DNA from: Takakia lepidozioides
Taxonomy: Eukaryota; Plantae; Bryophyta
Direction: 5' to 3'
DNA length: 64,000 bases
Assembly: GCA_030704615.1 (NCBI GenBank)
Contig: CM060734.1
Location: 7,378,001 to 7,442,000 of the forward strand
A program made the position numbers and the translations under genes. This document shows, piece after piece, positions 1 through 64,000 of this stretch. Below the pieces are notes generated by a model. It was given only the letters and a program-made list of their open reading frames with translations, was not told where the DNA came from and ran no database searches. Numbering within the stretch: position 1 is the stretch's first letter; each line of letters opens with the position of its first letter.

Positions 1-579
1 GGAAACTTGCATGAACAAGAAATACAGTAGCCTAAAAATTAGGCTACAGTAGGATGAATAGTGTATGAAGAGAGGTAGAAGATGACGGATTGCGCACTTA
101 AAATATACCTCCCCCTACCTTTTCTTAGGAACAAGTGAGATTTGGGAGGGACTTGGAACGAAAGAGGGGTGGGCCCACCAATTCACTTATTTTAATAGTT
201 TAGCCAAGCACGCTTTGCTAGTTTTGAATGATTTTCATTAACGAAGGAGTGATTTATCATCCAAAGGGGATAAACACCATTCATTAGTAGTAGAAGTTGG
301 TCAACTCTGCGGGAACATGTTCCCTCTACGATAGTGAATAGTTCCCAGTGTAATCTTGTGTTCTCAAGTGGTACCCTTGATCCCCTGGAGGTAATTCTGG
401 TATCCCTGGGATCTTTTGGAGATTCTCCACCCATAGGAATTTTCTTGTTTTTCTTCATTTTTATTAATTTTTATTTGATTTTCTGCTATTTTTTAATCCA
501 GTAAATAACCATTGCAATTTAGGAGTTTCTAACGCCCCCCCCCTTTAAACTGAAAACTGAGTTTTAAAGGGATTTAGCC

Positions 580-1010
580 CTTCCTAAGGGTTGTCTTGAT
601 CCTAAACACCCATGAATTGGAGGGGCAGTGGGAAGAGGTATCCCTCTTCCTCCCTAAACTCGGTAGGCGCTTTGTGAAGGGACCACAAGAGGATCCCGGC
701 TATAAGCACCTCGGGGTTTAGGCCTGTAGGAAACTTAGAAAATAAGTAAGACTTGGAAGACAATCAATGTATAAAAAATCGTAAACAGACCGTAGGACGT
801 AGGAACGCAACCTTGCCCTGTGAAGAAGATTGAACTTTTCTTTGCCGGTAGAATTAGAATTTTGTTCACTGATTTCACAACTAACACATCACGGATCCCC
901 TACACTAACTGCAGTCGGGTGGGCGGTTCTCCGAGCCCAACCCATTCCGCTACACACCTCGACCCCTCCTAGCTAGTATGCCGGCACCCTGGCTGCGTGC
1001 ACCCATGGCT
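580..1010 (+). repeat. Non-coding repeat homologous (inverted) to 63380-63815, the region upstream of the Dualen-like fragment
   Basis: Shared colinear blocks, e.g. AAGACTTGGAAG, ACCGTAGGAC, GCCCTGTGAAGA, TCTTTGCCGGTAG, CACTAACYGCAGTCGGGTRGGCGGTTC, GAGCCCAACC, versus the reverse complement of 63380-63815. Confidence 0.75.
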
Positions 1011-1595
1011 CATCAAAGACTCGGGTCTTTTGAAGATCACTCAGAGTTGTTCGGTTATCTTCAGAAAGAAATCTCAATTTGTGGCTTTGTTTGGAGATAA
1101 GAAGGGAAAAAAGAGGGGCAAAACTCCAGTTGGGATTGTTGTCATCTCATCCACTTTCCTCCCCCCCTGACTTCAGTTGGATTTCCTCCCGGCTGCTATC
1201 TTGAAACAACTGCATGCAAGCTGCAACATACACAACTGCAACTGTGGCAAGACAAAATTTGAACAGGATTTTGGTACAAGCGGGTGGTGGGCATTTCTGT
1301 CCTCAACATGGGACAGCTGCTGTCCAGTTGCCCAACTGAACACCTGGCACACCATCAAATGTAAGGCTACTTTTCCTGAAAGAATTCCAATTTTAAACCC
1401 TATTAACGTACAAGCTTGATGTTACTACAGCAGTACCCTTATTTTGCTTCCAAACTATTCCTGGTTAGGGAGGCTTCACCTGTCACTGAGGACTAGGTGA
1501 CCATAAGGGAAGTGAGAAAAGGGCCTGGAGGCAAATCTTCAATGTACAAGCAAGGGCAAAGCCATCATGCGTGAGGAGGGACTCTATGGTTGGAT

Positions 1596-4500
1596 TCACA
1601 TCATCATGTTTAGGTCAGACAAATCATCCATTGGAACGTCTAAACCCATGAGAAGCTCATCTGATGGTTGCAAGCTGGGGTCCTCGACCTCAAAGTCAAG
1701 CCATGCCCCCAAGGCTTGTGCACTCAAATCCGTACCCATATCTTCCATGCCAGGCAGGGGCAACTGTGAGAGGTCTACAACTGCCTCACTGTCAATCCCA
1801 CGCCTGGGCTCTTGAGAAGGAACAGGGGCCAGCAGTATTGGAGCAAGTTCCTGCTTTGCGTGTGCCAACCTCTGTATGGATGGTTGTTGTGCAGCTGGGG
1901 CCTGCCCCTTCGAGAATTGCTGCTGAATGGGAGGTTTCGGAAACAATCCATTCACAGGTTTTAAGAGAGGCACATTTTTAAGTCGTGGTTTCGTCTTGGT
2001 CTTGCGCTCCCCCTTGATGTTGCCTAGGTTGGGCCAGGCAGCAGCAGCCACAGTCCCTCCTTTAGTGCTGTCTCCACTGCGACTATGGCTACCTTCCTTA
2101 TACTGGCTCCCCTTCCCATCACGGTCGCGCTCACTGCGCTTTCCCTTTGTCCCACCCAGGCCATTGATCCCTAATGTCTTGACATCCCGCATGCTGGTTG
2201 GGCCTGCCACATCTTCCAGTAACACTTCTCGCTCCTTTGCTCGTGATGGCCAAGCCTCCTCTTTAGGTTTGACACGTTCCGTAGGAGGTCCTAGAGGTGA
2301 GGGCCCCTCTGACAAATCCCTTTCTGTCTTTGCCCTTCCTTCTGGCCGGCGGACAGCAGGCCGTCCTAAGGCTTCAGTAACAACAGCAGCTGTTGCAACA
2401 ACTCCACAAGCAATCTCCATCACATAGGGAGGGAGGAAAAAGCAATAAACTAAAGTGAAAAGCCACAATTTAGCATAAAAACATATTCCAGCTACTTTAC
2501 ATGGGCTAATTTTCTTTTAACCTGCCAGACTAAGATAATATTTTCTTTCTGCACACATGCCCTATTGTAAGGGTTGCAGACATGTAAAGAGAAATGAATC
2601 TAGTTTGAACAAAACAAGGTGGTTCCCAAAAGTGCAGAAGGTGCATGTTCATCCTCTTCTTTCCAATTAGAGCCCGGCAACATAGACTAAAAAGTGCACC
2701 TCCATGTCCATACATGAATACAGACATACAAGCAGCATGCAAAGAGAGGAAAGGTACACCAACCTGGAGGCTTAGGAGTTGGAACTGGCACCAATACAGG
2801 GGCATCTGCAGCAACAGGAGTAACACCTGCATCACTCTCTAAAGCACCAGCAGCTCCCTCCTTTGCTACGCTCACTTTGGGATTGACGCAAAAAAGCAAA
2901 TCCCGCAGTGTAGGGTCAACAATACAGCCATGGCCTGCTTTAAAGCTGTGAACCCTTGCCAGCACCCGCTTGGCAAAGGTCAGTGCTGCAGCTCTAGCCC
3001 CTTTGGCAGCTGCTCCCTTGGAGCCCGAGTTTCCCCCTCGTCCCTGAAAACAAGGAAAACTGGTGTCAAAACAACACAAAGAAGCTTTGATAACAGCATA
3101 CAACATAGAGATCTGACTGTGCAGTAACACACCTCATGCTGTTTACCTCTTGGATATTAGAATAACTGTATGTTCCACTAGATTAAAAAAAGAAGAATCT
3201 CAGACCCAGTCATTTATACCAAAGCACTCTCTTGCATATAACTCTCACACATTCATTACGATTGTACCCACCTACAAGGGTCAAACCAAATAGCTGAATG
3301 TTCCTATGGGAAGCCTCTCAGAAGAACAGTTCCAGGATTTAATTGATGCAAAGCCTGCTTACAATGTAGCACTCTGCATGTTTCTTTTGCCGTGACTTCA
3401 ATATTCCCACTTACAACGCTCAGTTCAAGACCATTTGGTACGATGATGTTAATAGCAACCCAGACATGCATCATATCACAAGTGAAGACTGAAGACAGGT
3501 CAGTGGGCATACCATGCGCCGAGTGTAGGCCAATTCCACAAGCTTCTCCATGGCCAGGTGCTCCCGAGCCCTGTAGTTCAGATTTACAGTCATTTACATA
3601 TAGCAAAGTATCCTTCTCAAAGATCCAGTCTACAAACTGGACCATACTCGGCAGGCAGAGAAGTGAAGGCAGATCAGAATTTGACAAGGGTGTTCCTTGA
3701 CCATAATCGCTTGCTGCAGCTCGGTTTACAGGTTGGGCTGCCAGCAATGGTCCTGGTGGACAAACCTGTTTCTTACAATGATCTCAGGGAACTGCCAGTG
3801 CCTGCTTCTACTCCGTGGCCACATTATCAATATCCATTTAAGGCAAAGACTGCACCTGTCTTCAGCTTCCTTCCTGGCCAGGACCGCGCTCTCAAGACTT
3901 TTGATTCGTCCCTTATTATTGCAAACCTGTGCCGGGAAACTCAGTCTCATTAGAATAAACTGTTTATTTCAATGACAATTATTACAAGCAAAGGCTTGGA
4001 GCCCCAGTTTGCAACTCCATCTTTACTTCACTGAAATTTCTGTGATACGTACATGCTTCGATTCAAATTGGAACATCTTTAAGAGAAATCAGGCCAATTC
4101 ACTGCTATACGACAGTTGTTTGTGCAACAGCACGGGATACAACTCCATGTCATGCCTAGCCTTGTCCTACACATCAAATGAGAGTTTCCAATTAGAACAA
4201 CAAAGCCAGATGAGCAGGGATGGCAAAGGGAAAATGACCTGCTCTTTGAGTTCATACTGCATCTTCCTGAGCTCCTCACTAATCTCGTCATCTTCTCTTT
4301 GACAAAAATCGGGCTGCTTTCCCCCACTCATGCGTACCCAGATCCGTCAGTGTCTCTCTCTATTAGCAGTTTGCATTCACAAAGTCCTCCAGCTTCTAGT
4401 GTTTTTGTGGGCTTTCCACGTACGTTATATAAGTTTCTTTCTTTCTCCCAAAACAAACCCAATCTCTCACTGAAGTCTTCCATTATGAGGATCAGAAATG

Positions 4501-7500
4501 CTTGGCAGCTTATCTGCACGAAGCTTTGAGCCTTAGGCAATCCCTTGAGCAGTAGTTGCTGTTTGGGCTGCTTCTGGCCCTTTGTCTTTCTTTCTTGTAT
4601 CTTGCTTTCCTATTGCCCCATAAGCTCTTTGAGGTTTTGCAGACGTTATAAAGTTCCATTTCATTTCATTTCTCCCTATCGCTCATGGTTTCTCTCTCTA
4701 CCTCGCCCAACCTCTCCCTCTCTCTACTGTCATTTAGTGTGTCCCGCAGGCTCTCTGGGACAGTGGAGGTAATAAATCTGTTTTTCTCTCTATCAGCCTT
4801 ATCTGTCAATAATAGGGCTGGCAATTCACATGCGTCACAATTTCGAGCTAGGGCCAGAAAAACAAGTGCGCCCAATCACCCTCATGCTCTCCACTATATT
4901 GTTATGCCAGAACATACTCATCTCCTTGTGACTGGATTGCCCTTGGGAGAGCCTGACCGGCTCCAGGAAGGCAAGTATCCCATGAGACATACCGCCTAAA
5001 AACTGGACAAGGTTTCCTCAGCAACTCTTTCTCACTCAAAAGCTGGGACTAGTGAGTACGAGAACCCTACCACTCAGCAAAGCCCAATAATGACAAAAGG
5101 ATCCTCCAACATGCACTGAATAAGCAAACGGCTTAACCAGATTCCACAGATGCCCATACGGCAAACTCATGGAATCCCTGGCTGGTCATATGCAGTGTGG
5201 CTAAAGAGGAAAACATAAAGTAACTACTCCCAAATTTATCCAACCAAACCATGCTTCCCGGAGATGGCACTCACCAATTGCTCAGGAAGCAATCCAATGC
5301 TCTGAAGTTCCAACAATAACCTGTCATCTAAACTCATTCGCTGAAACTGCCCTTCCCAAGGTGTCATTCCTGCCCCATGAGCCTGTCTGCCTATTCCCTG
5401 ATGGTCGTCCTTACTATAACCAAACATTTCATCCCCATAGACCCATTCAGGTCTGCCTGCATACTCCCCCTCAGCATCAGCAAGGATATCCTCCCCCTCT
5501 GCTAGGTCATCACCCCTTAGGAAAGACCCCCCAGGGCGGTTCATATGCCCATTAGACACAGCTGACCCTTCACTATATCCTCCATCTCTCACCCCATGAC
5601 TCCAACCATCACATTCCTGTTTCCCAATTTCAGAGTCTGACTCTCCATCAGGATCCTGCCGCTCATAATCTGTGCGCTCACTCTCGCTCCGACTACTCGG
5701 CCGCAGTGGCGATTCAGAGTCCCGCATCGGGCATTCTGCGAAAGGCTGGTCTAAGCAGGCTTCATAAAAAGGTTTTCGGCTGTTGTCAACCTGCCCCTCA
5801 TTGATGAATGCTGACAGTAGCCGTTGAGAGAGTGAAAATATTTTATCGAAAGAGATGCCATTGACCCATCTCCTTCCGCCGCACCCATTTTCATGTCTGT
5901 CTTTTGTATTGTTGGAGTTTTTGGTTGTGAAGCCCCCACCACTTTCTATGCTTCCATTGGCCAAACACATAGACTTGCCACCTGTCTCCAGGTTTGGTGA
6001 CACTGGTGGGGTCCCACTGCTTCGTACCAAGTCCACCTGCCCCATAACATGCACACAATTGCACTGTATCAATACAGCACCAAGCTTACAAGCACAAGCA
6101 CCCAGCAAGTCTTATTTTCATTGTGTTGACTGCATCTATGGTGCAATAGAAATGGTTAAGATTTTAAGTCTAGAGGGAGCCATGCTACACTCATAACAAG
6201 CAGACACAGAAGAGCTGACCAAAAGACCATTGCATACCTTGCCAGAGTGATCTCCACAAGATGGGATGTGCAAGGCTGAGTCACTCTCCTCCAGATCTGT
6301 GGTCTGCATCAGGAATATGAGGATTAAAGTCAGCCTAATCACTGATATGTGCCCTGAATGTCCCAAGCTCAAAGTAGTGAGAATGTGACAACACAAGCTA
6401 AGAGAGTACTTCACAGAAGAAAGGTAACTCTAAGACAACTGAAAGAACTTGAAAGACTCGAGAGATATTATTACCTCCACTGGAAACCGGAAGCACTTAT
6501 GTGAAACACCCAAATAAGACTCAAAACCCTGCCAGAAGTTTTATGCCTAACTTCATAGATTGTACTCATAAGACGTTGTTTGCCGTAGCCTTGTGGCCAT
6601 TGACCCCGCGCCCAGTTTGAGCGGGAACAAAAGGGACAGAACCTACCTCTGTCAGGGGCTGACGTTGGTAGTAAGACTTACCTCCATATAAAGAATTAAT
6701 CCGGGTTTTCCAGATATCCTCTAGAAATCCCTTCACACAAACATCAATCTGCTGTGTGTGATTTGCCCAAAAACTAGGCCTCAGGAGGGCCTGGGCTTTT
6801 GGCTCAGCCTCGAGACTTTCAAAGTTGGTAAACAGGGGTACAGGCACATTTCCCTTAATAGATTTGAAGAGAGCGTCTCTTTGGTGAGAGAACCCCGGAC
6901 AGTGTATCAGAAAATGAATACTGTCTTCAGATTGCCCACACAACGGGCAATTGCACTCTCCCTTTCCTCTCTGCTTCTGTTTGCTGTTCAAAGGTAGGCT
7001 TCCTGCCCTGAGTTTAAATTTCAGTCTAGTGCCGAGAGTGGGTAGACCCTTGAGGTCATCCAAGATGTCCTCCCCCATGTCACAGACTGGAAACAAGTTC
7101 AGGGAAGTTTTCTGCCTAACTTCATTTTCATCAGACAATCTCATGGCAACAGACATGGCTGAGGACACTACAGCCTCTAAGTCAGATTTATCCAGCAGGG
7201 TCAAGACTTGCGGATCCAGGTCCAGGTCCTTGAGGATCTCTTCTACTCTCTTCTGCCAGGACTTAGCCTGTTTGACAGGGCGGTCCTGTTTCCAAGATAT
7301 AGAGTCGATTAACTTAGGATATCTGGTGTTGGGCATAGTTTGCAGCTGACCCCACCATCTGACCTTGAATTCATCTCGTCGGGAGCTTAAGGACGGAATG
7401 CCAAACTCACCCCGAACAGCCACATTGGCTGTTTTGGAGCATGCTGACATACACTCCTTAAGCACCCCCACTTGAATGGATTCTAGAGACTTAGCCTGGT

Positions 7501-10500
7501 TGGAGTTATCAACCCATATAGCAGATCCGTACTCCAAGGCAGGTCTAATAACGCGACAAAGCATGGTTTTCTTAACCTCAGAGTTGACCCCTCTGCAGTG
7601 GAAAAATTTAGTGAGCCCCAGAGCCCCTTGCCAGTTTGAACAACTTTCCGGATATGTGCATCCCAATTACAATTGGAGGAGAACTCAACGCCCAGGTAAG
7701 TGTAGGAAGGGAGGACCGGGATCTCTTGGCTACCCCACTGCCACTTAAGATCACTTCCTCCCTCTCCTCTGTCGTTGAATGCTACCACTGCACATTTGCT
7801 GACATTAGCCTCTAACCCCCAAAGATCAAAGTATCTCTTCGCACAATCAATCAACTCCTGGAGATTGGTTGGAGTCTCCCCTATGCCTGCGAAGTCATCC
7901 GCAAACATAAGGGCTGGTATGGTGGTATCACCCACCCTTAACCCAAATCCCTCACTTTCCACATCCTCGAGGAGTTGATTGATGAAAACATTGAAGAGCA
8001 GAGGGGAGAGAGTACATCCTTGAGCTACACCTTGGTCTATGTCAAAGAAGTTGGACTTCTGTCCGTTAACAGTGACACAGCTTTTGGTGTGAGCATACAA
8101 GTTGTGGACAACTCTCCACATCTTTCCCTTGATCCCACAAGACCAGAGGCGGAACCATAGGCCATCTCTCCACACTGTGTCATAAGCCTTTTTGACATCC
8201 AGGAAAAAGACATAAGTGGGTTTCCCTTCTTTTTTCCTTCCCTGGATAATCTGGCTTAGAGTGAAGATATGATCCACACAGCCCCTGTTTCGCCGAAAGC
8301 CAGCTTGGCCTTCGTGAAAACAACCTCTAGACTCCAGATCAACCTCGAGACGAGTACTTATAACTCTGCAGAATGTCTTGCCAACAGCATTGAGGAGCGT
8401 GATGCCACGGTAGTTCCCCGGTTCTTCTCTGTCACCCTTCTTGTATAGATTGACAATGACCCCCTGTCGCCAGCGAAAGGGGATCATTTCAGTCTTCCAG
8501 ATAAGGTTAAAGAGGAGAACTAGGGCCTCTATCATGGGATCGCCACCGTGCTTGATAAGCTCGTTGACAATTCCATCAGGTCCACCAGCTTTATATCCAT
8601 TTAAATGTTCAATTGCTTCCACAATCTCAGAAGAACTAATGGGAGCATTATAAGCCATTGAAACTAACTTCATAGAGTGAGGTTGTTTGCCGTAGCCTTG
8701 TGGCCATTGACCCCGCCCACAGTTTGAGCGGAACACAAAGGGACTTCATAGAATGTACTCATAAGACGTTTGCTGTAGCCTTGTGGCCATTGACCCCGTG
8801 CGCAGTTTGAACGGAACACAAAGGGACAGAACCTATCTCTGTCAGGAGCTGAAGTCGGTAGTAAGACTTACCTTGGTAAAGAACATTGATCCGGGTTTTC
8901 CAGATATCCTCTAGAAATCCCTTCACACAAGCATCAATTTGCTGTGTGTGGTTTGCCCAGTAACTAGGCCCCAGAAGGGCCTGGGCTTTTGGCTCAGCCT
9001 CGAGACTTTCAAAGTTGGTAAACATAGGTACAGGCACAATTCCCGATTTGAGGAGAGCGTCTCTCTGGTGAGAGTACCCTGGACAGTGTATCAGGAAATG
9101 AATATTGTCTTCGGGTTGCCCACACAACGGGCAATCGCACTCTCCCTTTCCTCTCTGCTTCTGTTTACTGTCCAAAGGTAGGCTTCCTGCCCTGAGTTTA
9201 AATTTCAGTCTGGTGCCGAGAGTGGGTAGACCCTTGAGGTCATCCATGATATCCTCCCCCATGTCACAGACTGGAAACAGGTTCAGGGAATTCTGCCTAA
9301 CTTCATTTTCATCGGACAATTTTCTGGTAACAGACATGGCTTTGGACACTACAGTCTCTAAGTCAGATTTATCCAGCAAGGTCAAGACTTGCGGGTCCAG
9401 ATTCAGATCCTTGAGAATCTCTTCTACTCTCTTCTGCCAGGACTTAGCCTGTTTGACAGGGCGGTCCTGTTTCCAAGATATAGAGTCGATTAACTTAGGA
9501 TATCTGGTGTTGGACGTGTTGCAACTGACCCCACCACCTGACCTTGGAATTCATCTCGTCGGGAGCTTAAGGAAGGGATGCCAAACTCGCCCCGAACAGC
9601 CACATTGGCTGTTTTGGAGCATGCTGACATGCACTCCTTAAGCACCCCCACTTGAATGGATTCTAGAGACTTAGCCTGGGACTAAGGGACTTCATAGAGA
9701 GAGAGAGAGATTGTACTCATAAGACGTTGTTTGCCGTAGCCTTGTGGCCATAGAGAGAGAGAGAGAGAGAGAGAAACTGTACTTGTTGGCGGAGATAAGA
9801 CAGGTCATTGGAAGTAACATATGCGAAATATGGCTCTACTTGCCTCCAAAAACCACTGGAGCAACCAGAAGCTGCATGCACAAAAATTTGATTGGCAATA
9901 AATTGGAGGTGAACTTGACAAATACAGTAAAAATGCTAATCAATTGAGAAATAACAGTCAATCTAGTCTGAATTCTTAAGCCTCTGGAAGAGGACATTCA
10001 ACCAGTGTCCTGATATCACACTGTGGTAGCCACCTTTTACTTCAATCCTGCCAGCTTCTCTTACTACTTGACAAGCCTTCAAAAGGGATGCTAATCTCAC
10101 CACTGGCATTTACAGCAAGCTTGACTGCATTGACCAGTTGCTCAAGATCATCATCAGACTCTCCTGCAAATTTTAAAACCACAAGTCAGGTGCACGCTCA
10201 TTGACGTGCCACGCTCACCCACCTTCCACAAGTAACCTTAATTCAGTTCTACTTTGGAGTTAAATCCTGAGCTACTGTATGTAGCGCTCAAGAAAACCCC
10301 AATTAGCAACGCCAGCCATTGCATAGCATGGAAAGCATCGTGTCCAATCTAAGTACCAGCAGCAAAAACTTACAATCTTCTCCCAGGTCGAGTAAAAACT
10401 AAGAAAACAATGCCACGATAACATATCTACTCAAAGCTACTCCAATCTCTGATCGTGGTAATGGCACTGCTAGGAAGCCTGGAATGTTACTGCCATCCAT

Positions 10501-13500
10501 CTCTTCAACTGGCAATGAAATGCTTCCAGCTCTATGAAAACTTCATGATGTGCTGCTTTCTGTGCAGCAACACATCATTGTCTAATGGAAGCAACCTGTT
10601 TAAGCTTCGGGAAACTTCTCACAGGTCTTGAAAGAAAAACAAAACTACAATCTAGCAAGTTTAGTAGGAAAATTCTCTTTTTTTACAGAGGAACCAGCAA
10701 AACCAGAGAAAGAGCGAGTGGGTCTGCCCTCCAATCCATACGAAGACCAAAAGACACGGGGAGTCAGCTGCCAGATAAGCTGCCCTGCTTCACCCTCTAT
10801 GCAGGTTGAGCAAAAATTTTGACCACTTACAGAGTCTGGCTTCAAATGCAACAAACCTGAGAGCTCCCCAAGGCCGTTGCCAAGTAGCCGCCTAGGCCTA
10901 GTCGTAGGCTTGCGATCCACTGTGCTTTTCTTTGTAGGTGGTCGCCCAGGCCTGCAAACAGTGATATTGTGTTTTTGGAATGTGACATTCAGACAACACT
11001 AAGAGAGCAAGCAGCCCACCACCAATCTCATAGGGTTTGAAATGGCAGCTGCAAGAGTGCCAAGCTTCTGGCTAAAGCAAGGAGGGACATGGCTCAAGCA
11101 TAAATCAACAAAGAACTGGAACACATCATACACATACCTCACCATTTGGCCTGACGACCAATTTGAAAGATTCAAATAGGATAGACTACATAAAATCTTA
11201 CTTCACAGAAAAGTAACAATTCTGCAGGAAAGGCAGAGGAAGGTAGGGGAAAAGTAGTAATACACACCCACAGAAGATGATAAATAAAGGACACAGACTT
11301 CACTGACAGTCAGAGAGACAAGGAACCCACTCATCAGGCTTAGTGTCCGTAGTGACTCTGGTACTCCTCAGCAGCTTTGCAATAGCTGGCGCAACTTCCA
11401 CTTTTTCAGGAGGGGGGTTCACAACAGCCACCCGAGGTGCTACGGCCCCCCTTCCGCTCCGCCCTTGCCTTCGCACACCATCCCCTCCTCCCCCTTCTTC
11501 CTTTGACACAACCCGTGTCTTCTTTGCTGGCACAACAACATTTCCCATTTTCTGGCTGGATGTCATCAGTTTCTGCTCCCCAACCTCCCCACCTTGTTTC
11601 TTGCATTTTTCCTTTGATTTGTTGCCAGCATCGTCGGACTCATCACTCTCCAAAACCCCAACAGAAGCTGTTGGCCACTCAACTCGAGGTTTCGTCTGCA
11701 AGAGAGAGTGGGTGCTAGATACTGTGACTCTTCGAGCCAAACCTGCACCTCCACTTGCACCTGGAGTGGTAGCCCTACCACCAGGGGTGGAGGCACTACC
11801 ACTCCCATCACGGCTCGGTAAACCCCCTTCACCTGTTCCGTTTGCCTCCTCACGAGATGAGAGAAATGTGTCTACAGGGGGCAGATTCACACGCCGTGCC
11901 ACACGCGCCATTTTCTGAGGCCTCTGGATGCCCCACTGGGCCACTGGTGGGGATGATGACCTGGATGGAGCAGGCCTCTTGCGATTGTTTGGTCCTGCAA
12001 GGACCTGTGCTTTGGGTTGAGCTGCCGCTGACGGTCGTTCCCTGGCCTCGCCAAACGATGAAGAACGGCTCATTGATGGGTTTGTGCCGGCAGCTGAGCT
12101 CGATCGAGGTGCTCTTGAAGCTTTACCTTTTGTAATGATGGCAGGGCCCGGATGTGATTCCTCTCGAGATGGCCTGTGTCCAGAATTTGAAAGAAATAGT
12201 ATTATGACAAGGAAAATCTTCACTTGCAATAATTAAGAGGCCAAGTAGAGGCTAACATGCATACAAATATTTGTTAGATTGGTGGCACTAGAATCTCCAA
12301 AGAGATTCCCACTTCAGACAGTTTCACAACATGAAAGCATTTATGCAATGTGGCACATGGGAGGGAGAAGCCTTCATATCCGACTTAACACATTCTATTT
12401 AGGGTACTGGTTAAGTAGAGTAAGGATGGGATGGCTGTTACAGATGGAAAAACAGACACACACAACACATTCTGTGCCAGACTGCAGATAACGTGTGCTT
12501 TACAATGTCAGGTTTCTTTTGAAGAGCCCACTTTTCTAAAGTATAAAGTGATCTGCGTTAAATGCATTGTCCTATCTCACATCTAGGATCAGCAAAACAT
12601 AGAAGACATACTTTACTCCATTTTTTGAAACCGGACGCTCCCTTTCTGAAAGATTGTGACGGTTTCCCCTCTCTCCCGTAGGAGTTGCACACTCGGAGTC
12701 CCCCTTACTTGCTCCACGCATGCCTGAACCACTTAGCTGGGCTGATACCTCTGTTTTATGTATCGAAGTGATGCCATGCACAGGCCCTGATCTGTGTTTT
12801 CCATATAGCACCAACTTAAAACATCGTCTAGCCAAAACATTCCTTGTCTGTGTGAGACTAAGAGGTGTGTGTGTATGGATGTAAACCCTTGCAAGTCTTT
12901 CAGAATGTTCGTACAAGTCCAATCCAGCTCTGGCAAAACTAGCTACCCCCTATCCTTCTGCCATAAGCCCAATAGTTTTCAAAATTATTGATCTGATTGC
13001 CAGAAACTGACAACCATAACTTTTGACCGGAGCTCATACCTGAAGCCATGACCCTCGCTTGGCCGCGAGCGACTGTCAAGATTAAGTCTCTGATGCTGCA
13101 CACTCCATTTGTGGTCACGATCGTCTGAGGACCCATTGACCACATTTGCAGCATCCGACTTAATAGCTGACCGCCGCCCTTTCATCTTAGTCTTCTCCCA
13201 GCCCTCATTACTTGCCAATGGTGTCCTCTCCTTTTCTTCAACTGGTGAGGCAAGAGAACTACTTGGCCTGGAGGTATCCCTCTCTCTCTCTTGTACACCA
13301 GAGGACCGTTGCACACTCAAGTTGCTGGGACGGCCTTCAGGCTGAAATTGAACCAGGAAGGGTGTTAATACATGCTGGCCAAAAGACTGCACCAAATCTA
13401 CCTAAGCCAGACCAACCAGAAATGCAAAATCGGAATGAATACAGATGGCTGTCGCTTGGTTGTTTGTGATGAACCTAGCCGAACACATGTTCAGAGTATA

Positions 13501-14694
13501 TCATGACATTGATAACTTCGAACTTTTGACTTGAGCACTAGTCAATGCGGTCAAGCATGACATAGCTTTATAAATGAAATAGGTGACAAGCTTCCTGGTG
13601 TACATACCCGTACATCAGCCAGTGACGTCCGAACCCGCTTGTTGGGGACAACACTCTTGCTCTTATCAACTCCCTTTTGTGATCCAATGGTATCCAGGGT
13701 GCTTGAATGGCTGGGAATAGCATTTAAGCTGCCTTTATTGACATGTACCGCCACCACCGACGGACGCTCAGCTGGCAATAATGACAGTGGTCGTTCATGT
13801 GTATTAGGATCAGGTCTTGACCGCTTCCTCGATTGCATTGTATTCCGATATCTGTCCAACTTTTGCACTGCCTCATTGAGGTGTCGAGCCCGGTCCCTGC
13901 CGGCAGCAACAACCCCGCCACCTCTTCACATCAGACATGCAACAAGCGAGCACTCACACTTTTCCAAGTTCCTATGTACTAAGGTCAGCAATTTTGAAGA
14001 GTCTTCATGTCAATGTTTACTTGGCCATGCTTGGCTAGAGTGCAATGATTGTGATGGTCTCAAGAATAAGACTCAAGAATCTAGCATCCTAAGGATTAAG
14101 AAAAACCTCAATGCTGACACAATTTGATACTAGGATGCAGGTTCATACATGCACTGCATCGAAATGGGTTAGGTGCCAGCACTAGCAAGTTATAGAGTGA
14201 GCCAAATTATCACTAAATGAACCACAGCCACTACGCCTACTGGATGAAGCTCTGACTTACCTGGCCCGGGAAGCAATATCGATAAGACTTGACCTAAGCC
14301 GCTTAAGGTCTTCAGCTCCAAAGGTATCCAGGGGCTTGGACTGCACGGCCCCAAGAGCAGGATCATCAGCGACCACTCCTGTCGCAGCATTCATGGCCTG
14401 CCGTAGTTCTACTTGCCGACTAAACCTCTGGTCCACTACGGATAATTGATCCAGTGATAGAACATTTGCCAATGGCTGAAGCTCCCCATGAGGTGCTGCC
14501 CCACCTCCTGTCGACCCAGTCCCTGATGCACTCAGCCCTCCTGCCCCAACAGCCCCTGGAGCCAATGTCCGGCCTTCATGGCCATCTCGAAAGCTACCAG
14601 ACCGCTCCAAGGTAGTATTGAAGCGTCCCACTCCGTAAGTGGTTCCATCAGGACTATTTGAGGTCATTGTTTCCAATCTCTGGATAGATGCCAT
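1596..14694 (-). CDS. Multi-exon plant SAGA complex subunit, SCS/ADA3-like (Arabidopsis AT2G19390/AT4G29790/AT5G22450-like family)
   Basis: Exonic ORF pieces: LERSGSFRDG (14.5 kb), KSVVPNKRVRTSLADVR, EGWEKTKMKGRRSAIK, PVAQWGIQRPQKMARVARRVNLPP, GDGVRRQGRSGR, SLDDRLLLELQSIGLLPE, KGERKTKTKPR, and the family-type C-terminus LMGLDVPMDDLSDLNMMM* at 1596. GT-AG junctions are visible. Start ATG inferred at 14694; exon borders approximate. Confidence 0.85.
6560..8663 (-). mobile_element. 5'-truncated non-LTR retrotransposon (LINE; RT + C-terminal CCHC), copy 1, in an intron of the host gene
   Basis: RT motifs GPDGI, NYRGITLL, QAGFR, FLDVKKAYD, GVAQGCTLSPLLF, FADD, YTYLG; C-terminal CPLC..HFLIHC; one frameshift near 7.6 kb; flanked by 13-bp direct repeat CTAACTTCATAGA (6547-6559, 8664-8676). 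Confidence 0.92.
8677..9750 (-). mobile_element. Three further 3' fragments of the same LINE (about 8677-8742, 8753-9688, 9711-9748) stacked head-to-tail against a (GA)n tract
   Basis: High identity to the 3' part of 6560-7500; each junction carries ACTTCATAGA or CATAGA; (GA)n at about 9697-9710 and 9753-9774. Confidence 0.88.
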
Positions 14695-16955
14695 GACTTC
14701 CAGGCAAGGCACCACGTTGGTGCCACAAACTGTCACCTCATCAGTTTTTACTAGGTTTAACCCTCCTACCAAAATGCAGAGCACCCCTAACCTGTGCCAT
14801 CCTCTCCAAAATACCACTCAGGAATAAAAACCATCATATCATATCTGGGGATCCTGAGTCCCTTCTCACAGTCCCCGGTGACACGATCAATCCAATATTT
14901 GTCTCTGAAGAGGCCACTACAGACAACACACCTGGCGATTCCACCCAGCCAACAATTTAGTACAGAGGGATTTATATATCTTGCCACAGAAGTATATTAA
15001 CATTCAACCTGAAAAGCACTGAATGTCCCGGGGTGGGGGGGGAGGGTTTGGGAATCTGACCATGGCACTAATCAGTTACAGACCTCTTACAAAACCAAAA
15101 GGGAAAGATTGATGTCTGACATCCATGGCATACCCTGTCAAGGCCCGCTTACATTTCCATTTGAAACCAATGAAACAAGAACTAGTTATGGAGTGCCCCT
15201 GGGCCATGTATGTTAAAGCTAATTACTGGGCCCTTCTGTAAAAGCCATTGGTGCATGATTTAGCATGCGTCTGATGTTAGAGGCAATTATGCATTAATCA
15301 GGTCTTACTGTTCTTCTTGATAAGCAAAGCACGGGAGCGATAGGACTAATTCCACTGTAGCTCAGCTGAAAGTTTAACATCGCATATCAATTATGGAATG
15401 CCCAGACACCTGGATTGACCCTGAGCATGGGACAATCTGAGCACACTCTGATGCTAAAAAAGGTACCCCCTCTCCACACTAAATAGAATCTGAGAGCTTC
15501 ATTCATTCTCTAGTAGCACATCTTTGAAACTCCAACATCATATGAACCCACATAAACATCAGCTTTTGAACCCTCCTGCTGAAGGCTTGTCTAATCTTCC
15601 ACTAGGGTTTCACCTAGTTCAATGTCAGAGAGTCATGGAAACATCAGTCAAGAACAGCTTCCAAGATATAAATGCTTTCAAGTTTAACACTCTCACTCTG
15701 TTCAGGATATCCAGTTACCGCAACACTCTGCTGCGTGAAAGATGTACCACTCACTTTGTTGATAGATGCACTGACTTAAGTCCTGCAAGTCAATACCCAA
15801 GCTCCATGTCACGTGCTTGGGCTTAATCGCCACTGTCAGACCCATCCCTGGCATTGCCCATGTGCAAAAGATGATCACAATGAACCTAGACTTTGAATTA
15901 GAATACACATACCCTGGTAACAAAAAAGGCAATGATTTGCCATACAGAGTGCTCTGGAGCAAAGATGGTTGAAATTGAGTCCGTGTTTTGGGATTGTTGT
16001 CAGATTCACAATTCCCTTTTTACCGAGCACACAGGGAATGAAACTTAAAGTCCTCCTGTAATTCAATAACGACCTTAAGCAGACTTGCACCTTGCCAACC
16101 TTAGAGATATATGATTATGATATAATATATTGCCATTTGTAGCAACATTTCAGAAAACTCATAAAACCAGCTTTCGATTGGGCTGAATGTACTCTGGGAG
16201 AGCACAAACTTAAGCTTTGAAGCTTCTGGGCTCAACGGCAGCAATGCTGGATCGCTAGTAGTTGCACACTAGTAAGCGCCCAATACCCAGGGTTTTACCC
16301 TCCTATAAGAAATAACTAACTACATTGAGGTAAACAACGTTTGAAAGTACTTCATAATTGAGGACACATATAGAGCAACAACAGCTGCTGCTGTACTTTA
16401 CATTTAGTAGAGAATTGAGTGATGCAAACCTGAATGCCAGACTCAGTCACCACATGATGCCCATGCGCAAACACGCTCTAGTCTCCTACTCAGCCAAAGG
16501 ATCAAATTAGGGGTAGGTTTCCACGATCGAACAACTCATTGCCCGGAGTACCAGAGCTGAGGTTTGCCACTAAAAAAACACGGCATGCACCCAATTCGAC
16601 ACGTCACTCCAATTGGAATCTTATCACGCAATTGCAATCAGGAGCTGAAAACCACAGCATTTGCAGCTAAATCCCCGCCAGCCAAAGCAATTCCCTACTC
16701 CCCTGCCACCTCCCGGAGACGAAACCAAAAAATTCAACACCTGCTTGACATACCTGGAACACCCACGGTGCCACATTCCATTTCGTCCCCGAACCGCTTT
16801 CCTCTCGCTCGCCCTCTTCTTCCAATCATCCTCCCCCCGTCCGATGAGCCTGCGATGCCGATCAATGCATGAACCCCGCGCTAGGGTTCGGAGCGCGAGA
16901 GCTAGGGTTTGGAAGCCATGGATGCATGGGGGTGTGTGTGTGTTTGAGCCCAGTT

Positions 16956-17140
16956 CTGCCTGCTCCTGCTGTTTATGTCGCTCTGTCAAATTATCCCCAG
17001 TTTTCGATCAGGGATATTGTCATTTTCTGTCAAATAGTCCCGAACCCTAGTGCTGCCTGCTCCTGCTGTTTATGTCGCTCTGTCAAATTATCCCCAGTTT
17101 TCGATCAGGGATATTGTCATTTTCTGTCAAATAGTCCCGA
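16956..17140. repeat. Tandem duplication, about 97-bp period, 2 copies
   Basis: CTGCCTGCTCCTGCTGTTTATG...CAAATAGTCCCGA at 16956 and 17053. Confidence 0.9.
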
Positions 17141-17747
17141 TCCTTGTCCCCCGGACTGAATACAACGTATGATTGTCGGCTCAGCCTTTAACTTTTCCTA
17201 TTTATACGCAGCTCTCGCTTTATGCGCCTGGTAGGCTACTACCAAGCTTTTCTCATGACCTCTTCATTGTGAGTCCTCGGATTCCGTGCCTCTTCTTTCT
17301 TTTTTAGGAGTGATCCTTCTCAAGTCTTATGGCCCTCAGCTCGAATCGGCTGTTTGACGCGCCTTCCTGTCACAGCTCCAGCTAAGGTTCCTATTGTTAT
17401 ATGTCGCTTGCTCTTCAAGCTGATCAGACTCTTTTAGCGCTCTCTTCGGCTCTTTGGACGCTGGTGCCTATCTCTGCCATTTCTTGCTGCTGAAGCACCT
17501 TCCTGGCCATCAGATCCAGCTTCGGAGCCTCATGACGCCTGTCGCTTTCTCTTCAAGCTGTGACTAATCTGGGCGCCCTCTGCGGCTCCTCGTTCGCCGA
17601 TGCCTGTCTTCCCCCTCCCTATCTCGTCAGCTGTGGTGCAGCTGGTCCTTCTTGGGGACAATTAAGTTCCCTTCTTTCCCTCTTCCCGTCTCAGTTTTTC
17701 GGTAGCTCTCCTCGCTCTTATCTCCTATCTCCTATCTGTCATAGGGA

Positions 17748-19440
17748 GTGTCGGATCTTGCCTTTTCTGTGTGCTCAGCTATGGCCCCGATTAATGCTGC
17801 TGCCGGGGGGCCCCCGAGAAATCCTTCTTCCCGCTCCAACAGATCATATCGTGAGAGAAGGAGTATCCCTAGATTAGGAGGTCCTAGTTTGTTGGGCTCT
17901 GCTCCCATTACATCTTCCCCCCATGGTAGACACTTGGAGGCTTGGAGTGAGACTGCAGCCCCCTCTTCTGATGAGCAACCCATCTTGAATCTTGATATGT
18001 CTATTGTTCAAGATCACTCCAAAAAACTCTCTGAGCAGGGAATGTTGACTCATTTCCCTGGCAGAGTTCGTGATCGTCATTGGGCAAGGATGTTGACAAT
18101 TGAGCATCTAGGGGTAGACGGGGGGCTCACTCCACACTTCTGTCACCCTTTAGGAAGGGTTTTTTTCTCAATTCTTTTCTGCTTGGTGGAGTATGCCACC
18201 AAGGCTCTTAAGTTCAATGTGCGCAAATCGAGATATAGAGTTCACATTTTTCCGTGGTCGGCTGAATGGGGTCACAAATTAGGGGTGACCTGTAAGCCTA
18301 GGATTATTGCATTACCTTATCTGCCCGGCAATTACCTTAGATCTCTTCCAGAAATAGGGGCGTTCTTTGGAGCCTATATCGGCTCCATGAATGTTAATGA
18401 CTATTTGGAAGCTGATGTGATAAGTGTTGATTCTGATAGTCTTCATGACCCTACGTGGGACTCGGGGGATTGTAGTGTGGATGCCTGAATCCACCAGCAT
18501 TCTTGCTTCCTTGAAGTTGCCAACACTTGACAATTCCTTTATCACTGTCTCAGTCTTTGAGGAAAATCTGTGTGTCCTTTGTCATCAGTGTCACAGGGAG
18601 GGGCATATAAAGGCTGATCGCCCCCAGAACAAGAAAGCAAGGATTTCTAACCATCACTCTTCCCCTGTGGCAGCTGCTTCTTGCATGGAAGGTGAAGAAA
18701 TGGCCACGTAAATCTTGCCTTCTCCCTCTGTGGTTCTCGGGGAGGAACTGTTGTCCTGGCCACCCCATCCTTAGCTGCTTCCATTCAAGAAGTTATCACT
18801 TGGGAGCAAGGCCGTCTTCAATGTTTGTTGACCCTCTCGAGCTCCCCTTTTGGTAACTCCGCTTTCCTGAATATCTATGCTCCTCTTCCTCTAAACGTGC
18901 TGTCTTCTTGGACCTCATTAGAGAGAAAATATTGTCAATGCCTATGATTAACCATTGGGTGATTGTTGGGGATTTCAATATGGCAGACAACTTCAGTGAT
19001 TGTTTGGCTCACTCTTCGCATTTCCTCTCAGAGTCTGAGCAAACTGCCTGGGAGAGGCTATGTTTTTCTGTTGGCATTTTCAATGCATTCTCGGAGTCTC
19101 CTCAGGGTTTGAAGTACACTTGGTCCAGTTTAAGGCTGCCTCCTGACCTCAATTTAGCGTGCTTGGACAGAGTTTATTGCTCTAATTGTCTGGTCCTCGT
19201 CCTTTCCTCAAGGGCCTACTCTGCCCGGCTTTGATCACGCGGCAGTGGCGAACTCCTTCAATCCTCCCGGTATGCACTCTAAAGGCAGAGGCTACTTCAA
19301 GTTGAACTCTTCCTATCTTCAGACCCAGGATTTTGTTCGAAAGTTGAAGGAGGTTTGGTCCTCAGCAGGTCAAGGTTTTACCTCCCCCACTGTAAAGTGG
19401 CACAAATTGGGCTCAGGATTTCTTGGGCTTGGGCCCTAGT
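17748..19440 (+). pseudogene. Degenerate L1-type LINE: ORF1 with zinc knuckle plus APE endonuclease fragment
   Basis: CHQCHREGHIKAD knuckle near 18580; WVIVGDFN, YTW..LDRVY, DH, GRGYFKLN APE motifs at 18950-19310; several frameshifts. Confidence 0.75.
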
Positions 19441-19457
19441 GTAAAGTGGCCCTAAGT

Positions 19458-20362
19458 CAGGGAATGCTAGACCGTGAACAGATTTCGTGAGCAGAAATTC
19501 CGTGAGCAGAATTCCGCTCACGTCCGCAGGCAAACGTTGAGAGTGTGGGGCCTATAACCGTGGACACCAAAGGGCACATAGGGCCTATTACCGCGGACTG
19601 GACCTTTCAAAGTTAGGGCAGTATTGCATATTTTTTCTCGCACAAGAAGTCCACAAATTGGATTATTATCCCTGCCTTTTGCGGAAAATTCTCGTACAAC
19701 ATGGGAATGGATGAATAATGGATGAATGTGTGATGAATGACAGATGGATGAACGACAAATTACTTGTAGTCCCCGTCCGCAATTGCTCCATCAAATCATG
19801 TCGTCGTCTCTTTGTTTTTGCCTGTGATGGTGCAGTTTCCGTACTTATGCTTGTATATCAATTCCTTCTCTCTGTCCACGTGAATGCTTGAACTTTTGAG
19901 GTATGCTGATTGATTGACAATCATAGAGAAAATGCAATCTAGTTTAGGGTTCAGTGTGTCCCACTGGATGGTAAATATGCAGACGAGTCAAAGTAGACAT
20001 TGAGGAACATTGCCAAACAGATTGAAGGCATTAGAATTCCATGTGAAAACTGCTCTTTCAAATTGCAACACCATGCGAGAGAAACATTACAAATGAATTG
20101 TGCTGTCAATGACCCTTAGATGGAAAGTGAGGAATCAGAACTACTGGTATCGCGATCTGTTCTTAGGCACTATGTCAATGAACACCCTAGCATTGTGGAG
20201 TGATTGAACAGTACTGTCGTTCGTTAGGTGTGGAGTTGGTGAGCCAAGGAGACAAAATTGACGGGCTGCTGCCTCTACATAATCTGGCAAGCGAAACATC
20301 TGTGGAGGACTAGGGAAGAAGTCCGGATGTGCAAAGAAAGGCAGTATCCGTGACGATGCAAA
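19458..20362 (-). mobile_element. End of a related MULE-family element that hosts the 20363-31677 insertion (continues after 31678)
   Basis: Terminus CAGGGAATGC resembles the reverse complement of the 31677 end (CAGGGATGC); CGTGAGC repeats; CCTATAACCGTGGA shared with about 20576; ATGGATGA repeats mirror 31100-31480. Confidence 0.6.
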
Positions 20363-21012
20363 CAACGACGCAATGGCGTGAGCGTTGCACGTGAGCGCGC
20401 GAGCGTACGCTCACGCAGGAGTGACGTGGCGTGAGCGTACGCTCACGCCAGCTAACGTGGCGTGAGCCTGCACACATGCTGACGTGGCGTGAGCGTCATG
20501 TCAGCATGCTGATGTGGCGGTAAATGATGACGTGGCACTGTCCGTCAACTGCCACGTCAGCATTAACATGCGCCGCCTATAACCGTGGATGGTCCTATGA
20601 CCGTGGAATTAATGCAGGGAATCTTGCCTAAATAGAATCAAGACGAGCGTTGAGGCCTACAATTGCAGCATCCAACATTGTGCAATTACAAATGTTTGTT
20701 TCACTTTTACAATTACGAAGACGACAAAATATCCTCACAAAGTGTGCGCCATAAAGGCTGCCACGAGAAGACTTCCTCCCTCCTCAAATAACAATGAGAG
20801 TTATGATCATCTTCAAAAGATGATTGTAGTGCATAGCGACAGCAAGACATGTAGACTTCGAACGGTGCAATGACAAATGTGCACTACCTAAAAGTTGTCA
20901 CTCAGACCTCACTCCGTATAGTTGGAGGCCATATCATTGCACAGCCGACGAATTGATGTGAATTACACATTTCAAATCATGGTCATCCACATACCACATT
21001 ACATAGTTCATG

Positions 21013-24000
21013 CTACCCATGTGTTGTATCCCGCTGCAAAAGAGTATCGACCTCGTTGAAACTCATAGTGGCCTGGTGAATGAAGTTGTCACGTTTGGGA
21101 TCGCAAACCATCCTCCTCAAAAATATGAAATACAAATGTTTGCAGGGTATGAATTTACCTCTCTTGCCCAAACTGGTTGATAGCATATTCACAAAATCAG
21201 GACATGTGCAATTGGGGAAATTGGAAACCGTGATGTCGTAGGTCCTGTCATGAACAACAGATGTGGAAGTGATGATTGTGAATACCCGACCATATCCTGG
21301 ATCGGGTACTTCCGTGGTGCTTCCGACACGAGCTTGGAGCATTCTTGCGGACTCCACTTTGCCAAAGTGTTCAGCGGTTGGATGGAAACGCCGAACGAGC
21401 TTTCCATCTCGTTTGGTTGGCCACAAGTCAGGATTTGCCGGGGGGACCCGGGAGGACGCAGGAGTAGTAGCACATGCATGGAGTTGGGGTTGTCTCGCAA
21501 GGGAAAAACCTGCCTCCTCCAGCATTTCAATCTCCTGAAAGCTGAGATGTGTTCCCACCTTCACGGGCCAAACGGTTGGAGGAGATGGCTTCATCACTAC
21601 GGAAGGACGCACAGTTCCATGCACACATCTGGCACAATCATCTGCGCAGAACCAGAACTTGTGGTTCTTGGCTTCTGGTTGACCGTATGGACGCATCAAG
21701 CTCGTGAAAGTCGGAGCAGGAGTTCGGGCACCACCTCTGGATATAGATGAAGTGCACTTCTCGAAATTAGTTGCCCTGATCGCTGTACATTTCACACGAG
21801 ACCCGACACTTGTGCGTTCTATGTGCCAAACGTGGTCGGGGCATGCGGACTCAAGCACATCAAGGGGGTTGTTTCTCTCCTGCACCATTTCAGTGGCACG
21901 GTTTGATGCTGGAGCTTGCCGTCGTGTTGGAGGTTCCTCCACAATGGAGGTTCCGGACACGGAGCTGTCATGCAGGGGAACACGAGGCTTCGAGAAGTTA
22001 TCACGGTCTGCCCTGTGGGAATCTGAATCCGAACCAGGTGGAGTGTTCAATTTCCTCTTACAGGAGCCGAATCTCTCCTCCCCTTCAAGATGTGGAACTC
22101 TAGAAACAAGTGGCGTTCCCTGGGCATACATGCTCACCGCCCGTGCTATCTTGATTGGATCCCCAGATCTGTTTGCAGCACGCAACATCAACTCCGATTT
22201 GTCCGGACCCTTGCCACCAACCCCACCTCGTAAGCAATCACGGTATCGGGTTTGTTGTTGCAAGGCACGTATCAAATCATCTGTTGTTGCCACATACAAA
22301 TCCCGACCTCGTTTCCCAGACTGCTGCAACCATGCATTGTGCACAGTTTCTGCCAAATTGCAAGATGGCATGTCTGCCATTTCCTCAATGGACATGTTCT
22401 GCAAAGAGGATAACCACACTTCAGAATAGTGCACAGGAAACAACATAAAGAAAGCAATGAGTCAAAAATATGGAAAGCAAATGTATGAATAAAGCATGAA
22501 ATAGAAGCCTCGTACCATTGTCATGGCTGCTCCCCACTGTCTATACCGGAAGTGCCAAAACGCCAGCCAATCTTCCAATGCTCTCATACTCTCAAGTGAT
22601 GCAGCTCCAGAAGAGAACCACCAGGCACGAATTGTTTGGAACAAAGTGTCCGCCTCCTTCATTGTTCTAGCATCTTTGTACTCTTTGCACAATTTACGGT
22701 GCTGAGTCTGCATCTCTGGTTTGATGTCCGACTTTGTATGTTTTTCCAGAGATTGTGTCCAATGGAATAGACATGTACGCTCTCTTCCTGGCATAGGCAC
22801 TTTTGGGTCGCCCGATCCGAAGACAATACGAATAGCATTGAAATTTGCTTGAGCACTATCCGCCATGAAACCTGCGAAATTTGGAGATGGCAGCCCATGG
22901 CAGCCCATGACACGTATCAGGGAATTCCACATGAGCTTCTGGGATTCCGTATCCTCGGATTGCATGTCACAAACTGCAATTGTCATAACTCGTTGGTACA
23001 CTGGATCGTAGACATGACAAGCCATTGTCGTCCAATCCTTCACTCGTTTCACATGATCAAACATAAGAAAACAGTTCTGCAAGTCCCAGTCTTTTGCATC
23101 CGCTTCACGAGGCTAACCCCACTGCCCTCCCCAACAGTCGACATTTTGAAAAGAAAAACTTTGATGGCACCTTGACCTGGGAATACATTGTCCTGGATGT
23201 AATCGTACTTGCTCAGTCGTTTCAATTCCAAAATATTGTCTATGTAGCCTCTGATCCCAGAGCCCATTCTCAATGCATTGATCTGATGCCGAATGTTAGG
23301 TGAACTTAAAGTGGAGAAATGATCCATGACCAGGTCCAATGCTGCACCGTCAAGTTTAGTCCCCACAGAATCTCCTTCACTCAAAATATGGCTTTCCAAG
23401 AAGGACTTGCTTGCGCCAAGAGCAATTGCAGATGTTGTTGCGGATGGGTTTCTCCCGAACTCCTGTTTGATCAACCTCGATACTGTCTCAACACTCTCCC
23501 TGTAATCCCCCTTCGAGACAGGATGGTTATGGAATCCAAAATGCACACAAGCTCTCGTCATTGTATTCAAACGGTGGACAACATAGTACATTCTTGCTCC
23601 GCAGAGCGCCAAGCAGGATGGCACAAGTTTGCAGAATTTGCAGACGAAAGTGTTTGCCGGTGGAGGGGCAGTCCCAGGCTGAAATGGATTCTCCGCCAGA
23701 CCCTCCCATTCGCTTTGATTATGAACTCCAGACTGAAGAAAGTGTCTGCAATTCAAATTATCACACCTAAGGTGTCCATTGCAAACTGTCCTCCTGAAAA
23801 CAAGCTTGTCATCATTCTGAATATTGGATGTTTTTGTTCTGCACCACGGGTGCCCGTCGTGTTTCTTGTCCATTCCATGCATCATGATTGTTACACCTCC
23901 AACTCGCGGAGGAGGAGGCAGCTCGAATAGGATATCGCCATCAAAAGTCTCCGGCAAGAACTTCACAGGCACCTGCTTCAAAGATTCCCAATCAATTCCC

Positions 24001-24527
24001 CGCAACTCACTTTTGAATCCAGCCATTCCTCCCATCGCCCGCAATTTTGGAATGACACTACAAATCTCTTCTTCATCAGCTTCTGCAACCACAGTAGGAA
24101 GGACTGGATTTGGAATTTCACTTATGTCATCATCGGAAGAATCCGAAAGCTCAACGATTGGAGTGGAGGAAGTCTGTTCTTTTTTCACCACCACCTCCCT
24201 CTTGTCTTCAACGACCGAAGCAGCAGTCCCGGGCGTCACATATGACCCAAGGGACTTTCGCCGAGGCTCTCCAAGTACTCTGTATCGACCAGGACGCACT
24301 CTCCACTGGCTGATATGAGCCGTCTCATCACGGTTTTGGAAAGAATATTTCACCAACTTCCCTTTCAGATCGTAAACCTCTTTCTCCAAAAAGATGGAGC
24401 CATTCTACAGCTGAAAACGGGTAGCCAAGACATGTTCCAGAACAATTGCAAATCCATTGTCAAGGACTTCCTGGGAGAACGGCACTGGTTTGTCGTCTGA
24501 GAAGAACTCCGCTTCAGAGGAAGCCAT
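21013..24527 (-). pseudogene. MULE-type DDE transposase with N-terminal GCM-like Zn domain and C-terminal SWIM finger (one stop, one frameshift as assembled)
   Basis: MFDHVK (D), FMADSAQANFNAI...CLFHW (D, CxxH), NLAETVH (E); SWIM CTCPDF...CKH; intron 22515-22399; in-frame TAG near 24406; frameshift near 23085. Confidence 0.85.
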
Positions 24528-25381
24528 CTTCCTTCCTCGAGTATGTTTGTACCTTGCTATCGCAGATCTAGTGTAAATCGGTTTACTGCTGTCTCCAGAA
24601 CACAGTTGAAGAATGAGCAGAGCATATGGCGGAGGAAGCTCAGATAACGACTGTGCATATTCTGTTATTCATTCCAGATATGCAGCCGTCCATTTTAATT
24701 ACTTTTCTTGTGGGCCCAGTGGTCAGAGAATCCATAGGGGCAGTGTCGGCAACTGTTAAACCGTTAATCAGAACCTCATCAATAAACCCAATAACAAAGC
24801 CGACTTCCTGGAAGCATGCCACAGGATCCGAGAATGGGATTGCAGATTAAGTAAATGTATCTATATACTACTACCAATGATCATGCGCACCTGGAAAGTT
24901 CCAAATGTGCAACGAATGTGGGGTTTGGATAACAAGGATGACGTGTATGATATTCCAAAATTTGTCATCAAACTCTCGTTCATTTATATTTATTTGTTTA
25001 AGACTGCGCATCAATTTCTGGGATTCGCTGTTCTTTTTAAATATTGAACCAGTTATAATTTAGAACACGCCGTTTTGTTTTGGGCGGCACACGTCAGACA
25101 TCCATAACTGAATACGAACAGCTGTACACCAATTGCTGGCATGTGCACTAATAACGAAACGACTATGTGTAACGGTCACGCGGGAGGGAATCCGATGCTT
25201 CTAGAGACACGCAAGAACACAGGCAATCCCGCAAGAAATCGAGAGTCACTGCGTTTTTCTACTTTTCGCGCTTAGAGGGAGAGTGGTAGTCAAGCTGGAG
25301 AGGGTTCCTTCTAGAATACGAAAGAGAAGAAAGTCTCTTTATTTTACTTCCCTTAGAGAGAGACGCAGAGCAAGAGAGAAA

Positions 25382-28300
25382 ATGACGAGGCGTCGTTTGT
25401 TGGAGAACACAGGGCCAAGGCAGCAGGTGAACGCGGAGACTGATTCACAAGAGCAGACGGAGACTGAGGCAGCGGCTGCGACACAGTCGGCGATAAGAGT
25501 GCGCCAGCCTGTGGAGGCAGAGATGAATCGCAGGGACACTGAAGAAGGTGGAAGCACGCGGAACGCCGAACCTGAAGAAGGTCAAGAAACCCTTGCGCAG
25601 ACAGAAACTCCAGCAGATGTGAGAGGGAAGAGGAAAGCTGCAGAAGGGGATCAAATTTCAAAACCTAAGAAGGTGCCAGTAAATTTTATCATATAGTCTG
25701 TGTGATTGCCTTTCAAGGAGTCCTTCCTCTTCCATTCTTTAGCAGGAACTACTGAATCGCGAGCGTCGTTAACGCCATTCGATTCTGCTCATGAGATTTA
25801 TGTACCTATGTGTTTGAAGAGAGAGTCTGCACTTACTATTCTCCCTAAACTACACTGAATGTCGTTGCCGCCAATCAGTTGCACATATATGTCATTACAC
25901 AACACCGATCCGGCAGGTTGTTATCTTTTGTGATTGTCGTTAACGCCGTTCGCTATCGCTCTCACTTTTGTTTTGAATACGGCAGTCTCGGCTTTGCATG
26001 TGTAGATTGTGCTGAATTCTTTCACACCATTCATGGTGAGTTTCCTTGATACAGAGTGATTGTCGTTACCGCCATTCACTATTTGCAAATCACTTAGTCA
26101 GAACTGAATGGCATCGTGCAGAAAACTGTGAGGTCGAAGCCTACAGGATCAGAGGGGAAAGGATCTGGAGATGGGGACGAGTCCGCAAAAAGCTCAGAGA
26201 ATACAGATGAAGCAGATGAATCCGAAGTGCACTACCTTGACAAGGTGAAAGAACTCATGTCATTCCAGAAGGTAAACTCTCAGGAGGTTATAAGGACATG
26301 CTCGTATCTGGAGGGCGTCTGGACATACCTCTGTGCCGGATGATATCAATGCCTGTTGTGCGTCCACCTCTTTCCCATGACATAACAAAATTGGAGAGTG
26401 ATTTTGTGCATGGATATAGACTTGGTGCACAAGTTTTTTATGTGTCACTGACGGATATAAATGGGAAAAGCACATTAGTTTCTCCAGAGATCAGTGATAA
26501 CTGGGATGAGTGCTGGAAAGATGCCAATGAGGAGTTCGAGCTGGGCCTCATGATGGGAAAGAACACCCAGCAATTTTGCAACCACATGTTCTACGTCTGG
26601 GACGGCAACCACCGATTGCTGGCATGGATGGGATACATTCAGAAACACCATTCGAAAGACAAAGACAAGCATGTTGCTGTGGAGGCAATGGTTTTGGATC
26701 CAGGAAACGACATCGCTAGGCTTCTTACAGCTATGCACGACGTGAACAAGTAAGTCATCCAGGAGATTTCATTCCCTCTGTAGTGTCTTGTTGATCCTCA
26801 AAAAACAGTGTTAAGGAATGCAATGTTTTCAATGTTTTTGCAGATCGACAGAGAAATCGCATGTGACAACAAGCTTGGTTCACACACTATTCCGAATTCA
26901 GAGGATTGGTCTGATGAAGCTGGATGATTTTCGGACAGTACTACCACCCAATATCATCAAGAAGTGCGAAACAGGAAGAGCTGCAGGCACTTGGTATTCT
27001 TTGACACGAGAGGCGTTTCTGGAGTACATGTATGCGGTAAGCCCGAGTCTGTAATCTGTTTACTTTTCGAATACATGTTTAGAGTCCCTTCGGAGCTAAT
27101 CACTACTTGAATGAATGCAGCAAGAACTGGCAGAGGCAGCTGAGAAGGGAAAATCCGAATATTACCGCACTACACCAGAGGAACTAAGGACATCAAAGGG
27201 TGTGGAAGCTGCAATAAAGAAGGAGTTTGAGATGCGAAGAACCAAATTGATGTCAGCCTTCGGAAAGCAGCTTAGAATAGTAGATCCTGGACTTGGTCCT
27301 GAGTTCCTTCAGCAGATCAAAACACACTATGACAAGCATGTGCATCCGGAGATGCAGCAGGAGAAATTGCACCGGCTGGCCATATCGATGGTCGACCCAC
27401 AAACAAAAATAAGGTGGCTGGAGATATGGAACTCAGATCAAACAGTAAAGGACTTGAATCAGTTCCCAAAGAGCACCATACAGCCTGGCACAAAGGTGGA
27501 AGGAATCAGTGATTTGGTGTTTGATAACTGGCTCCACAAGGCTACATTTTGGAGTCAGGTGTGTATTCGAACATGCTGTTTCTTCTCTTCAAGTATGTGA
27601 TGTGTATCTTTTTTGCAATTCTGACAAATATACTATTTGCAGCTCGAAAAGCGCGCCGTCATTGTGCTGGATCAGACTTTGAAGGACCTGAACATTGCGA
27701 TTGTTTCCCCTCCCCAAATGTCATTGGAGGCATACATAAGGAAGTGGAGAGGTCTCACCTGGAGATACTGTTTTTTCCGGGAGTTCTCCAAAGATGGTAA
27801 CATTTTACGGTCCAACGACTTTGACAGTCAGGTTGGAGGAGAGTGGGCCATGATGCGAGTTGTGTACAGGTGCAATGTCATACTTGAAACTCTACTGTTT
27901 TTTTGGGAAAAAATGTGGCTTCATATGGATTGCAATCTTAGATCCAGATTGAATGTCGTTGACGACATTCACTTCTTTGTCTGAGTCATTCTTAAGCGAG
28001 TATATGAATTCACCTGGTTAGGATCTAAGGGTGCAATTATATTGTCCCTGATTAGAATTGATAATGTCCTTGAATGGCGTTGACGACATTCACATACGGA
28101 GTTGTTGAGAGGTCCTCAAGGTTATTTAAATTTTTGTAATGTCCATAGAGGTTACAATGAGGGTTCCTCACTTCATTTTGCTGAATGTCAATGCAGACAT
28201 TCAGTTGTTCTGCATTGTTTTTTCCTCTTGCGATGAATATGGAGGCTTCATAAGCTCTGTTTTAAGAAATCCAAAGTGAATGTCGTTGACGACATTCACA

Positions 28301-30650
28301 GCTGTGTCTGTATTATTCAAAAGCGACAAATTCAATTTTCATGGATTGGGGAGCTAAGTAATTGGTTTCTTTTTTGTATTTTTGTGAATGGCGTTGACGC
28401 CATTCACATACAGTGATGTTGTGAGGTCCTCAGTGATAGGTTCGTTATGAATGTGCATTGAGTTTTCCTGGATGGTTCCTTACTCAATTTTTTTATTTCC
28501 ATCCTGTGATTTTGCTTCATTTCAGTAATAATTTGGCTTCATTCTTGAATGTCGTTGACGACATTCACTTCTATGTCTGTGTCATTTCTAATCGATTATT
28601 TGCATTCACCTGGATTAGGATGTATTTACAGTGTCATGGAATGGAATGTTCTGAATGGCGTTGACGACATTCATATCTGGAGCAGTAGTGTGGTCCTGAA
28701 AGGTCCTTGGAGCAGTTGTCAGAGCCATTTCAATCCATGTTTTATTCTTTCTGTTCTACTTGCATCTTACTCACTGAGCGCTTTTGTGGGTTGGGATTCA
28801 TCTCCTTTTTTCAGGTACACGAAATATGTGCTTATGGAAGGAAATCACCTGAGCGGAATTCCCGACTATCTTGACATGTGGTCGGACCCTGCAAACGATC
28901 CAACCATGTATACTGCAGGGATATTGAAGGACTGGAGTCCTTCTCACTTCAGAGACTGTGGGTGGTACCTTGACTGCCCACCTGAGCACACGACCTTTCA
29001 AGAACAGCATATGAAATACTTGAACAATAACGCTGAGATGCTGGCGCCTTTGACTGACGAAGAGTATCAACGAAACATAGCAACCTTGGCTGCCAAGGAG
29101 CCTGATGCTCAGGGAACGCCGCAGAAGGGAAAGAAGGCGGGCCGCAAACCAAAAGACAAGGCTGTTGATGTCATAGCCATCTCACCAGCAAAGCCAAAGG
29201 ACAAAGACAAGTCCAAAGAGAAGGAAAAGGACAAGGGGAAGGAGAATGAAAAGGAGATGGAGAGTGGGCAGGACTTTAGTGCTGGAAGATATACCCGCAC
29301 TCTTCAGTGCGTGTTCGATGCCAAGCCACACCCTTCCCGTTCTGATTCAGCAGGAGAGATGAAAATTGTTAATGAGGGTTGGCTTTCGATGATGCAGAGT
29401 CGAAAGAGAGGATACACTGGGGTGCCATCCCCTACCTGGGACAATATAATCTCATTCCTCAATCTGGTGAGAATTCCAGTTTCTTTCCTTTTTCTCTGAA
29501 TGTTTCGTTGGCAGTATTTCAGTCTCGTTCTTTGAAAACATTCTTGCCATCGTTCTTATAAAAAACATGTCTGTTGCAGGTGAGCACAGGTCCCACCTTC
29601 GTGTGCGGTGTGCAGAAAACTTATGCGGCCGACAGAAGTTCTTCCAAAGGGCAAGACGCCAGGCTGGAACAAATTCGAGGACAACTACTGGAGTTGGGTA
29701 TTCGGGTTCTGTAACAATTTCCTCTCTGATGCAGGGACACTTCTGCTTTTTCAGTCATGTGACAATGATAGTCGTCGGGCATTGGCATCATACCTCAAGT
29801 CTTCAGGGTTTGAAGTTTTGCGCACATGGAATTGTGTGAACAGCCTCTACCTTGTGAAAGGGGGTTTCCCTGGTCAGCTGGTATGCCGTCTGCCTTCTGC
29901 TTGTGCTTTGATCATGAGTTTCAATTTTCTCTGCAGCTCCACTCTAGTAGAATGTTTTATGATCGACACCGATCATCAACGATTCATGGTTTTTTTGTGT
30001 CAGAGTTCTGAATAGCCGATGTACACACTTCCACTTTAGATTGTGTTTACCACACTAACCTGCTATCTTTGGCAGACGAGGATGTTCGAGGCGATCTGCC
30101 TGCGGAGGATTCGCACATCAAAGACACCATCCTCCATCCGCAGCTTTGAGATTTCTGACCAGGGTTGTTTCGTCAACCCCCCCTATGAGCCCCATGTCGA
30201 TGACATTTTGTACAACTTCATGCAGTCCAGTCAGACTCTGAAGAGACCAGATGGCACTCCCTGGAGAGGTGCAAAGGAAAAGTCACCAGCATTCATGCAA
30301 ATACTGCTGGAGTCATGCAGCCACCGCTCTGCACGGGTGGTCGATCTTTCTGTGTCCACAGGTTCGTTTTCTCCCTTCCGAATTGGTTTCCTTTCAACAG
30401 TTTCATCTGCTTAAATCCCCTCCTCCAAACTGTTTATGTTCTCCTGTCTGGTGCAGGAGCAACTTACCACGCATGCAAGGCAGGCGGAAGAAGCCTTTTT
30501 GGCATGGAGGGTGATTCTGACCTCTACAACACCGTGCTCCTCCCCCTTTTGTCTGGCTCCACTTCAGGCACACAGACTGATCGGATTCAAATTCGAAATG
30601 ATGACGATCCCGAAGATAAGCAGGTCGACAACGACTTTTCATGTGAGTAA
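25382..30650 (+). CDS. Multi-exon ParB/Srx-like domain + N4C/N6A DNA methyltransferase-like fusion (transposon cargo); apparent frameshift near 26295
   Basis: FYVWDGNHRLLAW ParB-like motif; FLSDAGTLLLF, KSPAFMQILLE, VVDLSVSTGATYHACKAGGRSLFGMEGD in beta-class MTase order; GT-AG introns 25673-26121, 26750-26843, 27037-27120, 27559-27642, 27870-28814, 29467-~29589, 29881-30075, 30362-30456; 3' end uncertain (may extend past 30720). Confidence 0.75.
25760..28673. repeat. About 11 dispersed copies of palindrome (G)TGAATGKCGT-TG-ACGMCATTCA(C) in two introns
   Basis: Degenerate copies at 25760, 25856, 25931, 26057; stronger copies at 27950, 28071, 28182, 28276, 28384, 28546, 28652. Confidence 0.9.
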
Positions 30651-31099
30651 GTGCTAAACCCTCTTTGGGAGTCATACTCAATTTCTCGATAACATCAAAG
30701 TTACAGTAATAACTTTTTCAGGCTGTCTTTCAGGAAAGCCAGCGGTGGATCTTCAGGAGATACAGTCATTTCTGGCGAGTCTGTTTTCGACAGCCCCCTT
30801 TCCAATTTTCTGCTCCTTGTTTATGCCGAAGCAATGGCACTTCACGCGTCCGAGTCCCTATCCCCTGACTTTTTAGTGGCCAGCCGTAGGTGTATCCAGC
30901 GTGGATCCGGTGTTCTAAAATACTTAGACTTAGATGCAGAGGAAGAGGGGATACATTGTACTGACTCTGAGTCAGACTGAACTGTATTCTTTTAATATTC
31001 ATTTTCATATTATCTGGAAAACGTTGAATCCCCTTACTCTACCGTAGTTGTTCCTTTAGAACAAATAATAATCACAGAATCAACTTTCGTTTAAATTGC

Positions 31100-31480
31100 T
31101 ATATGTATGAATCCATCTCACAAACCTTCCTGACTCTTCTCATATCCATTGTGCATTCATCTACACTGTATTCATGCGTGCTCCATTCATGAAAGCTTCC
31201 TTTGTACAACATCCATTGTACATTCATCCTCTGTACTCTTTAATCCACCCCACAAACCTTCCACACTCATTTCATATACTTTGTGCATTCGTCAAAAGAT
31301 TTGGTCATGCATCTTCCTGTCATGAATTTTTGTCATTGCTCAACATCCATTATACATTCATCCATTTTACTCTTATCCATCCGTCATTCATCCATCTACA
31401 TAGATTTTTCAAACTCATCCATCTGTTTATCATCCAACTGTACATTCATCCATCATTTATTCAATGCCTTTTATTATGTC
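31100..31480. repeat. Subterminal (T)CATCCAT-rich repeat tract of the MULE
   Basis: Many ATCCAT/CATTCATCC units; CACAAACCTTCC duplicated near 31119 and 31251. Confidence 0.75.
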
Positions 31481-32329
31481 GTCCAGCTTGTTTCCGCGGT
31501 AAAGGGTGCCAATCCGCGGGAATACACTCCACTTCTTTCTGGGTGCGTGGTGACTCGGCCTCCACGTGTGATGACGTGGACTGAGCCCCGTGACGTGGCA
31601 TTTGCGCAAGGTGACGTGGCGTGAGCGCAGTCGCGCTCACGCACTCACGTGACCAGGCTCACGCCGAGGCATCCCTGCGATGCAAAAGGGCTCCTGCTAC
31701 ACATGGCACACCAACACCCACCACGGGGAAACGTTACAAGTGTTGGAGAAGCCATGAAACAAACAAAATAAAGGACATCAAATAAAAAATGATAAACAAC
31801 AAAAGGGGCAGACTTACTCACAGTCAAAATCGTCATCTATTTCTATATTTTTTGGTGACAAGGGCTCGGTAACGACAATGTCTTATGTCGTGGCCCCTTG
31901 CCTTGAGGGCAGGGGGTCGGGACACAAAAAGGGTTGCCCCTGTGGTGGGGGCAGTGGCAACAATAGGTACGGGGGCTGAAGCACCCTTGAGTGCCCAAGG
32001 CACTCAAGGAGGCGGAGGCGCTCACTAGGTGGAGCCCCGCACACCGGGTTGCGGTGGGGGTGGGTCCACGAGGGGTGGTGGTAGCTTAGTGGGCCTTAGT
32101 GGGGGTGGCATAGGACTCACCATGGGGCGGAGACCTTGTGGTGGGAGTTGCAGGGAGTCTTGGGACTCATCACAGTCCAATGGGGCCGTGGTAGGTGGGC
32201 CAAGACTCACCGCGACTCATCACCGGGAATCGAGGGTCTTCGTGGTGGTTTGCCATAAAATGACTGGGTTGTTTGTGAAACCCCCGCGGACAGTCACAGA
32301 AGTATATATAGGGAGTAGTAACCCTCAGG

Positions 32330-32790
32330 AAGGGACAACTACTCAGAATCCCGATGTGCAGAATGAGACCACTGCCAGCGGTTCGAAAAGCCGAGAGGCC
32401 GGGTATAGAGAAGTTGAAGCTGTACTTCAAAATGGATGGTTACAACGACGCATTGGCCTCATTCCTCCTGGCCACAAATGATGGGACCGGAAGAGAGATG
32501 GAAATCACAGATGCGGACAGAGCAGGCTGGGACCCTCATTGGCAGTTAGTGGACTCCCGATTTGAAGCCCACATACTGGGAACAGAATGGGAGTTCATGT
32601 CGAGCAGATGGCTGTACATTTTGATGGCAACCATAGATCATGGATGGCCCGGATGGAGGTGATTTCAGGGCAGCACCCACATGACATCGAGTGGCACTAC
32701 TCTGTGAACTCAAAGATTCTGGATGTGAAGAACGAGGACATGCCTCTTGTTCATCGGGCAATGCACCGCATGAACTAGTAAGTATGTTTT
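32330..32790 (+). pseudogene. Third ParB-like cargo paralogue, truncated and frameshifted
   Basis: RIPMCRMRPLPAVR...KLYFKMDGY...DGNHR...WHYSVNSKILD...AMHRMN aligns with 26330-26749; followed by donor GTAAGT at the homologous position. Confidence 0.8.
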
Positions 32791-32859
32791 GTATTCCTCC
32801 TGTTGAAGTGTTTGCATAATGACTCCGCTCATGTGAGCATTGAGCACGGGCATTGTAGG

Positions 32860-33265
32860 TTATTATATTGGACATAGTGTGTGCTCATGTGAGCGAGGTA
32901 TAACAAGATCAGTTTTATGGTGGTGGACACTGACACATACAGCATGCTGCTCGGACTAGACTTCTTAAAGAAGTTCGAGGCAGCAGTTGATACGGAAACA
33001 GAGACGCTACGGGTCAGGTATGGACCTAGGCTCAATGTGGCTTACTTTCCACTCCACACCATGAATCAATTGAAGCCAACGATTGATAATTTCCATGAAT
33101 TCTGCAAGAACTTGGCGGTGGAGCCAATGATAGAGGAACAAGAAGGCCAAACCGAGGTCATGGCTCTTGATGCATCCCCTCACAGTATACCGACGTATGA
33201 CCACAAAAGCTCTCGTGCCCATCGCTTCGCTCATCCCATACTACATTGGTTCTCCTAGGATGACC
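32860..33265 (+). pseudogene. LTR-retrotransposon aspartic protease C-terminal fragment
   Basis: VVDTDTYSMLLGLDFLKKFEAAVD motif. Confidence 0.6.
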
Positions 33266-33267
33266 AA

Positions 33268-34560
33268 ATTGACCAGCCCAACAACATTGCTGAAGATATC
33301 GGGGTCACCATCACAAAATCTGATCTCAATGGGAGACAGCCCCCGTCTACGTACATCCTGTCCGTTGAAACACAAAATGTAGGGTAGGATATATGGGGCT
33401 TCGAGGCGTAATGTACGGAACTCCCCGAAGGTGTAGTATGGACCGTAGTAGGGAAACAAGTCCATCATGCTGTTGCTCCCACGAGGAACCACAATATCAT
33501 TGACCGTAAATAAACCCCGACCCATAGCAGGGTCAGTAGTGGCTCTCACAACATACCGTCTACCCCAATACTCGAACTCCACATTCTCTCGGATGGGGAT
33601 AAGAGGGTCGAGACGATTCCCCCAACAACGAGGCTGAACGGTCCTCAGTAACATAGTCCTATGCGCTTCCCATCGGGGGCGAGGATCCGGCTTAGGCCGC
33701 CCAAGCCGAAGGGGAGGAAACCTAGGGCGAAGCCGATCCATCCTAGGGGTTCGGGGGGCACATGCACGTCGAGATAGAGGTGGAGGTGGAGATGGAGGTG
33801 GTACTGCTGGCGGAGAAGATGAAAGTGGAGGTGGTTGAGGATGTAATGCTGGAGGTGCAGCCGGGGGTACAACGTCCGGATCAGGCAAAGAAACAGACGG
33901 GGGGGGGGGGGGGGGGGGGCGCACAATCGGCCTGCAAGTTGCTACTGCATGTACGGTGCGGAGAATCATCAAATGAGGACACTGGATCAGGGGGACCGCC
34001 TGAGGAAACCGGAGGGGGGGTGGGCCTACTCGTTGCCGGCCATAACGCCTACGACACCTACGATACCCCTCGACCCTATGCATCTCATCTACGTGGTGCT
34101 GGGGGAACCAACTGGTCACATCGGGCATACTTTTGCCGCATCCGCAATCAAGTTCTACGCGTAATGTAATTCGACAATATACGGTCGCCGCCTCGGTGGT
34201 CTGGTGCCGCCCGGCAGTATCCGTGCCCAACACTTAGTGCACCAACACTCAATCCTGTCGGGGGGGGGTCAAAGGTGGACGTGCGTGGGCGTTGTGCCTC
34301 TAGACTAGCAGGGCTCTCACCACGGGGTGGTCCACGAGGGGGCAACCCGCGGCGCACCCGACTCGATCCCGGAGTGTCAACATCCTCCGCATCACCTGAA
34401 ATTTGGCCCCGGTCCTTCTACGATTGTGTCCGCCAGACTGTATTGTATCAGGTGCAATGGGTCGCTCCTCACCATGAAAAATGGTCGCTCCTGGGCCAGA
34501 ATCGATATGTGGTACTGCCTCCCCATCCAAGAGGGAGACGGCTCGATGTTTCCTCACCAT
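33268..34560 (-). pseudogene. Pro-rich plus truncated SET-domain-like ORF inside a CACTA-like element
   Basis: YVVRATTDPAMGRGLFTVNDI...FPYYG...DGDP..SNVVGLVN, broken just before the expected NH/S motif; start MVRKH shared with 48435; frameshifts and stops. Confidence 0.6.
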
Positions 34561-35332
34561 CGCATCCTAATTAACACACACCACCAGCACTTTCATTTCT
34601 CAAAACCGTTGGCGAAAAAACCCTCTGTCCCTTTTCCACCCTACGACAGCAAAGGGTCACTACGCCCCAACACCGGGAGGCCGTAGCGACCCTGCAAAAT
34701 TCAAACTCCAAAACCCAGTATCAAAAAAATCCTATAAAGAAAAAAAAACAAATCCCAAAAAGACCAGTCCCACATTGCCTAAGGGCCTGGGCCTTTGCCT
34801 CAGCCTCGAGACTTTCAAAATTGGTAAACAAAGGCGGAGCATCCTTCTGGTGCTAGAGAGCCCAAGACAATAAATCCTTCCTCACGTTCTATCTTCAGGT
34901 TGCCCACACCATGGAAAAATTTATTGAGACCCAGCACTTTGCGCTTATCAGATTGAACCGTTTTTTGGATATGTGAATCCTAATTACACCGTTTATCCTT
35001 TCAACCCTAAGACCCACAACCAAAACCGCCAATCCAAAACCCAGCACCATAAAGAAAACCAAACACCCTACCCCAGTACCATATGAAAAAAAATAAAAAA
35101 ATAAAAAACTAAGAACCCCAAAAGGCCCTAAATCCTAAATCTAAAAAGCCCGGTCGTCGCCGATTGCGACGCGCGTTTTTTATTTGTGAGTACGGGGGTC
35201 GTCAGCCGCGACGGCACGCCGTCGCAGGCTGCGACGTGTTTGTTTTAATTTGTGAGGTCGGGGGTCGCAAGCCGCGACGCCCCGCTGTCGCAAATATCCA
35301 GTTTGAATTTTATTTTTTAAAACGGGGCGCAG
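33268..35332 (-). mobile_element. CACTA-like element copy A (terminus missing)
   Basis: 34357-35332 is the reverse-complement homologue of 47800-48639; GTCGC/GCGAC subterminal repeats at 35150-35295. Confidence 0.6.
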
Positions 35333-35349
35333 ACCCCCTCCGTCACCAA

Positions 35350-36150
35350 TCACTCGCTTTTAAGTCACATGTGTCTCCCCGAACATGAAATTGATGCGGT
35401 GAAGGATTTATGTGAGCATGTGGAAATGTCACAGGTGGAACAAGACAGGGCAGCAGGCGCTCCCCCGGGAAATCAGCAATTTGTCCCTTGGACGCCCCCT
35501 CGCTCCGTTGAGCTCGACGTGGCCAACAACGAGCACATGATGTGGCACCCGCAAGCCAACATCAACCTCTTAGCACCCATCTCCATCGAGATGTGGATGT
35601 TTGTGACAATGGGAACCAACGTGTATGCAAGCTCGTGTGAGGTCACGGAAACGGTGCAACACATAGAACTACACATTTCCATTTTTCCTCACCATTGTTT
35701 CTGTTCTTGTAGGACATGGGCCTGGATTCGGACACGGACATGTCGACCACGAATATGGCTGAATCAGTCCACTCCTCTTGGCGAGCGTCTTCTGCTGCAC
35801 ATCTGGTCGATCTCTTGATGGCCACAATGGAGGACATCGACAGATCAATCATCCAGCAAGCAAGGTACTACAAATTCCTCAGCGGGAAACAATGGGGCTT
35901 TGGGCCGGATAGGCAAGAAATGTTGGTATGAACAGCTTCAAGGTCGAAAAATCCAGTGAAATGGGCGACGACATTGCGAGAGAATATCAAAGGGACGCAT
36001 CTGCACCGCAGAGGTGAATACCTAGAGGGCGACGTCCATACTCACCCTGTGAGACGGAGAATTGAACCCGGCTGCAAAGAGGATTCCTGGCGATCTGACA
36101 GGAACATTTGGACTGCACCTCGAGGTCCAGTCATGTTGCCGCACAATGTC
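35350..36150 (+). pseudogene. Fragment of a second transposase of the same MULE family
   Basis: TTNMAESVHSSW...LLMATMEDIDRSIIQQARY...GPDRQEML...LEGD...PGCKEDSWRSDR aligns with SCNLAETVHNAW...PPGSDSDSHRADR; intron 35642-35712 at the homologous position. Confidence 0.8.
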
Positions 36151-36301
36151 TCTTCCAGAAGTGGCGCGTGTGTCACGAGAGAAGGTCGGGCAAGTGGCAA
36201 AGAAAAGAGCAACATTTAATATAACCGTACCCAGGAATGAGGGGCAACATTTAATTCGATATGGCATCAAATCGGAGGGTGACGGCCCCACGTGCCTGCC
36301 C

Positions 36302-36730
36302 GAGAACATCACCCGGATGGAAAAACGGCGCCGAATTTCCTGCCGAGACCGTTCGGATGAAGTCGTCTCGGGGGGAGAGGCGACACCAGGCCGACAGAGA
36401 TCAGCCCCCGGATGGAAAAACGACGCCGAATTTCCATCCGAGGCCAGCCGGATGAAGTCGTCTCGAGGGGAGAGGCCGACACCTGGCCGACAGAGAACAT
36501 CCCCCGGATGAAAAAACGGCGCCAAATTTCCATCCGAGGCCCGTTGGATGAAGTCGTCTCGGGGGGAGAGGCCGACACCTGGCCGACAGAGAATATCCCC
36601 CGGATGGAAAAATGGCGCCGAATTTCCATCCGGGGCCGTTCGGATGAAGTCGTCTCGGGGGGTGAGCCCGACACATGGCCGACAGAGAATATCCCCCGGA
36701 TGGAAAAAACGGCGCCAAATTTCCATCCAC
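36302..36730. repeat. Tandem array, 96-bp unit, about 4.5 copies, containing palindrome GGATGGAAA..GGCGCC..TTTCCATCC
   Basis: GGATG anchors at 36315, 36410, 36506, 36602, 36698. Confidence 0.92.
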
Positions 36731-36827
36731 AGACGCCCGTATCGGCCCTTCTTCAACAATTTTTAGTCGTTGCATCAAGTTTTTTGCGTTTTTTTTACTG
36801 GTTACACACTAAATTTGGAATTTTTTG

Positions 36828-37125
36828 CCTGCAGGATGGAAATTCGGCGCCGGATTTTCATCCGCCCCCGCTCCGAATTACCTGCAGGTTGGAAATTCGG
36901 CGCCGGATTTCCATCCGGCCCCGCTCCGAATTACCTGCAGGATGGACTTTTCCATGCCGGATTTCCATCCGCCCCCGCTCCGAATTACCTGCAGGTTGGA
37001 AATTCGGCGCCGGATTTCCATCCGGCCCCGCTCCGAATTACCTGCAGGATGGAAATTCAGCGCCGGTTTCCCATCCGGCCGCACTCTGAATTACCTGCAG
37101 GATGGACTTTTCCATCCGGCGTCTC
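36828..37125. repeat. Tandem array, 53-bp unit, about 5.5 copies, same palindromic core
   Basis: CCTGCAGG at 36828, 36881, 36934, 36988, 37041, 37094. Confidence 0.92.
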
Positions 37126-38284
37126 GTGGATGACAACGGCTCGGGCGGAGGGAGGGCCACGTTGCGTCCTACTTCATCTGCTGGATGGAAATTCGGCGCC
37201 GTTTTTTCCATCCAGCGGGCGACTGATGAAGTCTCGGGGGGAGGGTGGGCCTGTCGGCGCCTGTGGCCGACCTCCATACCTACGACATTTAATGGCGCAG
37301 TTGCGCATTAAATGTTCTCCGCCGTCGGTTTTGAACCGGATGTTCCACAAGGATTCCGCGATTGCTTCCCGGATACGCCTTCGACACCTGATGTGACGCT
37401 TGGATGAAGTTCCATTCGAGGCATGTACGCACGCATACCTCGGGAGATTTTTTCTTTTGCTGGGACTTATGCCGCGTGGAGAAGGGCGTGGCTCTCCTGA
37501 GAGAAACCCCACACCCAAACCGCGGCGGAAGCTGAAGGCTTTGTATTACGGACGGCGTCCAACCTCTCGCATGGCCAAACTGAAGCTCCAGCAGGAGATC
37601 CCATTGTCTTGCTCACAGCCCGCGCCAACTGAAGCCGAGCACTCTCAGGCAAGCCCCTTCCTCTTTCGCTTTGTGTAACATGTGCGGTCTTCCTCGCTTT
37701 CTTTTGTTTGTTTTGGCATCTTCAGCCTGGCAGCCCTGGAAGTGCATGGTTGCATTGCAAAAGCACGAGTTGGTGAGATGAATGATCAATGTCAGAGGGG
37801 TTAGAAAGGAGCCGGGTCGTTGCAAAAGCAGGAGTTGGTGAGAAGAATGATGAAGGTCAAAGGGGTTAGAGCCACGTCATTGCTGCATTGAGATTTGCAA
37901 CAGGGTGCACACCTTCGCTGTAGATGACAGGTTGCATCCCAGAATTAAGGAAATCCATGCTGAGCTGAGAAGATTGTCTGGGCAGATGAAGTGCCTTCAA
38001 AACATTTCACCCTCTTTTCCCGTCTTATCGAAATCGTCCTTAAATTTTCATGTTGATTTCAGCAAGTTACTGGTTGAGTGAACCTTAGATAGTTTGCAAT
38101 GCTTGTGCAAAGTCGACAGCTCTGGAAAAGGCTGCTTCTGCATGTGATTCTTAGGGATTGCTTGGGTTTGTTTTCATTGTTGTTCCACGATTGTTGCGAT
38201 GGTGGTTGCGATGGTGGTTCTCATTGCGATGTTGGTTCTCACAATTGTTGGGGATGACAGAGTGACGACGAGCCCGTCACGCTG

Positions 38285-41200
38285 GTGGTATCATCGACAG
38301 CTCCAACTGCTCGAGCAGTCACTCCAAAAGCCGCTACTCATCGCATGTTTGGATCGCCCAACTTGGGGCGGGAGGGCAAACTAAATCCTTTTGTTGGTGG
38401 ACGGGAGGACCTGCAGCGAGAGTACGACAAAATAGGCATTGGGGAGGTTGGTGCAGGCAGCATGGCAGGTGAAGGGCGTCGGATGAGAACAGCAGATCCG
38501 GCAATGGAGGAAGTTGATGCACATGCAGTAGGGCCCGCCCACGCAAAGAAGAAGAAGAAAGCCAAGCACATGCAATCCCCAGCGAGAGAGCCGTCACGGG
38601 CTGCGGAGGGGGGAGTGAGCAGGGCGCGCGAGGGTGTCATTTTGCCTCAATCAAAGGTGGTCGTCCTGGAGGCCTCCCCTGCTGCTACCCCTAGTAAGAA
38701 ACAGAAGGCCCGTGAGAGGGCAAAAGAGAGGGCAAAAGAACAGGCGAGACAGAAGGCTAGCGATGAGGCAAGAGAAAAGGCCACTGAAGAGGCCAAGGTT
38801 GTCGAAATGACAGATGCCCATGTAAGCGAGGGACGCACAGAGACGGTGGATCCCTCCAAGACACCACAAACAGGCAGTAACACACCGGTTACACCATCGC
38901 GGGTGGGAGCAGCCCACCAAATTACCCATACAGTGGAGACTGGAGGAGGGGAAAGAACACCACAAAGAGCACGGATTGTGGAAGTTCGAGGTGAAGCCGG
39001 GGAGAGGGCAGTAGAGACGGGGAGAGTGCTCGAGGTGGTTCCGGCGGTGGTTGACCATGTTGAGGACGACGAGAATGAGCTTTCTGACCAGGATGACATC
39101 CTCCCGGACATCCCCAGGCCCCAAACCCGAAGCATACAGGCTGGATTTGGCGATCCGGGTGGGCTGCCGGAGAACCCCCTTGCAACAAACATCATGTCGG
39201 AGGCGGATATGAAGTTGGCCGTTGCCAAGATGTTGGAGGCAACCCACAGCAACATTGGCAGGGTCCTGGGGGGCATGGTGTACCCGGCCAAGCTTCGGAT
39301 TCCCCTTTGCCGCTTGGTTTCATTGCAGGTGGTGAGACTTGCCCTCCCAGGCGATATCGACAAGCTGAAATTCTCTTTCCGGGAGGGATATCGAATGGGG
39401 TCTGCCTCGTTTTACGTTTCCATGGAGAACGACCACGGAGCTTCTCTTTCCAGCACTTGTCCGGAAAGATGTTTTACGTGTGGGACGGCAATCATCGCCT
39501 CCTGGCATGGATGGAGTACATAGCCCAAGCCCACCCCAACGACCTGGATTGGCATTTTGCCGTGGAGTGTGTTGTGCTCAAGGTTGCGGGGCCCAAAGAT
39601 CGCTTTGAGATGGCAGACATCAACTTGTAAGTTACAATGCCTCTTGCTTTGGAACTTTGAATTTGAAACAATCATTGCATTGCCAATCGTCATATTTGTT
39701 GCAAATTCTCATTTATGTATTGTTTAATGGAAATGTGGCATTGCAGGGTGACTGAGAATGCCTTCATTGCCACCAACTTGTCCCATATGCTCTTCTGAGT
39801 GAAGGATGTCGGGAAGCAAGGGGTGCAAGAGTTTGCCAATTCGCTCAGTGCCGACCTGCTACGCAAGTCGGAGGCAAAGGCAGACAGAACCCGGTATAGG
39901 CTGAGCATGGACGCCATGGTGGACTACATATTTCGGGTAAAGCTCCTGACTGTTTTGTTCAGCTTATTTGTCTCTCCTCCCCCAATAGAAGAAAAAGTGT
40001 TGACCAGGATTTCTAATCATATCTGTGCATTCTTGACAGACGAAAATTCAGCAGGATTTGGCACATGCGCGGAGGTTCTACACGGAGTCAGAGGAGAAGA
40101 AACTAACCCTCCCGGCACTGGAATCATATCTCAAAGCTGCAGAGGCGAAGGCCCGCATAAAGTACAAGTCGCGGATGGTAAAGTATGTGGCCATAGCTGA
40201 TCCCGCCCTTGGTGTCGACTTTCTGGTGGAGGTGGGGAAGCACTACTCCCACGCTCTGAAGTCCACGATGACATTGGAGAAGCTGCATCGTCTAGCCACA
40301 TCCTGTGTGGATGCAATAGAAAAGGTTATACATTCTTAACCAAATTGTCGTGGCAGCAATTCGTTTTTGTGGTGTTTGGCGCTTACTAATATGTTGGGTG
40401 GTTGGACAGACCCGGTGGCTCCAAATCTGGAATGGTTCCCAAAGTACAAAGGACATTTGTGTGTGTTTCTTGAATGCAGGTACTGCAAGTTCTCCCTTTT
40501 GGAGAAAGGTCATCTGTCCTTCGAGCCGCCATTATTCCTCGCATGGAGGAACCCTGGGGCTGACTCCATGTACACTGACGTTATCGTGAAGGAGTGGCAT
40601 CTGGAACATTTGCGCGACTACCCTTGGTATGTGGACCTTCCGCCCGGCTCGCTCGACTCATCCGAGTTTCAATTGAAGCTGGATGCGGAGGCCCGACAAA
40701 ACCGGGCTCCGCTGCCTCCGTTGGGTCCAAAGGAGGCGAAAGCGCTTGCCAAGTCCAGGAAAGCGGCAGAGCTTGCTCAGGCAGGTATTCAGGAGAAATT
40801 GAATGAGAAGAATAAAGGTCAAAAGAAACAGGGGAGTACAGTAACCCCCAAAAAACAGAAAACCACCGGGGCACCAGAGGAGACGCAGGAGGGGCCCCAA
40901 GGGAATGACTCCGACGACAACTTTGTGCAAGGTCCTGCGACTGCTGCTGCTGGTACCAAGTCACCGGTCGTCCGGGTTCCCAAGTCAGTTCGGACTGGGA
41001 CTGGCTCTGCCAAGAAGTTGGCATTTGAGGGCGAGCCTACACGGTGGTATTCGGCGGTGACGTTTCCGCAGAGGCCAAAGCTAGAACCCCCAACCATCAT
41101 CCAATGTGTCAATGAGAGCTTCCTTGACGTTATGGCTGCCAGGGCGAAAAAGGTGGCACACAGCAAGTCTGTGGAGAAGCTGAAGGGGAAAGCCAAGAAG

Positions 41201-42070
41201 AGGGCTCCCAGTACAGAGCCTAAAGACACCCCTGGTTTCGATTCCATGATGGATTGGGCTGGCGGGGATGCTCCTGGATGACGGTGGATGTATTGTGGTC
41301 CTTGCCACAAGAGGGAAGACCACAGACAATGTTGTGGCAAGGTGGACACCGAAAAGTGTCACCCCGGTCCTCCTCAAAAAATGGTTATGCATCAATACGC
41401 AGGGGTTGCAAACAGAGGGCCAGAGTGTAAGTTATCAATCTATTGCATTCACTTCATATTGTTGTGTATCTGAACTAGACCCTGGAGTTGATCCCTCTTT
41501 TGTTGGATGTGCAGACATTGGTGTTTGAGGCATATTGTTTTGTGAAGAGAGGGTCTACGTTCAAATTTTGCAACAACGGTCGTCTTGTTGATGCCGTTGT
41601 GGACCCTGTTACCTACGATGTCCTCTACAACTATGTGCCCCACTCCAGTATGCCAAAGGACACAAAGACAGGCAAACCGTGGTGGTACAGCCGGACCCGG
41701 AGCCCTGCTTTCATCCAAACCCTCATGGAGACGTGCTCGGATGTCCAAGGGCGGATTCTTGACCTCACATGCGGCACGGGTAAGCCTTCACGTGTACAGT
41801 TTGTTCCCTGGACCGATTGCAATTGCATGTCGCATGCTACTAATTGCCCGCTTTGTCCATCAGGTGCTTCAATGTGGGCAGGGACATTGTCCGACAAGCA
41901 TATCTTCGCCTTCGAGCCAGATACTGCCCTCCACAATTCTGAACTTGCAGCGGCTGAACGTCTGCCGAAAGAGGAAAGAGACATCCTCGGAGGATAAGGA
42001 AGAATCCGACAAGGAGCAGGGGGAGGTACAAGTTGGGATCGAGGCCGAGGAGCCCCCGGTTTACAAGTGA
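38285..42070 (+). pseudogene. Second ParB/Srx-like + MTase-like fusion gene (decayed)
   Basis: LRIPLCRL, FYVWDGNHRLLAW, DPALG..EKLHRLA, WYVDLPP, LLDDGGCIVV, RSPAFIQTLME, ILDLTCGTGASMWAG...IFAFEPD; internal deletions, frameshifts and a TGA near 39796. Confidence 0.8.
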
Positions 42071-42779
42071 GTGGTCGCATTGTAAGTTGCCTCCTGATTT
42101 CGTGAGGCACCTCCCTTTGCTCTCTTATTTCATTGAAAGACCTTTTGTGCTTCTGCTGGTATTGACATTCTTGAAGTGGATTTGTTCTTACTATAGGATG
42201 CCAAGTACTGCAGGAGGGACATCTACACCGCAGTTTATGGGCAGGAGGAACGTGCCATTTTTTGCCAGGGGGGATTTCATGCTGAGTCCAGAAAGGGACT
42301 ACATCTTTCCTACTTATGCTACCCGGCTTGCTTCGGTGTCAATTAGGAGGTCTTCCGAACCTAGTCGTGTACAGCAGATTTTAGACGGGGAAAACCTCAA
42401 GAAAATGAAGATGAGGGAGGAGGCAGCAACTATTAGAGCCCGTCAGGCTCGTAGATTTGTCTTGGATTCTGCTGAGGAAAGTGGGGGAGAAGAGGCAGAA
42501 GATTCCCAGGAGGTGAGGTGGACAGTCCCCCAAGGAGAGGACAATATTTTTGAGAAGCATAGTGGAACTGATGCATCTTATAGCTCAGAGGATGGGGGGG
42601 ATGAGGGGGATGAGGAGGAAGGTGGGGCAAGTTCCTCGGAGGGTGTAGGAGAGTAGTGCCCATTCCGGCTATGACGGTTAGGACACACTTGTATAGATGT
42701 GGCTTGCCACAAAAATTGCAATTAAATATTGCATTTCATTGCTATGACGAGTCCACTGGTGCCAAATTCCAACTTCATA

Positions 42780-42890
42780 TGACCTTATTTCCGTGCCTCC
42801 TAACCCTATTTCCATGGACACACAATGGTCCGCTCATGTTTTTTTTTTTTCCCGCTCATGCTCATGCCGCTCATGAAATAGCAGCCCCCG
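42780..42890. mobile_element. Probable element end with GCTCATG repeats
   Basis: GCTCATG x4 then AAATAGCAGCCCCCG, resembling the reverse complement of the 19458 terminus and the 61261 end. Confidence 0.55.
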
Positions 42891-42953
42891 CACAGGCCAT
42901 ACCTAAGATGTAATTGTGGACCTGGTGCAGCTCCGTCTGGATGTGTTGGAAGT

Positions 42954-43568
42954 GTGGCTTGGTTCGATCACTTGGTCTGGTACATGATTAACCATCTTGG
43001 GGCATTTTTTCCTGATGCAACATACCCCTCCGCACAAAGCAAGTACTATAGCTTCATTGTATGGCTGATCAGGGCTGCAATACTGGCTCAGATAACATTC
43101 CAAATGATCCAAGAGCTCCTATTGGAAGCAACAAAAACTTTTGCCGATAATTCCAAGGCAAAATTGCTTGATAGGCTACCGGACTCCAAAGGGGCCAAAT
43201 TCATTGAGAGATTGATCAAACCTGGATCCTTCTCCAACAGCCTCCCCAAACCTGCGTTTAATAGCTATAAACGGCAACGCATTGAAGGGAACACTTTCCA
43301 GCAAACAGGGAGACCCAACCAGGGCAGGGGTGCTAATTTCAGAGGACGTGGGGGCTACCAAAGAGGTGGCAGGTTTGGGCAGAGACAACAATCTTTCTCC
43401 AACTCCGAGAAGGCTAAGTCCGCAACCAAAACATCCAATGGAGGCTCTGGATCCAATTCGTGCTCCACAATCGACATTGGGAGCCATGGTTCAAACCGAT
43501 CCAGGCAGATGGCAGGAGAGTTCTCCCAATCCAAAAGAGGAACTTTGATGCCTGGGAATGATCACTGA
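42954..43568 (+). pseudogene. Basic RGG-rich gag/ORF1-like fragment of a retroelement (class uncertain)
   Basis: RGRGGYQRGGRFGQ low-complexity tail; no catalytic motifs. Confidence 0.3.
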
Positions 43569-46559
43569 CAACCTAAAAATGGTATGTCCTTTCCCTTATG
43601 TATGCAGATTTGTTGAATAGTGATGGAACAAAAAGAAAGAAAACCATGCATAAAGCAGCTAGTTTCTTACACCTGTAACACCTTGAATAAACTAGTTTAT
43701 TTCGGGGTCTATGCTCAATACATACCCCAATCACACCATTAAGGTTTATATACTTGTTTCAAATACCCAGCTTGACTAAGGGTAGCCTGATAATCCTTTA
43801 CGGGACATCTTCCGAAGGATTGGCCTAGGAGCAGGGAGAGATTACCCTTTTGGAGAGGAGTCTGGTATGCACTCCCTTACGGGGTGAGTGCATACCACAC
43901 TCACTTCGTAAGGGCCTGCCATAGCAGGGGTTGGATGGTGGGATTCCCTCTCTCTCCCTCTCTCTCCCTCTAGAAATTGGGTTTATGGAATTGTTGTCCC
44001 GACTTTCATCTTTGAAAAAATTGAAAAAATTGAAAAATTGGGTTGCAGGGAATTTTGGATGTTTTTCATCCAAAATACATTTTTTTCCCTAGTGAAACAT
44101 TTCTTCATTACCTGTGAGGTTTTTTGCTTCATCTGAACATCAACCCGGAATATACTGATTGAAAAACTCCCGTCATTTTTTATTTTTTCAATCCAACCTG
44201 GATGAAAAAAAGACTTCATCTGACATGACCTAAATACGGGGCAAGACATGTATATAAAAAAGTTTTTATTAAAAAAACCCCCCGATGTTTTTCATCTAAC
44301 CTAGATGAAAGGCGGACTGCATCCGTCGAGTTCAAGACAGGATGAACGCACGATGAGAAACGAACAACGTCCGTCGGGCATGCAGGCTGGCGGATGTTTT
44401 TCATCCTGAGAAGGATGAATGACGGGCCAGACAGGGGAAAACCCTGCGCAACCCTAATGTATTTCTTTTTGCACTGCGAGAGCGCGCACGATGGCGGCTT
44501 CGGAGGAGCGATGGTGCTCGTGCTGCAGATACCTTGAGCTGCCAATCCTTGAGTGTTTATGGCTCCTGTGAGCGCCGCCTATGCGGGCTCTTTAAGGCGA
44601 TGGCGGTGGCTTAGAGATGAGGGAAGATTCACTGTCTCATTTGTCTGTTTTTTTACTGCACAAGGGAACCATGGCAGTGATGGCGGAGCTACCACCTGCC
44701 TGCTTATGAAGTTTCCTAGGAGCCCTCCTCTGGATCTTTGATGAATGGCGGCGTCTTGGTAGAACAAGGAAGTCTCTCTCTCCCTCCCTTTATAAGCCCT
44801 ACCTTTTGAGACCAAGCTCTTTTTTCTTGTGCTTGGCAAGACCTTGTCTTGGTTAAGGTAGCAGTGTTGTGGTGCTGGCGGAGACCTCCCTGCACGGTTA
44901 GGCTTGTGGAGAGATGACGACTCTCCCCCAAACAGTAAAAAATGTTCTTTTTCTATTTGTCTTGCTTCTCTGCTTTCTTTGGCATTCTATGGGCTTAGAT
45001 TGAGTGTATTTGACCTCGATAGCAAGTGTGGAAGCCTGCTACTCACCTCGTGCATCCTCACTAACTCACAATGCGTTGTGGTTGTTTTTGGGACGGGCAC
45101 ATGTGAGGGCTTCAACTTAATATTCTGATGTCTAGGTGCTGCTGGATGCCAAGTGGGATTGCAGAGCAGGGTAAGGAATCGCTTGCCAGGGACTCATCTT
45201 AAAATGTTGAAAAACTAAACTACTCTATGGTTTTTCTTGATCCTACCTCTTTCCTTCCTTTATTTTTTGAAGAACAAGTGTAATGCTTTCTACGATGGGC
45301 TATTGCGGCCTAGCTAGTGGAAAACCTCTGCTTTGTTGTGACAACCGGGTTTATGATGACTTGTGTGAGAGACACACATCTGTTTTCTAGGCCCTAGTTT
45401 GCTTTGCTTACCTTATGGTAGTTGGAAACAAATTGAGAAGCTGCAAGGAACTGTTTGCTGCAGCTACTCGGGTATCCATGTTGGTAAAATACCCCTGTTA
45501 TGTTCCAACCCGGATGGCTTTTTTAGCTAGATGCTTAGGCTAGGGTATGGTGAAGTTTCTGCCTGTGGCTATTCGGCTGACACTGAAATATGGCAGTAAT
45601 ATATTTGGTAACTGATTTTTGAGGCAGCCAAGGTGGTCAAGGGGTAACATGGTGTAATGACATGGTCAAATGTGAAATGATGTGAATAGGGTGTACTGAC
45701 AGTATCATATACTGTCACAGGATGTGTATGCAGTCTTTTATCTTTCCCTTGCTGTGTCATGAACTTTGATTTTCAGCTGTAACTACGGATTTGTCCGTAG
45801 GAGTTATGTGATTGTCAGAAAATTGAACGCATAGTCAATAATCGGCCATCCACATATTTTAATACAGCTGATTTTGTTATGGCGAAAGGCTGCATGATTA
45901 TCATGAGAATCATGGAACAAAGGAAGTACAATGTGCAAAGATAAACAGTATCCACACACTTCAGGTGTCCTCGTGGCCTGCTGCATCACATTGTCCAGTG
46001 CCCCTAATCCTAGTTCGTGAAATAAAGGTTTAGGGGTATTCTAGAAAACTTACCAGACATATCCACCTCCCCTGTGGGGGCAAGCTGTGCTGCAAACCAG
46101 TCTAAACAGATACTGGCAGGGCAAGGTATTTAAATCTGTGATATCCAAGTGTTTTTTATTTATTTTTAAACCTCCATGACACCCATGGGGTTTGAGTAAG
46201 TATGCTTGGATTATAGCTTGCAGACAGTAAATCTGTATGACCATTTGACCTGCACCACATCAAGGCCAAAATATGGCCGAGTACCCGCCATCCCACCCAG
46301 ACCTCTGAATGTATATCATGATCATGACTGGTGGTCAATCAGCATCAATGGCATACTCTTTGGGTTATGAATAATACTGACATGAACACATTACTGTGCA
46401 TGGATGTAATTCTGGATTTTCTAAGCTTGATGATTGATGGATGGTGCAACTGTTAAGTGGCTGACATGTTTGATTATTATTTCATGACAACGACCTTAGG
46501 GTTCCTATCTTTGTCTTGACATGACAAAAAGTATCTTCCCTCTCTTGTGTGCTGCTCTC

Positions 46560-47163
46560 TTTTAAGCTCCAGACGAGATAAATTCAAGGTCAGATGGTGG
46601 GTTCAGCTGCAACATATGTCCAACACCAGATATCCTAAGTTAATCGACTCTATATCTTGGAAACAGGACCGCCCTGTCAAACAGGGTAAGCCGTGGGAGA
46701 AGAGAGTAGAAGAGATTCTCAAGGATCTGAATCTAGACCCGCAAGTCTTGACCTTGCTGGATAAACCCGACTTAGAGAGTGTAGTGTCCAAAGCCATGTT
46801 TGTTACCAGAAAATTGTCCGATGAAAATGAAGTTAGGAAGAAAACTTCTCTGAACCTGTTTCCACTGTGACATGGGGGAGGACATCATGGATGCGCTCAA
46901 GGGTCTATCCCACTCTTGGCACCAGACTGACATTTAAACTCAGGGCAGGAAGACTACCTTTGAACAGTAAACAGAAGCAGAGAGGAAAGGGAGAGTGCAA
47001 TTGCCCATTGTGTGGGCAATCTGAAGACAATATTCATTTTCTGATGTCCGGGGTTCTCTCACCAAAGAGACGCTCTCTTCAAATCTATCAAGGGAATTGT
47101 GCATGTACTTTTGTTTACCAACTTAAAAAGTCTCGAGGCTGAGCCAAAAGCCCAGCCCCTTCT
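46560..47163 (+). mobile_element. Internal fragment of the same LINE family as 6560-9750
   Basis: Near-identical translation (RYPKLIDSISWKQDRPVKQ; CNCPLCGQSED). Confidence 0.9.
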
Positions 47164-47209
47164 GCTCAGTAACTCCCCACCCAACATTTTATTTTATTTT
47201 TTTCGTTTC

Positions 47210-47213
<4 letters not shown>

Positions 47214-47255
<42 letters not shown>
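47214..47255. repeat. (TC)n microsatellite
   Basis: Direct observation. Confidence 0.95.
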
Positions 47256-47258
<3 letters not shown>

Positions 47259-47746
47259 TTTGATGTGACATACAAGTTATGGACAACTCTCGACATCTTT
47301 CCCTTGATCCCACATCCCACCCTGACCTACCTCTGCTGCTGCTACTGCTGGTGCTTCAAGCGAGCTGTTGCGGCGAGCTGTTGCGGTGCTGTCGCGGCTG
47401 CCAACGGCGCGGGTCCCCGCCACCGCAGGGCGTCTCTCTCCCCGCTCACCACGGCTCTCTCTCTCTCTCTCTTCAGCTCGTTTAGATCGCGCCTCTACGC
47501 GGTGTTCCTACCACACAGGGGAGAGAGACATCAGCCGTGCTTAGGGCAAGAAAGCAAGAGAGAAAGTGAGGGAGGAGGCGGTGCTTACCTTGGGCGTTGG
47601 AGCGGCGTTGGGGCAAACTCCTTGGGCCTTGCGACCACCTAGGGCTCAGTAGCAGGTGCGTTTCTCCTCCACCCTAAACCTCACTCTCTGAACAACCTCT
47701 CTCCCAAAGAACAAACGAAAACGGGAGGGGAAAGAGGTGCTTCAAG

Positions 47747-48639
47747 CACTTAGGGAAAAAAAAGGGCGCGACGCCTACGTGCGACGCCCGGCCGTTGCAC
47801 GCCTGCGCCCCGCCCTTTTTTTGAAATCTAAAAATGGTATTTGCGACGGCGGGCCGTCGCTGCTTGCGACCCTTGGCCCCATAAATAAAAAAACACGTCG
47901 CCTCCCGCGACGGCTTTCCGTCGCGGGGTGCGACCCCCAGGTAAAAATTTGAAAAAAACGCGTCGCCAAATGCGACGTGGCGACGCAAGGGTATCGCAGG
48001 AGGCGATGGCCGGCCTTTATGGGTTTAGGGTTTAGGGCCTTTTGGGGTTCTTAGTTTTTATTTTTTAATTTTTTAATTTCATATGGTATTGGGTTAGGGT
48101 GTTTGCTTTTCTTTATGGTGTTGGGTTTTGGATTGGCAGTTTTGGTTGTGGGTCTTGGGGTTGAAAGGATAAACAGTGTAATCAGGATCACATACCCAAA
48201 ATGTGGTTCAATCTGATAAGCGCAAAGCGCTGGGTCTCAACAAATTTTTCCATGGTGTGGGCATCCTGAAGATAGAATGTGAGGAAGGATTTATTGTCTT
48301 GGGCTCTCTAGCACCATAGGGATGCTCTGCCTTTGGTTACCAATTTTGAAAGCCCCGAGGCTGAGGCATAGGGTTTTTTCGCCAACGGTTTTTGAGAAAT
48401 GAAAGTGCTGGTGGTGTGTGTTAATTAGGATGCGATGGTGAGGAAACATCGACCCGTCTCCCTCGAGGATGGGGATGTAGTACCACATATCGATTGTGGC
48501 CCTAGAGCGACCGTTTTTCGTGGCGAGGAGCCACCCATTGCACCTGATCCAATACAGGCTGTCGGACACAATCGTAGAAGGGACCGGGGCCAAATTTCAG
48601 GTGATGCGGAGGATGTTGACACTCCGGGATCAAGTCGGG
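47747..48639 (+). mobile_element. CACTA-like element copy B, left end, truncated by an LTR
   Basis: Starts CACTTAGGGAAAAA followed by inverted GCGAC/GTCGC subterminal repeats; ORF MVRKH at 48435. Confidence 0.6.
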
Positions 48640-49835
48640 GGTTACACAGCCTGCCACAGCTTCACACAGCCCGACACAGCTTCGCACAGCTTTACACAGC
48701 CAGTCACAGCCCGCCACAGCTTCGCACAACTTTACACAGCCAGTCACAACCCGCCACAGCTTCACACAGCCCGCCACAGCCAGTCACAGCTCGCCACAGC
48801 TTCGCACAGCCTCGCACAGCCAGTCACAGCCCGACACAGCTTTACACAGCCTGTCACAGTACATGGGGAACAGTTATCATTGACAAGGAACGACTGTGAG
48901 GGAACGACATTTGCAGAGGGAACGTGTTACTTCAAGGGTGACGGTTAGTTAGTTAGGTGGTTAAAACAGCTTGCGGGTAGATTAGGAGAGCGGCAACGGG
49001 AAGGGGAGTACTTCACGGGGAGCGCTTCTTGGTCATGCATAAGAGGAGATCAGGCGGAGAGCAAGAACGAGAGCACGTAGAATGAGGGAAGATGAACAGT
49101 AGTTGCTTGTTACATGCAAAACCGTAGTGGTCCTGTAGGGCAGATTAGAGTCACCATGGCATTGGCCCGATACCTGATAAATCATAATCTGATACTTATT
49201 CGATACAATCACACCGTGTAGAGAGACATGAGTGAAGCTGTGGAATGAATGCATGATTAATTGGAACTTAGTAGATACTGAAACAATCTGATGCTTCAGT
49301 ATACACGGTAAGGTAAATTGATAACATGAAGGCAAGAAGGAATACAAATAGGAAGCACAACCATGATTCACTAGCTGCAGGTCATGACTGATTGTTTTGA
49401 GCGGGCTGAGTGCTTAGAGATATCCAACTCTTCTATCTTGGAGTTTCCACCTCGGATAGCGAAGGGATGGGTGAGTAAAAGCCGCTCGACATTTGGCGAC
49501 CATACTGGGGAAACTAAGTCATGAACCACCAGATGTGACAAGCATCTGGTGGGATCATGGTGGTTGGAGAATTAAAGAATTTGATGTGAATCAAATTCCC
49601 TGTGGAACTGAGAAGGAAAGATTGTCGAAACAATTCTTTCAGAGGTTCTTGGAATTGCCAGACGGTTGTAAGGAAAACATTCTTAAGAGAGTGCATGATG
49701 CTGACCTTGAGTGGGGTCTGGAGAAAGGAGTGATAAAGATTTATCAGGTGGCCTGTAGAGGAAGAGCACGATGGTTACCAACACTGGTTTATGTGATAGC
49801 ATTGCTATCCATTAAGCGAGTAGAGTTTGAAGGCT

Positions 49836-52800
49836 AGGAGGAAAGGAAGGTGAAGGGAGAGGTAATCCAAGAGGGAATTACCAAAGAAATTCTAGAGGTA
49901 ACTATCAGGGTAATCCAAGGGGGAATTACCAGCCAGGGAATCAGGATTACAGAAACAATCCCAGAACAGACCAAGGGCGAGGACCTAATGGGGAAGAACT
50001 GTGTTACTATTGTAATCAGGCAGGACATCGCAAGGCAGCCTGTCCATTCTGGATTTGACACCAGAATGAGATGAGAGCTCCTGTGAATGAGAGGCCAGTG
50101 GTGGCAGCTCACATGGTTAGGCCATGTGTTGTACCAGAAGTAAGTACAATGATAGTAACCAGAAGCAAAGCCAAAGTAATACCTCCAGTAGATGAGGAAG
50201 GTGATGATAATGAAGATGGCAGTGATGTGCCTGAAGATGATGAGGCTTGGAGAGATGAGAAGGAACTGCACAAGGAAGTGGCAGATACCATAAGGGAAAT
50301 GTAGAAGAGTACTGATATTCCTATGGCAGATTCCTCTGATTTTGAAAGAGAAGAGGAAGTGAGTGAGGATGAAGGGAAGAAAGAAGCTGCGGAAATGCAG
50401 AGTAATGAAGGGACTTTGGCTGAAGTAATATGTTGGACCAAAGCGGAGATTACCATTGGACAGCTATTGGCTGTGGCACCTTATTGTAGACACAGGCTAT
50501 ATCAAGCAATCAATCAAATTGCCCATGTGACAGGGAACACAGACCTGAACAGCAAGGTGACCAGTTATAATGTGAAGCCGGAAGGGCGAGAAACAGTCAT
50601 GGACTTTGATGATTCTATGCCAGTAATCCAATTGAGAATTGGAAGCACATAACTAACTGATGTACTGATAGATGGTGGCTCTGGAGTGAATATCATGACA
50701 AACCAATTAAGGCAGAAGCTTGGTCTAAGTAACATGAAACCAGCCCCATTTACAGTAACAATGGCATATCAAAGAAGTGTACAGCCATTGGGATTGATAA
50801 GAGGAGTTAAGATACAGATTCAAAAGATGATCTTTATGATCACAGTAACTGTGTTGAAAATGGATGAAGTCATGGAAGCTTACTCTTTATTGTTGGGTCG
50901 ACCGTGGCTGAAATAGGCCAGGGTATTCCATGATTGGAATTCCCAGTTACTAACTGTGCATGATGGGATGCACAAGATACAAATCACCACTAAGAAATCT
51001 AGTAGATTATCTGCTACGAGAAGACCTCGAGGGGTCAGGGAGTATGACTGGAGGGGAGGACTTGATGAGGAGTAGGAAGCTACCCTGTTCGCTGCACACC
51101 CAGAGTGGGAGCAGGTTGCAGAGATGCAGCTAGAAGGCCTAAGTTGTTTAAAAGGTATCTGCTGTGGTGTACTGACAGCAACACCAATTGAGGGTGAAAC
51201 AAGCAGTTATCCACCACATTTCTATGAAGAAAGAGAGGGAGAAATGGAAATCCTAGAGGAACCAGCCACTGTGAGTTTACAGGATGAAGTGGTGACTGGT
51301 TGGACAATCACAGCTGATGAGCAGGTGAGAGAAGTGAATGTGGGAACTGAAGAGGAACCGAGGATGGTGAAGGTAGGGGCTGATTTGGAGCCAGAATTCT
51401 TTGAGGAAGCTAAGAGTTTGTTCATCAAATACAGAGATGTATTTGCTTGGAGCTACGAGGATCTAAAAGGGATACCACCTGAGATCTATCAGCATAAGAT
51501 TGAACTGGAACCAGGGTCAGTACCAATCAAACAGGCAAGGTACAGAATGAATCCCAACTATGCACAGAAGGTTGGAGAAGAGATCAAGAAGTTGGCTGAG
51601 ACTAAGTTTATATACCCGATAGAGTATACAACTTGGTTGTCACCCATTGTGATAGTTCCCAAAAAGAATGGTAAACTGAGAGTTTGTGTGAACTATAAGA
51701 AGTTGAATGCTTGCACGAAGAAAGATCATTTCCCTTTGCCATTCACAGAAGCGGTATTGGACACTGTGGCAGGCCATGAGATGTACTCATTCATGGATGG
51801 CTTCAGTGGTTATAATCAAGTGCAAGTGGCAGAAGAAGACCAGAGAAAGACAATTTTCATCACAGACTGGGGTGCTTATGCATACAAAGTCATGCCTTTT
51901 GGACTTTGTAATGCACCAGCAACCTTTCAGAGAGTGATAAGTGAATCTTTTCATGAGTATCTGGATGATTTCATGCAAGTGTTCTCGGATGATTTCAGTG
52001 TGTACAGCTCTAAGAATGAGCACTTGCATAAATTGGAGTTATGTTTGGCCAGATGCAGGATGAGAGGTCTGGGCCTGAATCCAGAGAAGTGTACTTTCTG
52101 TGTGAACTCAGGGGTGCTTTTGGGACACATTGTGTGTAAGAGGGGACTTCTTGTGGATCCCAGAAAAACAGAGGCCATTAAAGCCTCTCCACCACTAGTA
52201 AATGTTAAGAGTCTAAGGCGATTCCTTGGACAAACCAGTTATTACAGAAAATTTGTCAGACGATATGCACAGATAGCAGCACCATTGAGCAAGCTTCTGA
52301 AGAAAGATGCAGTGTTTGCATGGACAGCTGAATGTCAACAGGCTTTTGAGGAACTTACATTGTCAGTAACAACTACACCTATGCTGATTAACCCTCACTG
52401 GCATGTAGTATTTCATGTTCACTGTGATGCCTCAGGAGAAGCGTTGGGAGCAGTGTTAGCCCAAAATGTTACAGGAAATATAGATTCACCTGTGTACTAT
52501 GCTAGCAGGTTGATGAATAGTGCTGAAAGGAACTATAGCACAACTGAAAGAGAAGCACTAGCAATGATTTATGCAGTCAAGAATTTCAGGCATTACCTAT
52601 TGGGAAGAAAGTTTATGTTTTATGTGGATCACCAGGCTCTGATATATCTGGTGAACAAACCTTTGATAAGTGGAAGGATAGCAAGGTGGTTAATAATCTT
52701 GCACGAGTTTGAGCTCGAAGTTGTTTACAAGCCTGGCCATTTGCATCTTGTGGCAGATCACTTGTCACGCCTATCAACAGGAGAGCCCGCCACAGGAGTA

Positions 52801-54100
52801 GACGACCAATTACCTGATGCGAGTTTATTTGCAATGGAGGTGCAGGGAAGTGCAGATGACTGGTTAGATTGGCAGTGGCCAATCAGATACTACCTTACTC
52901 ATGGTCAGTGCCCACCTAGTTATGGAAAGGAGCAGAGGAAGAGAATTGTTATCAAGGCTTTACCTTATACTATGGTAGGGGGCAGAATGTATAAGCTAGG
53001 ACCTGATGGAGTACTTAAACGATGCTTGTACCACCACGAAGTAAATAAAGTTTTGGAGGAAGTTCATAAAGGAGCGGCTGGAGGTCATTTTGGAGAAGAG
53101 ACTACCAGTAGAAAGATACTACTTGAAGGTTACTGGTGGCCTACTTTGTTCAAGGATGTACACAAGTATTGTCAGAGTTGTGATGAGTGTCAGAGGCTAG
53201 GACCAATGCAGAGATCTGGGAAGATGGCTTTGCATCCTACGATGCGTACTGAACCATTTCAGAAATGGGGACTAGACTTTGTTGGACCAATTGACCCACC
53301 AGCCAAGAATACACAGAACAAGTATATAATCACAGCCACTGATTATACTACGAAGTGGGTGGAAGCTAAAGCTCTGAGGGACAACACAGCTAAGTCCACA
53401 GCAAGGTTCCTATATGAGAACATACTTACACGATTTGGCTGTCCCCTGGAATTTATCAATGACCAGGGAAGTCACTTCATTAATGAGACCATTGAACTAT
53501 TGACTAAAGAGTTCATGATTGTGCATAGGAAGAATACAACATATTACCCACAGGGTAATGGGCAGGCAGAGGCTACCAACAAAATACTATGTACTATCTT
53601 GGCTAAGATAGTCAATGCAAACAGAACAAATTGGGATACGAAGCTGTTGACAGCTTTGTGGTCATACAGGACTTCATATAAAGTCACCACTAAGTATACA
53701 CCATTCTAATTAGTTTATGGTATGGAGGCTTTACTTCCAGTGGAATTCTTGTTACCTACCATGAGAACTGAATGGGGAAGGAGAATGGAGGTAAGGTCAG
53801 GAAACATGAATTATACCATGTGGAAGAAGTACGTGCTGATGCAGCTGATAACATGACCAGAATTCAGATGAAGAGGAAGGATCAGTTTGATGAAGGTAAA
53901 TTAAAGACTTTTAAGACGGGAGATTTGGTACTGTGGTTGTAGAAGAAGGGGAAGATTAAAGCTTCTAAGCTTAAATCACCATGAAAAGGACCTTATGTCA
54001 TACAGAAGATGTATGATAATAACACCGCCATGCTATAAACCATTAACAAAGAAATGCTGGGAAGAGTCAATGCCAATAAGTTGAAGGGGTACAGTGGTAT
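49836..54100 (+). pseudogene. gag C-terminus (CCHC) and pol (protease, RT, RNase H, integrase)
   Basis: CYYCNQAGHRKAAC; LIDGGSG; MPFGLCNAPATFQR, FSDD; CDAS..NYSTTEREALA; integrase HHCC, WGLDFVG, DQG, GQAE; stops and frameshifts. Confidence 0.92.
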
Positions 54101-54244
54101 CCATGACAAACCATTGCAGCATGATTTGAATGTTGAAACGCAAAAACAGTCACGGGCTACGCCAGTGATACCAACGGAGTATGGAGCACTTGTCGCTAAG
54201 CCGAGCGTGTATGACCAGGGCGGGAAGTACAGGTGTTCGCATAG

Positions 54245-54330
54245 CTATCACAGCCCAACACAGCGTGACACAGCCTATCACAGCCCACCATAGTACCACA
54301 CAGCCTGTCACAGCCCAACACAGCCCATGC
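54245..54330. repeat. CACAGC-based minisatellite (also in both LTRs, about 48645-48860 and 58785-58930)
   Basis: 10-11 bp units ending in CACAGC. Confidence 0.85.
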
Positions 54331-55096
54331 AGGTTACACAGTCCATAGGGTCAGTGACAGGTGGACGCAAATTAACGTCAGAAAAGTGGCCATCAAGTGA
54401 AGAAGAAGTTTGGAAGTCAAACTTGGAGAATATGCCACGCAGAGAGGGAAGTCGGGGGCATGTCTAGAAATGGACACGTGGCCACTAAGGCAAAGCACAC
54501 CGCACTGCATCGATTGCAAGAGTGGGTCTCATCATGCAAGAGGACAAATCGGGCCGTCAAAGTACCTACCCAGTACAGCCGCTAAGACTATTTGTGGGCC
54601 CATTAATGCATTCAGAGTAAGGGTAATGGAACCCTTTCCGAGTACAGAAAAAAAAAAAAAACCTATGCCACATGTGCTGTCCTACTGGACATTCCAGGTG
54701 GGAATGTCCACGGAGGGGGGTGGAATTAAGAAGTTACCTAAGCAGGCAACAGCCAATCAGGAGTGCGAATTATATGCAGGTGGTTCCCTCCAAGAAACAA
54801 GAACAAGAAATAGGAAGTGTTATGAGTGGAAGAGTCGGGGTGGCTCCGAATAGCCAGTGTCTCGACAAGAGGGGCAATCAAAGCACTAGCTTTGTAGCTA
54901 TGGCGGATGTAACAGATTACACACTCGCTTTACTTCTCACGCAGTGGCGCAAGGACGGACTAATTGAGAGTACATTTTCTATCACTCGATACTTGCAAGC
55001 CCCACAGGCTTACACGCACTTACCTGTTCCATTCTGTGCCAACCATACCTTCATGCTCTGTGCCCTGCAAGCTTTCCTTTAGCTGTTTCAAACAAG

Positions 55097-58000
55097 GCCC
55101 TTTTGTTTGTCTAGAATGAAGAGAGTGAGGGGAATGGAGGATATCAAGGTGAAGAGCACCACGATTCTGCAGAAGCAAACAATTGCAGCACCGCAGGCAG
55201 TGCAGCTGTTAAGGGAGTTGCGATTGGAGGGGCTGCTACGCAAGGACTGGTCCTTGCATCATCGGCAGTAAATGATTCAATTCCTTTAGAACTTTGAGCC
55301 TCGAACATGAGTTACCCAGGTGAGGGGAGTAGATATAGAAATTACTCCCCAGTACCTGCAGCAATTGTTTGATTTGCCATCAGGTCATGTGGATGTGGAT
55401 GAGCACAGGGCAAGATTGCAGATAGGGAATTTGTTCCAAGAAGGGAGTTTCTTTAAGACTCAAGATTACGCTTGTACCAAAGCCGAGTACCCAGGGCTCA
55501 GAGAAGTTGGCCAAATATTGAACGTTCTGTTTGCCATGAAACAGAACCAACAGTATTTGAGCAGGTCATTCACAGAGGAGATCCTGAAAGCTTTGAGGGG
55601 AGAGGATGTAGCTTGGGCGGAGTTAATGTACAATGGTCTGGTGGACAAGATGAAGAGGTTATAGGGCACTGCTGCTGAGTCTCCGATCATTGTGTCTGGT
55701 CCAGTCATTGCCCAAATCATTCTTGATACTCGGGAACGTAAGGAGATGGGAGTGTTTGAGGCAGAAACCACTGCAATTGAAGAGCAGGGGTCTTCACATA
55801 GTGAGGGTGGACTGGCAGGGCAACACCAGTCTAAAAGACAGAAGCGGGGTATGACTGTAGTGGCGGATCCACTGGCTTCACAGAAACCGCAAGATGATGT
55901 TTCCCAAGCTCTTGTGCAGGATGGGGCACAGTAGCACAGAAGGCTGTTATTATTGGAAAAACGGCCTTCGGAGAGGGAAGATGAAGTCAATTTGATACCA
56001 CAGCCACCACAGGCAGTTGACTCAATTGTCTTAGAAGTTCCACAGTTAGAGTATGCTGTGACACAACCCCCAATTGCTCTAGACGGAGAAAGGTTGGACA
56101 TTCCCACTACACAGCAGGTCGTGGCCAAAATTGAGAAGGGTGACCTTCTCTATGAAAACTTTGGCTTGGTAAGGGAATCAATGGTTCCAGAGGTGCAGCG
56201 GTTGTCCAAGGAAAACCCTGCTGTGCCTGTAATACCCACACCTGTGACGGAGGTACCAGGGGTAGAATATCAGGACACTGCAGCACCTGTGGAGGATGAG
56301 GTGGTTCAGGAAGAGAATCTGGTGGGGCAATGGCCTAAATGATTGGTGAGGCATCACACTGTGGAGGATCAGGGAGAACAGCAGCAAGTTCACCATGATG
56401 ACCCTCAGCAGGCCATGCTTATGAGTTCCATAAGCATGACACTTAATTTGTTGGGCACTTATGTGAAATCCCATGTTCCATCTACCCAATTGGCAGCTTT
56501 GAGGGAGGAACTCAGGAAGGAGTTTGAGGCTCGAGTAGATGAGGAGTGTCAATCTCAAGTTACATCAAGAGTTGGAGGACACAAATGTTGCTTTGCAGTT
56601 GGCCAAGGGACATTTGATTGAAGCAGGCCTCGAGCAAGACCAGTTGCATGAAGCACATAAACAACAGTTATACCAATTGCAGGTGAAGCATGAGGGCAAG
56701 TTGCAAGAAGTGAATGTACTACATACAGAGTTGGAGGCAGTACATGAGAAGATGACCATACAATGTGCTACACTCACAACTACTCTTGAGCAAACTGCAT
56801 TAGAAGTTAACAGACAATGGGAGAGATGTATGAGGGCAGAAGCTAAGATAATAGAGCAAGCAAAACTCATTGTTGATATGAAAAATACAATCTGTCGTAA
56901 TGAGAATACTTTCAAACAATACTGACAGGTTGAGGCTGACCATGAGAGGTACATCCTGGAGTTGCAACAAATAGTCATGGTCAATAGAAATGAACTCTCT
57001 GTGGCTAACAAGGCTTGGAAAGAAGCCAATAATCTGGCTGCTGCCTATGTGGGTCTGGTTGAACCTCATGCAAAGCGCATGGAGGCTTTATAGCAGCAGT
57101 TAGATGTGTACAGACTCACGGAGGAGCAGACTCTCAAGGGTGCCACATACGACTTGGTGGATAACCACCTTATGCAGGTCTGGTTAGCACAAGGGTCGGT
57201 AGAAGGCAAAGCACCATGGAAACTCACCCAGGGCGAGATGAATGAGCTCAGATTGCAGGTGCAGAACATTGCCACAACTACTATAGACAATGTCTATAGT
57301 AGAATAGCGGAGCTACAGGAGGACGTGGAAGGCCTGCAGACTCAAGTGGATGACCTGAGTTCAAATATTGACAAGAGAGTCTTTGTTCCCGAGGAGCAGC
57401 TGATGGCTACTTATTTACATGCCAGGACTCTAATTTTTCAATCTTCTTTGTAGGGGGTGCATGAGATGCCAGTGGTAGAAGGGCCAGTGATACCAATACC
57501 ACAGCAGGCGGCTGTGAAGGTAGCTGAACTTGTTGTTACTACAGCCACACCACAACCTGAGGTATGGGGGGATACTGCTTTTAACCCACCTAAGACTCCT
57601 ACTGCACGAGAGTACAGTCGGGCTATGATTATGCCCTTCAACCAAATTCCCATTGTGTTGGATTTGGCTTGGAAGGAATTTAGTCCTCCGCAGTCGTTGG
57701 CACATTACTACCAGATCATGCGCATTTGGTTGCCGGTGGCAACTCGGACTAAGGTTCTTCCGAACAATCGACCCATTGAGGATCATCACTTTGCCAGGTA
57801 CTGGTCTGAGGTAGGTACCATGCTGAAGGAATTAATTGCCTTCCAGGTTGTACATGGGTACATCTATACCAAGACCAAGGAGGTATCTAGTATTGTCATG
57901 GGCTGTGGATTATACTATGCTGCTTGTTTTCTGGCACGCTATCACATTGAGCAGCAGAAGATGCAATCACAATTTCTGAGTTATTCCAGTGGGGATCATT

Positions 58001-58626
58001 GGGTTTTACCTTCAGTGCCACCTCATATGTACCTATATGATGCAAAAATCATGATGCAAAAAGATTCACAACTTCGTTCATGGTTTAATTCGGCTTGGAA
58101 CAATTTGACAACACAGAAATTCGGCCCTGAGGATATTTTCTTTAAGGTGCATGAAGCCTGGACATACTTACACTGTTCCAAAGTCATTGGCACACCTCTC
58201 ACTTATACAGATAAGGAGTTCAGGGTGTTCATTAATTTTGCTTGCAAGTGCATACAACAAGTTGTACAGTTTAAACTTCCAGACATGGTGGGATCACATT
58301 GTATGCCACACAGGATTCCACTTAAAGTTCGGCCGTTAAAACACCTAAGGGGGGACGAGGATTCTGATACTACTGTTTCTTCCGATGACTCTTTTGACAT
58401 GGCAGAGGACTATGCACTTCAGATGGCAGAGAAGAAACGACGGGGATCTCCTATGCCTGAGAGCTTACCTTGTTATCAGCCAAAGGAGGGTCAGACATTT
58501 CCAGGTAGTGCTCAATCATCTCCATCAGCCAGTGACAGGACTCAGGCTCGCACACGGAATCCTTCACGAGACTTTCACCGTCAGAAGGGTGCTAGCTCAC
58601 AAAGGTTTGCTAATCCCAAACAGTAA
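55097..58626 (+). pseudogene. Large additional ORF between pol and the 3' LTR (coiled-coil centre)
   Basis: Consecutive ORF pieces 55320, 55692, 55953, 56343, 56539, 57106, 57457, mostly separated by single stop codons. Confidence 0.7.
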
Positions 58627-59599
58627 ACCGTGAGGACACGGCTTTTTGAGAAGGGGAGGGGTAATGTTAGAGGGCTACTTGGGACTTAGACGCTTTTACG
58701 GGTTCTGTGGGGTACCCTTAATTTTTGCGCAGACTGAGACCAACAGGAGCCTTAGGGGTGGCAGCAGTAGGCTTTAGGGGGGTTACACAACCTGCCACAG
58801 CTTCACACAGCCCGACACAGCTTCGCACAGCTTTACACAGCCAGTCACACCTTCGCACAGCCCGCCACAGTTTCGCACAGCCTCGCACAGCCAGTCACAG
58901 CCCGACACAGCTTTACACAGCCTATCACAGTACATGGGGAACAGTTATCATTGACAGGGAATGACTGTGAAGGAACGACATCTGCAGAGGGAACGTGTTA
59001 CTTCAGGGGTGACGGTTAGTTAGTTAGGTGGTTAAAACAACTTGCGGGTAGATTAGGAGAGCGGCAACGGGAAGGGGAGCACTTCACGGGGAGCGCTTCT
59101 TGGTCATGCATGAGAGGAGATCAGGTGGAGAGCAAGAACGAGAGCACGGAGAAGGAGAGAAGATGAATAGTAGATGCTTGTTACATGCAAAACTGTAGTG
59201 ATACTGTAGGGCAGATTAGAGTCACCATGGCATTGGCCTGATACCTGATAAATCATAATCTGATACTTATTCGATACAATCACACTGTGTAGAGAGACAT
59301 GAGTGAAGCTGTGGAATGAATGCATGATTAACTAGAACTTAGTAGATATTGAAGCAATCTGATGCTTCAGTATACACGGTAAGGTAAATTGATAACATGA
59401 AGGCAAGAAGGAATACAAATAGGAAGCACAACCATGATTCACTAGCTGCAGGTCATGACTGATTGTTCTGAGCGGGCTGAGTGCTTAGAGATATCCAACT
59501 CTTCTATCTTGGAGTTTCCACCTCGGATAGCGAAGGGATGGGTGAGTAAAAGCCGCTCGACAGAGAGCCGCGTTTCAAGAAAGATATAGATCGAACAAA

Positions 59600-60200
59600 T
59601 CCACGTCTGAAATCTTCTCAGGATTACAGAACCTAAGACAGAAAAAGAAAGAACTGGAGGTCGACTACCTGGAGAGAATGAAAACTCTGATCAGGAAGCT
59701 ATCTCAAGCACCAAGGGATGATTTGCAGAAATCATGGTTCATCAACGGACTTCGTCCTGAATATGTAACCATGGTTACAGTCATGCCTAACAACACTTTG
59801 GCTGAAGCAGTAGGAACTGCAAAGAAATTGGAATTGGGATTTCATCAGAGCAGAAGTAAAGATTCCAAGGATGCCTTGGAAGAAGAAGACTCTGATGATG
59901 AAGAACAGCCCAAGCAAAAGAAGAAAGAAGTGATTGATAAAACCACTTTGGATCAGAAGATAGCAGAGGCTATCAAGAATTTTAAAAGATGAGGGGCCAC
60001 GAAAGGCAACATGGTGTCACAAATGCGGGACTGCAGGACACTTGGCAACGGAATGCCACATTAAAGACAAATACTGTGATATTTGTCATATGAACAATCA
60101 TAATACCAGCCATTGTATTTACAACCAACGGGCCAAGAAGAGTGGGTACACACGAGAGGTGGGGGTACACCAAGTCCAAATCCGACGGGGAGGATCGGGT
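59600..60200 (+). pseudogene. gag fragment of another LTR element with two zinc knuckles
   Basis: SWFINGLRPEY; CHKCGTAGHLATEC, CDICHMNNHNTSHC. Confidence 0.75.
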
Positions 60201-61194
60201 CCAGGAAGACATTATGGTGGAGTTGGACTTCAGTGAAGGTACACGCAGGGTGACAACTTTTCGAGCACTTCTGTGGGATTCTGTTTGGGTGAGGTCTGCC
60301 AGTGGACAACAGTTGATACTTGTTGTGCGAGATAGACCTGGAAGACGGAATGTTCGTCTCTTTATCATGAGATGTTGCTGCGGCGAGTTCTGGAGGTCTT
60401 ACTACCATAACTATACTACACCTCCACAATATTTGCTCCCGGATAGGGCTCTTGAGTTGCTCAGTCACTCTTCTGGGCTAGGGAATATATTGTGACACTA
60501 AGGGAGAATCGGAACAGGTTTGTCCTGGATGTTTGCGCATTTCACGACGTTGTGGAGGAGGTCCCACCTGGCCTCCAATATCTGCATGTTTTCACGAACG
60601 TGACCTCTATAGATATCTTGTATCCTTATGTGCGCCATCTTAATCCAGAAAACGGCAATGCGTAGTGGACGACTACTGCGCCACTCCTAATTCTGGACCT
60701 ATGGTTCGACGACTCGGTGGTTCGAGTTGTGGATATCAACCCAACAACATAGAGCGGTAAGGATTATTGTGGAGGATGATTGGAGGGCACATGCTCCGGG
60801 TTATGGTAGTTCCACAGGTTTCTTATGCCGAAGTGGTCCATTTCTGATGATGGAAGGTCGGAGATGTCGCTGTACAAAATAATCACTTCTAGTTTCCTGA
60901 TGTTTGTATTTTGATCGTGTATGGCAATTTTCTATCTTGTCAATGTGGGGTTGATGTTGTGTTGATGGGGTCTGTAAGTTCAACTGTCGTCTGACCCTAA
61001 ATATGTTACCCTGTCAGTACAATGGCTTGTTCGGGCTACAAGTTTGTGTCTCTTTCCTGTCCTGCAAAATGTTTTTCAGTCGTGACGTGGAATAATGGCG
61101 CCGAAATACCTCATTCAGCATCCTGGACCAGGAGAAACAGACCCTATTATCGAGGTATGAGGACATAATACCGTCAATAAAGGCACAAAAAATC

Positions 61195-61275
61195 CAATTC
61201 CGCGGATGCCCGCTCATGAGCTCATAGGCTCATGGGCTCATGGGCTCATGGGCTCATGAAATAGTAAACCTCTCC
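61195..61275. mobile_element. Probable third element end with GCTCATG repeats
   Basis: GCTCATR x6 then AAATAGTAAACC, matching 42851-42890. Confidence 0.5.
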
Positions 61276-61769
61276 TTGAAGGTAACCGCTACATACGGTC
61301 GTTACTACGAGTCCAGTACTCCGAGACGTAGTTCACAACTTCGCAGTCTGACCGTGCAGTCGTTGAAACGACTTGCTAGTTATTTCTGAACTAGTGGTTA
61401 GTGCTCGTGTAGTACGAGATCGTAACTATTCAGCAGCGTGAAGCAACACGGCTACGGCACGTGTCCTTCCTCCAAGAGAACACGTGGAGTTTTCACACCA
61501 AGCCACGCGGCTGTATTCCCGGCGTGCACACGGTGGGGAAGTCGGAAACCCCGGTCAAAGTCCACTGTGGTCAAGGTCCAAGATTCAGTCAACGCCGCGC
61601 GTGGCGACACCTTAAAAATTATCTTGCAGTCAGCGTCACGACTGACTGGAATGACTCCGACCACGTAATGACCGGCACGACAGGGCTATCCGATAGTTCT
61701 TTTCGGACTCGTAGTCGCCTAGTCGTTTTTTGACTAAAACGACTGGGTTTCCAGTCGTTTTTTGAGTCG

Positions 61770-63360
61770 TTATTTCGGCGATTCCTTGTAGCGGGGGATT
61801 TTAAAAATTTTGTGGAGTGCAGAGATATTGGCATTGTGGATGCCACCTCTCGTTCCCGCAGTGATGACGGTTGAATGGCCGGTGGTCCAGACTCTTTGGC
61901 GGATAGTTAGGATGAGTGGAGCATATTTTTGTCGTTTGTCTAAAGTGGAGGAGCTGGGGTAATGATCATGGCAGTATGTAAATTTGATAAAGTGTATGGT
62001 GAGGTTTGGGGATGGGGCATTTGGATGTGTGGCGTTTATGGGCAGACCCTGCACAAGCAAGATATCGGGGCATAGTATTGCAGAGATATTGGCATTGTGG
62101 ATGCCACCTCTCGTTCCCGCAGTGATGACGGTTGAATGGCCGGTGGTCCAGACTCTTTGGCGGCAGCTAGGATGAGTGGAGCATATTTTTGTCGTTTGTC
62201 TAAAGTGGAGGAGCTGGGGTAATGATCATGGCAGTATGTAAATTTGATAAAGTGTATGGTGAGGTTTGGGGATGGGGCATTTGGATGTGTGGCGTTTATG
62301 GGCAGACCCTGCACAAGCAAGATATCGGGGCATAGTATTGCAGGTATTTGCAAGGTGAGTGGGGCCGGCAAGTACATGAGAGTAGCCAAGGTGCTACAGT
62401 GTGGTCAGGAGGTCTACCTTGGTAGGTACCGGCGTTGATGAGTGAGAACCATCTAGTTTCAATGCGGCGTAGGAGAAGTTTATGAATGTGCCAGACTGCA
62501 TGGTTATGTCTGAATATACAAAAACCATGAATGACGGGGTGAGTATATTGGCTGAGGTGGTGGGGCCAGGTATCACGGATCATGTGGGTGCACGCGAGCA
62601 AAGTGGACAGTTCGGGGATGGGTATAGGCGTGGCTAGAAGATGTGTTTGCGTTGGTGGCCCATGTACTGAGCAAATCTAAATTTGAGAGTTTGTCGTATT
62701 TGTGCATCAGTTGCGACTTTGGTGTGCCAGAAGTGGTTTGACAATTTATGATGTAGTACTGTGGATTGCGTCCATTTTTGGATGTGTATTTTGGTGTGAC
62801 TAATAGAAGCCAAGGCTTGTTTGTTAGCCTCCCGAATAAGTACGGTTAGGAGGTTGCAGATTGGTCGAGGCTCAGGGGGGTCTGCTATGGGGTATATCAG
62901 CCAGAATGTGTGGGTGTGTGCAATGTGAATGGGATCCAACGTGGGATCTACTGGGGGCCGGGCGGCCCCTTGCTGGGCTAGGAGGTCGGCTGCTTTGTTG
63001 CCAGTAATACCAGTATGTGAACGAATTTTGATAAGGTGGATTGGTTGGTTCAAGGAAATAGCAAGATTGACGATGGCTGTACAATGAGGTTCCGGTCAGG
63101 GTGGTAGTGGTGGGAAGAGGGTCAAGACAAGTGATTTCGAATGAGACAGAGTGAGGTTAGACTATCAGTAAAAATGTAGTTTGGGGGGGGGGGGGGGATG
63201 AGGCCAACTAGGAGAGTGCTTCATAGATGGCCATAAGCTCTGCGCGTAGAATGGTGGCAGGGCCGGGGACTCTAAGGGCAACACCTTGGTTAGTGGCGGC
63301 ATGATATATGCCATAACCAGCTTGGGAGCCAGTTAAGGAGCCGTCGATATAATGAGAGTT
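61770..63360 (-). mobile_element. Degenerate non-LTR element 3' part: RNase H + restriction-like endonuclease (Dualen/RandI-like)
   Basis: YIDGS...TILRAELMAI, KIRSHTGITGNKAADLLA; RHNHAV, PDILLVQG, FTYCHD..K.QKYAPL..W...ITAGTRG. Confidence 0.75.
61818..62344. repeat. Tandem duplication of about 261 bp covering the RLE region
   Basis: GCAGAGATATTGGC at 61819 and 62080; TGCAG microhomology at the junctions. Confidence 0.9.
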
Positions 63361-64000
63361 GGCTGGGGGGTTGACGAACCCTGAGCACGCGCGGTCAGGG
63401 TGACGGCATAGTAGTCTAGGGGGGCCGAGGTAAGTTGCGATGTAGGTTGGGCTCACTGAACCGCCTACCCGACTGCGGTTAGTGCAGGGGGTCCGTGGTC
63501 GTACATGGTGGCTATGATCACTATCTAAGTCCTACCGGCAAAGAGAAATCACGTACTCCTCTTCAGTCTTCACAGGGCGAGTTTTCATTTCTAAGTCCTA
63601 CGGTATCCTACAATCTACTCAGTAACTGCCTTCCAAGTCTTTGTGTTTTATTGTCTAATTCCTACCACCTAGGCCCCCGAGCCGCCTATAGCCGAGACAT
63701 GTTTTAATCCCTTCACAAGGCACCTGCCGAGCCTAGGGAGAAGAGGGAAAATCGTCATTTTCCAATGCCCCTCCTTCGCCGAGGGCTTGAGTTCAAGTCA
63801 CCTCTAAATGGAAGGGCCAACGCTTCCTACCCCAGTGCCTAAATACTTTGTGTTAGCAAAGGAGTGGCCAAAATGCCTATCGTCATCCAATAGGTTCACT
63901 CAATTCAATAAGGTGGTTCTAAGCCCTTCAACTCAACAAGTTTTATCAGTTTAATCAACGCCTTGCAGGCTATAACGAGCACCACGTGCATCTATCCTAT

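What the first reader, a model, noticed from the sequence alone, without database searches (positions are those of the whole stretch)
25382..30650. ParB-like + beta-class MTase-like fusion with no canonical catalytic motif IV
Seen: DGNHR motif in the N-terminal half; a C-terminal series FLSDAGTLLLF...KSPAFMQILLE...VVDLSVSTG-ATYHAC..GRSLFGME matching the N6_N4_Mtase layout (L..GG, KP..L..LI, VLDPF.GSGTT..A...GR..IG.E). I find no D/S/NPPY in any frame where it is expected (about 29580-29670; the spliced reading gives RPTEVLPKG). Known: bacteria-derived 4mC methyltransferases exist in Marchantia and bdelloid rotifers. Inference: either an atypical active 4mC/6mA writer or a catalytically dead fold reused for DNA binding, possibly loaded by a ParB-type clamp.
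Basis: partly seen in the sequence, partly recalled or inferred. Interest (0 to 1): 0.85.

Follow-up and report, generated by a model that had tools for sequence, protein, structure and literature searches.

The report
Transposon's disarmed ParB-methyltransferase helper gene
This is a damaged copy of the second gene of an 11-kb Mutator-like jumping gene; its family joins a predicted ParB-type domain to a predicted bacterial-type DNA-methylase domain whose usual catalytic motif is altered, and the protein likely binds palindromes in its own introns to regulate or shield the element, a design already reported from algae.

Summary
The gene is real. Nine GT-AG exons read as 1,090 codons, and both folds are predicted: ParB/Srx and beta-class amino-methyltransferase. 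It lies head-to-head with a Mutator-like transposase in an 11,315-bp element with a 9-bp target duplication. Motif IV is missing for two reasons. This copy has lost about 38 nt that carry the motif-IV strand, which three read sets retain. And the family has D-x-P-[D/E]-G instead of DPPY/SPPY, with no aromatic residue in 19 of 19 aligned homologues or in an intact 1,040-aa relative. Motif I and the SAM-contacting His are altered too. So it is not a Marchantia/bdelloid-type 4mC writer and is most likely a pseudo-enzyme. Ten copies of a 20-bp palindrome sit in two of its introns; some relatives carry their own arrays. The likely role is a self-binding regulator, VANC-like. Catalysis, CTP use and clamp loading are untested. 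A ParB+methylase gene opposite a transposase is published for Ectocarpus, and this scan noted the same family on other DNA several times. Verdict: a new variant of a known kind.

The parts
20363..31677 (.). Mutator-like DNA transposon, 11,315 bp, two divergent genes
   Evidence: 9-bp direct repeat on both sides (the 9-mer occurs only twice in the window); read contigs break off at 31677/31678 and cover starts in the 20368 bin
20354..20362 (+). left target-site duplication (9 bp)
31678..31686 (+). right target-site duplication (9 bp)
20363..20560 (+). left imperfect terminal inverted repeat with short subterminal repeats
   Evidence: 47-column blastn match to the right end at 79%, E 6e-5
31560..31677 (-). 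right imperfect terminal inverted repeat with short subterminal repeats
21013..24550 (-). Mutator-like transposase gene with C-terminal SWIM finger; intron about 22399-22515 (inferred); frameshift near 23084 against X2; 5' end not fixed
   Evidence: SWIM E 0.0069, below cut-off; 44% identical intact homologue L010 hits Transposase_mut at E 0.038, below cut-off; table 4
25382..25672 (+). exon 1, low-complexity acidic/basic N-terminus (start and donor inferred)
   Evidence: no RNA joint seen
25761..26077 (.). four copies of the 20-bp quasi-palindrome in intron 1 (25761, 25857, 25932, 26058)
26098..26749 (+). exon 2, ParB/Srx-fold domain with DGNHR; one base missing at 26293 against X2 and X3
26844..27869 (+). 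exons 3-5 (26844-27036, 27121-27558, 27643-27869), conserved central region of unknown fold; candidate DNA-binding part
   Evidence: no HTH match by HH-align (inconclusive)
27951..28672 (.). six copies of the palindrome in intron 5 (27951, 28072, 28278, 28386, 28547, 28653) plus a decayed one at 28183
28815..29466 (+). exon 6, conserved W-rich stretch then Lys-rich linker
   Evidence: joint 27866>28812 GT..AG in X1; homology to P0034 and L008
29580..29880 (+). exon 7, first half of the beta-class MTase fold; about 38 nt carrying motif IV missing at 29633/29634; alternative acceptor at 29616
   Evidence: (tables 5, 5c)
30076..30361 (+). exon 8, variable region (non-conserved NPPY at 30175), motif X-like and motif I-like
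   Evidence: joint 29880>30078 in X1
30457..30650 (+). exon 9, end of motif I, motif II Glu, acidic tail, stop

Best explanation
This is a damaged copy of the accessory gene of a multi-copy Mutator-like transposon, and the family's intact protein is likely a catalytically dead methyltransferase-fold DNA binder, joined to a predicted ParB-type nucleotide switch, that would sit on palindrome arrays in its own element and keep that element expressed and mobile against host methylation. Shown: the element with target duplication; the nine-exon frame; both predicted folds; the family-wide altered motif IV; the palindromes; spliced contigs of near-identical copies in a run guessed to be RNA. Inferred step 1: the protein is made as one chain of about 1,050-1,100 aa. 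Inferred step 2: the MTase domain cannot methylate an exocyclic amine efficiently, because the Tyr that stacks on the flipped base is replaced by Asp/Glu and the motif I Phe and the SAM-contacting His are lost. Inferred step 3: the protein binds the 8+4+8 palindromes, probably as a dimer, through the central region or the MTase surface, with the ParB domain acting as an NTP-dependent on/off or spreading switch. Inferred step 4: the effect is family-specific anti-silencing or autoregulation of the divergent gene pair, as VANC does for VANDAL.
For: Folds: ParB/Noc/Srx fill the top Foldseek rows (best E 0.0099) and VIA-align gives Z 7.5 PadC, 7.3 KorB, 7.1 SerK, 7.0 Srx. CcrM E 1.3e-6; Z 11.6 CcrM, 11.3 M.MboIIA, 10.4 M.PvuII. 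Register: HH-align puts D-V-P-E on D/S-P-P-Y and D-I-T-A-S-T-G-A-S on D-P-F-x-G-S-G-T-T. No aromatic at motif IV position 4 in 19 of 19 homologue rows; 0 of 26 proteins hold [DNS]PP[YFW]; position 1 is D in 11, E in 3 and Q in 3 of the 17 stretches picked out. L008 is an uninterrupted 1,040-aa six-exon gene with the same altered motifs, so this is not decay. The Tyr stacks on the target base and a His bonds the cofactor ribose in N4CMT (PMC10406627, passages). Constraint on the protein: 24 invariant positions in the ParB exon over 9 sequences at 40-50% identity... listed as 34 invariant columns; 9 synonymous to 1 non-synonymous among the listed exon differences between the window and X2. Palindromes: 10 sites against a chance mean of 0.05 matches, all in introns 1 and 5; invariant over 21 columns in 6 copies whose flanks vary, CpGs kept while the rest of intron 5 has CpG o/e 0.26. 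Own arrays next to relatives: L008 (4 copies, the only matches in a 4.8-Mb bin), L005 and the second family member in this window (8 matches). Linkage to the transposase in 2 of 2 distinct loci with enough upstream DNA. Precedent for inverted-repeat arrays beside ParB-type transposon genes in red algae (bioRxiv 2025.02.11.637652, passages).
Against: No binding or activity was measured. Motif IV keeps its Asp in most members, the Pro at position 3, the downstream W-N, the motif I Asp and Gly and the motif II Glu, so SAM binding or an unusual catalysis is not excluded. No DNA-binding domain was identified in the central region. The strict palindrome scan found arrays in only 2 of 5 loci with the gene (L005, L008; not L001, L003, L007), and found an unrelated palindrome family elsewhere in the window. 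The palindromes could bind the transposase or a host factor. Copies were picked by matching the motif, which inflates their apparent conservation. The MTase model is of a homologue (L008), has mean pLDDT 71 and lacks the last strand. The X1-specific differences are 12 non-synonymous, mostly G>A or C>T, so the transcribed copies seen are decaying, not protected.
Confidence: 0.45

Rival explanations
1. The intact protein is an active but unorthodox methyltransferase. The ParB domain targets or activates it at the palindromes, and it writes 6mA, 4mC or a ring-nitrogen mark on its own element, blocking host 5mC or marking self.
For: Motif IV Asp in 11 of 17 stretches, position-3 Pro, W-N, motif I Asp/Gly and motif II Glu are kept over 20-40% identity. 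The Asp and a backbone carbonyl, not the Tyr, hold the acceptor amine in CcrM. The Ectocarpus authors predict 4mC or 6mA for their gene. ParB-like proteins activate phage DNA-modifying dioxygenases (PMC13229309, passages). tRNA m1A58 enzymes appear among lower fold hits (Z 6.1); that their motif IV is also D-x-P-type is recalled and was not confirmed.
Against: The stacking aromatic is absent in 19 of 19 rows; position 1 drifts to E or Q in 6 of 17; the motif I Phe and the HP-type His are replaced. Inactive MTase domains in transposons have precedent (DIRS1; PMC4738411, passages).
Confidence: 0.25
2. The protein acts in transposition itself, not in silencing. It binds the internal palindromes and, through an NTP-driven ParB switch, helps pair the ends, position the transposase or choose targets, like a second ORF of MuDR or CACTA elements.
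For: Fixed head-to-head linkage with the transposase; the TIRs are short and imperfect, so a helper is plausible; related ParB-type genes move between unrelated transposon superfamilies.
Against: The palindromes lie in the accessory gene's introns or upstream DNA, far from the ends, which have their own different repeats. Exchange between superfamilies fits a transposase-independent function better.
Confidence: 0.2
3. The gene is neutral cargo: a captured, decayed prokaryotic or host ParB-MTase gene with no present role, and the palindromes are leftovers of tandem duplication.
For: The window copy and most metagenome loci are broken; three family members in this window are all damaged.
Against: An intact 1,040-aa relative at 27-29% identity with shared intron positions; 34 invariant columns in the ParB exon; 9:1 synonymous excess against X2; palindromes conserved while their flanks drift.
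Confidence: 0.05

Closest known systems
Accessory gene of Sola1-1_Ec32, Ectocarpus (PMC12477816; passages and three supplement rows seen)
   Same: ParB-like domain plus N4C/N6A methyltransferase domain, about 1,100 aa, transcribed opposite to the transposase in a large DNA transposon; proposed to bind and modify its own element.
   Different: Different superfamily (Sola versus Mutator-like) and host group. The paper predicts an active enzyme and says nothing of motif IV in the passages seen. Its protein sequence was not found by the supplement term search, so homology and its motif IV are untested.
PAG2 and PAG3 of red-algal Plavaka and Mutator elements (bioRxiv 2025.02.11.637652; passages)
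   Same: Transposon accessory genes with a PF01555 methylase (PAG2) and a ParB-like domain (PAG3); arrays of inverted repeats beside the ParB gene; also found on Mutator elements.
   Different: ParB and methylase are on separate genes, fused to a 2OG oxygenase and to SET. PAG2 scores with PF01555; no piece tested here does.
VANC anti-silencing proteins of Arabidopsis VANDAL elements (PMC10398659, abstract; PMC5735166, search listing)
   Same: Second gene of a Mutator-like element; acts through fast-diverging repeats in the element's own non-coding DNA.
   Different: No homology was tested or is implied; VANC binding and demethylation are shown by experiment, nothing is here.
Phage and prophage ParB-N6_N4_Mtase fusions (bioRxiv 2025.10.10.680097, passages; PMC4738411, passages)
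   Same: Same domain order. Such fusions of 420-510 aa appear (same open frames hit by TIGR00180 and PF01555). Likely source of the domains.
   Different: Half the length, no introns; no sequence-level relative was found in phages, plasmids or viral contigs.
MpDN4MT1 (Marchantia) and N4CMT (Adineta) 4mC writers (bioRxiv 2021.02.12.428880 and PMC10406627; passages)
   Same: Bacterial-type beta-class fold in a eukaryote; N4CMT is a fold hit (Z 10.2).
   Different: They have TSPPY/SPPY and shown activity and are host genes; ParB is not mentioned in the Marchantia preprint (0 occurrences).

Membership tests
beta-class N4C/N6A DNA methyltransferase | permuted Rossmann fold with motif IV before motif I | tested here: met
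   model of homologue L008; HH-align including window exons 7-9
beta-class N4C/N6A DNA methyltransferase | catalytic motif IV (D/S/N)PP(Y/F/W) | tested here: not met
   0 of 26 proteins; no aromatic at position 4 in 19 of 19 rows; strand deleted in the window copy
beta-class N4C/N6A DNA methyltransferase | SAM-binding motif I F-x-G-x-G and acidic residue of motif II | tested here: inconclusive
   Asp, last Gly and motif II Glu kept; Phe replaced by S/T and first Gly by S in window and L008, kept in P0034
beta-class N4C/N6A DNA methyltransferase | methyl transfer to DNA | not testable with these tools
   needs enzyme assay or modification calls
Marchantia/bdelloid 4mC writers | SPPY motif | tested here: not met
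   versus 26, 92
ParB/Srx superfamily | ParB-N fold with GxxR P-motif | tested here: met
   (Z up to 7.5, all top rows from this superfamily; each row alone is middling); DGNHR invariant in 10 of 10; motif definition
canonical ParB CTPase clamp | central HTH and C-terminal dimerisation domain | tested here: inconclusive
   HH-align to 8 bacterial ParBs gave probability 0.4 and did not detect even the N-terminal domain; region not folded
canonical ParB CTPase clamp | CTP binding, loading at a palindromic site, sliding | not testable with these tools
   nucleotide preference cannot be predicted from sequence
Mutator-like elements (MULE) | 8-11 bp target-site duplication | tested here: met
   9 bp; range from PMC6446971 passages
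Mutator-like elements (MULE) | Mutator-type DDE transposase with SWIM finger | tested here: inconclusive
   SWIM E 0.0069 and Transposase_mut E 0.038, both under the Pfam cut-off; the D-D-CxxH-E reading is by eye and recall
Mutator-like elements (MULE) | terminal inverted repeats | tested here: met
   imperfect
algal ParB + methylase transposon accessory proteins | ParB-like plus methylase domain, opposite the transposase in a DNA transposon | tested here: met
   architecture only
algal ParB + methylase transposon accessory proteins | sequence homology to the Ectocarpus or red-algal proteins | not tested
   sequence not obtained
VANC-type anti-silencers | binds own repeats and removes silent marks in trans | not testable with these tools
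   needs ChIP and methylome data

The most novel reading that the evidence does not exclude
A widespread class of transposon accessory proteins has carried a bacterial ParB/parS-like switch into eukaryotic chromatin: each family's protein loads on its own parS-like palindrome array by NTP binding and spreads along the element. Its D-x-P-[D/E] methyltransferase domain either reads and shields CpG or writes a DNA mark not yet described in plants, giving the transposon its own sequence-specific epigenetic system.
Probability: 0.2. Interest if true: 0.9.

Novelty: new variant of a known kind. Interest (0 to 1): 0.52.

Why it matters
[quoted passage not shown] This family supplies a candidate target (intronic palindrome arrays that differ between families), an intact relative to express, and a sharp prediction from the altered motif IV. 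That makes it directly testable whether eukaryotic transposons use a bacterial ParB-type nucleotide switch and a pseudo-methyltransferase to escape host silencing. That would be a route different from VANC. If the enzyme is active after all, it would be a new catalytic variant of amino-methyltransferases.

Tried and rejected
No whole genome is held, so copy number and intact copies in this genome could not be counted. Pfam and PHROGs do not recognise either domain: no relevant family for the window exons, P0001-P0008, P0012, P0026, P0032, P0034 or the L008 exon. PDB sequence searches gave nothing relevant. No relative was found in viral contigs, phages (best E 1) or plasmids. The one hit in prokaryotic genomes, L008, has five GT-AG introns and is taken as a eukaryotic contig in a cyanobacterial bin. 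No full-length annotated homologue turned up in two 'longer' searches; the exon 8 search found no candidate. The in-frame NPPY at 30175 was rejected as a relocated motif IV: wrong place, not in L008 or P0034. HH-align for a ParB HTH was inconclusive. The homodimer prediction for a homologue's ParB region returned no answer. The likeness of motif IV to tRNA m1A58 enzymes is recalled and could not be confirmed. No holder of the sequence is on record as RNA; X1 and X4 are RNA by guess. X1 crosses intron 2 and intron 8 unspliced, and no joint was seen for exons 1-5. My first exon models had off-by-one errors, corrected. The shared consensus of the window and L008 palindromes (5 of 8 arm positions, same 4-bp spacer) was written after seeing both and matched no other locus. 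Iyer et al. 2011, cited for green-algal cases, is not held; it may already describe this family.
Full report
Observation. All quoted motifs are in the sequence. Nine exons with GT-AG borders (25382-25672, 26098-26749, 26844-27036, 27121-27558, 27643-27869, 28815-29466, 29580-29880, 30076-30361, 30457-30650) give one frame of 1,090 codons without a stop when two breaks are read through with N. As it stands the frame stops at codon 179. Contigs of run X1 (RNA by guess) show GT..AG joints for introns 5 and 6 (the latter to an alternative acceptor at 29616, 20 letters on the short side) and a joint across intron 7. The borders of exons 1-5 and 9 rest on homology and splice signals; the introns 2 and 8 were crossed unspliced by X1 contigs.

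Why motif IV is missing, first reason: this copy. Runs X1, X2 and X3 carry 36 extra letters at 29633/29634 (table 5c). With the 2-nt overlap of the joint this is a 38-nt loss between two short direct repeats, and it shifts the frame. The extra letters read as a hydrophobic strand and D-I-P-D-G. X2 and X3 also have one more base at 26293, and X2 one more at 23084 in the transposase. These and two more listed single-base insertions extend homopolymer runs and may be assembly errors. The 38-nt loss is not of that type. I could not test whether reads support the window's form.

Second reason: the family. The exon 7 search gave 25 hits. In the alignment of 19 of them, motif IV reads mostly D-[ILV]-P-[DE]-G, with no aromatic at position 4 in any row. 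None of 26 proteins (these 25 and P0034) holds [DNS]PP[YFW]. A pattern picked out the motif stretch in 17 of 26 (position 1: D 11, E 3, Q 3); that pattern fixed the allowed residues at position 4, so the claim about the aromatic rests. Locus L008, an intron-bearing contig in a cyanobacterial bin, encodes an uninterrupted 1,040-aa protein in six exons, 27-29% identical to the window's, with D-V-P-E. A naturally spliced homologue, P0034, has Q-V-P-D. HH-align against 17 bacterial beta-class MTases (17 of 29 loci passed my filter) gives probability 97.2 and E 4e-11 over 202 columns. It places D-V-P-E on D/S-P-P-Y and shows the motif I Phe and the His before motif X replaced, with the motif II Glu kept. 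In the N4CMT structure paper the Tyr is modelled stacking on the target base, the His bonds the cofactor ribose, and the Asp/Ser plus a backbone carbonyl hold the acceptor amine (passages). An in-frame NPPY at 30175 is in the variable region and is not shared by L008 or P0034.

Folds. The window's exon 2 model (pLDDT 83) matches Noc, ParB, Srx and KorB by Foldseek, with none at E <= 0.001, and PadC, KorB, SerK and Srx at Z 7.0-7.5 by VIA-align. DGNHR is invariant in 10 of 10 sequences and fits the GxxR P-motif, which does not tell CTP from ATP or GTP binders (passages). The MTase fold was modelled on the L008 exon, because the window's domain is split and damaged (pLDDT 71). It matches CcrM (E 1.3e-6; Z 11.6), M.MboIIA, M.BceJIV, M.PvuII and N4CMT. 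The language-model search agrees: N6_N4_Mtase clusters for P0034 at 0.93, and unnamed, DUF3723 (31% of members) and ParB_N (11%) clusters for exon 2. No HTH was detected in the central exons, but that test also failed to see the known ParB-N likeness.

Context. The gene lies head-to-head with a transposase-like gene (SWIM E 0.0069; intact homologue L010 with Transposase_mut E 0.038; both under cut-off). A 9-mer found only twice in the window flanks 20363-31677, the ends are imperfect inverted repeats, and read contigs break off at 31677/31678. MULE duplications are 8-11 bp. Of 7 metagenome loci (4 distinct), the 2 distinct ones with at least 7 kb upstream both have the transposase head-to-head; the other 2 are too short. 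L008's bin has the transposase on another contig. Two more divergent, damaged family members lie in this window at 32324-32780 and 38258-42000. The host is a eukaryote with CpG depletion (o/e 0.41 in the left flank, 0.20 in a Ty3/gypsy ORF, 0.68 in the element). Earlier notes call the host a moss or the family liverwort-like; I did not test that.

Palindromes. A 20-bp quasi-palindrome (8-bp arms, 4-bp spacer) occurs at 10 sites, 4 in intron 1 and 6 in intron 5, and nowhere else in the window; the chance mean is 0.05. The six copies in intron 5 are nearly invariant over the palindrome while their flanks vary, and both CpGs are kept where the rest of the intron has o/e 0.26 (copies were chosen by match, and an eleventh decayed copy has lost both). 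L008 has four copies of a different palindrome within 400 bp upstream and none elsewhere in its bin. L005 has seven 51-bp units in an intron. The second gene in this window is preceded by 8 matches to a 30-bp palindrome. A strict scan found arrays in 2 of 5 gene-bearing loci, none in L001, L003 or L007, and one unrelated family elsewhere in the window.

Selection. 34 columns are invariant in the ParB exon over 9 sequences. Among the listed exon differences (the tables show 40 of 151 and 40 of 567 rows, the latter count including rows of other tables cut) the window and X2 differ by 9 synonymous and 1 non-synonymous change. X1 shows 14 and 12, its own changes mostly G>A or C>T, as in decaying methylated copies.

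Mechanism. I commit to a pseudo-methyltransferase plus ParB-type switch that binds the family's own palindromes and acts as anti-silencer or autoregulator (0.45). Rivals are an unorthodox active writer (0.25), a helper in transposition (0.2) and neutral cargo (0.05). Architecture, motifs and sites are shown; binding, nucleotide use, inactivity and effect are inferred.

Known systems. Ectocarpus Sola1-1_Ec32 has a 1104-aa ParB-like + N4C/N6A methylase gene opposite its transposase, and the authors cite similar proteins in green and red algae. Red-algal Plavaka and Mutator elements carry a methylase gene and a ParB gene with inverted-repeat arrays beside it. VANC is the functional model (abstract). 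Paper searches for a land-plant or bryophyte Mutator case listed none. Subscription papers, Iyer 2011, bioRxiv supplements and figures were not visible to me and may bear on novelty. Earlier notes of this scan describe the same kind of element on other DNA and pointed me to the Ectocarpus paper.

Verdict. A real feature; a damaged copy of a conserved transposon accessory gene; new variant of a known kind; interest 0.52.

Noticed in passing
window 38258-42000 (+): A second, divergent and decayed member of the same gene family (DGNHR near 39480, exon 6-9-like pieces, motif I-like stretch near 41760). No motif-IV strand is visible in it, and no transposase homologue was found beside it by tblastn.
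   Followed up: partly
window 36300-37220: Two tandem arrays (96-bp and 53-bp units) built on a 30-bp palindrome, 1-2 kb upstream of the second family member.
   Followed up: partly
window 32324-32780 (+): A third ParB-like exon fragment with DGNHR and a frameshift. It starts where contigs of a deeply covered repeat (from about 31886) break off, and is followed by text resembling a retrotransposon protease (about 32920-33070; by eye).
   Followed up: partly
window 33241-34233 (-): ORF whose C-terminal part looks SET-domain-like by eye; no Pfam hit at E 10. Red-algal PAG2 joins a methylase and SET, so a link is possible.
   Followed up: partly
window 48600-59100: Ty3/gypsy element: pol ORF 51076-53709 (RT, RNase H, integrase) between 90% identical direct repeats at 48715 and 58786 that carry 10-bp tandem arrays.
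   Followed up: no
window 6566-9750 (-): LINE-like RT and zf-RVT pieces with a duplicated 2.2-kb segment; further copies of the 3' part at about 34780 and 46560-47160.
   Followed up: no
window 35208, 47843, 47907: Another short palindrome family inside long inverted copies at 34357-35169 and 47994-48639.
   Followed up: no
L008 and L010 (G001 contigs C58, C80): A cyanobacterial metagenome bin in the genome collection holds two intron-bearing contigs with an intact accessory gene and an intact transposase of this element family, likely eukaryotic contamination.
   Followed up: yes
window 26301-26750 versus ESM Atlas: The ParB-like exon scores 0.94 with a fungal cluster in which 31% of members carry DUF3723. 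DUF3723 occurs in many Starship papers (search listing). It may be another ParB-like cargo of giant transposons; untested.
   Followed up: partly
window 20771, 23084, 26293, 31970: Single-base losses in homopolymer runs against the read contigs suggest long-read indel errors in this assembly.
   Followed up: partly
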